Shown one piece after another: positions 1 to 64,000 of a stretch of 64,000 nucleotides of DNA. Location: positions 24,045,520-24,109,519 of the forward strand of contig OZ316893.1 of assembly GCA_973895155.1 (NCBI GenBank). The letters are read 5' to 3'. The stretch is from Marsupella aquatica. Its lineage: Eukaryota > Plantae > Marchantiophyta. Numbering within the stretch: the first letter of the stretch is position 1; every line of letters begins with the position of its first letter. Made by a program: the position numbers and the translations under genes. The notes under the pieces were generated by a model that made no database searches, was not told the origin of the DNA, and saw only the letters and a list, made by a program, of their open reading frames with translations.

Positions 1-713
1 GTTGGTTTTGGCTGTGTGTGCCATTCCTGGTTGATTGATAGCTCCTATATTTAGTTTAGTGGTTCTATTCTTAGGGCCCCTCCTTTCCCCCTATGCCTTG
101 CTCTTATGGCAGGCTGGTTCAGAGGTCCTTTTCTCATTTTCGATGGGTGTGCACCTTCTCTCAACCCCCTTAATTGGTTTTTGCCCTCCCCAGTCCTCCT
201 TCTTTTCAGGTGGGGTCCTTGTTTTTTGGTTTTTTGGGAATAAAGTTGTCGGGAAGGTTTTGACTAATTTTTTTTTTTAAATGTTCCTTACCATATTTCT
301 TAGATTAATTTGTGACCATTAGCCCCGGATTTAAGGATAATAGTCAGGTTCTGGCTAATGAGGTTTGTGGCTAGGTGGGAAAATGGCCAATCAAGACAAA
401 AAGACTTGGCTGATTTTTGCCAAAATTGGCAAATACTTTCTAGTGAGGTGGAGTTTGGCAAATTTTCGTGACTAAAGAAAAAGTGGACAGGTATGTAAGT
501 GGGAGTTCTCATCACTCATCGTCTCTTTTGCTCTGTGGAACGGGTGGTCAGAAGAATTCACTTTGCATGTGTCATTGGAGAGTGTCTGTTTGAAAGGTGG
601 ACTATTGTACTGCAAGCCAAGGTTAAGAGCTCCACTTCAGCTGACAGGCAGATCAGACGGGAGAGAGCTTCAGTTCCATTGGAGAGTGGCTCAGCCGGTT
701 CACAGTTCTAGCT

Positions 714-3700
714 ATGGCAGCTTCTCCTTGGGCAGCTGGTACTGGGGAAATTCGCTGTCCCCTGCCTCCTCTCCTGGATCGAAATGCGAATTGTAGAAGT
801 AGTAGTGCTTTCCAGAGAAGTTCTCCCATTTCTTCATCTCATGGGTGTCCTCGTCTTACTACGATTCAAGCTATGGCAGCTCCTCCTTGGGTAGCTTCTG
901 TTGAAGAAATTTGTTCTTGGAGAAGTAACAGTGCAGTACACGGATGTTCCCCAATTGCTTCATCTTATGGGTTTCCTCCCATTACCACTGTTCATAGCCA
1001 ATGCAGTCACGGTGGGAGGGAGAGGAGTAGTGCAATTAGTGTGGGCCGCTTTCGAAGAAGAGGAGCCGGCCAGGACTCGTTCGTGGACAGGAGGGGCAAG
1101 GACATAATCAGAGCCAGAGCCGAGGATAAGAAGAAGGCGGGCGGAATCTCTTTCGGTGACCAATTGCTTGATTACATCGAAGGCAGGTCTCCATTTCGCA
1201 TTGCTTTTCCTTTAACATTCTGACTTTTGGCAACGTAATCAGGCACCACGAGAGAACGAGGGGAGAAGAAATTATGTGAATCCGGAATTGATCGATAGGA
1301 GGGACTGCGAGAAAAACATTTCTAAGACATGTCACACAAAACTTGAATTCACTTGAATTTTATTCAAAGAATGTTAAGATTCATGGACACACAATGACTC
1401 AAGTGACAGATAGTGCACGGCAGCAGGTTAGCCAGTAGGGTAATTAAGCGAGATACGAACGAAGCTGAGGTGCACGAAAATGAACGAGTGAATGCTAAGG
1501 GATTTCACTCGACCGGGATCCAAGTGGGCAATGAAACCCACATACATGAGTAGATATGCCAGCATGTTTAATCTGGGAGCAACACGCAATTGGCTCATGA
1601 AATTCTCTGACGTGATCGACACCAATGCTTCTGATTCGTGGTGACAGATATATATATCACTTACTGGTTTTCAGGGAGATAGAATGCGATGATTGCTCAG
1701 AATGCTGGAAGAAATGGCCAGAAAGGTTTTAGGAACAAAGCATGACGACACGCTAGAGAATAGTGAGCGGCACTGGATGAGCAATTGGCCTCTTTTGAAT
1801 CTTCGTATTGGTCCCTGAAGGTTGACGGAGTAATGTTTGAAATTATGGCAAGGATTTTCAAATCAGGATAAAGAGAGAATCACACGGAGTTCAGACTACC
1901 CAATCTGGCGGAAACAGATGTCGGACAGCACAGCAAGCCCACAGATGACTAGCATTCAGGAGACCACCAAATTGGTTTTCTGAGATACAAACCAGACTTT
2001 TGCAGACTCTTGGTCAAAAGGGGCCTAAACGATATACATCCCGCAGGTGGTCCGAAGCTGCGGAAGTGGTATGGAGCACCTGACCAGCTTCCGAAAGATG
2101 GCGGCAAGAAGAAGGAGCAAAAACCTGAAGGTGAGCGTAGTGTGAGGGGCTAATGAAGCCAGCATAGCATTGTCACTCAAAGTAAAAGAAGAGCATATCT
2201 GGTGCTGCTACTAATGTATCTCTAACTCGAAAGGCAAGTTGAAGTGCCCCAGCCAATAGGAGCCTAATTGAAGTCAATTGGAATATCTCCTGTTGCCATT
2301 CCCAGAGCCAGTAGAAGGGAAGGATGAGGATAACGAGGACTTGGTTCGAGACGTGGTGCTCGTCACAGATGCTGAAAGCGCGACAGGCCAGGTACTTATC
2401 TTTCTGTGCAGTTACGTGTCAATGCGTTTAGTCTATTTTCAAGTCGTCCCTGCTGTGAATAATGTGGTAATTGTCTCAAACATAATAGGAGAGCAACCGT
2501 AATGTTTATTAGCACATATGTTGCCTTACTACAGTCTCATGGGTTGCTGTTATGTTTATTCTGCTCACCGCGTATTAATTTCTGTTCCTTGATCAGTAAA
2601 GGGATGCCTGAAATGAAATGAAATGAAATTTGATTTTAATCTAATGGAAGTCTCCACCGCAATTTGGTTGCAAAGGATGTCTGTTTCTGAAAACTTTGTA
2701 CGTTTGTAGGCCCCGGTTAAATCTTTCATTTCATTTCAGGCCCGAATGTCGGAAGTCTGCGGTTAACAATTCGTTAAAGGACGCAGTAAAGTTCAAAACT
2801 TTGATGGCAATTTGTTGACAGTTGGTGGTTTTGGAGCTCATTTTGAGAAGGTTACGAGTACGTGCCCTGGTGAAAGATATAAAGGCGGCCACAGTGGGCT
2901 TCGGTGCCTATGTTGAGGTAGGCCTAATGTCTCGTTCTAAGTTTCTAGTCGGTTCAGAATAGACTAGTGAGTGTTCATCTGGGTTTGGTCTTCCTTAGTA
3001 CTTTGCAGGCAGTCTTTCCTGTTAGCAACATGATCTTCACCACAGATGAACCTTCAAGTCTAGTTCTCGCAGTATTGGCATAAATGGGTACAGGCTATCA
3101 CACTGCATTCCTTCAATCTTTTGTAGATTGCTCCAGAAGGTGGGTGCCCACTTGAGCCCTTTACTTGGCCTCTTATATCACGTTTGGTTTATGTTTTGGG
3201 GCAAGCAAAGCCAGTGGAAGGAGATGTAAATGACAAGGAAGTCTTACAAAGGGTTATGAGGGGAGTTCGTGCTGTCATATGCCCCACCAAGGTAGGCAAC
3301 ATTATGCCTTGAACCATGAACCCTTCCCAAGGTAACTTTTAGTATAATTCTGCGCACAGGCTTTCAAGATACCACTGGAAATGATCTAGACCTTCGTGTG
3401 GCATGGAAGTTTTCTTTTGGGTCACTTGTAAATGATGTCAAGTTGTGTGTAACAAGCGAGACGTGTCTGATCTAACTTGTTGCAGCTGGATGCCAACTTG
3501 GCAGGTGGGAAAACTTGCAGATAGTGAACTTCTGAAAGGAGTAGAACACATTGTCCTTCTTTCCAAAGTATATCTCAACGATCCTCTCAAGGATGATCCA
3601 ATCTTGTGTCTTCATCGCTTTGATTCACTTTCATTGATAAGCTGTAGCTCAATTGCATGGATTGACGGAAAGGAGTGTGTCTACGGAAACCTCACCATTG

Positions 3701-4351
3701 ATTGAAGGAGTAATTAAGGGTGTGCAGTTGGCTGTCAATAGGAATCAAGGTGGCTTAGGAGCGCTGTTTGGTGGCCTAAGCAACCGTGATGCCGAGGAAA
3801 ATGAAGCAGCTATAGCATCGCTGGGGATTCCTTACACGATCGTGAGGGCAGGTTCGCTGAAGGACGTAGAAGGAGGCCAGCTTGGATTCCGCTATGGACA
3901 GGTCAAGACACGACATAGTTTTCTGCTTCTTCGTCGTCGTTCTTGTGCATCCTCAAAGGGGTTCATCTACTAACATGTAACACCTCTGTTAAACAGGATG
4001 GCGATGTGCAGGGCTCCATCAGCAGAGAAGATGCTGCGTATGTCTGTGTAGAAGCACTTGACTCACCACCGCAAAAGGCTCTTGTTTTTGAGGTACTTAT
4101 GTTTGCTTGGTCCTTCCGTGGTCTGCTTTCAGCAATTTAATCTCTGATCGACTTTTGTTGAGCGAAGAAGAGGCAGACGATGCTATTGCACAGTAAAGAG
4201 GTCCTCTTGCTCGAGAAAATATTCTGTTAACACTTGGACTAATCCCAGTGTTGGCTCAATCTTTCAGGTAGCCAATGGCAGAGAGGAAGTTGAGGACTGG
4301 AGTGCTGTTCTAACATCTATGCAGGAAACAATTACTGCCAGTGGGTCTTAG
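714..4351 (+). CDS. Plastid-targeted NAD(P)-binding Rossmann-fold (atypical SDR) protein, similar from memory to Arabidopsis At1g72640. 9 exons: 714-1182, 2047-2130, 2306-2391, 2822-2917, 3211-3291, 3505-3567, 3728-3901, 3997-4092, 4268-4351
   Basis: Exons join in frame to give FGDQLLDYIEGGPKLRKWYGAPD, DVVLVTDAESATGQLVVLELILRRLRVRALVKD, IPYTIVRAGSL, GSISREDAAYVCVEAL and FEVANG, ending at TAG 4349-4351. Introns are GT-AG except intron 1 (GC-AG). The N-terminus is Ser/Arg-rich like a transit peptide. Confidence 0.88.
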
Positions 4352-5565
4352 CAGGGCCCTTAAGAATTCTGGAAACTCATCCTCTCTGCTTTGAATTATT
4401 GTCTCATTATTCTCAAAATTTATTTCAATGTGATCCTGGGATAGCTAAGTGCTGTTTAGAGGCCAGGTCATCAATGTTTGTAAATCGCTGCCTAATTCGA
4501 CGAAGGAATGACGTAGATCTGACAAATGGAACAGACTCTCCGGTCTTGCACAGTGGAGTTGGCTCTAGACAATGGGTAGATTAGAACCTATCATTTCCTC
4601 CACGGTTAGCCCTGAGGTCAGATAAGGAGTTGTCAGTTGTGCCTGTATTGGATACGTTCAAGATTCAATAAATTGTAGGTGAAGTTGTAGCTCTCGACGG
4701 AAATTATCATGGTCATTCTTGCGGAGTACGTTTCATTTCTTATGTAAAAATAAAATTCTGTCTCTTCCTTTTGGCAGGAGAACCTGCCACCAAGTATATA
4801 TGAAACAGTTTAAATCTAAATAGAACCAAAATTTGAGGGCAATGATTTATATTTTAGTCGGCATTCTTAAAAAGGGTTTTGATTTGGTCAACACTCATCT
4901 TAAGTCCACATTTCAAATCTCCTCCCAAAATCATACAGTTTTCTGTTCTTCTGTCTAAACCTACAGTATATCCTTCTCAAGTAAGCACAAATCATAGATT
5001 GAAAATTCTGAAATCGTGACACGAAAAAAACAACTCCTTTGCTATTTTGGCATGATCGTGTGTCATTTGTGTGGCTGATTTGAGTGTTCATCTACCGTCT
5101 CATCCCCCAGCCAAGATAGTCCACACACCAAGTTTGAGTATTACCGTCTCACGGTTAACTGTTGAGCCGTCCTGATCCGCATGCCAATTTGATGTGTTCA
5201 CTTTATGATTTTTGCACTCTTTACGGGCCCACTATGGATCCGTCGTAATTAATACACCAATTTTGAGGTTCACTTAACCGTCTCACCACTTTCAATGGCT
5301 GTCAGAATCTGCACGGCCATTTGGAATGCTCACCGGGGACCTCTATGTAATCTACTACAATTCAGGAATGGAACCTCAAAAGTGTCATCGATACAGTCAC
5401 CACGATCTGCCCATCCACCATTTTAGGACTAGTGCTGTCTTGCATGTAGGCAGCCCTCAAATTTTGGCCATTACTTTTCCCTGAAAACTGCACTGGAGAA
5501 ACAAATAGAATATCCTTGCAGTGCTATGTGTCACGTGAGCAATCTTGTCACCTGAACAATCTTTA

Positions 5566-7031
5566 CAGACCCCATTAGGGGTCCTTTGCAAAATTCCTGG
5601 CTACAGACCCCATTAGGGGTCTTTTGCAAAATTCATGGCTTCACAGGATGCCACCGGAAGAGATTTGTTTTTGGATAAAATTAACTTTTGCATTCATGTT
5701 TGTGACAAGTTTTATGTAAAAACTGGGGCACCATATCATTAAAAAGAATTTTTAAAAATTGACATGGAAATCAGAAGACAAAAAAATTGAGGTAAAATTG
5801 CTTCCAATAACTGTTTTATTTACATTTTAATTTTATTCAAAACATACATTTCTCGATAGCAATTTTCAATTTGACATTGCTGAATAAAATCATAATGAAA
5901 ATTCACGTATAATATGACATTAGAAAGATCTTGAAGAGACGGTCCTGATGAGCTCAACATTGTCATCATTCGATAAGAATTGAATAAGTAATTTGAAAAA
6001 TAAAATTTTCATGTGATTTCATAATCTCTAACGTGAATAGAAATCTTTGTTGTACAACCCCTGAAATGTTGACCCCCTCCATGAAAATGAACCTAAAATT
6101 GACAGATTTTATTGAGTATTAAGGAGATTATGAATTTTAAAATTCTTTAGCTTTTAATGAACTTAACATTGATAGATTTAGTTGAGTTGTGAGTAAATTA
6201 TAAGTTTCAAATGTTCTTTAGCTTTCCAATGAATGTAACATTGGGAGATTTTATCAAGTACTAAAGTGGTTATGAGTTTCTAAATTTCTTTAGCTTTCGA
6301 TTGATTCCAAATTCCACAATTGGAGATTTATTTCCATGAAACTTTTTGTCTTAAATGATTATGCAAAGTTAATGTTTTGATGACACCAATGACTTCTCTC
6401 TCTTCGTCTATCTGCATGCAAGAATTGAAAGTGATTACTTTCGATGCAACTTGAGTGCATCCAGCATCCCGTCGGTACCGTGGAAGAAACTGTCGACTCG
6501 GGGGGTTGACTATCAAAAATCTTGGGAATCACGTGCAATCCAAAATAGGTATTTTTGATATGAATTAACTAAATTTTTAAAAAACATAGGAGGCAAAAGG
6601 AGGTATTATAAACTCATGTTCATAGAATATTCTCTAATATATACTTTTTATAAAGTAAAATAAATTATTAATATTAAAATAGAGAATATTTTTGAGATAT
6701 TTTTTTTATAAAATAAGTCTATTTATATTAGGCTAGGATCGCACGTGGTACCCCAAAATATACACTTAGTTAACCCCGCGAGACTGTCGAGCACACTTTT
6801 GTTAAAGTGGACAATTAAGCTACCCACACATTTAACATAGTTCACATTGGAGCTGGTTTTACTATTGATGTTAATTATGGTTGCCTTGGTAAGTTTGGCA
6901 ACTGTTTCAAGTGTCAAACATTGACTTGTCCATTTTTGAATTTTTTTCTTTAGATTTGGAGGTCCATCTAGGCTTCAGTTTCTAGATAAGTGCCTCTAAA
7001 ATAACATGGGGGTCCACGGATTAATTTAGTC
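5566..7031. mobile_element. Dispersed AT-rich non-coding repeat, copy A (second copy at about 45316-46455); possibly a non-autonomous Helitron-like element
   Basis: Collinear similarity with 45316-46455, e.g. tgtttttggataaaattaa, tatttacattttaa, aatatgacatt.gaaagatcttgaagaga and tccatctaggcttcagtttctagataa. Both copies end near catgggggtccacgg...tag|t. A 38-bp tandem duplication lies at 5565-5640. Confidence 0.7.
6497..6782. mobile_element. 286-bp MITE with 8-bp TSD (hAT-like) nested in repeat copy A
   Basis: TSD ACTGTCGA at 6489-6496 and 6783-6790. TIRs CTCGGGGGGTTGACTA and TAGTTAACCCCGCGAG match 14/16. Copy B has the empty site (accatcga at about 46205). Confidence 0.88.
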
Positions 7032-7231
7032 TTCCTGCTTAAGTTTGTCTCATTTTGTTTTGTTCATGATTTTAAGATCGTGCCTCAAATGCCGCCCTCA
7101 CTTTCCTATCTCCTGGCCTTGTTATGGACAGGATAATGGCAGTCTGGTCTGGGTTACTAGCCTGTACCCCTCGAACTAGAAAGTGAGTAAAACTTGACCA
7201 GCAGCAATAGGAGAAACTTTTCTTGGCTTAC

Positions 7232-8582
7232 TTTTCTTGGCTTTCTTGGAACAGGATTCAGGCTAGAACCCCTCTCCAGACCTTTATTATAGGAAGTTAT
7301 TATTGTCCAGGAAAAGGTTACTTCAGAGCAAGAGATTATGGGAGTAACAGGTAGTTCTGAAAGTGGTAGATCCTTAGAGTAATTTTTCTTGGCTTTCTTG
7401 GAACAAGGTTCAGGTTAGAACCCCTACCCAGACCTTCATAACAGTAAAAAGGTTATTTTAGGAACAGGTACTTCCTAAAATAGTATACCCTTAGAGTTTG
7501 CAAAAACAAAACCATTACAGTTGGACCTACTGTGACCCAAATCAGGGTGAGTTGACTCCTATGTAGACAGGGTTCTAGGGTGAGGTGAACATGGTCTCTC
7601 AGGTTTAGAACAAGGGCTGAAATTGCCTGAATAATATCAGGATGTGCTTTGCTCCAAGTCTTGGGCAGTTTTCCTGGACTAGAATGAGACAACTCTGAGT
7701 TCACAACATTGGCTCACAACCTCAAGTAGAGTTTCATGAATCTTTGTGTGTCTATGTACTATTGTTCATTTTTTGGGCTTAAGAGCAATGATGACCTTTC
7801 ATTTTTCTATTGTCATACCAGAGATTAAACTGGACAAATCTGTCTGGCCTGGGATTGAGCTTGAGACCCCTACTCGCAAGCCACCCTTGGCCATTGACCT
7901 AACCACAAGTCACCCATGGTCCCTTGACCTAACGGCAAGTCACTCCTTGTCTTTTGATCTAAAGCACCAGTCTACTCTACCATATGAGGGGTTAAGCTTG
8001 AGAACTGCTAACCATGAGTCACCATATATATCACAATGCCAAAAGACAAAAACACCAGACCAGGACACATAATCTCACAGGCAAAAAGACCAAAAATGAC
8101 CACCAAGTCAAGGAGTCATTCACAAGAACAAAAAGTCCACTAAGTAAGAAGCAAAGAATTAAAAAAAATTAAAAAGTTTGGTAGAGCTCCAGAGTAAACG
8201 GCATAGAAAGGTCACTCAAGTAGAATATATGGTCACTCAAGGAGAATATATACATGGCCCTAAAAGGTAATCGGCATAGGAAGGTCACTCAAGGAGAATA
8301 TATCCATGGCATTAAAATCTGCTATCTTGGATCAATTAAGAAATGGGAAAAAGAATCTGTCTAGCAGGCCCTTAAATCAGCTATCTTGGCTCCACCAAGA
8401 ATGGGAAAAGATTGAGCCCTCTAAAATGCAACCCACACGCTCTGTCCAAAGAAGGCCTAAAGAAGCCCTGATGACTCAAAGAAGGGATAAGGCCCTCTAA
8501 AATGTAACCCACACGCTCTATCTAAAAGAGGCCTAAAGAAGGCCTAAAGAAGCCCTGATGACTCAAAGAGGGGATAAGGCCT
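7232..8582. repeat. Cluster of local direct duplications
   Basis: ttttcttggctttcttggaaca...agaacccct..ccagacctt at about 7232 and 7385. ggtcactcaag.agaatatat occurs three times at 8210-8302. ccctctaaaatg.aacccacacgctct...aagaagccctgatgactcaaaga.gggataaggcc occurs twice at 8417-8581. Confidence 0.7.
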
Positions 8583-8890
8583 CCATACAAAAAACGGCAT
8601 TAAGTCACCCCTCCCGCCTTGAGCTAACCACCACCAGGTGGTTTATCGCGGTTTTTTTTTTCTCGTCCGTGGAGCGGAAGAAGCCTGCCCGAGGAGGAAG
8701 CAATCGGCTTTCTGTTCTCCAGCGGGTAGAAGGTGAGTGCCCAGCGTCAAGGCGCTCATCAAGCAAACAGTCCTCTGTTTGTAGACACCGCATTTCCTCG
8801 ATGCTTTCGTCGGTGATGTGGTTGCTGATCGTCGTGCTCGTGGACCCCGCGCCCTCGCATTCGTAGCCAGCCTCGCTGCCGCCCTAAGCT

Positions 8891-8915
8891 TTGCGTTGCG
8901 TTGCGTTGCGTTGCG
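8891..8915. repeat. (TTGCG)5 microsatellite
   Basis: ttgcg repeated five times in tandem. Confidence 0.9.
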
Positions 8916-9299
8916 TGTTCTTTGCTTGCAGAAATCGAGTTGCAGAAATCGAGTCGGTGTAGGAGGCTCCGGAACGAAGAAGGAGCAGCAGCAGCAGCTT
9001 TGGTGGTCGAAGGCGATTGGTTTCGGTTGTGGTGGTGGTGATGGTGGTGCAGATTGGTGGCAGATCGGTCGACGACAGGCAAATTACGAGATCTTGTTGC
9101 CGCTGTGTGTGTGCAGGCGTGCTTCCTCTTCGTGTGTGGTGTGTAGATCGATCGTCGGGCCATCGTTGGTAAGACGTTTCCTGGAATCGACTCGAATCGG
9201 ATCAAGACGAGACGCCTTCACTTCTTCGGATCGGAGAACTACATTTCAACTTACCTGACAAGCCAGTCAAACCAAAATAGCCAAAGACAGCCACGGACA

Positions 9300-10450
9300 G
9301 TCGACAAACCTTTGACCAAAATCCCGTTACAACGTATTCTATTCCTGTTCTCCATGTGAGCTCGACGGACCTACGAACGACGGATTCATCCTTGCCAGAC
9401 GAGGTTAAATTGTGTGTTGACTTCCCCAGGGTGACGAGAATTGTTGCCGAAACCGCATCGGAAAGATCGCAATCGTAGACCTGCTTGACTTTCGTGACCA
9501 GTGCGGGGATACTACTGTACCGACGTGAACTGGGAATGACGGAAGGCCTGTTGATGTTTGGCTGTGTTTCTCGTTGACCTTCATCTTTAGGAACAGGAGA
9601 TTTGGTGTTCCTTTGGCTTCTTCTCGGAAGCCATCTGGATCAGAAGAGGAAGAAGAGAGGGAGATCGAAGGACTCGTAGCCGATCGGCTGTCCGTCGTCT
9701 CTGTCCGGGAACGGAAGTGAGCTTGTGGAAGGTGACGGAGGTTGTTGAAAGTGACGGAGAAGCTTGGGCGGAAGAGGAAGCTTGTAGGGAGAAGGGGAGG
9801 GAGGCTGGGAGTGAGGATGCAACCGACCGAGTTAGACTTGAGCGAAGTCAGCTATCTGGATCGACTCTCGAAATCCTTGTTTGTTTGGTGTGAGGTGTTC
9901 GCTCGGACTAATGTTAGAGTCCCGTTGATCACCAGCCCAAGTTTATGGTGAAATGCTCACCGTAAACACTTGACCATTCGTTCAATCCATCGCTTTCGAA
10001 AGTCTGCTGCACCGCCGAAAGCAGGTAGGTATACAACCACGTGATCCGGATACACTTAGCCTTTCGACCTCGATTCCAAGAGGATAAGAACGGAGCCTCG
10101 CGCGGGTGCGTCATCGGACAAACCGGCCTTTAGAATACAGGCGTCAGCGGAAATCTTCTCACGTTTAGCTCTTTTGACTTCTTCCGTGCAAATCTGAAAC
10201 AATCCATCAATTCTTCTGGAGAGTGGAGAGGAACGTGAAGAAAATTGTTCGCAATTTCTTGAAATCCCTTTGGAGTTCATCTCGAAGTTGCGGACCTACT
10301 TCCTCCTCGTTCATGCAGTCTTGCCTCTCCTGGCAGCAGAGATCTTCCTAGAGCATAGCTCTCTTTATGTGAGTATCCATTCCGTAGACTACACTATCTT
10401 AGGTTCACTCCGTCCTTCAAGTCCATCGCATGGTGACCTGTTCACCATCT
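9300..10450 (-). pseudogene. Possible highly degraded Ty3/gypsy gag-protease relic
   Basis: Minus-strand fragments DELQRDFKKLRTIFF, KGRFVR*, PNLLFLKMKVNEK and GIEYVVTGFW appear in gag-to-protease order. No intact DSG/DTG motif and no LTRs are seen. Confidence 0.25.
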
Positions 10451-12531
10451 TCTCCAGTCTTTGACTATCGTTTGTGCAGGACTTTCCATATGGATTGATA
10501 CAGAACGATGTATCAAATGCTGGCCATCGTCTAGTGGCCTGCGGTTCCTTGAGATTTCGATACGCACTGCTGTATCAGATGGTGGCCATTTTCGAGAGGC
10601 CCAATCGTTTTCTGTCTTTTCACCTGTTTATATTTTTCTTGGCATGTTACTGTTGCGGTACGATGAGGCACGAATGTAGCTTCCAGATATGTTGGTCTCC
10701 GCCGTCTGTTTTATTTCCTCCCACTATTGCTACTGCTACTCATTTCAGAACTTGTGGCAGCAATGGTGGCCGATTGCTATCTTTCAACGAAAAGTCTATA
10801 ATTAAAGTTGGGCGGGAAGGAGTGTGCGAAGACGGTTGTTGGGAGAAGAAGTGGCTGAGTCCCCATGTCGAGAAGAAGAAAACGGGGGACATAACATGTT
10901 GGGAGAGTTGTTGTGGGAGTATGTTGCAGCGAAGGCCCCATTTGTTGTTGAATAACTCTTGAGTAATAATGAATTGATGGAGAATTAATGAAAGAATGGA
11001 ATGGCTCCGGATCGATCCTGATCTGTTGGACGGAGTGGTCGATTAGGCGGTGCACTATTAAGCATCCAAGAGACGAGAGATGTGCCGAGTTAATTTCTTA
11101 CCTGGACTATCGAAGATTCGACAATAGACTACTAATACCTCACGAATCCATTTGTGGATGCCTGGAGTACCAAGCCCTACCCATACATACTGTAGTTAAT
11201 TCCTGTGCTATACACACTAAACGGCCCTTGGTTGGTCCCTTCAACCTGGGGCAGGCGTGGAACATTCCTTTCGACTCCAATTCCGTCTAGCCTACTGAGT
11301 GCGCCACTGGAGATTCGAACGTTTGGTAATTGAAAAGGGTTGTCAGGCATAAGGTTTGTTCATAGAATTGTGGCTCGAAGGAGGCAGTTGTCAGGAGTCG
11401 TGACAGGCAAAGAGAAGTGATTTGGGAAGAAGAAGAGAAGTGGAGGTTTGAAGTTTTGGGGTGGGAAGTCGGTGAGAACTGGATTGGGATGGGGAGCTGA
11501 AGAGGAGGAGAAGGAGAAGGAAGTTGATGGCAGCCAAGTTGTGAAGCTTTTCTTCTCAAATTTGAGGTACCTATGTGAGCTCACATTTCTGTACAGTAGC
11601 AACCCAAAAACCGGTAAGGGGAGTTGGGGTTACTGGACGGGGAAGTGCGGTGATCGCAATCACCACGATCAATTTTATTGGAGGTTCTGTTTGAGAAACT
11701 TTTGGGGGAGCCGGAAGGTAACCTGCCTAAGAAGAGGCAACACGTCCAATTGGAAGTTCTATTTGGGAGAAAATTCGGGGAGGTGAGTAGGGAAGTTATC
11801 TAAGAGGAGACAAGACGGATAAGAAATCTTCTTCACCAGATTGTCGTCCAGCATACTCGTTCCATCACGGCATCCGAGACCGCGTGTCTTTTCCTGCTTC
11901 AGCTTTGAGCTCGCGGAATCATGTAGAACGACTACTCTCGGCATGGTCGATTTGTGAGAAGTGAGCAACACGACGAAGCGGCAGGTTGGAGACCTCATGG
12001 TCTTCACTGAGAACCAGGTTCATCGAGTCTACTTGCTGAGGCGGGAGTGTGGAGGCTATGTCTCAGTGCTTGTTTTGTCTTTGTTGTCGGGGCAAACTAC
12101 CGGCATCTTCCACTGTGTTCAAGTTTCTCGCGCCGCTTCTTGTGTGTTAGTATTGTAGCGTGGGCAGCGTCTTTGAAGAGTCGAGTCTTGTAGGTTGGTG
12201 AGCAAGCGAAGTAGTTGAATCTAGTCTTGTATAGGGGAAGAGTTCTTTGATCAGCCGAGGTGAAGTCTAGCCTTTTCTGTTGAGGGTGTTAAATGATTGA
12301 GATTTGGTTCCTGTTTAAGGTTAAGGTTTGTTCCACACGTTTAAAGTTTAGGTTTTTCTCACCCTAGGATTTCAAGCACTGTCTGCTACTGTAGCTTGTT
12401 AATCAGTGGTGCTTGTCCGGTGTCACTTGGGCTCTTTTATTCTTGTGAATTGAAGAACCTAAGAGCAGCTGGAACATTGGTCATTTCTTGTTTGTTTTAG
12501 TCTTTCTTGAAAAGTGTCATCCTCTTTCGTT

Positions 12532-13854
12532 ATGGCGGCATCCTGCTCGGAGGTCTCCCGATTGTCTTACGAAGGAGGTTATTCTGCTGAGGTACATTTC
12601 GAGTCAAGTAAGGCGATTGGAAGGCCTTCTGCTACTTCAAAGCGTTCAAGGCAAGACAAGAATGACCGGTGTTTGTGGTCGAAGTTGGATACCGAATTGT
12701 GGAATATGCTGGACGACGACTTGGTGGAGAAGATTATTGCAAGGCTGCCATTCAAATCTGTTTTTCGAGCTGCATCACTATCAAAAACCTGGTATTCTAA
12801 GTTTCTCGCACATTCATTCCAGAACGAGGTACACGAGTCAACGGCATCCTGGAAATCATACTCTCCATTATTCGTTAACAATTACATGGAGATGATAGGC
12901 TACGATAATGTTTCTAAAGTTTGGCATAAACTTCCAACACTCTCGTACCTTCCAGTTGAAGCTGTTGACTGGAATCTAAGGGCCGGAGGTGGATCTCTTT
13001 TGTGTTGGACATCCGCCGACCAGAAGATGCTAAAAGATCCTTATAACAACTTTTGTGACGTGGAATATCAGGTTTACGTCTCAAATCCATTGACCAGGCG
13101 TTGGAAACAACTACCCAAACGTCCAGTGATGCGATGCCCTCACGTTGTGCATGTCGTTTGTCAAGGGAGTAAAGCTTACCAGGTGATTCTGGTTTCAGAG
13201 ATTGGCCGACCAGGCCACCCCAAAAGTGCCCTATGTGTACAGATTTTCGACTCAGCCTCTGGCTGTTGGACAGTGAAACACCACAGTACCGGGATGTTTT
13301 TAGACGTGGCTTGGGCTTGCAGTGCTTACATGGATGGAGTTCTATACATGTTGGGAAGAACAGATGGATACAGCTTGACTTCTTTCAACGTGCAAGATGA
13401 GACCTGGAAACATATTCCACACGTATGCCAAGGGAAGGTTGGGAGTTCGTCTGTAAATGAGGACCCAAATCCACACCTGCGGTTCCATGACTTCCGTTTT
13501 TCCCAAGTAGTAGTCTGTGGCTCTGATGTGATGCTGGTTGTACTCCGCAAAGACAAGCTTTCTGTCTTTAGACTCGACCTCAAAGCTGGATTGGCTTTCG
13601 AGGTGTCACGAGCACCCAGTGAAATGCTCTGGGCTGTACATTTCTGCACTGCTGCTGGTCAAGGTGATTGTATATACATTGGTCGTCGTTGTCCGTCTTT
13701 CCGATCAATACTTTACAATGTGAGGGCTCAGGAGTGGCAGTGGGTTCCTTCCGTCACAGGCAGACCCAAGTCTGCTGTTGATTCCCTCTATGATTATTGG
13801 CTGTGGACGTCCATCACATACCAGCCTGGTTTGAATCCTTTCGTCGAAGTTTGA
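12532..13854 (+). CDS. Intronless F-box protein with kelch/FBA-like C-terminal domain (440 aa)
   Basis: First ATG is at 12532 (the ORF track start at 12514 is GTG). F-box motif LWNMLDDDLVEKIIARLPFKSVFRAASLSKTW, followed by the typical plant F-box motifs AGGGSLLC, VYVSNPLTRRWKQLP and QIFDSASGCW. Confidence 0.92.
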   Translation: MAASCSEVSRLSYEGGYSAEVHFESSKAIGRPSATSKRSRQDKNDRCLWSKLDTELWNMLDDDLVEKIIARLPFKSVFRAASLSKTWYSKFLAHSFQNEVHESTASWKSYSPLFVNNYMEMIGYDNVSKVWHKLPTLSYLPVEAVDWNLRAGGGSLLCWTSADQKMLKDPYNNFCDVEYQVYVSNPLTRRWKQLPKRPVMRCPHVVHVVCQGSKAYQVILVSEIGRPGHPKSALCVQIFDSASGCWTVKHHSTGMFLDVAWACSAYMDGVLYMLGRTDGYSLTSFNVQDETWKHIPHVCQGKVGSSSVNEDPNPHLRFHDFRFSQVVVCGSDVMLVVLRKDKLSVFRLDLKAGLAFEVSRAPSEMLWAVHFCTAAGQGDCIYIGRRCPSFRSILYNVRAQEWQWVPSVTGRPKSAVDSLYDYWLWTSITYQPGLNPFVEV

Positions 13855-16063
13855 TTCTTCCAGTTGGTTACTTCCAGGACCAATCCACCGAGTCTGAGTA
13901 GGTAGACAGGCATTGCCAGATTTTCTGGCTTGGGATAGTCTCATCGCTCTAAATGAAATATTTCAGGCATCAGGTTCCTTCGTTGACTCCGGTCAATGTG
14001 GCTGCACGTGTACCAGTGATCGTCATTCCTCCTATCGGCCAAGTTTTCATTGAGTGGGCACAGAAGTGTGTAGACCCTCTCTACAAATAGGCAGATTTTG
14101 TTGGTACTGGGTTGGGTCAGTGGCTATGGACATCTCGACAACTTACCACCGTGGTTCCAATCATTACTGGAAGCTCCATTCTACAGGGCTTCGCTCGTCA
14201 CCAATAGTAAGGAGATCCTTGGAGCAACCGACGTAAGCTTTCCTACTTTGCTACCCCACAATTTTATCTAGTCCTTGTATATGCAGGGCATTGACCAACA
14301 GGTGGCGTAAAGGTAAGCAGTAACTAAATTCACACCACTTTGTCCTTTATAGTGATGCTCCGTTGGTCTATTTTATTTCGGAATATTTGTTTGATTTATT
14401 TAACTGCTGGTTAAGCCATGATTTTTGGTTCCATGTAAAGAAGTTTGTGGTCTCGCTTTCTCCGTTTGCAGAGCTTCTGATTTTGAAGCTTTTTAATCAA
14501 GCGAGAAGCTGAGGGCTGGAGAGGCACCTTTCAGCAAGTAGAGACGCTCACGTGTCTCTCCTACCTCATAAAGGTTGTCTGACAAGGCTGACAGTGATGG
14601 TGTGGGAGGACGATTGATTGTGTCCATATTCTTTTGGTGTCTCTTACGAGCTTTCGGTGTTTAAGGTCAGGAAAAGATATGTACAGGCTATTTGAGGCAA
14701 GTTTTAGGGCCAGTAGTGTGCTGGGTTGCCATGCATTGGCGAATAGTTACAACCTTCGTTTTTTTAGATTCTGCATAACTTATCACGTTCTCACAGCATC
14801 TTTTTGTTTGTTTGTTTGTGTTATGTATTTCTGGTATAATCGTATTGCATTATTCTATTATGTCCTACAGCTGCTGTGTCTTGCAGTTGTGTAATGATGC
14901 AATAGTAGTAATGTTTATGGAACGAAGGTTTGCCCTCCCTTTGTGAGTAACGGACTCCACCTCTCTTGTGAATTGCATTTCTCTGGTTAACTTTCGCGTT
15001 CCCAGTGATCGTCCGTTTTCCTAACGTGTGGTTTGTAGCCTAATCATCAATCTTTTCCTGGAATCTGGGTGCTACGCGTTGCGTTTTTGTAATTTACTGA
15101 TATGGAGTCGGGAAGCTTGGAACGAGTCTGGACAGTGAAGTGCTTGTCTCTTTTTCCTCTTCGAGGCTGCCAGCAAAGGATACCTGATTATCTGATACCT
15201 TGGTGAAATCTATAGTAGTGAGAAGCTCTAACTAGTGAACAGACCCAATGCTTTGTGAAATGCTCAAGCTACTTTGTGATTGAACTGTGTAGGACTGACA
15301 CTATCATCAAGAACCACCATCGAGTATCTCTATCCAAATGTGCACATGCTCACACTAATGCGCTATTTTTTCCGAAAGCTCGAACCTCAGACTTAAGAAA
15401 GTGACCGGATTTGGGTATTGTTCAACGTGGTTCACTTGCGGGAAAAGGAATCTAATACTGCGAGGTTGTCACTAACTTATGGCTGCTTTAAACTGCTGAA
15501 CGTCGTGCCAAGTGCTATACTCAACCAATGAACAATGGAATTGGGCGTACAGCCATTTTGTAAATCGTGGAATATGTAGCCTGCACCTTCTTGGGATGGC
15601 CGTGTAACTGTACTAGAGACGGATGAACGACCTTTGTTCAGCCATGCCTGGGACACAATCATGACTAACGAAAGAGCGAAGTTCAGCGACGAGCCAGGCC
15701 TGATCCCAGAGGTGGCTTTGGTAATTCCATGGTGCCGGTCACTCGCAACTGAGAATCTTGGCCTTTCAGGAATCAGGAAAAGCCTATCGCAAACTCTCTT
15801 TCTATCATGGGGACCAGCTAACTTCCCAAAAGTGTGGCGAACCTCCTGTGAACAAGCACTGACCCGTGAACATTATAGATCACAGTCCAGGATGTTGGCT
15901 CGGAGAAGAATTCTACGTGCCGTACTTAATGTGGCCAGTTTGGCGGAGTCTACTGTTGTTTACCTCGGATCCAGAGTGGGTTGAGTGCAGTCTCTTAGTT
16001 GAATTAGTGAGGATTAGTTTATTCTTCATTCTCACTTCTGGAGCAGAGGTTAGAACACTGCAA

Positions 16064-16437
16064 AAGGAAGGTTCTGGTAGGTGGGGTTTGAAAACATCTA
16101 ACTTAACTGATAAAATTGCAGAATAAGGGTGTTGGTAGGAGGGGATCGAGGACATCTCCGAATGTTAAGAAAGGAATAACTCCACAAAATAAGGGTGTTG
16201 GTAGGAGGGGATTCAGGACATCTCGGAATATTAAGAAAGGAATAACTCCACAAAATAAGGGTGTTGGTAGGAGGGGATTGAGTCCATCTCGGAATACTAA
16301 GAAAGTAATAACTCTACCAAGAAAATTGGAAAGGAAAGGTTTTGGTAGTAGGGTTTGAGTACATCTAACTTTACTAATAAGATTGCAAAATAAGGGTATT
16401 GGTAGGAGGGGTTTGAGAACATCTCCGAGCACTAAGA
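16064..16437. repeat. 66-bp tandem repeat (x3) within a larger direct repeat
   Basis: aataagggtgttggtaggagggg at 16122, 16188 and 16254, with a variant at 16389. The block at about 16064-16170 recurs at about 16331-16437. Confidence 0.85.
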
Positions 16438-19127
16438 CCTACTAAGAACGGTCAAAAGTTTTCTTGACATCTACATGCAACTCGTGTGGAAGTGAAGACA
16501 CAATACCCTCCAACCCGGGAATTTCAGGGAAGCTTATTCAAACTCTCAGCAGGACAAGAGTTTACCTGAGGAAAGATAAAGGCCATGTGCAGATTCTTCT
16601 TCCAAACTGGCTGAGTTTACGACTTTGAGGATATAGTAAAAGGACTGATATAGCCAAGTCAGCCCCTATTGCACTGAGCAATCCTGGCAAGCGAGTACAC
16701 GTTGCACCTTCTCAACTTGAGGCAGCATTTACAAGCTGTGCGAAGGATGTGTGAGAGTAAATTATAATCCCTGGACACTTTTGAGCAAGCTGTTCATCGC
16801 ACATGTTTGGGTCTAGCATTCATTGGGGTCATCATCAAGATAAGGAAAATAGTGCCTAGATGCTGGCAGAAATCTTTGACAGGCAATGACAATGATGAGT
16901 CTACTTCCTCACAGTATTATGTCTGTAAACCTCTCTATTTCCGTATAGATTGGGTGAAACTCGGTCTCAGGGAGGACTCTGAGTCTGAATTTGAACAAGT
17001 TTTAAAATGCCATGCTTGTTTTGATCAGTTTACGTCCTTAAGCTGTTATTGTCAGTTCCTTACAATCAGGCTTCAGTTTACAGGGTGTCTGACAATGTCC
17101 ACCTTGCTGTGCAGGGTTTCTACAACACCTTCTGTTTCTTTCGGTAAGTCCACCTTTCTGAGATCAAAGGCATGACAACAAGAATGAGGTGGATTGGTGA
17201 CTTATTGCTCTTGTTCCCTGAGGTCCTCATAGTCTCATGCAGCCCCATTGTGTTTATCAATCATCACATATTCACACGAGGCTCTAGCTACTAATTGTAC
17301 CACTCCATTCTCTGTCCATTATACATGACATCAACAAGATACTAACACTGAGAAGAACACCCAAAATTGAGTGCACAGACTTATCCAGGCTTTGTAAGTT
17401 CAAATTATCTTCGTGCTACTATAGAGGGCTCAAAACATTCACTATTTTGCCAAGGGTCCAGGGTCTGGTAGTAGGGCCTATAGTATTTGTTTTTCCATGA
17501 TACTCCTATGCAATTTACTAAGCTTTACCAAGCTGGACTTTCATGCTTTTTAGCCCAATCTCAGTGGCCTCATTCTAAAGGGGATTTCATAACATGTTTA
17601 ACATTTTTAGTTATTAAACACTCTAGAAAACAGAAAAAAAATTCAAATCATTTTTCTATTGCGATCTTAGAATATTTTTAGAATATTTAAATATACCAAT
17701 ATTTTTTGTATAGAAATTTAAAAATATTTTTCTCATTCCAATAAACAAATTCTATATTATTTTCTTGTATGGATAGAAAAATAAATAAGGACCCCAGGGC
17801 CCAATGCTATTCAAGGGTTTTTTTCTTTATTTTCTCTTCTTTATTGGGTGTTGCAGTCTTTGTGAAAATTGATATTTTATGTTCTTTGGGGATGTGATAT
17901 ATACATATATAAACTTAGTACTTGACAATGTGGTAAATATAGGACATTATTAATTTAGGACCTGATCTCAGTTGCATGTGATGCCACACTCATATACTCT
18001 CATTCGTTTGCAATGCCAATACAATAATCAATTGGCCAGGGATTGGGCCTTTGGGCTAGCAGTCTGAGATCATGGAGTACGTGATGGTGGACCAAGTGCC
18101 ATACATTTATCTAGTGTGATGATTTCTTTTTGTGTCAAAATAAGGTAAGATAATAATCAATGAAAATTAAAACCCAGTTGAAATTCCAAGTTTGCCAAAA
18201 TACTCAGATACATGTTTGCAACCTGGATGGATTTTAGGGAAGCTTTATTTTGTGCTCATATAGTCTTGCACTCCCTGTTCTTGCACAAAAGGGAGGGATG
18301 CCCTCAGCTTTGAGTGATGGAGTAATTTTCAGAATTTCACAAGCCACTTCCATTGAGGAGCTATTGAATGTCAACCTGTGCATCTTTACAAACATCCAGG
18401 AGAACATTGCACTAACGACCCAACCAAGTCAGTTTGGGAAACCAAAACCAATGCACAAATCCTTGGGCAATGACTGGCCCATCCTACACGGATACCCTTT
18501 TTCTGGCTGTCGTGAAAATGGCTTTAAAACACACAATAATTCATAATCATGGTGAGCAAATATACACTTTGTTCCAAGCAAAGGACCTTGGTAGTTAGCC
18601 ACTTGAAGGGAACACAATGCTCGATTGGAGTTGCTCCGAGGGTTTGTTCAAACCTAGAGGGGACGAACCAGCAGTGTGATTCTAATTAGATTGACAAATT
18701 AGGAACCACATCCCAGTTAGAATCAAGAATTAGTGACACAAGTGCTTGCAAGCATCTTCAGCCTATGCAACTGATTGGTGTCACAATATATTAAAAGAGA
18801 TGTCAATTGTCATGTCCACTGGTTTTCCAGGAAGGTCGGTAATTATGGTCCCAACGTTTGTAAAGGTCATATTTGTCACGCACACGAATGAAGAGGCTTG
18901 TTTTACCCACCACTTTTTTGGCCAAATCTTCACGATGTACTTAGATTCACATGTTCTGTGTGACAGGATGGCGAAGTCCTGGCTGCATGACTCATCATTA
19001 AGGCACAGCCCTCCTACTCTGCTGGGATTTAACAAATTCGCAAGAAAAACTTCTTCGTAAGGAAGAGGAAGCAGCTGTTAGCGCCGCTAGCGGACCAGAA
19101 AGTAGTATCGTCTTTACAATCGTGCCT

Positions 19128-20638
19128 CTAATTCAATTCAGATGCTTCAGACCGTCGTCTTTTTTTCTTGGAAGGTTTCTCCACATCCAGCAGGGACCCA
19201 TGGTCTTTCTCGGAGGTCAATCCGCTGGTTGTTTGTTCAGGCTCTGTTACACCAACGTTTGAAACACACAATCTCAAGTCAGTTGAAGCCTCAATCCCCT
19301 GCCATTTGAACAGAATTTTCCTCCATTTTGTGTTTATTTGAATATGCAGAGAGCTCCAGATTGGATGTGGATAGACCTAGTGTAACTCACCTCTGGCACG
19401 GTGGTGAGGATTATCCTCATTTGGTTCTTGCAGCGATTTCACAAAGGCCATTTGGCAAGCTATCTTCCTGACTGCATGCCACATATAGGGTTACTGGTGT
19501 CACTGGCAAGAGATAATTACAAGTGTATCAAAGTTGCACCTTGATAGCCGTCATTTTGAAACCAAATTGACTTGCATGTGGCATTGATAATGATAAGCCC
19601 CCTGTTCGTGTTGGTTCATATCCCCTACACTTAAGATTTACGAATTCAGGAAGTCGTCAGCAAGAGTAGAGGAAGCTAAGAAACAGTAATCTGATACCAA
19701 TAAAACCTAGGACAAATACTCGAAGGGGTTGTGTCTGAACGGGTCAGGATCCCCTGGTATGTAAACGAGGCATCAGATGCCAAGATCCGTAGACCTTAAA
19801 CGTTCTTTCTTTTTGTGGCAATGATACAACATACCCCATAGATCCTTCTTTTTAAGTCCAAGTTGAAATTCATTGTCAGGACGTTCGTGAAGGAAGCGCA
19901 CCTACAAATGGATTCGCACCATCGGGGATGAAGGCATAAGGTTGCAGCGTCTGAACTTTGCCGTACTTCACAATATTGTACTCCTCTCCTGTATGTCACA
20001 GAAAAATGAATTAAAACTTAGCAGAGAGCTCAAGTTGAACTAGTACCCTCCACGGTAAATTCAATTGACAATAACTCAGTGTACTTATACCCCGCAGGTG
20101 CATTCATGCTTGCAAGTATCCAACAATCTACACCTAACAAACGATCACCACCAGATCACAAATTGAGCCAAATCTTACAAAAGAGAGAAAGACTAGAGGG
20201 TACACCGACTAGGACTGACCTTGGGAGTTAGGGAAATGCCCAACTATTCCTTCCAGAGCATTGGCGTTGATTTTCAAGTTTTTTTCCACAAGATCAGCCG
20301 GCCCTATCTGCAAAAAGTAGATTTCCATTTGAACTCAGTCTTAGGAAGAGCCTCATACACAAATTTAGAGGAACATCTGTGTTCCAAGGATACAGCAGAC
20401 TACATTTGTGCCCTAGAAACCGACAGAATCTCGGACAACACTCCGAGCAGCACAAAGAGGAGAACGGGCAGCTTGGTAGAGATATCGAGAAGCACAAGAT
20501 GCTGACCTCATTAGCGGGAATTCGAATGAGCCAGAGCTCCGTACTTTCATCGGCAGCCTCCTGCACAACCGGGGGCAACTTCTCGACTTCCTGAAAGTGC
20601 TCTGGTGGCTGATAGGCATTCAAAATCGTTTCCTTCAT
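19128..20638 (-). CDS. RNA polymerase I subunit RPA34.5-like / mediator-associated protein 2-like (167 aa). Exons 20638-20507, 20307-20220, 19988-19902, 19471-19391, 19243-19128
   Basis: GT-AG introns join MKETILNAYQPPEHF...STELWLIRIPANE / IGPADLVEKNLKINANALEGIVGHFPNSQG / EEYNIVKYG...AFIPDGANPFV / VRKIACQMAFVKSLQEP... / ...PSKKKRRRSEASELN*. YxPPxxF and ELWLI match this family as recalled. The C-terminus is a basic NLS-like stretch. Confidence 0.8.
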
Positions 20639-20646
20639 GATGGCAG

Positions 20647-20753
20647 TCTGTCTGTCTCTCAGTATCCTTCTACTGTTTCCAGTGTCTGCTGTCTGTCTCT
20701 CAGTATCCTTCTGCTGTCTTCAGTGTCTGCTGTCTATCTCTCCGTGTCCTTCT
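20647..20753. repeat. 41-bp tandem repeat (about 2.6 copies) immediately upstream of the RPA34-like ATG
   Basis: ctctcagtatccttct.ctgt.t.cagtgtctgctgtct recurs with period 41 (agtatcc at 20661 and 20702, cgtgtcc at 20743). Confidence 0.85.
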
Positions 20754-20845
20754 GGCTGCACTGAGAGTTTATCCCTCCCCACAACCCTCACGTCATGACC
20801 CGCCCACCTCCCTACATTTCTTCTCGACTAGCAAGCTCTCGCCTG

Positions 20846-20890
20846 CTCCTCCTCCTCCTCCTCCTCCTCCTCCTCCTCCTCCTCCTCCTC
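20846..20890. repeat. (CTC)15 microsatellite
   Basis: Perfect ctc run. Confidence 0.95.
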
Positions 20891-22255
20891 AATTTATTCT
20901 CCTCTTGCACCAAGCAAAATTATTCTCCTACACAACTCGCGTCCTCATCGTCTATGAACTCCATGTCCATTTCTATCCCTAATAATAAATTCACATGGGA
21001 CAAGTACTACTTGCATACATGTGCATTGCAGTATGAAAATCGCTTCCCATCGTCGATCTCCACTGGCATAATTTTCTTTACGCGCTTCTGTGCGCTCTCC
21101 CCATCCCCTCTCCTTTCTCCTCAAAGCCCTACGGTACCAGAAAGTCTGACTCTTCCACCCTATGACGATTTGCAAACATACACCACCCCCACACAGTTTA
21201 GAGTAGAGAAGTCGGTCGCCACTGATGTGCGTGGGTGCTCAGGGAAAAGACGTCGTCGAGATGGGGCACAGATGACACTCTCTCTATCTATCTTACAGAA
21301 TCTCGTTTTCGTCCTCAGGACTCCTGCTGCTGCTGCTGATCATCATCAACCCTTCTTCTCAGCCCGCATTCATTCATTCATTCCTGTTTTTCTGTTCCAT
21401 GCCAATTGCACATCCTGAACCTGCTCGCTCGCTGGCTCGTCGTGCACTACCTGCATCTGCCCCTTTTGCCTGACTCTCCCAGATCGATGCTCGGCTTGCT
21501 GTAAATGTGTGTACACTACACTACAACACAAGCACCTGTGCGTGCACGCACAAGCGAACAAACGATCAGAACGTCGAGCTCTCGTGAACGCAACATAACA
21601 AAATCCAGGTACCACGAAACTCGCTTTCCCACTTGCAGCGAACCAAGCCTCACAAGGCGCTCAAAAAGTCAAAATTTCTCCTCAAGAAGCAGCCTCACCT
21701 TCCAGCGTTCAAAAAACTCTCTCTCGCTCCTCCCCATCCTTCCCACATCTCCAATCCCTCCCTCCCTCCCTCCGTCCATCTGTCCTTCCTCTCTCCCATC
21801 CCTCCGTCCCTCTCTCCCTCTCTACCTCAGCCACTCACTCCAGCTCAAGAATAGACATGAACGTACCTACAAAAAAAACCACAAACCGCGAGCTTCAAGC
21901 TGCGGATTGAGATTCCAGAAAATGCCGTTCCGCACACGACGACCCTGTCCTGCAGCAACGGTCGAAGTGTAGATTACTGAATTGCAGCACCAAAGGACAC
22001 GGATTCCTGAAGCTGCAGGCGGTCGAAGCTAAAGCTGCTGTGCAGATCACAACCCTCGCCACGGTTGAAGCTGTGCAGATCACAACCCTCGCAGCGGTTG
22101 AAGCTGTGCAGCTCCAAGAATGACAGAAACTGCAGTGTCCTTAAACCCTACAAAACCCACATGACGGAGCTTTAACGACGGCAACACACGACGCGTGCAG
22201 CTTGCGACGACGGGACAGAACGACGGCGCTCCTTCGTGTTTTTGTCTTTTCTCCC

Positions 22256-22468
22256 CATGCCTTGAAAAGTGATTTTCATATCAAGAGTTTTACCCAAGAA
22301 ATCCCGTTCTCTCTTTCATGGAGTTACGTGGATGAAACTGCTATATGGTGAATCCATCTTACATGCCTTGAAAAGTGATTTTCATATCAAGAGTTTTACA
22401 CAAGAAATCCCGTTCTCTCTTTCATGGAGTTACGTGGATGAAACTGCTATATGGTGAATGCATCTTAT
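22256..22468. repeat. 106-bp near-perfect tandem duplication, with a partial third copy at about 22998-23057
   Basis: catgccttgaaaagtgattttcatatcaagagtttta.. at 22256 and 22362. caagaaatcccgttctc..ctttcatggagtt.cgtgga recurs at about 23018. Confidence 0.9.
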
Positions 22469-23689
22469 AGTGTGTATTTTAATTCAATGTGTCTTACCAA
22501 GGTGCATTCCTTTGTATACTTTAGATTTTGAATTTAATCTGGCACCCCTCTAAATTTTTCAATCTCTGCTATACTTTTGATCATCCACTATTTAACAAAG
22601 CTCAGGGAAGTTCTAGCCATCAGTGAAGAAGAAATGATCTAATTAAAGTGCACTCCTCATGTCTTTAAGTTCTACTCATGGTTTTGTGTCTTAAATTTAT
22701 GGTTTTAATTCATTTGAGTGTCATTACCTAAGATAAGTACATAAGTATCTTTACTGGTGTATAGTATGTGCAAAACCCAATACCATAGACTTAAATTTTT
22801 CCTGTTCATTATTATTTTTATTTAAATGTGTACTTTTATTCTTGTACCTTATGTGCACAACTTTTCAATGTCACGCTTCCTAATCAATGTCCTATGTATA
22901 TAGGCCACAAAAAAATTAGATCACCTCTATTTCACTAAAAAACTTAAACTTTTTGCTAGAGGATAAAATAACTTTTCATGTTCCAAGATGAGTATGCTAT
23001 ATCAAGAGAAAAGCACCCAAGAAATCCCGTTCTCATCTTTCATGGAGTTCCGTGGACAACCCAGCAGATAAGTGCACTGCCTTAATTAGCAAGTGTAGGG
23101 ATAAAACGTTAAGAAAGAGATAATAGAATCTGAAAAAAAATTGAACACGATATGAGGACTAGCTCTTTTTGGCTTTTTGGTCTCTTTTCTTGTTCCCTCT
23201 TGATTGGGATTTTGGTCTGTGGGATCAGGTCAGCCTATTTTTTAAGTGCAAATTTTAGCCACATTTCACTTCCCCAAAAAACTTTCGCCACTTTTGGCTA
23301 GTATTCACTACATTTTTTTACACCATTAGCCACTCTTCCACCAAATCATGGACCCCATTAGCCAGAATCTAACAGTCCTCTTTAACTCTAGGGATTTCTG
23401 ACGGTCACAATTTAATTCAGTAAAATCTGACAGAATATTTTTAGAATCTCCTCCCTTCGAGAAGCAAACATTCACCACATTGGCTAAAAATTAAAAAACC
23501 TTAAAAAATACACTGGATCAGGTCTTCTGTTGAGCCCCCCTGCTCTTTGGCAGTTTGAGATATACTAGGATACTATGGTAGTAGACTAAGAAGGGTTGAA
23601 AAACCTGAACAACTTGAAAAGAAAATTACAAGTGTGAATTAATTCGAACACACATGGCCTAGACTGATTGACATAAAGATACTTGGTAA

Positions 23690-26600
23690 TGTTAGGATTT
23701 ACTCTTAGGTCTAGAGTAACGACTGCACCGGAGTTAAGGCTAACCTTAGTCGCAGACTTGGTTAGGTTAGTCATGTTGTGCACACTCTATAACCAAGCGG
23801 TGTTTACTTGGAGAGAGGAAACTCATGCTCATTGTTACGGAGCTAGTTGAGAGATAGGGAGAGCTTGTGCTATGGATGCTTGGTATGGCCGGTCGACCTA
23901 GAGTGCAGTAAAGCTCATGTGTGTTCCCATGGACATAGCCTCATGTGGAGGTAAACCATGTATCTCTTTGTGTCGACTCTTGTGCGTTGGATGGTTCATG
24001 GGCTTGCCGTTGCGATTGTTGTCTATGCTCAACAGGTAAGTAACTCAAATAAGACAAAGTAGTCAAAATTATTCACAAAGACAAATCCCTGTGTTCTCGT
24101 GCCTCGGTTCTCCCCCACTGCCTACTGGAGACCCATCGGTGGACTTCACTTTCCTGAGTTAAACGGCGATTAGGTTTGTAACTGGCCTTTTTGTGTTTAA
24201 ATCGACATTTTTTGGGGGTTACTATAGGGTGATTTTTTCCTAACCCCGGCCGCCCCATACCCCCGTCTTTACCCCCAAACCTCCTGTCAAATTGAGGGTA
24301 TTGGGTCTGTGAAGATTCAAATGTTTGATGGCGATGTGCGCACAGTGTCCGGGGTCAAGTATGTACCTAGCATGCGTAAGACTCTGATTTCACTTGGTGT
24401 GTTGGATTCAAATGGTCATCAATGGGACGTTATTGATGGTGAACTTCAAGTCAGGTCGGGAGAGACAATGATTTTGAAGGGGAACAGAAAGAAGAATTGC
24501 ATGTGTTGCAGGGCAATACTGTATGTGGAGAGGCCAATGTAACCAAGTCTCACAAGGAGATGATTCAACTGTGGTATTCATGGCTAGGCTACATGAGTGA
24601 GAAGGGTTTCTAGGCTATTTTGTAAAAGTATGGTCTCATTTCTGATTTGCAGTCTTGTAAATTAGAGTTCTATGAGCATTGCATTCTTGGAAAGTAGCAT
24701 CGTCGTGATTTTGGTGTTGGAACTCATCGTTCCAAGACGGTTCTTGAGTACATACATAATGACGTGTGGGGTCCATCCCCGACTCTCTCACACTCTGGAA
24801 AGTTGTATTATGTATCATTTATTGATGATTACTCAAGATTTATGTGGATTTATTTCATGACGCATAAGTCTGATGTTTTGTCCATTTTTAAGAAATGGAA
24901 GGCCTAGGTGGAGAATCAGACTGAAAACACGGTCAAGTGTTTGGATACAAGGGTGAAGAGTCTGAGGTCAGACAATGGTGGGGAGTACACTTCAGTGGAA
25001 TTTGAAGAAAACTATTTAGAATAGGGGATAACTTGCCATCTCACCACAATTTATACTCCGCAGCAAAATGGTGTCGTTGAGAGGCTCAATATATCGGACA
25101 CTATTTGAGCGGTCACGGAGTATGTTGAGCCAATCAGATTTACCACAGGAATTTTGGGCAGAAGCTGTCAATACCGTAGCTTAATTGGTAAATCTTTCTC
25201 CTTCTAGTGCTATCAATTTCAAAACACCGTTTGAGATGCGCTATAAGTGGCAAGCAGACTATCATGGCTTGGTAGTTTTTGGAAGTGATGCATATGCTCT
25301 CACACCAAAGCAGAATAGGACCAAGTTGGATCCTACCTCCAAGAAATGTGTTTTTCTTGGGTACCAAAGTGGTGTGAATGCCTATAGGCTATGAGATCCT
25401 ATTGCCTGTAAGCTTTTTGTCAGTAGGGATGTTTTCTTCAATGAATCTAGATTATTGAAGGAGGAAGATAATACTTAGGTTTCCCGTACTGACAAAGGAA
25501 AATCTCATATCCTGGATCTCGTTGAGGGGGAGATTGGTCATGAAATGCATGACCGGAGAGAAGGAGTTGCTCCAATTATGGAATTGGTTCTTGTGCCAAA
25601 GAAACTAGAGGAGTTTGTTGATGCTGGTGAGCAACAAGTGGATGCTGCTGAGCTTCAAATTGTACTAGCACACGCAGATTAACCGGAGTCATTAACTAGA
25701 AGAACATCTAGTCGCATTGTACACGCGCTCCACCAAGGGTATGGACAATGGGTTGATTCATCTCAGTTGCAAGAGGAGGATTTTGTTACTGATGATGAGG
25801 GTGATGTGTTGATTTTGGAAGAAGGGGAACCTTCTTCATTTCATGAGGCAAGTGCTTCTAAGGAGAAGCATAAGTGGATTGCAGCAATGCAAACGGATAT
25901 GCAATCACTAAAGGACAACAAGACTTGGGAGCTTGTCAAGCAGCCTGAGGGACAACAAGTGGTGGATAGCAAGTGGATATACAAGTTGAAGGATCAATCC
26001 ACGGGAGGTGGATCAAAGGTGTACAAGGCTAGGTTGGTAGCCAAATGATTCACACAGGAAAAAAATGTGAATTACAATGAGGTCTTCTCATCAGTTGCTA
26101 GGTACTCAACAATACGGCTATTGTGTGTGCTTGTTATTATGTTTGATTTGTTGCTAGATCATATGGATGTTGTTATAGCTTTCCTCTATGGCACCTTGGA
26201 AGAGTTGATCTTCATGAGACACCCGCTAGGTTTTGTGAAGAGAGGGCAAGAGGATTTGGTTTGCAGATTGCTGAGATCCTTGTACGGGTTGAAGCAGTCA
26301 CCAAGACAGTGGAATAAGTGGTTTGATGATTGGATTCGTGGGATAGCAAGCCAGTAAGTACCCCGTCCACACTTCAAGTTGTCATCAACTTTCTATCCTA
26401 CGGAAGAGACAGAGAAGGGGTTGATGTCAAAGGTTCCTTATGACAAGGCAATGGGGAGTCTCATGTATTTGATGACTTGCACTAGACCTGATCTTGCCAT
26501 GGCTATGGGCAAGGTGAGCAAGTACATGTTGAATCCAAGGAAGGTACACTGGGAAGCAGTGAAGTGGATTATTTGGTACTTGAAGAGTACCGTGGATCAT

Positions 26601-29273
26601 GGTCTATTGTTTGATGCACATGCTGATAATGCTAGATCATTGATGGGCTATGTAGATGCTGACTATGCACAGGATTGGATCGGAGGAGGTCAACAATAGG
26701 TTATGTGTAGTGGTGGACCTTGTCACCCAGCGCCCTCACCAATCCTAGCACTTGCGCCTAAGTGCCCTTGGTGCCCGAACGCCTCCACGAAATACCTCGA
26801 GCAAGCATCCAAGTGCCTCTAGCACCACCAGCGGCCACTCCCATACGAAGTCGCACTTGCTCACCTACACGACCGCTACTCAACGGTCCTCACTATCTGC
26901 ACAAACAACCAAGCACTTTGGTAAGTAACCCCTTCGGATCTAGAACTCGCCGAGTCTAGCATCCTAACTCAAGCTCAACAGATGTTGGTAAATAGGTCAG
27001 CGATAGGTCCTCCCGATGCCATAAGCCGGAACCAGAACCCACGCCCACTGTCCGTCCAGGACAGCCCCTTCCTTGGGCGCGGCCCAGGTTCCCCCTCGTA
27101 CCTATCCATCACCACTGACCGCCCTGACCTTAGGACATGCTCATGGCCCAAATAGCGTAGCTTGTCCTAAAGCTTGTCCCAAGCTTGTCTCAACACGCCG
27201 GGACCAGAACGGCCCCGACTCTAACACCGACTCCCGGTTTGCCCCACTGATGGTCTAGGGACCGAGTGCCCTTGGGACTCAGCCTCCATACCTACTTGGC
27301 CTTGCCTCCCCAATGCAAGCTCCCTTGGGAGGCTAAACGTGGCTTGGCTGCTGTTCGGCAGGATTTGGCAAATGGGCAAGCTAACACCCGCAAACCACAA
27401 GAACCCATGGCACCCCCAGACCCAATTGAGCTCAGGAGGGCGTAGCTCTCTTCAAGAGCTTTCCAACGAACCCAATAAGTCCTCCAACGAACTTCCCGTT
27501 TGGAAGATATCGCCATTTCCGTTTGGCGGTTTCCCTTAGTGTCGCGACCGCCGCGGCTCACGACTTCGGCTCGCTCTTAGCCCCCAGGGAGACACCACTC
27601 CCCTCATATATGCTTCTGGAGACCTGCCACCCTCGGACCAGCTTTGGTCCCTAAACATTTGGCTCCCAACCCGGATTCCATCGCGCATAATGGGCGTGCC
27701 ACCAACTGGCAACGCCCATAACTTTCTTGATAGGCATCCGCAAGCGGAGTGCCTTAGCCTGTTGTGACTGGGCTGACCCAGTGCTCATGCCTAGGCCCTC
27801 AGGTCTGATCGCTGCTCGGGGCCCCTGACCGGCCCAACCCGGCTCGGGCCACAACTTGCGCCCCAAGCGTCCGTTGCCAATGGCATCAACTTCATTGGCC
27901 TTGGGCCCAAGAGGAGCTCACTTCCAAGCCCTCAGAACTCAAAGCCCATCCGATGGTCCGGACGGCCACCCTTGAGCCCGGTCCATTTCCCCTTGACCCA
28001 ACCAGCGGTAGGCTAGTCCAAGTCCTTAGTGTGTGTCCCCAGCTTGGCCTCTTGCCTCGCTAGTGCCACGTCTCATCACCCACCAATCTCCCCATGCTAA
28101 GTCCTCCCCGGATGGCCTATCCGGGCCTGGACCATAAGGGAGCTCGGCGTCGGAGTCAGCGACGCCGGAGCTAAGTGTTAAGGTAGTCGAGTTCCGCGAC
28201 TTGTGTTCACACTTGGCGGTGGATGCATAAGTTGGAGGTCTACTTTGCATAAATGTATTGCTCAGTCTACTACAGAAGCGGAGTATGTTGCAGAAGCAAA
28301 GTATGTTGCAGCAGCAAAAGCAGCAAAGGAAGCAATTTGGTTGGATAGAGTGATCACTGAGATGGGATTGCCACAGGGGAATGTGAAGCTCCATTGTGAT
28401 AGTCAGAGTGCGCTCCACCTTGCTGTGAACCAGGTGATGGATAGGAGAATGAAGCACATCGACGTCAGGTACCATTTTATCAGGCAGGTTGTGTCTAATA
28501 ATATGTTTGAGCTAGTCAAGATTAAAGGTAAACTCAACCCGGTTGACGCTTTTACCAAAGTGATTCCTTTGGAGAGTTTTTCTAGACACCGTGATGTGTT
28601 GCAGGTTTTGCAATTGCCTCACAAGTAAGGTTACTTAACATTTGTATAGATATTGAGATATGCTCTTGCTCTTTCCTTATATAGGCTACGGCTTAGTTCT
28701 GGTCTACTCTCATATAAACAAGGAAAAACCGGTTTGGTTTTTCTTTCCAGAACTTCCTGTTGAGCAATCATATTGGTAGCAGTCTTTACCCTCCCTTAGA
28801 CCAGAGTAAAGGGGGAGATTGTTAGGATTTACTCTAAGGTCTAGAGTTACAACTGTACCGGAATTAAGGCTAACCGTAGTCACAGACTTGGTTAGGTTAG
28901 TCAAGTTGTGCACACTCTATAACCAAGCGGTGTTTTCTTGGAGAGTGGAAACTTAGGCTCATTGCTACGGAGCTAGTTGAGAGATAGGGAGAGCTTGTGC
29001 TGTGGATGCTTGGTATGGCCGGTCGGCCTAGAGTGCAGTAAAGCTCATGTGTATTCCCATGGACGTAGCCTCATGTGGAGCTAAACCATGTATCTCTCTG
29101 TGCCGACTCTTGTGCGTTGGATGGTTCATGGGCTTGCCGTTGCAATTGTCATCTATGCTCAACAGGTAAGTAACTCAAATAAGACAAAGTGGTCAGAATT
29201 ATTCACAGAGACAAATCCATGTGTTCTCGTGCCTCGGTTCTCCCCCACTGCCTACTGGAAACCCACCCGAACA
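23690..29273 (+). mobile_element. Defective Ty1/copia LTR retrotransposon 1 (LTRs 23690-24135, truncated, and 28820-29273); gag deleted
   Basis: LTRs start TGTTAGG and differ at about 28 of 446 positions by hand count. PPT agagtaaagggggagat precedes the 3' LTR. pol remnants include GIGSVKIQMFDG, DVWGP, RSDNGGEY, QQNGVVE, YKARLVAK, SLYGLKQSPRQW, GYVDADYA and MKHIDVRYHFIR, with many stops and frameshifts. Confidence 0.95.
26706..28201 (-). mobile_element. About 1.5-kb GC-rich solo-LTR-like insertion in the RNase H of copia 1
   Basis: Interrupts the codons for RRSTIGYV|FTLGGGCISW. Ends tgtagtgg...ccgcgact are imperfect inverted termini (TG..CA-like). No coding motifs. The TSD is not clean. Confidence 0.7.
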
Positions 29274-32200
29274 TTTTGGCTGAGGTCTGTGTCACTTTTT
29301 CAGGCCAGGGTTGCTTTCTCACACTCGATGCTGCCCATGCCCTAACTGTCCATTGTTATCTAAGCCATCAAATTCTACTTACAAGGCCTTCCCAACTTTG
29401 GAATTGCTACAGGGTGCCCACCATTATAGTAACCTTCTCATCTGGGGGGAGGTTTGCTTCAGGATTTATAGCTCTTAATTGCATTAGCTGAAATAGAAGG
29501 ATTGGATCAAAAAGCCATACAATCTATAAGACCCAGGTTTTCCAAGCTCCGTGGACTTGCCATCGCCAATGCTTGTTGACGTTGCTAGCTTCCTCGTGAT
29601 CTGAGGCAAATGTGATTGATGAATGACTGGTTGTGTCAGCTTCTCCAACTATGTCAGTCTATACTTGAGAGACGATCTTCTACAGTGTATATGCTGAGAT
29701 GTCACCAAAATTTCATCCCAATAAACATTTCAGGTAGGCAAGGTTGTGTTTGAATGGCACCGTCAATTTTCCAACAAAGGAAGCAAAGAATGCGCTACAA
29801 TTCACAAGGACTATGATGACATTTCCAGAATCTTACTACCTTGAATAGATATCCAAGTCATGCAATTTATTGAACAGGCACAGCGAAGAGAAAGGCCGTT
29901 ACCACATTGCAAACAGAAAATCACAAGGACTATGTTTGTTGGAATTCTACTTAGAATTATACGTTCCATGCAAGTTGCATAAAATTGGTTACAAGCTATG
30001 CTATGTTCTTGGTAGCTTCTATTAGTTTCTTGATTGGCATCTAGCCCCGTGGGTGCCACTTGTTGAGTATTGCCAGCAAGCTATTTAATGTGGGGCCTGC
30101 CCTGTGTTCATTGTCTTTTATTCATGATTCAGTGAAAAGGTGTCCACGACCCTTTTCTTCATGGTATCAGAGCCCTGAGTATTCTATGTTGTGTGAGGAG
30201 CAAGTGCCCTTGAACATTACCTGTGAGTATAGGGAGAGAGTGTCCTGTAAGTCCAGCTACAAGACAAAGTGAGACCTGAATTTTTTTGAGTCGAGGAGCA
30301 ATGGAATTTCGTTACATGAGCACCAAGGAAAAGAAGCTTGATGGGTCCAAGTACCCCATATGGTCCTTCTGTATGCAGCAGATCCTAGTGGAGAAGAACC
30401 CATGGAATATTGTGAAGGGAGCAGATGAAGCACAAGAATCTGACGAGGAGGGCTCTGACGATGAAGAAGTGGAGGAGCTCCAACCCGTGTTGAGTACAAA
30501 GCAGGAGGCGCAACCCAATGTTCTTGCTTACGTTAGCGATCTTGGATACTATTATGAGTCGATACACATTGATGCAAGATCCCACAATTTTGTGGTCTTT
30601 GCTTAAGAGAGCATATGGTGCTAATACCCTGGTTTGACGGCGCATGCTGAGGCGACAACTGCTCACCATGCGATTTCCTAAAGGTCGGTCCATGTCTGAG
30701 AATTTTTGGCATGTTGGCACCCTCCTTTCACAACTTGCTATCGTCAGAGCTTCTCCTACTGATAATGAGATGGTGGACATTACAGTGTTAGATGCACTTC
30801 CAGCTAGCTGAGATGTGTTTCAAACCATGATAGCCGGTCGTGAGGTACCTCCGACATATGTTCAGCTTGAGAATCTGGCTCTTGCAGAAGAGCACAAGCG
30901 CAAGAATCGCCCAAAAGTCACTAAGGCAGCTTTCTGGGCTCACACATCGAACTGCGGGAGAGGACATGGAGCTTTTCGTGGCGGTCATAGACCTTTCACA
31001 GTCGCAATTTCCAGGGGCCCCCTCGGGCTTCCCCTGGAACCAACTTTAACAAGCAGCGTGGAGCTTGCCACCTTTGTGGAGACTCCAATCACTATGCTCG
31101 TGAATGTCCTTCAAAATCTCTAGAAGCACAGATCCAAGAGCTGACAGCTAAGCTTACTAAGCTTCGTAGCAATAAGCCGAGTGCTAATTTAGCTGAGGGC
31201 GACAATAACCCCAAGATATTTGTGGATGCTGATGAAGAAGCCTTCGATGAGGATCTCTCTAGAGATCAGGCAATTGTTCAAGCTAATCTCTTTGAGATCA
31301 AATCAGACCCCAATGAGGATTGGTTTCTGGATTCAGGCGCTAGTATTCACCTGGCCGGAAAGAAACATGTTCTTTCCAACTATGTACCGGTTTCTACTCA
31401 CTCCATTGTGACCACTGTTGGGGGTTCAGCTTTGGACATCAAGGGCAAGGGGGCCATCCATTTTGATGAGAATAAATCTGTTTCTAATGTTTTGTATGTG
31501 CTGCGTACTCGCAAAAGTTTACTTTCTATTGGCAAGCTCACTGATCTTGGCCATGTTGTGTACTTTAATTCCACTCGTTGTGTTGTGTTGGATAAAGCTA
31601 AGAATCCTTTTCTCACTGGTTCTCATGATTCTTTCAATCGCCTTTATCGTTTGGATCGGGGTCCACCTGACAAATTTGTAATTCCCCCCGATTCCCTTTC
31701 TTCTTTATTTTTGCCATCCCGTCTTTGTCTTTTGTGCCATCAGGTGGAATCTACTCTTCCATTTGTTTCATCTGTTCCATCTGTTCCTCCGGTTTCCCAT
31801 GTTCCATTTCCACCTACTCTTGTTGATCTCTGGCATAAACGCATGGGGCACATCAATTTCCAAAAATTGCACCACATGTCTACTCATGGCTTAGTTGAAG
31901 GTCTTCCTCACCTTCCTCATGTCAAACTTCTCTGTTCCACCTGTATCCATGCCAAACAGACTAGAGAAAGGATTCCCCAAAACTGTCGGTCCCACACTAC
32001 TCGTCCTTTTGAGTTGGTGCACAGTGATGTTTGTGGACCTTTTTCTGTTCCATCTCTTTCTGGGGCCCGATATTTTTTCACCTTCACAAATGATTTCACT
32101 CGACACTCTTGGGTATATTTTCTTGTATGTAAGTCTGAAGTCTTCTACAAATTTCAAGATTTTTGCTCCTTCCTCTTGAATCAATTTCAGGCTCATATTG

Positions 32201-33107
32201 GCTGTTTATGTTCAGATAGGGGAGGGGAGTATAACTCCCATGAATTCAATCGTTTCTGTACTGTCCATGGGATTTGTTGACATTTTATAGCAACATACAC
32301 TCCTCACCAAAATGGCGTCAGTGAGCAGAAGAATTGGACCCTCCTTGAAGGGGCACGTAGCTTACGTTTTAACACACAACTTCCTCATTTTCTCTGGGAA
32401 GAAATGGTCTGCACCGCCAACTTTTTCTTCAATCGATCACCTACCTCACTCTGCATTTAAGTACTCCATATGAAAAATTATTTGGGCAGAAGCCCAGTCT
32501 TCAACATCTTCAAATTATTGGCTGTATTTCTTATCGCCATATTCCCAATCAACTGTGGACCAAGCTTGACATCAAGTCTCATGCTGCTCTTCTTCTGGGC
32601 TATGATGAGCAGACAAAAGGTTATCGCTGTTTTTCTCCTGAGAAGAATAAGATCCTAATCAGCCGTGACGAACACCATTTTAAGGTGCCCTCTCTCTTTG
32701 CATCTTCCCCCAAATTCTTTGATGTCTCTGCCACAGAACCTCTTCCTTCCTCACTCAGTCCCACCATTTTACCTACATCACCTGTTATTTCTGACATTTC
32801 TTCGTCTTCCCTTCCCCCTTCTTCTCCTGTTCCTGCTTCCGCTGTTTCCTCTCCAGATCGTAGTTTTGGGCGAATCACAAAGCCCAATGTTTGCATGGAG
32901 GGCTACGTACTCCAACTCTCTTCCACTGACATCAATGCCTGTGCTATTGAAACTGATGATCCCATCAGTGATAATCTCAGCCTCCAGAAAGCTCTCTCTC
33001 ACCCCCGATGGTATGCTGACATGGAAGAAGAAATTATGTCCATACATAAGCGACAGACCTGGACTCTTGTTCCCCTTCCTCTTGGAAAATTGGCTATCCC
33101 CTGAAAA

Positions 33108-34597
33108 TCTACATATATAACACTGGATCCCGCCAAAAGTTGTCAATTGTCCCGTTACAAAATGAGATTTGGTGGGAACATTGGCTCACCATTGGATTTA
33201 TGTTATCCTTTATTCCCACCTTTGATCAGTTACAAATGAGTGTAACCAAAGCAAACAAGACAATAAGGTACCTAGGTGGTAACTAGGTGATAATGAAATG
33301 AGTGTAACCAAAGCAAACAAGACAATAAGGTACCTAGGTGGTAACTAGGTGATAATAATTGTGAGTGAACACCTAGCAGGTACCACAACATAATTTTTTG
33401 TCACATATGAATATTTAATAGTCTATGCAATCATTAGATGCGAAAGTAGTTTGTGTTATTGGAAGGAAACAGATGTATAATTAGAAATACTCTCCAGCTA
33501 AATGGATTTAGATAATTTTGAGCAATATATTTATTAGTGGGAAGGGAATTTTGCAGTTTTGTTTTTTTTTCTTTCTCAAAAAGCTAAAATTTGATTTTTC
33601 CTTTTAATGTATCTTTGATGTACTGATAGGGGGAAAGGAGTGTCTCCCATATAATACCCTATTCTACCAAGAAGATGAAATAGTTCTTTTCTAAACTCAT
33701 CATAAAATGGGAATCAATCTTAGACCTTTATCAAAACATTGTTTTTTACACTCTGAGATCTATCCATACACACCATTTCAAATAAATGTCTACCCTAACT
33801 ACAATTTAGCCTGTCTGCACCTACCCAAGATAATAACTTAACTTTAAATAATCAACTGTATTTATATTTAGAAAAATGGGGATAAATTTTTAATTTTTTT
33901 AAATGGAATGTAAATAAAGCACAGAAAATGCTTATTTCTCTACAAATTGAAAACTTTAATTTAAAAAACACATTTTTTTCTGTCACTCGGTTAGACTCTA
34001 TGATGCGGTGGTCGCTATCCCGCTTCTCCAATTTTTATGTGCAACACGAGTTACAGAACACAACCACAACAATTGTATGGCCAGAATTGCACCAATACCA
34101 ACAACTACATGGCAAAGCTCTTTTATATGTCTCCTTAACATCTTTTTTCACTTGCAGATATTTTTCTAATCTTTACATATGTATTGCTTTTCAGCATCTT
34201 TTTCTCATTTCACCATTTTTCTCACATTCACATCTTTACCTCACCATGACATTTTTTCTTCACTTGACATATTTTCTCCCCTTGACATCTGTTTCTCTCC
34301 TCCACATCTTCTCTCACCTTGACATCTTTATCTCACTGCCACATCTTTCCCTCTTGCTCAACATTTCTTTCGCCCAACAACTTTTCTTCACCTCGACTTC
34401 TTTTTCTCTCATCGACATATTTTTTCATCTCAACACCCTTTCCTCACCTCAACATGTTTTTTTCACCTCAACTTCTTTTTCTCTCCTCAACTTCCTTTTT
34501 TCTCATCGACATCTTTTTTCATCATAACATCTTTTTTCATCATAACATCTTTTCTTTACCTCAACATCTTTTGTGCAACGCACAGGCATGGGGCTAG
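33108..34597 (+). mobile_element. Non-autonomous Helitron (1490 bp) inserted in the RT of copia 2
   Basis: Inserted between A and T (tgaaaa|TC...CTAG|tgggtc) without a TSD. 3' hairpin tgtgc-aac-gcaca lies about 10 nt before CTAG. Removing it restores LAIP*KWVYKRKP. Contains a 62-bp duplication (33234-33356) and an acatctttttctc minisatellite. Confidence 0.92.
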
Positions 34598-34639
34598 TGG
34601 GTCTATAAAAGAAAACCCATCAGTCCCACTCATGCTCGT

Positions 34640-34949
34640 CTCAAGGCCTGGCTTGTTGCTCGTGGGGACTATCAACGGCATGACATAATTGATTTCTTTG
34701 ACTCAAGGCCTGGCTTGTTGCTCGTGGGGACTATCAACGGCATGACATAATTGATTTCTTTGACTCAAGGCCTGGCTTGTTGCTCGTGGGGACTATCAAC
34801 GGCATGACATAATTGATTTCTTTGACTCAAGGCCTGGCTTGTTGCTCGTGGGGACTATCAACGGCATGACATAATTGATTTCCTTGACTCAAGGCCTGGC
34901 TTGTTGCTCGTGGGGACTATCAACGGCATGACATAATTGATTTCTTTGA
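34640..34949. repeat. 62-bp x5 tandem amplification of the copia RT segment LKAWLVARGDYQRH
   Basis: ctcaaggcctggcttgttgctcgtggggactatcaacggcatgacataattgatttctttga at 34640, 34702, 34764, 34826 and 34888, with one substitution in copy 4. Confidence 0.97.
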
Positions 34950-35439
34950 CACTTTTGCTCCAGTTATTAAGTGGTCTACTTTACGGGTCATGACTGCTGT
35001 TGCTGCCTCCCAGGTTTGGACCATTTTCCACATGGATGTGGACACTGCCTTTCTCAATTGCAAGTTGACTGAATGTATATATCTGAAATAGCCTCCTAGA
35101 TTTATTATTCCCGGTACTGAGCACTTAGTTAGCCAGCTCAATAATTCTCTATATGGTTTGAAACAATCCTCCTGAGCCTGGTATGAGACTTTGGATGCGG
35201 TCTCACATGATCTAGGCTGGCAACGCAGTTCATGGGACAACAATCTCTATTATTATAAGGATGATGCTTCCATCACATTCATTCTTACTCACGTGGATGA
35301 TTTTTTTATTACTAGCAATAGTGTGTACAAGATTGCTGAGCTCAAGGCTGCCCTCCAAGCTAAATCGAGAGCTAAATTCAGTATCAAGGACCTAGGCCCT
35401 GTTCGCAAGTATCTAGGCATTGAATTTGAGACTTCAGAG

Positions 35440-35739
35440 GGGTCATTGTAGTGTGCGAGTAAACAGTAGAAATTTTCCTCGCATGAGCAAAAAGTTTACT
35501 CACATGACCCCTAATTTTTCTATATGCAATTGTCTCGCTAACAGTAAACTGCTTGATAACATCTATTTTGGGGACTCCTCTTTTTGCTAGCGATCTCGCT
35601 AGTCATCTGGAGTCATAAAAAACACACACAAAATAGAAAAGGCAGCAAAAAGCAAAATAAATTTAAAACCACAAGGGTCTCGCTAACAATACTCCCTTCG
35701 CTAACAAAACTCCTGTTTGCTCGCATTATAGAATACCTC
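35440..35739. mobile_element. 300-bp Mutator-like MITE with 9-bp TSD in the RT of copia 2
   Basis: TSD ACTTCAGAG at 35431-35439 and 35740-35748. TIRs gggtcattgtagtgtgcgagtaaacag and the reverse complement gaggtattctataatgcgagcaaacag match 19/27 ungapped. Removing it restores EFETSEHGITMH. Confidence 0.88.
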
Positions 35740-37017
35740 ACTTCAGAGCATGGCATCACCATGCATTAGAAAAGCTATTGTCTTGAAATGCTAGAGGAAT
35801 TTAAAATGTTAGATTGTACAAGTGCTTTTACTCCTCTTTCCCCTGGATTGACTCTTTCAGCAGATTCCTCAGCCCCTGATGCTGATCTAGAGCTCTATTG
35901 TCGGATGGTTGGAAAGCTCATTTATCTTACCAACACTAGACCTGACATTGCTTTTGCTGTCAGCATGGTTAGTAGATTCATGCAGCATCCCAAACTTCAT
36001 CATCTACAAGCTACTCAACATATTTTCCTATACATCTGCAAGCACACTATTGACTTTGGTATTCTGCACACTCAAAAATTGAATCTTGGTTCCAGCCCAG
36101 TTGCCTGGAACTTTAAAAGACAGGCTACCACATCAAGATCTTCCACTGAGTCCGAATATTTGTCTTTGTCCTCTGGTGCCCAAGAAGTGGTATATATTCA
36201 TCGTCTTTTACAGGAATTGGACATTTTACCGTCTGCCGCTGTACCACTTCAATGCACGGATCATGATATTTTATCCGCTCTTCCTAGTTCTGCTCTTACT
36301 GTTCATTGTGATAATCAAGGAGCCATCAAACTAGCTAAGAATCCTGTTTTTCATGCTAGGACTAAACATATTGAAGTTCATCATCATTTTATTCGAGAAC
36401 AAGTCTTGGAAGGGGAGATTACACTGCAATACATATCGACTGATCACCAGCCAACAGATATTTTAACCAAGGCTCTATCCCGGTTCAAATTTGAACAACA
36501 TTGCACTGCTATTGGTATTAGAGATTTATCTTCATATAGATAATTTTGACTTTACAAATAGACAACTTACATAGAATATTGTCAAATCATTCTTCTGTAC
36601 ATTTGTCTCTTAGTTCCTTTTTGCGTTGACCATTATATATTAGTCACTCCTCTGCTGATTCTATAACAGCTTAAGGAGTGAGGGGGGGGGGGGGGGGTGT
36701 TGGAATTCTACTTAGAATTATACTCTCTATGCAAACTGTATAAAATTGGTTACAAGCTATGTTATGTTCTTGTGTTAGTTTCTTGATTGGCATCTAGCCC
36801 CGTGGGTGCCACTTGCTGAGTATTGCCAGCAAGCTATTTAATGCGGGCCCACCCTGTGTTCATTGTCTTTTATTCATGATTCAGTAAAAAGGTGTCCACG
36901 ACCCTTTTCTTCAATGTTGACATTTCCAGAATCTTACTAGCAATAGATATCCAAGTCATGCAAGTTATTGAATAGGAACAGAAAGTCACAAGGACTATGT
37001 TGACATTCCAGAATCTT

Positions 37018-40000
37018 TTTTTTGCCTCGAAAAAACTCAATGAATTCCATTCAAAAAGCCAGAATACAGAAAGGGGGGCCCAAGAAGGCAACCACCCGGA
37101 AGGACCAGAGGTCAAGGTGCCGGGGCCGGTGAAGCCGGAACCGAGTAAGAAGCCACGCCTCAAAAAAGGCAGCCAAACAAGAAATTTGGAAACTACTACA
37201 GGAGCAGCACACTCCCAAAGACCGGCCAGTGAACAGGGACCGGCGAGGTACCGAACAGTGGGTCCGTGAAAGAAAAACAATCAGTCTACCAGTAGTGCAG
37301 CTTCAAAACCCAAAGAATCCGTTGATTCATGGAGGACGCGGAGGAACAGGTTGAACCTGAAGTGTGTCTTCATGAATTTGCCATAAGCCATCCCATGCAC
37401 CAAAATCCCGGGCCAGGTCCAGTCGTGCATCGGTGATGGTGGTCTTCCCTGACCGAATCCTGGCCCTATGTCTGGCCCAGTCACGTTTGAGGTAAATGCC
37501 AAGGCGTTGCCAGGCCTTCCTGATGACTCCGTGAGGATTTGGTCGTGTATGCTCAATAAAGTGTGTGCATCGGTCCTTCCAAATATTCCAGCAAATAATA
37601 GCCCTGAGAAGATGCCAGAGCTTTGTTGGAATGTCCCATGTATCTGGAAGTTCAGCCCCAACAAAAATGTGGACTAGTAGGAGGAGGATCCGTCCTGCTC
37701 CGTGAGAGAACGCGCATTGTTGAAGAATGGATTGCACCCAAGTCCATATGCCCTGAGACACAGCACACTCCCAAATGCAATGAACGATGTCTTCGTGTTG
37801 GTTCAAACCGCATCTAGTGCACCATGTACTAGGATCAGTGGGTGGGAGACGAGGAAACCTCCAATGCTGTGTCGCCGGGATGCGGTAAAGCAGTTGCCAT
37901 AGGTAGCAGCTTTCCCGAGCAGCACGAAAGGGGAGCCAGGTGCGTGTCCATAATGTTCCAGGGTCAGGGGTCCAGTTCAATCGAATTGCCCATTTGTGCA
38001 GGGCCTTGTGGAGGATACTAGGGGATCTCCCCTGGATTACCCGTAAATGAGCAGTGGATGTATCCAGGAACGGAAGGCCATCCTTCCACTCGTGCTGGAG
38101 CAAGGGTGCCAGAAGGCCGACGGGCCTCCCGATGCGAAGCATGAGGACTGCAGCAGCACTCGACTTCCTAACCAAAACCCTGTGCAGGAGTGCCTCCGGT
38201 GGTGGTGCAAAAGTGGCCATCTTGTGTAGACAGTTGTTGATGACTTGGAAGGTCCGTTTTGGTGCTGAGGTAGCCTGGGCGAATTGCCATTGGGTCGTAA
38301 TGAGTTGCCTCGTGGTAGAGAACTCCCAGATGTACAGGTTGCCATTCGGAAGCCATGCTTCCATGAAAATAGGGAGTACGCCACTAGGCTCATGGTGCAA
38401 TTCCGGAACACTCTCTATCATCTTCTGGTAAGCGCAAGCACAATTCCGGGGTAATAATGCACTAGGCCCGTCCTCCCACCTCAGGAAGTGTCCCTGTGCA
38501 TCCAGGACATCCTACATCAAATGAAAACCTGCCCTCCTAATTTTACGTTGTGGATTGCTGTGGCACTTCGCCCCACTGGAGTTGATGTGGTTGAGATGAG
38601 GTCGCCAGAGAGGGAGGTGCCTCCAACCTTCTAAGTGTCCCGGAGGTGTGGGCCTCAAATGTTTCTTGACGACATTCCATGCAGTGCAGACATTGATCCA
38701 GACTTGTGAGCCCTCCCGAGGGAGAGTATGGCAGTGAGAGAATGCCCACGTGAAGTCGTCAGCTCCCCATTTTTGCAAAGAGAGTTTCCTAATCTCAAAT
38801 TGAAGGAGTCGTCGGAGGGGGTGATCTCCTTCCGCCAAAGCCCAAATTATGAAACTCCCAGCCAAAGCTCTGAATTGTGTCACCAAGGAGATCAATCCGA
38901 GTCCCACGTGACTCTTGGGCTTGATGATAGTAGCAAAATCAACCCTGGCCCGAGCCTTAGTGTTCTGCCCTGCCCATACAAAGGCGGTAATCTTCTTTTG
39001 CAAGTTATCTAGCGTGCTAAGCTGCCCCGCCCATATGGGAAGAGAGAACCACAGAGTGCTCAGAACCAAGTGATTGGCCACAGTGACCCGGGCGATCAGC
39101 GAGCCAGAGGTCTTACGAACTTGATCCAATCTAGATTCCAGCTTTTCAGATAGATAATGGACCATTTGATGTTCCGAAATGTGCTGCGCAATAGGAATCC
39201 CAAGGAGCTTAGTGGCATTGTGTTCATCTTCCCACCTCCAGGGTAGCCGCCTGAATTCAATTGGGATCCTCCGTGGGGAAATGTATGCAGCCTTGGTTTT
39301 TTCCCAGGCACAGAAAAGGCCGGAAGCCTTGCCGAAGAGGTCTAGAACCAGCCTGCTTCTATCGAGAAATTGTGTCTCGGCCCGAATCAAAAGAGCTAAG
39401 TCGTCAGCAAACAAATTATGAACATTGTGTACCCCCAGGTGTGGGATGTCGACCCCCTGAATGGAGCCCCTGCTGACTTCTCTGCTTAAGATGTTGCTAA
39501 GGGAGTCGATCGCGATAAGAAAAAGTAGAGGAGACAATGGACACCCCTGTCTCACCGAGCGGGCAAGGTTAAAAGGTGAGGCCATCCTCCCATTAAGTAG
39601 CACTGCCGAAGATGCAGAGGCATGGGTGGCACTCAGAAATCGTGTGAGTAGGCCGTTGAACCCCGTCTTCTCCAAGATTGACAGCAGGAAATGCCATTCA
39701 AGCTTGTCGAAGGCCTTGATGATGTCCAGCTTCAGTAGTATGTAATCCAAACCGGATGCCTTAGCATGGTGCAACGTTTCGTTTAGAAGCATAAGAGAAT
39801 GGTGGATGTTGCGCCCCGGGAGGAAGGCAAATTGCTGAGGCGAGATGAAAAGCTGTAAAATTGGAATAAGCCGCATCTGGAACGCTTTAGCTCCGATCTT
39901 ATGGGCTACATTCAACAACGTAATGGGGCGCTTATTGGTGAGGGATCTTTGGTTGTCTTTCTTTGGGAGGAGGACAATGAGGCCCTGGGTGATCTCGGGA

Positions 40001-41081
40001 GAGAAGTTCTCCTCAGCTAGGCCAAGCAAAAGTGCTCTGTGAAGCGATGGGCCCACCGTGTGCCAATTTGCCACGAAGAATTCGACGGGGACCCCGTCTG
40101 GGCCAGGGCACCTATTGATTGCCAGCGCAGTTGCTGCTTTCCCAAGTTCTTCCACCGTGAGGGGTGCATTGAGAAGATTCTGATCCTCCAACGGGATGCG
40201 CCTAGATTGTAACTCGAGGACCTGAGACACTTGTTCCCAGTTGAATCCAGCTGATTGTCCGAGGATGCCTTGGAAGAAGTTGGTAGCAGTGGCAGCCAGA
40301 TCTTCCCACCCACTGACGATTTGTTCCTCGGGGGTAAATAGATGGGTGATCTCCTTATTCATGGCCAGCCCCCGAAAGCTCCTAAAGAAGAGTTTGGAGC
40401 ATTTATCTCCCTCGCCAATCCACCTAGATTGCAGGATAAAGTCCATCCATCGAACCTGTTCTTCTTCAAATTCATGGAGGAGGGTCTCCGCATCCTTGAG
40501 GGACCTCTGGTACACTGAATCCATTGGGTCTCTCTCCAATTGGAATTGAGCAAGGGCCAAGTTGTGACGGAGCAAAGATTCCTTCTGCCTTCTCTCAATA
40601 GCTTTCCTCTTACCCCAGCATCGGTCGATCTTCCGGGCCTTTTTAAGACACCGAATGAGAATGACATCCGCCTTCATGCCCCTGGCAGTACAAATTTCCT
40701 CCTCCTGCTCCCACATTAGTGAGATACGGTCTTGAAAGGCACAAATTCGTTGGTGACCGGCATTCATTCGATGCAGAGATGGTCTCTTGATGAGGCCCGT
40801 GGGTGTGAGCTGGGCAATAACCGGGGCATGATCTGATAATGTGATGCCGGGTAAGATGGTGGATGCAACATCAAATTTCTCCCTAGAAGCTCCCCTGGAG
40901 ATATAAATGCGGTCGAGCCTTCTCAGAACCCGATCGCTATCAGCTTGTACATGTTGCATGCCTGGGACATGTCGAAAGCTTCTCTTATTATCCCAACTGA
41001 ATCTCAGGTGCCCTGGATGCTCCTGGAAAGTATCAACCAGGTGCAAGCGTCGCTTAAGGTGGCGCCATGCCCGTCCTTCGC
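37018..41081 (-). mobile_element. 5'-truncated L1-clade LINE
   Basis: Poly(A) tail (T run at 37016-37023) and TSD TTCCAGAATCTT at 37006-37017 and 41082-41093. ORF2 has the endonuclease tail RRLDRIY/SDHAPV, RT motifs PGPDG, KRPITLLN, KLDIIKAFD, RQGCPLSPLLF and FADD, and the zf-RVT motif CTRC...HCIWEC. Confidence 0.96.
37327..41079 (-). pseudogene. LINE ORF2 (EN C-terminal part, RT, zf-RVT) with a single in-frame stop at 38512-38514
   Basis: ORFs 38512-41046 and 37327-38421 are in the same frame and the 30 codons between them are open. Confidence 0.9.
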
Positions 41082-42550
41082 TTCCAGAATCTTACTCGCA
41101 ATAGATATCCAAGTCATGCAAGTTATTGAACAGGCAGAAGCAGCGAAGAGGAAGGCAGACACCACATTGCAAACCAAAAGCCCGGGGAACTGGTACAAAA
41201 TGAACAATCCCAATCCCAATCTGTGCTCGTTGTTTGCTCACACACAGGCGATAGTCGTCTGCAATCTACAAGCAAAAACGTTTTGCAAGCAGTTGTTCTG
41301 TAAACGTCTACAATCGACAAGCAATTGTTCTGCAAGCACACATTCTCAATCTTGATCATTGTGTGCAGTCTATGAGCAAAAACGAGATCGTCTGCAATCT
41401 ACAAGCAAAAATGAGAGTAAATTTAGTCAATCCCGTTCCTGGTGACATGATGAATGTGAAATCCGAAATGTCCCTGTGAAAATGTATGAGTGAAAAGTGA
41501 AAGTAAATGTTAAGAGTAAATCCAAGTAATTGAAAAGCGGGCATGGGCAGCGGCAGCATTCAGAGAAAAAGTGTGGCCTGAAAAAGTGACATCAGCCAAA
41601 ATGTTAAAAAGGAGAGGCCAGGTGGCTTCCGGTAGGCAATGGGGGAGAACCTATGCAGTATACAGGGATTTGTCTCTGTGAATGTAGCAACGTTTATCAA
41701 CAAAGGTCACACCAATGCAAGCTACTGTACACTAGCAACACTCAACTCTCGAAGAAATTTCCTTGATGAAGACCTTACGAAACAAAGAAGCACAATTATT
41801 GAGTGCTCTGGTTATCAATAAAAGAAAGAGACTAAACTTAGTAAAACAAGAGCCAAACAAAGTGTAACCAAAAACAGAGGAAAAAGTCCAGGCAGGACCC
41901 TATTAAACCAAAGAAGTAAAGGTATCATGAACTACACTACAATCTAAGGCTCATCTGTTTCGGGAAGTTTCACCACAAAAGTGGGTTGCCCTGAGTGTTA
42001 GGGACGCTTGAAGAAACGAGGGATCACTGCATGTTTACGTTCTTTCCAGTGGGTTTTGAATCTCAAACCTTAAATTACTCAACACGGCTATAGGGGCCAG
42101 GATTGTTTCCACACTATGAGTAGAATTCAACATATTAATTTATTACATAAATATCTGCTAAATGATTCTGATGACGAACTAGGTGATTTGTTTCACCCTG
42201 CCTTGGCGGGACTCTGGCATGCACATAGATTCGTTTTTCATCGCCCCCTTCGCACACATTGCTCCTTTTAGTCCTGTATCTCCAGTGTTCTTTCATCATA
42301 GCTTTGTTGTATTGCACGAGGTTAAAATTACGCACGTACTGCTTCCATCAGCAGCTGCAGCTTTTCCGGTCACGAGTAACATGCACATTCCATTCTCCAA
42401 GCTATACACACTCTCCAGGACTCGAACACTTTGCAATCACAAGTGGTATGCATTTCCTTTTTTGTGGCCTGATGCTACGAAACCTCACAAATCTCATTTT
42501 CACTCAAGGGCTTGTGGACGGGAACGGGATCTACAACTTCAACAGGCATT

Positions 42551-44888
42551 ATGGGCAACTGGGTGAAGAACATCTTCGTCGAAAATGAATTGGAGAAAAC
42601 GATCTTAGCTGCGGTCATTATGGCAGTGGTTCTCCGGCTGATCGTACTCAAGACCTTCCCGGGATCCAAATCTAGGGGCCATCTACCGCCAGGTCCTCTC
42701 AATCTGCCAGTGGTCGGTGCCATGCTCTCAGTAGAGACAAACGTTGGAGAGTGGTATAAAAAACTGGCCAAAAAGTTTGGGAAGATCTTCTATTTCCGTC
42801 TGGGTTCCCACGGGATGCTCATTGTGGGTACAGCAGAGGGAGCCGAGGAAGTTCTGAAGTTAAAGGATCTTGCATTTGCAAATAGACCAACTAACGCATT
42901 CTTCAAATCTGCTGGCAAGTACATTGGGTTTGATTCCGAGGACGTTCTGTTTTCGAATTATGATCGGGCGCACAAGAACTTGAAGAAGTTGCTCACCGTG
43001 AATGTCTTCAATCCCTCTGAGCAGCACCGTTTTGAGAACGTCAGGAGGCGTGAAGGTATGGGCTATCTGGATGTTTCTTGCTTTGATTGGATATCTCGAG
43101 TCTCCTCACGTCATTGCCGTGACGTCCATGATCATCGTCTCTTTCATTTATAGACTGGATGCCAGCGCTCGGACCAGCAGCAGACGATTCTTGGCTGGTG
43201 TTTTCATTAAGATACAGGGTTTATGATGTACCACTCGTGTTTCAATTTGATACATGGAAATTTGAAGATCAGGTTCTCCTCAAGTTGAAAATCATTATAT
43301 ATGCCACTTCTCCTGTTTCCAATTGATGACCAAAAACTGTGTTTCACTGGGGACTCATTATTCACAAACTCGTTGCAGGTAAGTTTCTGGCGGAGGGCAT
43401 CCAAAGGCAGATAAACTCAGAAGGCATCATAAACGTGGGCGAGTCTTCCTTCGGCCTGGCCGTCAACTTGCTCTGCTCGCTCATCTTCGGAAGGCGGTAC
43501 TCTGATTCACTGACCTCCGAAACGGACCAGCTCAAGCACTGCCCTGACCTTATCCGCGGCGCCACTGATCTCATTCTAAAACTGAATTTCGGGGACTTAT
43601 TCCCATTGCTTGCGTGGGCGAACTATCAAGGATGGACCAAAGAGTTCAAGGAGTACAACCAGCTGTGTCATAGGGTGTTCGGGCAGAGTATTGAGGTACA
43701 CTTTACGTAACTGAAGCATTGCAGGGAAACATTACTAATCTTGGATCAAGTTTGGATACTGTGTAAAACTGTTGACCTGCAGAGAAAAGAAATGAAGATA
43801 CGTGTTTCGATGAAATTGTGATTTCAGGAGCACAGAGAAGCGAGGAGAGCCAATAAGAGCTCCACCGACCGAGACTTTCTGGACATTATGCTAACACTTC
43901 ATGACAAGGGGACAATTTCGGACAATGGTCTTTTGGGCTCTCTTATCGACATGCTAGTTGGAGGAACGGACACTAATGCTGTCACCGCAGAGTGGGCTAT
44001 GCTGGAGCTCGTCACAAATCCAGGTAAAAGGGAATCTGCAAACTTGTTGTGATCAGTTCCTTTTCGTTGCACCGTACGTCTTGCCGCCCCTTGAGTGCAA
44101 GAAAGCTTTGAATTCAGACTATGACACGATATATCAACAACGGTATCCAATTAACCACGTGAAATATGCCACAGACTACAAAACGAACACAACATGCTCG
44201 CAACGAAATTAAGAGAACAACTAGAAATCCAATCGACTCAACTTTTGTGATGGGTGGAGAGAGACCCTTTCGAAGCTTTAACATAGTTGTTCACATTTAA
44301 GATTGCCTTGCCAATTAATTTTCCACAGATTGTCTCACCAAGCTGCAGAAGGAGATGGACGAAGTAGTTGGCAAAGGGCGACCCGTGGAGGAATCTGATT
44401 TCCCCAACTTGCCATATTTCCAAGCTGTTATCCATGAGACCTTTCGGCTGCACCCTCCTCTTCCTCTCTTGGTGTCCCACTTCACCGCGGAAGCAACGAC
44501 CGTGCAAGGGTTCTACGTCCCTGCCAACACAACTGTATTTGTGTACGTTGGACTCATCGCTCGGGACCCTCTCAATTGGGAAGACCCTGAGAAGTTCAAT
44601 CCTGAGAGGTTTATGAACTCCAAGGAAACTATCAATATCACAGAAGGCAATCTCTTCAGCTTGCTTCCATTCGGAAGTGGGAGGCGGAAGTGTCCAGCGG
44701 CTCGGATGGGGGTGCTAACGGTTCAGAGAGTGATTTCCACTCTCGTTCATGCCTTTGATTGGAGTCCGTTACCTGGCAAGACAATCGACGACATTGACAA
44801 GACGGAGGTGATTACTACCGTGTCTCGTCCAGCGACTCCACTTTTGTTATGTGCTAAGCCTCGGTTAAACCGTGCTATCTACTCTTAA
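42551..44888 (+). CDS. Cytochrome P450, CYP71 clan (525 aa). Exons 42551-43055, 43379-43695, 43828-44023, 44329-44888
   Basis: N-terminal TM helix and LPPGP hinge, I-helix DMLVGGTDT, K-helix ETFR, PERF and heme motif PFGSGRRKCPA. GT-AG introns have compatible phases. Confidence 0.95.
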
Positions 44889-45315
44889 TCACAAGATTAA
44901 ACAATGAATTCTATAGTTCTTGGGCTTCCACAATTGACATGAGATTAGATATCACTTATGGGGGTGGTGGTTTCACTTTCTTTCATGAAGTGGCACATCA
45001 TGGAAAGTGTAGGCACATTTAAATGGGTGTGGCGAAAAATTTACAAAGTTTGTTGAAAGAACACACATAGACCAGTTTAATTGTCCAAAATATTTTCTTT
45101 AAGTTTTTAGTGATTTTTTTAATAAAAATGACAAAATTTAAAGAAAAAAAGGGTTTTGCAAAACAATATTTTTCACTTATAAGTTAGTGGGGTCGAACCC
45201 TAAAATGTTGCACGTGATGTATGGTCCTCCATATGACCTCCCCGAGAGCAGAATCCCCACCTTTTCCATTGGATGTCTTGGGGTGTAAAGTTTATACCAG
45301 TAAAGGTAGTCATTA

Positions 45316-46455
45316 CGGACCCCCATTTGGGGTCCTTTCCAAAAATCCTGGCTCCACAATGTGCCACATCATCATGGCATGCTGCAAACACAAAGGGACT
45401 TGTTTTTGGATAAAATTAAATTTTGAATTCGTGTTTGTGACAACTTCTTTGTAAAAACTAGGACGCCATGCCATAAGAGAGAATGTAAGAAACCTTACAT
45501 TGCAAATCAAAGATTAAAGATTGAGGTAAAACCTGTAACCGTTCTATTTACATTTTAATTTTATTCAAAACATAAAATTTTCCCAGTAGCAATTTTTCAT
45601 TTGACATTGACATTTTTCATTTGACATTGTTGAGTCAAATTATAATGAAAACTCACGTATAATATGACATTGGAAAGATCTTGAAGAGATGGTCCTAATG
45701 AGCTCACGGTTGTCAACATTTGGTAAGAATTGAGTAAGTAATTTGAAAAACATATTCTACCCATGATTTTATAATCTCTAACGTTAATAGAAATCTTTGT
45801 TGCACAACCTCTGAAATGTTGATCCCTTCCATGAGAATGAACCCTCAAATTGACAGATTTTATGAGTACTAAGGAGATTATGAGTTTTAGAATTTTTTTA
45901 GCTTTTTAATGAACTTAACATTGATAGATTTAGTTGAGTTCTGAGGATTATGAATTTGCAATGTTCTTTAGCTTTTCAATGAGTGGTGATGAGTTTCTAA
46001 ATTTCTCTAGCTTTCGATCAATTTTGAATTCTACAATTGGAGATTTGTTTCCGTGAAACTTTTTGTCTCAAACAATTATGCAAGGTTAGGATTTGATTAC
46101 ACCGATGGCTTCTCTCTCTTCGTCTCTCTGCGTGTAGGAATTGAAAAGTGATTACTTCAATACAACTTGAGTGCATCTGACGTCCCTTTGGTACCGTGGA
46201 GGAAACCATCGAGTACCGTTTTGCTAAAGTGGGCAATTAAGCTACCCACACATTAAGCAGTAGTTCACATTGTAGCTGGTTTTGTGATTGATGTTAATTA
46301 TGGTTGCCATGGTAAGTTTGGCAATTGTTTCAAGTGTCAAGCATTGACTTGTCCATTTTTGAATTTTTTCTTTAGACTCGAAGATCCATCTAGGCTTCAG
46401 TTTCTAGATAATTGCCTCTAAAATAACATGGGGGTCCACGGATTAATTTGGAGTA
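45316..46455. mobile_element. Dispersed AT-rich repeat, copy B (homologous to 5566-7031, lacking the MITE)
   Basis: Long collinear similarity to copy A in the same orientation. Confidence 0.7.
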
Positions 46456-48384
46456 GTGAGGTGTGAAGTGTAGCATGGTGTCCCTGGGAACCAGACTTTA
46501 GACAACACGAGTGGTCGCGTTGTCTTAGCTCTATGTTTGTCTTTTCCAATCCAAGAATATGATTTCGCTTTTCTTCACGACTTTGCCAGTGGGATTCTAA
46601 TTTTTCTTGAATCTCATTTGTGGTCCATGCCTCTAATGTGTTTTGGTGTTCAACCAAACAAAACTGCTAATGTAGTTATCACAACTGAGGGTTGAGTGGT
46701 AACAGCACCCAAGGCCTCATTCACAATTGGAGCACCCAAAAGGAAAGTGAAGTGACCATTATTTATTATGCTTTAGGATGTCATGTGTAAGGTGTAATGA
46801 GATGATATGCAAAATTTGATGTACTATAATTAATAAACAACTTGTAGGCTGGTAATATTCATTAAACTATCTAGGTAATATTCATTAAACTATCTAACAT
46901 TTGAGACGTTGTAGCTTTCCTGATATGTCTTTCAAAGAGAGATAAAAGTACTTGTCACGCAACAAGTCACATCATTACAGTACTCAAAAGGACTCTAAAA
47001 AATGCATTTTAGACGATGAAATTTTACCAAAGTATGCATACTAATAGAATAACTTATATTAAAACTCAAATATTGACACACACTAAACCTTGATGTACAC
47101 GACAAAAATAATCAATCATTTTGGCTAATTTAGGGCCATCAATAATAGGATCCCTTTAAAAAAGTTAAAACTTGATTTATCTACATGGTGAGGGAGGTTA
47201 AAGCATGTAAAATAATTTAGTGAAAAAATTAGAGTTAAATGTCTTGAGATAAAATCACGATGAAGCTTTTGCCATGTTATGAAAGTCATTTTTCAAAAAA
47301 GAAACATATTTTTGAGTCTTGAAAGTTGTTCCTATTATAACCAATGGTTTAGATTAACATGGATAGTTAAGGGAAGAGATTGTACATTACCATAACTACC
47401 ACCATATGTATATACTTCTTGGATCTCTAATGGATAGTAGAATTCTTGTCGGTGCATTGGTGTATTATCCCATCTCAAGGCTTCCTATATTATAACAGTT
47501 CCTGTGAGGTACACCCAATTGTAAATGAGGCCCCAACTAGAAACTAGTGAGAAAGAGAGACTTGTTCAAAAGATGTTGGGTGGAGTAGTTGGAAGTGTTG
47601 ATCAATAACTTTATTTCCCAATTTCCCAGTCCAAAAACAAATATACTTATTTCTAGTGCAAACAAATCCAAACATTGTCTCTTTACATCCACATGATACA
47701 AAACGGTAAATTTTAATTTTGCGGGACAGGAAGTGTGCCCTTTTTGTAAATTGTGCAATAACCAGTTGACAATGCTTTGGAACTTCAAAACTTAGGCGGG
47801 GAAAGATAGGGGCAAGATAGGGGAAAGATAGGCTCAGTGAGACTTTCCATGGAAGCTTTTTATTGGAACAACCTTTGTAGTCTGCTAGACAACTTTTTTT
47901 TCAATCAACATAAGCCTTTGCAATTAATGACACACTAAGTTATTGTTGTTCAATAATAGATCATGGGAACTCTGCACGTGGCCTGCATTGTCTTTAATTT
48001 CTTGGTGTTACTATAGATTCATGTGGAGCCTTGCTGACTGGATGTGTTGGAATGTTCAATTGGAGGGTGCAGCGAGTAAGTAAAGCCTCCCATCTTTACC
48101 TTATGTGGAGGACATGCATGGGGCAAAGCATCTTTGCTGTTGGCAATTGGCTCAAAGGGTTATAAAGCTCTTTTATCTTCATCAACAATATATAATTAAA
48201 CACGTGAGGCTCTTTACAGTCCTCGAAAAAGCCAATCTTGAGGGTCATGATGAGCCTCCCGTACCTGCCCAAGCCCATCCAATTCCATTTTATAGTGTCA
48301 CTAGAATAGAATGAATGAACCCCACTTTTGGTTGGGGTCAATTTTCCTTGAAAGGGTAATTTTTAGAAATTTTATGAGGTGATG

Positions 48385-48885
48385 CTTGAGCTACCTGCTC
48401 CTCCACCGCAACAATTATGGGTTGTTTTGACCATGGTCCATGATAGTCGGCGTACGGATGTTGTGGTACAAAACCCTATGCATTAGGACCTCATTGAGAT
48501 AACGACAACAATGGCAAGGTGCAATGGCATCCCTGACGGCCTTGACAAAGGAGGCAAAATATGTGGCTCAAGCTCCATTTGATACCTTCCTCCCCCTGGC
48601 TATTGAGATCTTTGGACGTCTTCATCATCAGTCTGATGGGTTTCTTCAACAGGTTGCTCGTGATATTCATGGACGGTCGGATGGGTTACTCTGGACCCCC
48701 ACTATCCATCTTGACTAGTCACGCACTTTGTCAATGCATTTCAGTGGCCTTATAGCGTGCCCAGGCTCAAGCCATTTGTTGTCAATCCCTGAGTGGGCTC
48801 CACTACCTCCGCAACACTAGCCCCCCTAGAGGACATTCCTGCCCCACTTGATGATTTGGTTAGGACACTGGATGTAGCCCATTAG
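48385..48885 (+). mobile_element. Degenerate 3' fragment of a CRE-clade non-LTR retrotransposon (restriction-like endonuclease region)
   Basis: Broken frames give DVVVQNP..DL, KEAKY, FLPLAIEIFGRLH...FLQQVA, SGPPLSIL and ISVAL*RAQAQAI, typical of the CRE C-terminus. Confidence 0.7.
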
Positions 48886-49599
48886 CTCTTGTCACATTAT
48901 TTTTCCAATATAGACACTAGTCCTTGAGTTTGCACTAATGTAGTTTTTGACACTTTTCTGATTTTCTTCATCCTTTTTTTGTTAAAACTTGCTTTTATTT
49001 TTTTGTGGTTAAGTGTTTGTCCTCTTTGGAACTCTTTTTCTTTCCTTACTTCCATTGTACTTGTTTTACACTGATGTGTAAATTTTTCTGGAAGATTCAC
49101 TTTTTCTTTCTAGATGTGACAAGAGAAGATCTTATGGAGGACTTGAGGGTCCCTTTTAAATCAATGATTTAAAATAGGAATGGACCAAGAAGTCAATAGA
49201 GGAGACCTCCAAATCTAAAATCTAGGAGAGAAGAGAGCTACACATAAGCAAAAATTGGGTCCCACTCCATTCCATTCCATGTAGGATTGGTAACAAGTTT
49301 GGTTGAAAGTGCCCCCAACATTTTGTAAAGTGAAGCAACAATTTGTCCCTAATGGATGACTTTGGTTCAAAGTGCTCCAAACTTTTTGTGAAGGGCAGCC
49401 GTACGTTTCTCCCTAATGCATGACTTGGGTTAAAAGTGCCCCCAACTGTTTGTAAAGTGAACAGGGGCAGTTCCGTCCTCACGGATGAATCTGATCAGAT
49501 CTTGGAGACAGAAAAAGAATGAACTTGTAAGTAAAGTCACCCTTTAGATTTATTCCCCCCTGAAGATTCTTAGTTTGGTTTTCCAGTTTTCTTCTCCTT

Positions 49600-50621
49600 T
49601 TGCCAGTGTATTGCAGCCGGCCGTTTGCCTCCTCCCGTCTCTCGGCTCTTGAGTGCTTCTCGTTTATTGGCCATGGCTAAGTCTTCACCGGGTGTTCGGC
49701 CAATAGCTATTGGAGAGGTATTTCTTTGTCTTGTGTCTCCCACACTTTCATCGCAGTATAGCTCTGCACTATTGGATCACCTCTCTCCACATCAGTTTAC
49801 AGTGGGCGTTCTTGGCGGTTGTGAGACAGTTATTGCGGGTATTCGCACTACCTTGGACCTCCACCCTAATTGGGTTGTCCTCCATGTTGATGTCTCTAAC
49901 GTTTTCAACACGGTTTCTTGGGCAACAAATTTTTGTGCTTTGAGGGCGGCGGATCCAGACATCCTATCCCTTATCCCCTTTGTCCGTTGTTTTTATGGAC
50001 TCGAGGCCCCGCTCTTCTATAGTCATCACACCTATACTGGAGAGTATACCACTCTTTTGCAGAAGGTACACGTCTGGGTGACCCTTTGGGTGGGCCTCTT
50101 TTTGCCATTGCCCATTTTATAGCTTTACGGGAAGCCATCGTGGCCCACCCCCAGTGTATCTTCCCCTCCCTTTCAAATGACACCCACACCATTGGTCCTC
50201 CCGCAGCGGTTACTTCTGCCCTTGCCACTCTCTCCACCCATTTGATGGGCCTTGGTTTATGGGTTCAGCCCGTGAAGAGTCGTGCATGCAATCCAGTTGG
50301 GTTACCCTTTGATCTTGTGCTTCCCCTGGGTTACTACGTCCAGCCGATGGTCTTTGGGTCCTTGGCTCCCCAGTCGGTACCGCCTCCTTTTGCTCATCTT
50401 TCATCGTTGACACTCTACAGGCTACCTTAGCCCCTACTCCTATGCTCCCTAAGTTAGCAGATTCTCAGGTAGCATTTGGGATGTTGTTGAGGTGCATCCA
50501 CCCTCGTGCGCCTTATTTGGCTAGGACGCATCCCCCTATCGAGGGTCTTTGTCTCCACCTTCGAGCGTTTGACGTCTGCATTCATGAGACTTTGGCCTCT
50601 CTTTTAGGGCCAGATATGTTG
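49600..50621 (+). mobile_element. Degenerate CRE-clade reverse transcriptase fragment, cut at 50621 by the CACTA insertion
   Basis: SRLLAMAKSSPGVRPIAIGEVF, HQFTVGVLGGCE, VDVSNVFNTVS, GTRLGDPLGGPLFA, FPSLSNDTHTIGP (degenerate xxDD motif) and VLGSPVGT, with frameshifts. Confidence 0.8.
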
Positions 50622-51416
50622 CACTAGTACATTTTAGGGCCAATTACCGATATTTACACCATCGGATGCCTTCGGGAAAATGCGACGCCATTTTTGAGGT
50701 TTCCAATCCTAACTGCAGCAATCCGTCCGATACTCTCAGAATCGGATATCGACCATTGGACCTGTTTTGGACCACCCGATACCAATACTATCGGACTTTG
50801 CATATCTCCTGAAATCGGATACATTAGTTGTCCGATATCACAAGAGTCGGAAGAAGCCTCTCCTTGCACCATGTGAAGATCTGTTGTCCGACTGTTGTCC
50901 GTATTAATTTGCAAGGGATATTGCGTTAAAATTCCCATCGAACATTGCGATGGTGAAATGAACGGACGTTCCAATAGTTTTGGTATTGGAATTTGAAGTA
51001 TAATTGGTATCGGAACATACGAAATGGAGGGGTTCGGAAGCATTGGAGGGGTGCAATAGAAAAAGTATCGGAAGAGTACTCGGGAAAGACCTAGCTTCAT
51101 TGCAACATTTGGTTTCTTGTGGGGATCTTTTCTGTTGGGGTTGAGGGTGGTTCTTGGGGGAATTTATACAATACAACATAGAGGGATTTGTTGAAGATGT
51201 TGAAGAGGTTATTTGAAAGAGAATGCCAATAGAAGTAATTAACACAAGAAGGATATATGGCCACAAAGGGTACTCAAACTCCAAAAGGGAAACATACCCC
51301 AAAATGTACAAGAGTGATCCAAGTACTGGGATCACAAAAGTAAGCACATCCAACTCCTAATCTCGTCTAAGTCTAAGGCTAGACAGTATGTCTCTATCTA
51401 TCTAAGCTAGTCTAAG

Positions 51417-54403
51417 TCAAAATGGAGCATGTCGTCCCTTCCTCTTTTTGGAACGAGTCCGAGGTGGTGGGGGTACAATACTAGTCTGGGCAGGAGCCTG
51501 GGTGAATGGGGGCTCGTCCATGGTGACTTGGTCCACAACATCTGGCCCCTGTGTAGAGGTCATAGGAGGCACTGGACACACGCCACCACCACCACCACCA
51601 CCATGTGACGCTAGGGAGTCATGGGAAGGTCCGCTCCCCCCACTTGCATGGCAAGTATGAAAGGAAGCTGCACCACCCCCACTAGCCCCGTTGCCAATGG
51701 ACTGCCGTGATGTACCACCCTCGCTCCCTCCTGAATGGCCAAGGGCAATATGAGCACCCCCAGTCTGGGCTGAAGGGTGAGAGACACCAACACCACCGGC
51801 TGTACTCCCTCCTAACTGGCCAGGGGAAGGTTGACGACCCCCAGTGCGGCCTCAGTGGTGAGAGCTAGACAACACCGACACTACCTCTACTCCCTCTACT
51901 CCCTCCTGACTGACCCTGAGCACTAACACCGCCCCCAATGTGGCCTGAGTGGTGAGACACACCACCGACTCTAGCTCTACTCCCTCCTGACTGACCAGGA
52001 GCAGTAACATTGCCCCCAATGTGGCCTGAGTGGGGAGAGACACCACCAACACCACCACTCCCTCCTGACTGGCCAGGGGCCTTAACACCACCCCCTGTCG
52101 AGCCTGAGTGATGAGAACCTCCCAAGCCACCCCCATCTGCACCAGAGTGTTGTGAGCCTCTAGAACACCCTTCCCCATGAGGCTCTAATCGGCCAGACCC
52201 ACCAACAGCACATCGCTCATCTCGCAACACATGCCAAGGGCCTCGAATATCAGCTCTGCCACTAGCCCGTGACCGGCGCCGGGGACCCTCACCACCTGTG
52301 CCAACAGCCCGTGAGTCACGTCTGCCACTAGATCCAACCCCTATGGCTCTAGGCTGGTGATAGAGGGGTCCCACTAGCACCACCCCTACTGGTCCTAGTA
52401 TGTGTCGCACGAACATCCGCTATGGGACCATGACGGGTCGACTGAAGAGCCCTAGCACTACCCCTAACTGTATCGGACCGGCGAGGAGGGGGTATGGCCA
52501 CAATCCCCTCCTCTGGGTCCAACAACTCTGAATCAGATTCGCCGGATCCCCCACTGCTATGCCCTGAGCCCTCATCCACCGAGTCCTCACCCTCCGATCC
52601 CTCCTCATCTGAGCCCTGCATATATCCAACCAACAACCCAAATTAGTATACGCTTTTTAGAAATAAATTTCAACACCCCATTAAGACATTGCATTAAAAA
52701 TAATCTCCTTACCGAACCTAGCTCCTCCTTCAAGTGAATCCGAAGAGCCCGTGGTCCTTGTCTCTTAGCCAACTCCCTCTCTTCTGGAAATATTGGTCGC
52801 CCATGCTCGCGCTCCTGCCCCCCTCAAAAAATGCACCGGCAACCAAATTAGTCCCAATTAGTGCCACCGGGTCACACCCCAATTAGATCCACACTGGATC
52901 ACCCCCAACACGTTTTGAAATGGTCAATGGAACCAACCACGATAATCTGCAAGGGTAACCGTCAAAAAATTTGAAAATTCAAACTGTCCAATTACTTTCC
53001 GATTGTTTGTCCGATAGCATCAAGGTCGGATTGGAATCGGACACGACGTCCAAAAAAGCCATAGCAGTATTTCCGACTGTCTTTCCGATTCTATTACTAT
53101 CGGACCATAATCGGAAATAGGGCCACGACAAAAAAGATAAGAGTTATCGATTGCATGCATAGCGCGCTTGCAGGGCCCGCACGGCTTGACAATAAGAGGG
53201 GACTTTGGGCCGGGGCTCTTCAGGCAAAGAAGGGCCTCAGGTGATCAGGTGAATGGAGGGAAGAGCTTGGAGAGAGAAGGTGGAGTCTACTTATAGATTC
53301 TGCCTTGAGACGCAGTGACGCGCCCTGCCCCATTCTGTGAGTGACTACTGGCCTGTTATCAACTCGAATCAATGCCTTTTGCATATGTGAGGGAGGGTCC
53401 CTAAGCTGAATTGACTTTGCATCCCAATGTTGCAGGTTTTGATCAGCATGGCGGGTGTCAATAGTCTCCCCTACCTGGGCCCTCACTGCAAGGACTTCTA
53501 GCTCAGCTTGCCATTATCTCCTTGCCTACCAGGCTCGAACCTGTAGCTCGGTTTCAATCCAAGCTGGCCATACCTCCACAGGAATATCATTTGGGCACCC
53601 TCTTTGCCTGATCACCTCCTCACTGTCCTTGCACTCACCAAGGTACTTCCTCAGCTTCTCCCTGATGTGATTCCTTCTGTCTGCAAGGGATAGAGTGATT
53701 TTCTTGTTTAAGAACCTGTCATCAATGAATGAGCCATTGCAAAAACGTTCCTTCACCTGCTCACAAACTCTGAACTTCTCTTCTTCCTTTTTCTTCCCCC
53801 AGTAATCTAACACTCCAAAATGGGATCTAAGTACTTGCCCAAGCTGACTCCTGAAAAGATTATAGCTCTTGGCCCTCGGAGCTCCTCCCTCATTCAAATA
53901 AATTTTTGGCCTCTTGCTTCTCTCCTCTACTCGCAGCTTCTCCTCCTCGGCTCTTTTCCTATCTGCAGCCCGTGCCTCTCTACGTAAGGCCTTAACTCTC
54001 TCTGTCGTGGTGAGAGGGCCTCCACAGGTACAGTCTCCTTCTCCTCCCTTCTCTTCCTCTTCTTCTCTTTCTCCCTAGTACGCTGCCTCTCCTCAAATGT
54101 TTTCTGAGCTTCAGCAAGAACAGTGCTCCTAGAAGAGTCTAGCAATCCTTGTGTCAATGTAGCCACCTTTTGCGCATGCTCTATGGAGAGCCCTACCTGC
54201 TTATGGAAAATTTCAGCCATGATCTCCCCAAAGTCTTCTGATGGCCCTGCTCCATCCCCTGTAGCTCCTCCAGCCCCACCTCGTCCAGCTCCTGACCCTC
54301 CATCTCCACCATCTCCTTGCCCTCCAGCTGTTCCTCCAAATTCTGTTCCTGTCCCTGCTCTTGCCCCTCCCCCAGCCCCTCCATCGCTCCCCTCCATAGC
54401 CAT
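51417..54403 (-). pseudogene. CACTA accessory ORF (TnpA/Transposase_24-like), multi-exon and degraded, with a Gly/Ser/His-rich repetitive C-terminus
   Basis: MAMEGSDGG...; LGQVLRSHFG...VCEQVKERF...LADRRNHIREKLRKYL...GCPNDIPVEVWPAWIE; a small exon at about 52713-52815 (EREHGRPIFPEERE) flanked by AG/GT; repeated ctccctcct.actg units at 51720-52120. Has stops and frameshifts. Confidence 0.6.
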
Positions 54404-55305
54404 TTGCTCTTCGCTGCCGTGCGCCACGCGCTTGTTTTTCACAAAGACATGAACTCCCGACTGTTTTTCGATGCAAAGCCCGACTCAAGTGCATTTGCAC
54501 TTAGGTCGGGTGCCCTAAAAATGCTTCCGACTACTGATCCGATTCTATTTACATCGGAAATTCCCATTAAAAATGTATCGGACATTGTATCAGATGAACA
54601 TCGGACCCCTCCTGCAAAGCACTAACCTAAGGCTCTTCCGATATAGAGAACATGGTAAATGAATTTGGTCTTTCTTTGGATGACACTACGTTGGTTCTAT
54701 GTGTTGTCCAGGGGTTCTACGGATAGGGCGGACCATTGGAGCCGTGGTATCCCGAGTCACATGCATGATTTTGGAGGTGGTTGGTATGTATAAGGGTTGC
54801 AGGTTATTTTTAAAGGTTACTCCAAATTTTTAGGGTGGCATTTAATTTGGAGTGCCAAATACAATTTGACCTAGCTTACCTTATGCATTTTGCATTCGGA
54901 ATTTTGCAGTTCCTTTTTGTGGAGGGTTAGGTTATTGCGATTATTTTGGGTCCATTTTTGCAATGCATCATGCACAGTGAGAGCCCGCACATCTGAAAGG
55001 TATTACCACCTCTACAATGTGAGCTATATTTACTATGAAGTATTACCTATAATTACTATGAATTATTGATATTGGTGTACCCCAATTAAGCTCAAGTGTA
55101 CTTGTGCAGCAATTTCAGATTTGTCTTAGAATATAGTCTAAGGCCAAGATCCTAGTCGGCACTGCAAAGCGCGGGTCTCATTCAGGTGTTATTGATATGA
55201 AAACATCTCTCTGTCTTTTTTGCCTTCATATTTATTGCATTGGCCTTACACATTTAATTCCCACAATGGCACATAAAAGGTTATTTTTGTATGGGTGATG
55301 GACAG

Positions 55306-55541
55306 ATGTCTTCTTCCGAGAGTTCAGAGTCGGATTCCAACTCAACCTCTTCATCTTCTGAGGGGGACATTCCTCCCCCCCCCCCCCTCCGAGGCTTCAA
55401 TGTCCTCCTCCTCTAGGCCCTATTCCATGTTGGTGTGTCCGATGTAAAGGCATGGTGGTTCGTCAAGCCTGGGAAGCCATTGAGCATATTGAGAACTATG
55501 GTAGACACGAGGGCAATTTACCGGGATATTCCACTCGCGAG
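55306..55541 (+). CDS. First coding exon of the CACTA plus-strand gene: transposase-associated Cys/His domain
   Basis: ATG at 55306 after acceptor ggacag. MSSSESSE..., then across a 1-nt shift in the C13 run (55375-55387) IPCWCVRCKGMVVRQAWEAIEHIENYG, matching the CxCxxC...H-x3-G pattern. Phase-0 donor gag|gtatgc at 55541/55542. Confidence 0.7.
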
Positions 55542-55749
55542 GTATGCACAATTAATTGCTCTTGGAGACATTGACATGTACAATTTGCCACATTGCACCC
55601 ATACATTTATTAATTGTTGGTTTTTTTGTGATTGAATAGGTGCCTCGTAGGACCCCTCCTCCATTGGTCTCTAATGACTTATGGGTAAATACACTTTTGG
55701 CTGGTGCAAGAAAGTTGCTTGCATCATCATCAGCTCCCTCTCCATCTAG

Positions 55750-56559
55750 CCACCCCCCCGTGTTCAGCCAGAGAGTGTAGCAGATCCATCTAGGGTTGGA
55801 CGCACCCGAGCACGTTCCCAGAGACAACGTCGCCATTATGATCCCTTGCCAGGCACTCATGAGACCGAGGAGCAAGTTGTAGACCGTACTCTTAGAGTGC
55901 CACCAGGAGAGGACTATGTGGAAGTGGAAGGGAGGTTGGGGTTGTCATATGTCACCGGGAAGGCATTGACAGTGTTGAAGGATTTCTCGTCTGAGAGATT
56001 CAAAATACCCCCTGGCCTAACCACTGATACCCCTATCCACATATGGGGTCACCAATGGATAGTGAAGGCGTCTTCCCTTGGCCCTGACATAGGATTTGGG
56101 GTGTTTTCCTTGGAGGACATTGTGGTCCCGCCCAAGCCGTGGCCCCAAGGTTATGATGGTGAGCACCTATTTCCATACATTGGTCCTGTGTATACTTCAA
56201 AATGTTGGAACATTCTATTGCGCCAACACCCATCGTGGGGTGTCTATGCATTGCAAATGGATTCTGATCCAGATGAGCTCATACGGAGGCCTTGGCATTC
56301 TTGGATGATTGATGGCGACCCTATTTGCTCCGATAATATAGCTGGGTACATCAATAGTACTCGTGGTAGAGGGAGAGGACTTAGGCCTAATGTAGAGTGG
56401 ATTCAGATATTTGGTCCACCTAGAGAGCCTTACTATGTAAAACATATGGATGATCATGTCATGACTATAGCCATTACAACCATTAGGGCTGGCCAGGAGT
56501 TGTTTTGTGACTATGAGTGGGATAGGCCCAAGAAAGCATTGCTTTCTCGCCCCGTGTAG
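55750..56559 (+). CDS. SET-domain protein exon inside the CACTA element
   Basis: Uninterrupted frame with VKASSLGPDIGFGVFSLEDI (GxG motif I), LFPYIGPV, YAL, IDGDP..NIAGYINST (motif III), PNVEW and AITTIRAGQELFCDYEW (motif IV). Confidence 0.88.
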   Translation, partial: PPPRVQPESVADPSRVGRTRARSQRQRRHYDPLPGTHETEEQVVDRTLRVPPGEDYVEVEGRLGLSYVTGKALTVLKDFSSERFKIPPGLTTDTPIHIWGHQWIVKASSLGPDIGFGVFSLEDIVVPPKPWPQGYDGEHLFPYIGPVYTSKCWNILLRQHPSWGVYALQMDSDPDELIRRPWHSWMIDGDPICSDNIAGYINSTRGRGRGLRPNVEWIQIFGPPREPYYVKHMDDHVMTIAITTIRAGQELFCDYEWDRPKKALLSRPV

Positions 56560-56797
56560 GGCAGACATATATGTATATATACCACCTTTTTGTTTAACAT
56601 AAAATACATGATACAGGTTTTCAAACTAAATTGGTTAGTTGTGTAAGTCAATCTTTGATCAAGGTTTGAAAGTATACTAGTAGAATACATGTGTAAAGAG
56701 AATTGTAATTTTGCGGGGAAACCAAAAAGCCTATACCTTTAAACACTTGTCTCATTGTGGCCCTTCTAATATAATACGTATGTTTGTGAAATGTTAG

Positions 56798-59700
56798 AAT
56801 GCATATGTTCAACCAGATATGGGGGTATTATCACGAGCAATGCGGCAACACCTTGTTGAGGCCATGGGTGATTGGCATAGGGCTCAAGCATCAGAGAATG
56901 AAGATGTCCCTCTTGAGCATTTGTCTAATGCCACCAAAGATAGACTTGAGGAGGAGAGGGCCATGGATGATCTTATGCACCAGTTCTATGACGTGGAGGA
57001 TGGTGACCATGATATGGGTGATGCATTTAACACCAATGCACATCCTCATGGTGACAATCCTTCACAAGGTTCTTCCTCTAGACAATGGGAGGAAGCTCGT
57101 GACCATGCGCAAACACGGATTTTTGAGGGGTCACAACTATCTCGGCTCTCAGGAATAATGTTATTGTTGAACTTGCAGCAAAGACATGGAGCAAGCAATC
57201 TCCTTCTTGATGATCTCTTCAGGACCTTGCATAGTCGTATTTTGCCAGAAGGGAACTACTTGCCTAGTTCATGGAAAGCGGCAAAAAAGGTGTTGAAATC
57301 CATAGGCCTCAAATACGAAGTCATACATGCTTGTGTGAATGATTGTGTTTAGTTTAGGGGGGAACACAAAGATGCCACTACATGTCCTACATGTGACCAA
57401 CCGAGGTATCGAGAGGACATGCTGACTGGAAAAGCAGCACAGAAGGTCATGAGGTATTTTACTCTTATCCCCAGATTACGGCACTAGTACCGATGTGCAG
57501 AGTTGGCTGAGTATATGGTGTGGCATTCCAAGAACCGGTCAGATATGAGTTCAGATTGGCCGACCATGCGTATGATGGTGGACTCACCTGCAAATAGGTT
57601 TGTGGAGGACCGATGGGGTGACTTCAAGACAGACCCACGTCATGTACGACTAGGTTTGGCATCAGATGGGATCAGCCCCTTTGCATTGGCCGGGAAGGCC
57701 CAACCATACTCAGTTTGGCCAATAGTCCTTACAAATTACAACATCCCTCCATGGATGGCCATGAAGAAAGGTCATTTGCTGCTCTCAATGATTATCCCAA
57801 GCCCCAAGCAAGTAAAAAAGATTGATGTTTACTTGCAACCATTGTTGGAGGAGCTTCAACAAATATGGAGGGGAGTGGATTGCTATGATGGTCGAGTGCT
57901 GACAGGTGGTTTACCTCATGAATTTAAATTAAAAGCCATCGTTATGTGGACCATACATGATCTTCCTGGTATGTTAAAATATACCTTCCCCAATATTATG
58001 CATGGTTTTTTATGGTAGATAATACACTATAGGATAATGTTATATATAAAAGTTTGCGTGGCTATTGTTTAATGTATTGATTGTGTGTGTTGTAGGGTTT
58101 GGATATATCTCTGGGTTGCAGACATCAGGATACCGAGCCTGCCCAACTTGTGGTCCTGATTTGGAGGGAGTGGCACGCCCTAAGTCTACCACCCTACGGA
58201 AGATAGTTTACATTGGTCACACAAAGTATCTCCCCCCAGAGCATGAATGGAGGCGTGACCCATTCTTATATGACACGGATGATGGCCAACCAGACACACG
58301 CCCTCAACCAGTGCCAAGGGATCCACGCTATTGGAAGGAGGTATGGGATAGAGTGACAGACCCAGATGATCCCTTACCATTGGCCCGGTGTGGCATGACT
58401 CATTTGTCTACATTAATGTCAAAGCTACCATATTGGGCTGAGATGCCAATTAACAATTTGTTTGACCCTATGCACATTGAGGGGAACGTTGGGAGGTCAT
58501 TGATTCGCCATCTATACGGAGAGAAAGACAACAACTGGAGAGAGAGTTGTGAGGAGATGGGGATGCATGGTCCTCATGGTTTTTGGCCATCTATGGATCC
58601 CCCTAATGCCCCCCTTACTATTCACCCTCCTCGGGTATTGACCAGAGGCGAGCGGATTGGGTTCCGCAATCGTATAGGGTCAATGAGGTTTCCTACGGGC
58701 TACGGGGCCAATCTGCACAAGGCATTTGGGGGACCAGACTGTCCACGTTGGCCAGCTTTCTTGAAGACCCATGATTACCATCGTCTACTACAACATGTCA
58801 GTCCAGTGGCCATCATTGGATTGGGTGGTGAGGATCTTTGTGATGCCCTGTGGTCATTAGGTAAGCTCTTGAGGTGGGTGTGTCAAAAAGAGGTGAATGA
58901 GGATGAGATTGCAGCTATGGACTTGTTTGGAGTGGAGGTATTGTGCAAGTTGGAGAGGGCACTCCCTCCTTCATTCTTTAATGGCCAAGTTCACTTCCTC
59001 CTACACCTAGTGCGTGAGGTTGGCATTGCAGGGCCGGTACATTGTCGTTGGATGTACTGGGTAGAGCGGTTTATGAGAGTGATGAAGTCATATGTGTCAA
59101 ATCGTGCGAGAGTGGAAGGTAGCATCGCTGAGCATCATCTTGGAGCAGAGAGCATGTTTTATTGTACAAACCAATAGCTACACTTGATCCCAGTGCACCA
59201 AGGGGGTGGATAGACGAGGCATCAAGGGAAGCAGACTTTGAAGATGACTGTCTTACAGGGGCAAAGGGAGAACGACTTTTGGGCTCAGCTGAGCACCTTC
59301 AACTCACTACATTTATGTTGTATAACTTGTCTGAGATTGCGGGAGATTGGACAACTTTTTATAAGGAGGAAAAGGCAAATAGTCATCGGCCACGCATCTT
59401 CCCCAAGTTTGTCCCATACATGAGGGCAAAGTTGACCAAGATTGATGCCTTGTTGGAGCAAGGGGAGAGCGTGTCAGACTTCCCTTTGGTTACAGACAGC
59501 CTTTGCACCTTGGTTCATGGACCATTACTCACGGTGACAACTCGGACCGCCATGTGGTCAAAGGGAAGGCATTTTCGTGTGCAACGGCTTGATGATAAGA
59601 GGGCAGCTACATAGGATTGTGGGGTCATGGGTTGGTTCACCCAAGATTCACAAAGTAGCACATCTAATAGGAATCCAATACGCTCTACAGTGGCCCACTA

Positions 59701-60052
59701 TGGCAAGATTGAAGAGATATTGACAGTGCGTTATCATGCACACACCACTTTGGAGGAGGTGGTGTTGAAGTGCAAATGGTTTCGGATGAACCTTGTTGGC
59801 CATAACCGAACTTGCAAAGAGGATGCTTGTGGGTTCACAAGGTTGAAGACAGGTGCAAATAGGGTCATTAGCTCAACTTGGAGAACCTCTGATCCATTTG
59901 CATTCCCCCACCATCTTGAGCAGGCCTTCTATCTTCCGTATCCTGATGATCCTGAGTGGTCCATTGTCATGACTTATATTCCACGATCACGATCCATCAT
60001 CCAGGAGCGACCCAATGTGGTTGTAGTTGAAGATTTGGACCCTGAGCCTTGA
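56798..60052 (+). pseudogene. tnpD: CACTA TnpD transposase (Transposase_21, DUF4218 and DUF4216-like regions); intron 57969-58095; several stops and a frameshift
   Basis: LPEGNYLP, IHACVNDC, CPTCDQPRY, RHVRLGLASDGISPF, YSVWPIVLTNYNIPPW, IDVYLQPLLEEL, HDLPG|FGYISG, DPMHIEGNV, LKTHDYH, WMYWVERFM and DPFAFPHHLEQAFY. Stops at about 57350, 57485 and 59612, and a frameshift at about 59170. Confidence 0.95.
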
Positions 60053-60317
60053 GGTCCTTGGTAGCTAGTGTACCTTGGGATTAATCTCGTAGGACCCCTC
60101 CATATGTTTATTTTTACCGGCATTATATATATCATTGTTGTATTTCATGTTCCCTCTACTATGAAAGGGACCAGATTTCTTAATAAAGTTATGAGTATTT
60201 GTTTTCCACACCATATCCGATACAATGAACATCGCATAATTGTCGGAAGCATCTTACCTTAATTCCGAAACCTTGTCCGATTCAGTCTACATCGGACCCC
60301 TCTTAACAGTTATAACC

Positions 60318-63300
60318 CACTAGTAGAAACCGGGGCAATGTAGACCATACCTTATAGGACTAAGCCCACTAAGTCCTTTTTCCATACTTGAAACGACTCG
60401 CACCCATTGCACCGGTTTTGTTGAAGACTACAAAAGACTATTAGTGTTTTGTGGTTCACTAAAAGACTATGAGAAGTAACCTTGCTACTTTGTGAACGGT
60501 GAATAGTCTAGCACATCATGGGTAATGTTCACTTATGTTGAGGAGGGGTAATTCTATAAAGAGGGTGATAGCAAGGGGCATAACTCAATAAATGGCCTTA
60601 TTTGTGACCAGAAAGGTTTTGGAGTGAGGTTCATGGAGGGTGGACTACGGAGGGATCGATTACTCACTCCATCTATAAAAGGCCAAGATGCACAAAGGTA
60701 GATTTGTACCGGTCTCAAGGGGGTGTGGGTTTAGGGTTAGGGGGTTGTCCAGCCGAAGAACACTCGATTGAAATAGTGACGCAATGGTTTAGGGTAAAGG
60801 AACATGTTTAGGGACCCTAACTTGTTTGCTGCCTTGGGAGGATCTTGAGAGCCTGAGGCTTCTACTTGCGCGACCGTTGGAGGGGAGCGAGTTGGAGCAT
60901 CCGTTGGAGGGTCAACTCTGCATACACTTTGCACCTCCACACTCTGTCACACCCTAATCCCGCCACATTTCTAACCCTTTGCACTTTATTGTGTTGTCTT
61001 TGCAGGCATTCACGGGCATTCACGGCCACTACTGTATAGTGAGGTTTAGTGTTCCACCTTTCTTGTGGTCGGTGCTGCGGACTTAGAGACGTGCGGACTT
61101 AGAGACAAAGGATTTGGTTTAGGGTCACCGTCGTTGAGCTGAGCACTGTTACAACTTGAGCAACGACCAAGCTTGGCAGCGCTCTGGGATTTGTCGGCCA
61201 CATTGACAAGTCAGAGGTGAGTGTTTGTTCTGATAGTGTTTTGAAGGGTTTTACAGTCGCGGTCGGACAGGAATGTTCTTCTCAGGAGGCGCTGAGTTTG
61301 ACAGGTCCATGTAGTTGCGCCACATGGCCCTCCTATTTTTCTTTTACTCCCACAGTGAGCTCCCGTATGAGCTCTTGTGTGAGCTTTGTTCAGCTGTGGT
61401 GGGTGCTGAGATGATTTCCGTTGAACTCAGCTATGCTATGCTGATTTTCGTCTAAGCAAGCTCGGGGGAGGGTTGCCGGTTGGACGTTGGAGCTGTGCTT
61501 GTGATATTTTGGGGTTCGGGCAAAGGGCGGAGGGTGAAGATCAAGCATTGCCATTTTGCTAACGCTGCATGGTGGAAATTGGACCAACCAACTCCTTGTC
61601 TACGGTGTTGTTGAGCTGGGCGAGCTGCGACAAGGGACCGAGCCAGGCGACCTGTGAATCAAAGCCCATCAACCGCTGCTGAAGGTTTGATGTTCTATAT
61701 TTGAAGCTCTCGTTTGCTTTCTATTTGTTAGTCTTTCACAGCTGCGCATTAGTGTTGGCCCTATCCTCCGTCCCTCTACTGGCCTGCTACTGACATTTGG
61801 TTAATCATAGTTGTTCACTGCTGTGCATTAGTGTTGGCCCTATCCTTCGTCCCTCTGCTAGCCTGCTACATTTGGTTAATCAAAATGCAATGTCTGTTTG
61901 AGTGAGCTGATCATCTCCAATGTAGTATGGGCTTGGGATTTACATATATGTTTCCTGCTTCCAGCAGATAGGCAATTGCTTCCAAGCTCTTTGGTGCAGA
62001 CATCTCTATGGAATGCAATGCCCTGTATGCCAGAGCTTTCATATATTGGCAGGTTCACATTTGCTCTTGGAATATATGATCCCGAAGGCTTCATGAGCAA
62101 ATTTGCTCTTGTTCAGAATTCTGTTTATGTTGTTGTTTCCATCAATTGCAGCTTGGATTTTTGAATATATGTCCTGTCATTGATGATAGAGGGTGGTTGA
62201 GATTGGTTTTCTTTCTTCTTGGTAGTGGGTCAGTGTGTTGGCATTTTCCTCATGTCACTCATTCTCATCGGACAAGCTGCGGATTGGTACTGAATATTCA
62301 TTTAGCCTATTGCTGCCTCCCACCGCCATTGCCGATTGCCGTTATCATCGTGTATTGCTTGCTTGCTTGCTTGCCACTGCCTTTGTTGGTTGCCACCCTC
62401 TTCATACTCTCTCGCATCTATCTTCCGATATGAACACGCAGCCAAGCCCACCAAAAGCTCTGTCCCTACAATCCCTCCCAAATCAACTTTCTTGTTTCCT
62501 GCTGCTCATGATCACCGCATTGTTCTTCCCTATTTTTGTTTACTTATTGGTCTCTCCACACTTGTTGCTTCACATGACTATTTTGCTCCTCCCTGGATCC
62601 GAACATGCCTTGTGCCCAATGCTCCCACGGTGGAGTGGGGTGGTGAATAGACGACCTCAACACCGTTGCAATCACATTTGGAGGGGTTAGTTTTTTGCAG
62701 CTTAAACCTGTCGGGATTTTGCGCTTGTGGCAACGCTATCCTTTCTGCCACTTCATGAGTTTGTTTATGCTGCAGTGGTCGGTCTTGCGCAACTCAATGA
62801 GCCAATTTCATTTTCCCTGTGCACTTCTATTTCTCAGAGAATTCCCTGGTCATGCTCATTTGCCCCAGAGTTAGAAAACAAAGAAGAAGAGCTGACTAAT
62901 TGTAATTCCAATCCATATCCTGATCGGTCAAGGATTGTGAACTACATTGGCCTTGTCATCGGCCGAGGTCACCAAATTTTGCTTGGTTTCATTCCTGTGG
63001 AGCACTGCTGTGATGGATGAATAGTTGTGTCTTGCCCTAAAGTGGGACATTGGATGAATCCCTCATGCCTTGTCTGTTTTCAAAAGCTCACAGTGTTTAC
63101 CTTTAGCTATGGGCGGTTGACATCTTTTAGCATTCTTTGTGGTGGTGCCTTTGTTCGTTGCAGAGCTCCTGCTCCAACTGCCCCTTTTTCCTGGTAAGTT
63201 GTGCAACCTGGATTCCAGTATAGATTGAAGTATTCTTGTCTTAATTGTGTCTATGTACATAGTGTCCTTCATTGCAACTGTCGCTTTGACCTGCTGAGTT

Positions 63301-64000
63301 TCAGCAAAGTGAATAAGGCATTATGCCATCATTCCAATCGACTTAAACAAAAATTGAGCTTCAATATGAACTGAAAGCATTTATCCCCTCCCTAGACTGA
63401 TCAAAGTTTCCTAGCGAAAGTTTATATATTTTAACTGTCCAAGTGTAGGTTTGACCGTGAAAGTTCAGGCCGCTACACCAAGTGCTAGTTGGTGGCCTAA
63501 GTGCAGGGTGGTAGGTGGAGTACGTTGCCCAGCCCTGTCACTTTTTCATTGTTTGCCTATGGTGTTGCCATTTTTCTCACACTCATTCTCATCCTACTAT
63601 AATTGGCAATTCAACTCTCCTCTAGAATTTAGTCAGAAGGTGAAGTATTAGTAAGACTACATTTTCTGCTACTAAGATGTCTTGTTCTGAGCAGCATACA
63701 CCGGAAGTAAGCAATAGTGGAGGTTTAACTGCATATCAACACATCCAGTGAACTACCTCTCTATTGCTCACTGCAGGGTGAGACTTTCACTCTTTCTGGA
63801 TATTGTAGTTTGTAAGCAAGTTGATTAGGAGTGTTTCATGCTATGTTTACACTGTGACCCCTAGCTGGAACCAATGGAATGACACGTGAGTGGGAACTGA
63901 TAATTTAAGGTTGGTTGCTGTTGGTGAGGCAAGTACAGCTCTTGCTCACCTTGCTGATCGAAGGTGCTTATCAGAGGACGTGAACACATGACATCTCCAC
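60318..64000 (+). mobile_element. Probable second CACTA element (left end only), running off the window
   Basis: CACTAGTAGAAA at 60318, where the TCCGA repeats of element 1 stop. Followed by a different cluster of gacta/tagtc words. No matching right TIR (...CTAGTG) seen in the window. Confidence 0.55.
61742..61881. repeat. About 79-bp tandem duplication
   Basis: ctg.gcattagtgttggccctatcct.cgtccctct.ct.gcctgctac...atttggttaatca at 61742 and 61821. Confidence 0.85.

Follow-up and report, generated by a model that had tools for sequence, protein, structure and literature searches.

A SET-Domain Exon Beside the Transposase of a Liverwort CACTA Element and a Probably Shared First Coding Exon

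Introduction

SETMAR/Metnase, like the element considered here, combines a SET domain and a transposase in one gene; however, SETMAR/Metnase is a fusion to a mariner transposase that its host has domesticated, whereas the two domains here would belong to alternative products encoded by a mobile CACTA family. DNA transposons with SET genes have already been described from oomycetes and red algae. SET genes of the Phytophthora HarbingerS and MuDR elements and SET domains in Helitrons are cited in PMC12730594 and 10.1101/2025.02.11.637652. As far as these sources describe them, they have in common with the present element a DNA transposon that carries a SET methyltransferase gene, but they belong to other superfamilies, and the first two are from oomycetes. 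The Plavaka elements of the red alga Bostrychia, described as members of the EnSpm lineage, also have a SET domain inside an EnSpm-superfamily element, in the accessory gene PAG2, which encodes a DNA-methylase domain as well (10.1101/2025.02.11.637652). Compared by description, PAG2 differs in being one of three accessory genes and in its added methylase domain, and the account of it in that source mentions no exon common to PAG2 and the transposase.

In maize En/Spm and Arabidopsis SPM3/7, two proteins, TnpA and TnpD, are described as arising via alternative splicing (PMC13547354; 10.64898/2026.08.24.746577). The locus analysed here resembles them in its TnpD domains (PF02992, PF13960, and PF13952), its likely CACTA-type left end, and its motif clusters, and it likely also produces two proteins from one transcript. 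Unlike in those elements, the second product would be a SET enzyme encoded in the first coding intron and sharing a Cys/His exon, and the TnpA-like candidate is a separate gene on the other strand. VANC of the VANDAL elements and TnpA are described as anti-silencing proteins that induce DNA hypomethylation. As in those accounts, a protein of the element would exert its effect on the chromatin of the element itself via short repeated motifs, whereas the accessory protein of the present element is itself a predicted lysine methyltransferase. A search of mainly open-access papers and preprint main texts revealed no bryophyte or land-plant CACTA element with a SET gene and no shared-exon case.

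Structure of the Element

The window, i.e., the whole analysed stretch of 64,000 nucleotides of the Marsupella aquatica contig OZ316893.1 (positions 24,045,520 to 24,109,519), contains a damaged member of a multi-copy CACTA/EnSpm family (Table 1). Copies were read via sequencing-run contigs, protein records, and one locus, L001. In four runs, 743 to 2786 contigs per run correspond to the element with its short flanks, and their identity ranges from under 90% to over 99%, which characterizes a dispersed family; read depth in these runs is no measure of copy number. The contigs cover the introns and have no splice joints, as expected of DNA.

Table 1. Features of the element and their coordinates in the window.
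Feature	Position	Strand	Characteristics
Likely left element end CACTAGTAC...	50622..50635	+	Inserted in LINE-like remnant; sequence reading
TCCGA/TCGGA motif clusters	50662-51068, 52998-53111, 54526-54637, 60216-60292 (span 50662..60296)	.	Near both presumed ends and internal
Broken Gly/Ser/Pro-rich ORF block	51417..52642	-	~81-bp repeats, basic C-terminal stretch
Broken divergent gene, possibly TnpA-like	53220..54484	-	Frameshift and stops
Two putative 5' UTR introns with a short non-coding exon between them	55000..55305 (introns ~55000-55118, ~55186-55305)	+	GT/AG sites
First coding exon	55306..55541	+	Ser/acidic leader, Pro linker, CxCxxC-x13-H-x4-G domain, phase-0 donor
Intron after exon 1	55542..55639	+	98 nt, GTATGC...AATAG, branch motif at -30
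SET exon: linker and SET domain, own stop	55640..56559	+	PF00856; frameshifted near 55750-55759
AT-rich tail: likely SET 3' UTR and end of long TnpD intron	56560..56797	+	Branch motif CTAAT at -32
TnpD body	56798..60052	+	PF02992, PF13960, weak PF13952; intron ~57970-58096

At the left end, contigs of the flanking repeat continue with different letters at 50613 and 50622. Neither a right inverted repeat matching the left end, nor a 3-bp target duplication, nor the continuation of the interrupted LINE was found within the window. A second CACTAGTAG, at 60318, could indicate a further insertion. The TCCGA/TCGGA motif occurs 43 times in the 9696 nt inside the element versus 54 times in the 54,304 nt outside it, and all seven TCCGA-N9-13-TCGGA pairs of the window fall inside the element. 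These clusters represent subterminal repeated motifs of the CACTA type and are candidate binding sites for a protein of the element. As for the minus-strand genes, the Gly/Ser/Pro-rich block has no Pfam match, and the possibly TnpA-like gene has no meaningful one; an atlas search places the latter with eukaryote clusters without a name at 0.94-0.95, and a PF03004 cluster at 0.89 can be considered a lead only.

The TnpD body matches PF02992 and PF13960 above the cut-off (E 2.1e-38 and 1.9e-29) and PF13952 just under it (E 1.6e-6). In the window copy, it is damaged by stops at 57350 and 59612 and by a frameshift near 59172. All covering contigs have T at 57351, and the variants listed for them include insertions at 59171 and 59174. 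A metagenome scan with the alignment of the TnpD N-terminus gave 598 pattern matches and no relative.

The First Coding Exon

The exon ends in GAG/GTATGC, a phase-0 donor in the frame IPCWCVRCKG...EHIENYG, as the initial annotation had noted. It had also been taken for the first exon; more exactly, it is likely the first coding exon, preceded by two probable 5' UTR introns, and diverged copies skip from 55003 to 55121 and from 55187 to 55296. In this copy, the C13 run at 55375-55387 puts the ATG at 55306 out of frame with the Cys cluster, and its frame meets a TAG at 55414-55416. Run contig pieces have a C13 tract shorter by five or two bases, which brings them into frame, while one listed piece is longer by three bases and one by two; the C13 length of the window copy is an assembly error or a private mutation, and the two cannot be told apart. 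All seven listed substitutions across 55440 to 55514 are silent in the exon 1 frame.

The assignment of this exon to the transposase-associated domain PF13963 was not borne out directly, as neither the window exon (any Pfam match) nor exon 1 of L001 (PF13963) gave a match at E up to 10. Weak matches to PF13963 were found in four of the eight members of the exon-1 family (best E 0.0015). The single scored relative reached 14.9 bits, below the cut-off of 27.7 bits, and the P0062 match spans model positions 32-61 of 74 and leaves the N-terminal half of the model unmatched. The motif CxCxxC-x12-14-H-x4-G itself is present, and its spacing agrees with that in the portion inspected of the CACTA transposase alignment of PMC4158355, where all 32 inspected 'CPC' places (59 in total, supplement 2) correspond to this motif near the N-terminus, maize En1 included. 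The same CxCxxC-H-G motif is located near the N-terminus of flowering-plant TnpD. According to a six-frame profile scan, it occurs in the window once, and there is none in the TnpD body of the window.

The predicted fold of the domain is beta-beta-alpha, and it is predicted to be zinc-finger-like. A fold search with the domain model gave no match, and when solved structures were searched by sequence with the exon-1 profile, no match had an E-value below 0.05. A P2RX7_C-type assignment, suggested by atlas clusters at 0.88-0.90, was rejected as uninformative, the family being found on 13-21% of cluster members.

Splice Sites

All three acceptors listed in the initial annotation, aatag/GTG (55639/40), ctag/CCA (55749/50), and gttag/AAT (56797/98), are present in the sequence. 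The phase-0 joins to the SET ORF and to TnpD are likewise open: reading from 55362, the frame continues for 269 aa beyond 55750 and for 184 aa beyond 56798, and when exon 1 is joined to 55640 in the window copy, a stop follows after 46 aa. Phase match alone is weak evidence, because in-frame AGs are common (8 of the 19 AGs in 56560-56900 match the TnpD frame). It is conservation that argues for the splice sites. Diverged copies retain the donor and two of the acceptors (55639/40 and 56797/98); their alignment ends at 55545 and resumes at 55635 and 56791, and L001 repeats the donor, the phase, and the AATAG/G acceptor. Before 55639 and 56797, the AT content is 0.79 and 0.68, respectively; each of these two sites has a branch motif and lacks an upstream AG.

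The choice of 55749/50 as the main acceptor of the SET exon did not stand, as this is a weak site within a conserved coding stretch; the frame of 55640-55777 is aligned by five protein records, and the ancestral acceptor is 55640. The latter had been considered usable if the C7 run lost one base. The site is indeed conserved and ancestral, but the closest copies stay out of frame.

The SET Exon and Its Relatives

The SET ORF with its own stop (56557-56559) was confirmed, with a PF00856 match above the cut-off (E 3.3e-6). Its structure model has the SET fold (pLDDT 92), and the GxG, YxG, Asn, and final Tyr motifs are all kept in the window copy. The usual SET motif is NH. Its His is absent: none of the 84 SET relatives has NH, 61 of them having Ser in its place (NS or QS), and none of the 84 has the post-SET Cys cluster. 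The product is predicted to be a lysine methyltransferase, and its family is distinct from the solved SET enzymes. It resembles SETD8, MLL1, Legionella LegAS4, and viral SET proteins in the SET fold and in the GxG, YxG, and ELxxxY motifs, whereas identity to these minimal enzymes is 18-21% with TM of ~0.45-0.49, and the substrate is not readable from the matches.

The SET product of the window carries two frameshifts. A homopolymer assembly error was rejected as the source of the SET frameshift, since the frame break is common to the closest contigs; as the closest copies in all four runs have this break, the subfamily may have multiplied although its SET was not functional. In homologues, the reading frame continues unbroken from 55640. 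Comparison with L001 over 204 codons gives identities of 0.56/0.66/0.36 at the three codon positions, a pattern of coding-type conservation. The AT-rich tail cannot be aligned in diverged copies, which join 56520 to 56791.

L001 is an intact relative, retrieved as the single locus behind 108 pattern matches of a metagenome scan with a nine-row SET alignment. Its SET is 45% identical to that of the window, and exon 1, a phase-0 intron, and the SET exon are in one frame: an ATG, a Ser-rich leader, CHCTKC..H..G, the donor ATG/GTATGT, an intron of 111 nt, and the acceptor AATAG/GCT are followed in frame by the sequence up to the SET stop. The L001 sequence ends 225 nt past this stop, short of a TnpD acceptor. 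In the Calypogeia fissa model P0089, exon 1 is joined to the 55640 segment, while P0087 and P0088 read on into the intron at Q/V. The exon-1 domain occurs in the same predicted protein as SET in 9 of the 84 SET relatives, five of these nine being training rows. Exon 1 joined directly to TnpD was found in none of the three matches in each of two protein-record searches.

Shared Exon and Alternative Explanations

We consider it likely, judging by the sequence, that one exon serves both the SET product and TnpD, because the TnpD body has no Cys/His motif and the start of its exon aligns with Met-less starts of four of the five Riccia models tested. The shared N-terminal exon proposed in the initial annotation thus stands as regards the joining of exon 1 to SET in relatives and exon 1 as the element's only source of the Cys/His motif; the direct PF13963 match fell away. 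One transcript would begin with the shared first coding exon, spliced either to the SET terminal exon at 55640 or, with that exon skipped, to the transposase body at 56798, and polyadenylation in 56560-56790 may be the switch between the two splices.

It is conceivable, though very unlikely, that there are two head-to-tail genes, with exon 1 belonging to SET only and TnpD expressed from its own promoter in 56560-56797 and starting at an internal Met. Separate tandem genes are described for Arabidopsis SPM2, 5, 6, and 9 (PMC13547354), and in-frame Met codons exist at residues 8 and 15 of the TnpD exon, the second being the start of the Calypogeia model P0100. However, TnpD would then lose the N-terminal motif of flowering-plant CACTA transposases, conservation already sets in at the acceptor, before either of the Met codons, and 56798 is preceded by a branch motif and an AG-free tract. 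Moreover, in four of the five Riccia models tested, the TnpD start can be aligned with the 16 aa that follow 56798 (P0043 shows no alignment there), and these four, which were picked by eye and include three close kin, have no Met within the first 62-81 aa. At least as improbable is a fused SET-transposase chimera, in which exon 1 would be followed by the SET exon, a donor in it or at its end, and TnpD. Several liverwort models do join SET parts to TnpD (P0043, P0080, P0054, P0075, P0037, P0118, and P0089), but they do so at differing places, and all except P0043 cut off the final catalytic Tyr motif, a truncation that would be typical of predictors working on broken copies. No consensus donor is present in the window after 56357, and in L001 and close homologues a stop comes a few residues past the Tyr.

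Two other possibilities concern the SET exon itself. With the ancestral splicing retained, and so in agreement with the shared-exon model, the subfamily might rescue its frameshifted SET via 55749/50, an in-frame AG just past the last upstream stop; such a rescue, taken by itself, is unlikely. The closest copies lack three nucleotides at 55750 in all four runs and are still out of frame from 55640, but the site has an AT content of 0.53, two upstream AGs, and no branch motif, its use drops a conserved segment of 37 aa, and one more diverged copy lacks two nucleotides and is in frame from 55640. The least probable explanation is that the SET exon was captured as cargo, does nothing for the element, and is simply spliced out of the TnpD transcript. 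SET is broken in the window copy and probably in its closest subfamily; nevertheless, it occupies the same place beside TnpD in models from Calypogeia and Riccia whose SET domains have close to 35% identity, the conservation relative to L001 is of the coding type, and the SET relatives looked up are liverwort models or contigs with no named host gene among them. The earlier view of SET as an integrated module and not cargo is supported: the SET exon is long conserved, and exon 1 joins it in L001 and in liverwort gene models.

Possible Function and Significance

Under the shared-exon model, the likeliest function of the Cys/His domain would be to direct the SET enzyme to the targets of the transposase. 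The enzyme would methylate chromatin on the family's own copies and keep them expressed. An activating or anti-silencing mark is the leading possibility for the role of SET, although it falls a little short of an even chance. A non-histone substrate, e.g., the transposase or a host silencing protein, is considerably less probable, a self-limiting repressive mark slightly less so again, and an inactive binder is improbable. Tentatively, and with the balance somewhat against it, we propose that in an old CACTA lineage of bryophytes, alternative splicing yields either the transposase or a histone methyltransferase from a family that the lineage itself encodes: both proteins would be guided to the element's motifs by one zinc-finger exon, the element would mark its own copies, and a splicing/polyadenylation switch would balance jumping against marking.

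If this is true, a transposon that splices its own lysine methyltransferase to the first exon of its transposase would write chromatin marks directly, and land plants would possess an enzyme-based self-marking system, an idea testable in liverwort or moss models. Apart from this, many 'SET domain-containing protein' models annotated in Riccia and Calypogeia seem to represent exons of transposons, and the numbers of SET genes counted in these genomes are affected accordingly.

The Element and the State of Its Copy

The module consisting of exon 1, the SET exon and the TnpD transposase body is real and conserved, and it is present in the window as a broken copy. It belongs to an element of approximately 9.7 kb, the left start of which lies within a LINE-like remnant. 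The TCCGA motif occurs 43 times in the 9696 nt of the element vs. 54 times in the remaining 54,304 nt of the window, and its clusters are found near both presumed element ends and in two internal places. A search for the right terminal repeat of the element did not find it. A broken minus-strand gene of the element may be a TnpA-like candidate and is regarded as a lead.

Features of the element and of the rest of the window
Feature	Position	Strand	Observation
F-box-protein-like ORF	12511-13854	+	Single intact ORF, 447 aa; by eye
Copia-type retrotransposon ORFs (broken) and long LINE ORF	30991-36543; 37327-41091	+; -	LINE ORF, 859 + 394 aa; judged by eye
Cytochrome P450-like exons	42473-44888	+	By eye
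LINE-type reverse transcriptase remnant (broken)	49574-50627		Weak RVT_1, E 0.096; interrupted by left end of element; contig depth very high
Left start of element, CACTAGTAC	50622		
ORF block	51417-52642	-	Basic stretch at end; own TCCGA cluster upstream; may be a further accessory gene
Repeats in ORF block	51716-52131	-	~81-bp unit ×5, encoding Gly/Ser/Gln/His-rich repeats
Exon 1	55306-55541	+	Cys/His domain
SET exon	55640-56559	+	
CACTA transposase body (TnpD)	56798-60052	+	PF02992 E 2.1e-38, PF13960 E 1.9e-29, weak PF13952
Second CACTAGTAGAAA, at 60318	60318-60700		Directly past last TCCGA cluster; contig depth up in 60363-60700; no partner repeat found; may be other repeat inserted into right end of element

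The window's copy can make neither the full SET product nor the full TnpD. Because of a C13 run, the exon-1 ATG does not share the frame of the Cys cluster; in pieces from the sequencing runs whose sequence is shorter here by 5 or 2 bases, it does. In the SET exon there is a frameshift, and TnpD is interrupted by stops at 57350, with T at 57351 in all covering contigs, and at 59612, as well as by a frameshift near 59172.

Conservation of the Splice Sites

The initial annotation proposed that exon 1 is spliced alternatively to the SET exon or to TnpD. Its donor and three acceptors (55639/55640, 55749/55750 and 56797/56798) are indeed present in the phases described. Phase match alone is weak evidence, since 8 of the 19 AGs in 56560-56900 are already in the TnpD frame. 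Conservation was taken as the real test, using four runs (two studies) with DNA-like behavior. In these runs, diverged copies align through GTAT (55542-55545), drop out in the intron and realign at AATAG|GTG (55635). Alignment is lost again in the post-SET tail and regained 7 bases upstream of the TnpD exon, at 56791. Judged by these alignment edges, diverged copies retain the donor and the acceptors at 55639/55640 and 56797/56798. All seven substitutions listed for 55440-55514 are silent in the Cys frame, and no second codon position is affected in the 18 rows tested (all those listed for 55440-55539 and 55688-55724, out of 40 listed rows and 59 further ones).

The ancestral SET acceptor is 55640, because five database proteins align with the frame of 55640-55777, P0089 joins exon 1 to this segment, and the relative locus L001 is intact. 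Three protein models (P0001, P0003 and P0010) run in frame from this segment into SET. The L001 gene contains, in order, a Ser-rich leader, the Cys/His domain, a phase-0 donor, a 111-nt intron, an AATAG|G acceptor, SET (45% identical to that of the window), a stop and an AT-rich tail. The alternative acceptor at 55749/55750 is a weak site. In every one of the four runs, the closest copies are missing 3 nt at 55750 yet stay out of frame from 55640, whereas a more diverged copy, short of 2 nt, is in frame; the frame break is therefore inherited within a subfamily. This subfamily has either lost SET or, which is improbable, uses the weak site.

Exon 1 as a Probable Shared Exon

That exon 1 also serves TnpD is suggested by several lines of sequence evidence. 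In the N-terminal region of CACTA transposases, CxCxxC-x12-14-H-x4-G was seen at all 32 places looked at among 59 'CPC' places, including maize En1 (PMC4158355, supplement 2), and exon 1 has the same spacing. As to the anticipated match to PF13963, the window's own exon has no Pfam match; four of eight exon-1 family members match this family weakly, and it is the only one common to more than one member. The Cys/His motif is absent from the window's TnpD body, and a six-frame search of the window with the exon-1 family profile gives one match. Four of five Riccia models have TnpD starts that align with the first 16 residues past 56798 (shuffle p 0.0002-0.014, with registers picked by eye and three of the models being close kin), and these starts are Met-free for 62-81 residues. 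A branch motif precedes the 56798 acceptor (at -32), and no AG competes with this site.

As counterpoints, in addition to the lack of a Pfam match in the window's exon 1, L001 stops just before the TnpD acceptor, and TnpD might start at a Met within its own first exon. The first TnpD exon has two early Met codons, one of which is the start of the TnpD model P0100, and direct joining of exon 1 to TnpD was seen in none of three matches among stored records in one search and none of three in another. In several liverwort gene models, SET parts are joined to TnpD, at varying places. These models show SET and TnpD to be neighbors across families; a fusion isoform of the two has low odds. The longest contig given is 5790 nt for both P0090 (SET) and P0101 (TnpD), and this may be one contig. 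Overall, splicing of exon 1 to either SET or TnpD is probable.

The SET Protein and the Exon-1 Domain

A full-library search revealed 84 SET relatives at E up to 0.001. The named relatives of the module are gene models of the liverworts Calypogeia fissa and Riccia sorocarpa, which makes a bryophyte host likely. The predicted structure (pLDDT 92) has the SET fold and is nearest to SETD8, LegAS4 and MLL1 at 18-21% identity, with viral SET proteins matching about equally. The window's SET retains GxG, YxG, Asn and the final Tyr. In SET domains, His usually follows this Asn; it does so in none of the 84 relatives, and a post-SET Cys cluster is likewise missing from all of them. The predicted protein is likely to be enzymatically active. 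For the exon-1 domain, two strands and a helix are predicted (pLDDT ~92 over residues 21-50), a fold compatible with a zinc finger and putative zinc binding.

Among the relatives, P0017 (Logan contig, 2141 nt) has the Cys/His domain and SET within one called 423-aa protein and represents a spliced transcript or else a version without the intron. In the distant SET relatives P0067 and P0115 (C. fissa, ~505 aa), N-terminal Cys/His-rich repeats replace the exon-1 domain; these relatives may come from a different element family or have been domesticated. Fifteen R. sorocarpa and C. fissa models annotated as host 'SET domain-containing' or hypothetical (P0018, P0021, P0029, P0030, P0037, P0041, P0043, P0049, P0054, P0062, P0075, P0080, P0089, P0117 and P0118) look like pieces of the same transposon family.

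Known Systems and the Proposed Mechanism

In Arabidopsis, both En/Spm-type alternative splicing and separate-gene layouts are present (PMC13547354; 10.64898/2026.08.24.746577); the main text of the latter paper does not mention 'SET domain'. SET genes are reported in Phytophthora HarbingerS and MuDR (PMC12730594); Helitrons and, within the EnSpm lineage, red-algal Plavaka are likewise reported to carry them (10.1101/2025.02.11.637652). No land-plant CACTA with SET and no shared-exon case was found in searches of papers and preprints, outside Repbase and bioRxiv supplements.

According to the proposed mechanism, a single transcript would carry two 5' UTR introns followed by exon 1. A junction to 55640 and a poly(A) site in the tail would yield a ~385-aa protein with an acidic leader, the Cys/His domain, a linker and SET, while splicing to 56798, skipping 1256 nt, would give TnpD with its customary N-terminal motif. 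The common Cys/His domain would aim both proteins at the same targets. If this splicing takes place, the SET protein may, more tentatively, mark the chromatin of the element family itself for activity.

Follow-up and report, generated by a model that had tools for sequence, protein, structure and literature searches.

Does a CACTA transposon of a liverwort encode a SET-domain protein of its own, and what would such a protein do for the element that carries it? The question is raised by a 64-kb stretch of DNA from Marsupella aquatica, analysed here as a whole (the window), for which a first-pass annotation had claimed an uninterrupted frame of about 270 codons with all four SET motifs in order. 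The frame at 55750-56559 (+) holds 269 stop-free codons, a length reached in 0 of 2000 base shuffles of 55001-57000, and the four motifs do follow one another at residues 115-120, 141-145, 196-203 and 245-255. A profile check had also been proposed, and PF00856 matches at 27.9 bits against a cut-off of 22.4 (E 3.3e-6), identifying the domain as SET. The first ATG of the frame is residue 171, downstream of motifs I and II, and since no ATG precedes it, 55750-56559 is not a gene by itself.

The coding unit is an exon that begins further upstream. Three relatives (P0001, P0003 and P0023) match from 55640, directly after an AG and in a frame other than that of 55750-56559. The SET exon as drawn here (55640-56559, +) has a phase-0 acceptor, followed by a short helix, a Pro/Arg-rich linker, the SET core (55897-56532, 212 residues) and a stop codon (56557-56559). 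Its frame is broken at or near a run of seven C (55753-55759); four of the five records or joints that cross this run differ in length so as to keep one frame. The close record X2-11 has the same broken frame as the window copy, and the family may therefore in part have spread without a working SET protein. Among the differences listed, 40 per query out of several hundred or more, 13 variants fall in the SET core, 7 synonymous and 6 nonsynonymous, a sample from which nothing is concluded. No TSD or TIR was found around the exon among the 20 largest direct families and the 25 longest inverted pairs listed.

The first-pass annotation had placed the SET frame between the left CACTA terminus and the TnpD body, on the strand of the latter. 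That much stands, the terminus being at 50622 and the Transposase_21, DUF4218 and DUF4216 frames lying on the other side, but the exon proves to lie inside the TnpD gene, behind a Cys/His exon (the finger exon) at 55306-55541 and ahead of the TnpD body, which starts at 56798. The finger exon (+) encodes a Ser-rich stretch and the motif CxCxxC-x12-H-x4-G, which is of the transposase-associated zinc-finger type, and ends at a phase-0 GT donor at 55542. Its frame is broken at a run of 13 C (55375-55387), and the single record measured across the run keeps the frame. When finger exons were scanned alone, PF13963 was reached by two from metagenome loci (L002, E 7.9e-4; L003, E 1e-4), both below the 27.7-bit cut-off, and was not matched by those of the window and of locus L001; all four align on the CxCxxC...H...G motif. 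Upstream of the finger exon lie a small exon, coding or 5' UTR (55130-55185, +, AG before and GT after), and before that another exon ending at 54999. Diverged copies retain the 55130-55185 block and differ on either side of it (joints 55003-55121 and 55187-55296).

The transposase body consists of exon A (56798-57968, +), with a phase-0 acceptor, a PF02992 match (E 2e-38) and premature stops at 57350 and 57485, and exon B (58096-60052, +), with Transposase_21, DUF4218 and DUF4216, a frameshift near 59171-59174 and a premature stop at 59612; the intron between them is 57969-58095. Position 57351 is T in other copies, in the runs listed. E values are 2e-38 for Transposase_21, 2e-29 for DUF4218 and 1.6e-6 for DUF4216, the last just below cut-off. 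Phase 0 is common to the finger donor (55542) and to both acceptors, that of SET at 55639 and that of TnpD at 56797, and the finger exon is therefore likely to be spliceable to either SET or transposase, although this agreement is no blind test because the acceptors were chosen by T-richness and homology. A TnpD acceptor at 56816 (phase 1) was considered and dropped for 56797, which is phase 0, more T-rich and at the start of the conserved block. The window copy is dead, with two frame breaks before the SET core and three stops and a frameshift in TnpD. The breaks at the two C runs (55375-55387 and 55753-55759) may be real slippage or assembly error.

The element begins at a left CACTA terminus starting with CACTAGTAC, accompanied by a subterminal cluster of TCCGA(T/C) in both orientations (50622-51150, +), where the motif reaches 39.7 per kb; over 1-50621 its density is 1.6 per kb. 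A contig from run X2 departs from the window sequence at 50622, as at an empty site. Further clusters lie at 52991-53160 (14 matches, 82 per kb), at 54491-54660 between two divergent genes (11 matches, 65 per kb) and at the right-hand side (60151-60325, +), where the cluster ends at CACTAGTA; across the two ends and the two internal clusters the density is 40-82 per kb, against 0.8-3.8 elsewhere. The cluster at 54491-54660 is likely the promoter region of the divergent genes. The second of these genes, broken and on the minus strand (51417-54484), stands head-to-head with the TnpD unit and has Gly/Ser-rich 81-nt repeats in its 3' part. It matches no Pfam family above cut-off, and its Atlas neighbours are unnamed Streptophyta clusters (0.95), with Transposase_24 a mere lead (0.89, 11% of members). 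It is at most a tentative candidate for a TnpA-like gene.

At the right, CACTAGTA matches the left TIR only in its palindromic core, and neither a CACTA right terminus matching the left TIR nor a TSD was found within the 64-kb window; the left flank of the element reads TTG, and GAA follows the candidate right end at 60325. Another insertion may separate this point from the true right end, and CACTAGTAG at 60318 was considered both as the right TIR and as the left end of another element. The stretch 60318-62000 contains a second, right-facing CACTAGTAGAAAC and, at 60340, a stretch that opens with TGTA, includes a TATA-like site and has the look of an LTR start; nested insertions here may conceal the right end of the element. 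The CACTA is itself inserted in a decayed reverse-transcriptase element (49574-50621, +; weak RVT_1, E 0.096), which has deep coverage in all four public runs and whose continuation was not found rightward within the window.

Elsewhere the window contains a LINE-like element (37327-41091, -) with an 859-codon frame carrying RVT_1 (E 2.6e-29), one in-frame stop and then a 394-codon frame. Copia-like remnants, recognised from translation (30991-36543, +), are broken up by 62-nt units in a near-perfect tandem array (34578-35012) and by 19-nt repeats rich in pyrimidines. An F-box gene (12511-13854, +) has a single frame and a kelch-type beta-propeller, and a cytochrome P450 gene (42473-44888, +) has at least two coding pieces. 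Two copies of an AT-rich repeat (5658-7027 and 45393-46449) are 75-94% alike by block, with internal units of 70-72 nt.

Whether the SET exon belongs to this one copy or to a family was addressed by a profile search of 1.84 billion representatives, which returned 113 proteins at E <= 0.001 (50%-identity level). Thirty of these 113 clusters, chosen mostly by length, were looked up, including 11 from Riccia sorocarpa and 3 from Calypogeia fissa, and in the models of 10 of the 11 Riccia proteins SET is joined to TnpD, to the finger motif or to both. Of the 113 relatives, 12 match the finger or TnpD; most of the others are short calls on contigs too small for spliced exons. The nearest relative, CAM6082608.1 of Calypogeia fissa (67% over the core), has a model in which the finger and SET exons meet at the very junction predicted for the window. 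The window sequence, P0001 and CAM6082608.1 group together (SH-aLRT 99) in a quick tree of the 59 of 129 rows that cover the core, which includes no outside SETs and cannot give the origin; from this grouping a leafy-liverwort host was judged likely. The Riccia and Calypogeia gene models are annotation, partly ab initio according to the available text of PMC11735767, and several of the SET-TnpD fusions are probably artefacts.

Four metagenome loci at 31-45% identity extend the family further. In three of them (L001, L002 and L003) the finger exon is present, and both its donor and the SET acceptor are phase 0; in L004, where the upstream sequence is limited to 282 bases, no finger exon is seen. 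A phase-0 downstream acceptor with TnpD-like sequence is seen in L003 only, and its TnpD start match is marginal (11.8 bits, against 11.2 for the best of 200 shuffles). Diverged copies in runs X1, X2 and X5 bridge finger-SET and SET-TnpD with the exon blocks kept and the introns different, and none bridges among the matches listed for X6. A single-sequence query for longer fused forms gave 0 of 335 candidates, a blank that is uninformative because the profile search found the fused Riccia models. Pattern-limited locus scans gave 0 of 131 metagenome stretches with alignment A1, 0 of 57 and 0 of 69 in viral contigs, and 1 of 61 in GTDB, a bacterial SET of the ordinary kind that has both NHS and a post-SET Cys motif.

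The first-pass annotation had named as grounds for abandoning its view either the lack of any SET match or an exon confined to this copy, matching a host gene fragment and with dN/dS near 1. Profile and structure searches both give SET, and the exon proves to be conserved and present in many copies within a CACTA lineage that includes Riccia and Calypogeia; judged by these sequences, it is a family trait of that lineage and not a passive capture. Two distant SET-family members from Calypogeia fissa (P0063 and P0077) have no finger or TnpD part, and P0063 has Cys/His knuckle-like repeats; these may be parts of some other mobile element, or domesticated genes. In P0014, a 2141-nt Logan contig, finger and SET lie in one continuous called protein; the contig represents either a transcript after splicing or a copy that lacks introns.

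Structure prediction, which had been suggested as a further check, gives a confident model that matches SET folds (Z up to 12). Given an alignment of 66 relatives, AlphaFold models the SET core with pLDDT 92 and pTM 0.87; with four sequences only, pLDDT is 32. A profile of the 66 relatives finds solved SET domains, with LegAS4 the best (E 2.4e-6), and a PDB search with the single sequence gave 0 matches. LegAS4 is also the best Foldseek match (E 3.5e-7). By VIA-align the best entry has Z 12.0, rmsd 3.0 and 126 aligned positions, and the scores run from Set1 (12.0) through EZH2 and SET8 (11.8), SET7/9 (11.6), NSD2 (11.4) and LegAS4 (11.2) to PRDM3 (10.7). Among the top 50 entries of the wide fold search 48 are SET or SET-bearing by title, the exceptions being BurB and a Toxoplasma ring protein (unplaced). 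Giant-virus SETs were matched in the viral structure library, and the Atlas neighbours of the domain are giant-virus SET clusters (0.95-0.96). No subfamily stands clear, as Set1, EZH2, SET8, SET7/9, NSD2 and LegAS4 tie at Z 11-12, and the target lysine is therefore a guess. PR domains score Z 10.6-10.7, about 1 below the best rows, and a PRDM2_PR Pfam match is absent in the window. Residues 1-50 of the core (55897-56046) form a conserved N-terminal extension of beta-hairpin and helix, modelled confidently, to which most solved SET domains align only partly.

The active site was assessed in the 66-row alignment, with denominators giving the rows that cover a position. The motif I glycines are kept in 55/59 and 60/60 rows, Gly145 in 61/63, Asn202 in 54/61, Glu250 in 50/52 and the catalytic Tyr255 in 47/50. 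Tyr143 is Y or F in all 63 rows (Phe in 17), and Tyr166 is kept in 62/65, with F in the other three. The residues expected of a SET lysine methyltransferase, namely the GxG of motif I, the Asn of motif III, and the Glu and catalytic Tyr of motif IV, are thus all present, and the relatives that keep the SAM-binding glycines, Asn202 and Tyr255 are 22-69% identical to the window. The residue two before Tyr255 is small, most often A, C, V or I; by the Phe/Tyr-switch rule a small residue at this place permits multiple methylation. The canonical motif III carries an NH(S) histidine, the absence of which had been remarked on from the window sequence and holds across the family, with Ser in 60 of 61 rows. 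Pre-SET and post-SET Cys clusters, likewise reported as missing, are not visible in the 55750-56559 translation. Activity cannot be assumed, because the motif III His is Ser and the post-SET zinc site is absent. The core is acidic (pI 5.45), and an Arg/Lys patch stands ahead of it in 26 of 33 rows; of the control windows, 29 of 119 have such a patch.

Plant SUVH, E(z), TRX and ASH proteins have pre-SET, AWS or CXC and post-SET Cys modules together with class-specific reader domains. Pfam finds PF00856 alone in the SET proteins of the window, P0001, P0002 and P0148, and the alignment has no Cys clusters, which bears out the earlier separation of this protein from those plant classes. Judged from the conserved residues and modelled fold, the SET-fold protein is likely a lysine-methylating enzyme.

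Our preferred explanation, taken whole, is tentative: a bryophyte CACTA may make two proteins from one transcript, of which one, the finger-SET protein, would methylate the histones of the element's own chromatin and so keep the element active. Its steps differ in strength. It is quite probable that the choice of alternative 3' splice sites would join the finger exon either to SET, ending at the SET stop, or to TnpD. With similarly good confidence, intact copies are expected to be active SAM-dependent lysine methyltransferases, probably adding more than one methyl group because the residue two before the catalytic Tyr is small. The kept SAM and lysine residues, the match to LegAS4, and the acidic core with its Arg patch are the reasons for which a finger-SET histone methyltransferase is proposed. 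If the enzyme is active, we narrowly favour a histone tail as its substrate, bound through the acidic core and the Arg-rich patch, with the finger tethering the enzyme to the element or transpososome. If a histone is the substrate, there is a reasonable case that the mark would counter silencing, an effect that VANC and TnpA achieve through different mechanisms; it is more likely to act against silencing than for it.

The alternative that survives best, itself unlikely, is that the protein is an active methyltransferase of a non-histone protein, be it TnpD, the TnpA-like partner or a host silencing factor. An N-terminal domain common to finger-SET and TnpD could place finger-SET in the transpososome, and SET7/9 and SET8, which methylate non-histone proteins too, are among those that tie for best fold match. 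Histone enzymes are nevertheless the best profile matches, and the acidic core with its conserved basic patch resembles the nucleosome-binding design of LegAS4/RomA, as far as the available account of that design goes.

We consider it improbable that the mark is a repressive one, of H3K27 or H3K9 type, damping the element's own copies or neighbouring host genes. EZH2 shares in the tie (Z 11.8), and giant-virus SET clusters are the Atlas neighbours; the chlorella-virus vSET writes the H3K27 mark. H3K27me3 is also found on Marchantia TEs (available text of PMC8616336). The tie includes H3K4 and H3K36 enzymes as well, however, and the SRA or pre-SET module of plant H3K9 enzymes is absent, while known plant TE accessory proteins oppose silencing, as far as the accessible text of 10.64898/2026.08.24.746577 describes them.

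A similarly improbable reading is that the finger exon serves one protein only and that SET and TnpD come from separate transcripts rather than isoforms. The window copy has an in-frame ATG for TnpD at 56819, and no protein joining finger directly to TnpD was found among the relatives retrieved. That Met is absent in all six relatives with a matching motif, however, so TnpD needs an upstream exon, and the TnpD acceptor block is conserved from 56791, six bases ahead of the AG. The SET exon likewise has no start codon of its own, and the finger that precedes it is of the transposase-associated type.

Loss of catalysis would change the proposal in another way, leaving a SET domain without activity that would serve as a reader or decoy by binding histone tails or SAM. 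The Ser in place of His in motif III, Phe for Tyr143 in 17 of 63 rows and the missing post-SET zinc cluster all speak for such a protein, which we nonetheless hold to be decidedly unlikely, given that the SAM-binding glycines, Asn202 and Tyr255 are kept across 22-69% identity and that the active LegAS4 does without the same His as aligned. Passive capture of a piece of a host gene, of no use to the element, could draw on the broken window copy, on Pack-CACTA capture (known from the available text of PMC8616336) and on P0063 and P0077, whose lack of finger and TnpD parts means that a non-CACTA source may exist, but it is largely refuted and very improbable in view of the 113 relatives (50%-identity level) with conserved catalytic positions, the exon order and phases, which are unchanged at about 35% identity, and the 30 clusters looked up, none of which is named as a canonical plant SET.

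The finger-SET histone methyltransferase, if it proves true, would be a case of a plant transposon placing a histone mark on itself. The plant transposon anti-silencing proteins VANC and TnpA are DNA binders that lower DNA methylation, and in the literature examined, to the extent of its available text, no histone-writing enzyme was found among such proteins. SET genes are recorded in several transposon groups, where their role has been proposed rather than tested, as far as the accessible accounts go. A compact, well-folding 212-residue domain in multi-copy liverwort elements would make it possible to ask directly if the chromatin state of a transposon can be written by the transposon itself, and the choice between finger-SET and TnpD splicing would offer a handle on the balance of transposition and self-protection. 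Some annotated liverwort 'SET domain-containing' genes are parts of transposons. The broadest reading is doubtful, namely that in an old CACTA lineage of bryophytes a splice switch in the transposase gene serves to make a SET-class histone methyltransferase that has no close host counterpart and is aimed by its finger at the lineage's own copies.

No land-plant or bryophyte CACTA with a SET domain was found in the open literature, with subscription journals, Repbase Reports and preprint supplements outside its scope, nor was a CACTA-SET found in the available text of PMC8616336, PMC11982613 and PMC11735767. The first-pass annotation could recall no plant CACTA-SET family, which agrees with this for land plants but not for the EnSpm/CACTA superfamily, where a SET is already known from Plavaka PAG2; the idea is less unprecedented because PAG2 has been described in red algae. 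The red-algal Plavaka elements, members of that superfamily, carry the accessory gene PAG2 with a PF00856 SET, proposed to modulate transcription (available text of 10.1101/2025.02.11.637652). Both are thus EnSpm-superfamily transposons with a conserved PF00856 SET accessory. PAG2, as described there, is a separate gene that combines SET with a DNA adenine methylase in a three-gene cassette, whereas the liverwort SET is an exon inside the transposase gene; a PF01555 DNA methylase was absent from the window frames and the relatives scanned. The transposases also differ, being TnpD-type in the liverwort (PF02992, DUF4218, DUF4216) and Plavaka-type in the red algae, and the two SETs are compared by description.

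Among other superfamilies, SET genes have been incorporated by HarbingerS and MuDR families of Phytophthora (Kojima 2025, PMC12730594, in its available part), and SET-carrying Helitrons are cited in the accessible text on Bostrychia (10.1101/2025.02.11.637652). These SETs, as reported, are accessory genes in other superfamilies and hosts, in contrast to the TnpD-nested exon of the liverwort. A closer likeness in gene structure is offered by maize En/Spm and Arabidopsis EN/SPM3, which produce TnpA and TnpD by alternative splicing, and the TnpA of Spm3 has anti-silencing activity (available text of PMC13547354 and 10.64898/2026.08.24.746577). As far as these accounts go, En/Spm and the liverwort element are alike in drawing a transposase and an accessory protein from one CACTA transcription unit, which in the liverwort is predicted. 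The second product of En/Spm is the DNA-binding TnpA, whereas that of the liverwort is a SET-fold protein, with the TnpA-like candidate encoded by a separate head-to-head gene.

As an enzyme, the liverwort protein is most like LegAS4/RomA (PDB 8SWI, 5CZY), a minimal SET without the NH His, with which its active-site Tyr and Asn positions align. LegAS4 methylates H3K14, and an allele mutated at six residues is catalytically defective (available text of 10.64898/2026.05.29.728679); by a hand count over a HMMER alignment, four of these six correspond to Tyr143, Tyr166, Asn202 and Tyr255 of the liverwort protein. LegAS4 differs in being bacterial, in its identity of about 20-26% and in having an ankyrin reader in place of the finger, and neither descent from it nor H3K14 specificity is claimed. 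SETMAR/Metnase also has SET and transposase sequences in one transcription unit, and its SET domain (3BO5) gives Z 8.5 to the SET core model. SETMAR, however, is a host gene present as a single copy, in which a SET domain with pre- and post-SET modules is fused to a mariner transposase, whereas the liverwort family is mobile and multi-copy, with a SET exon that has its own stop. SET-carrying DNA transposons are already known, and it is the nesting in TnpD with a shared finger exon that sets the liverwort family apart.
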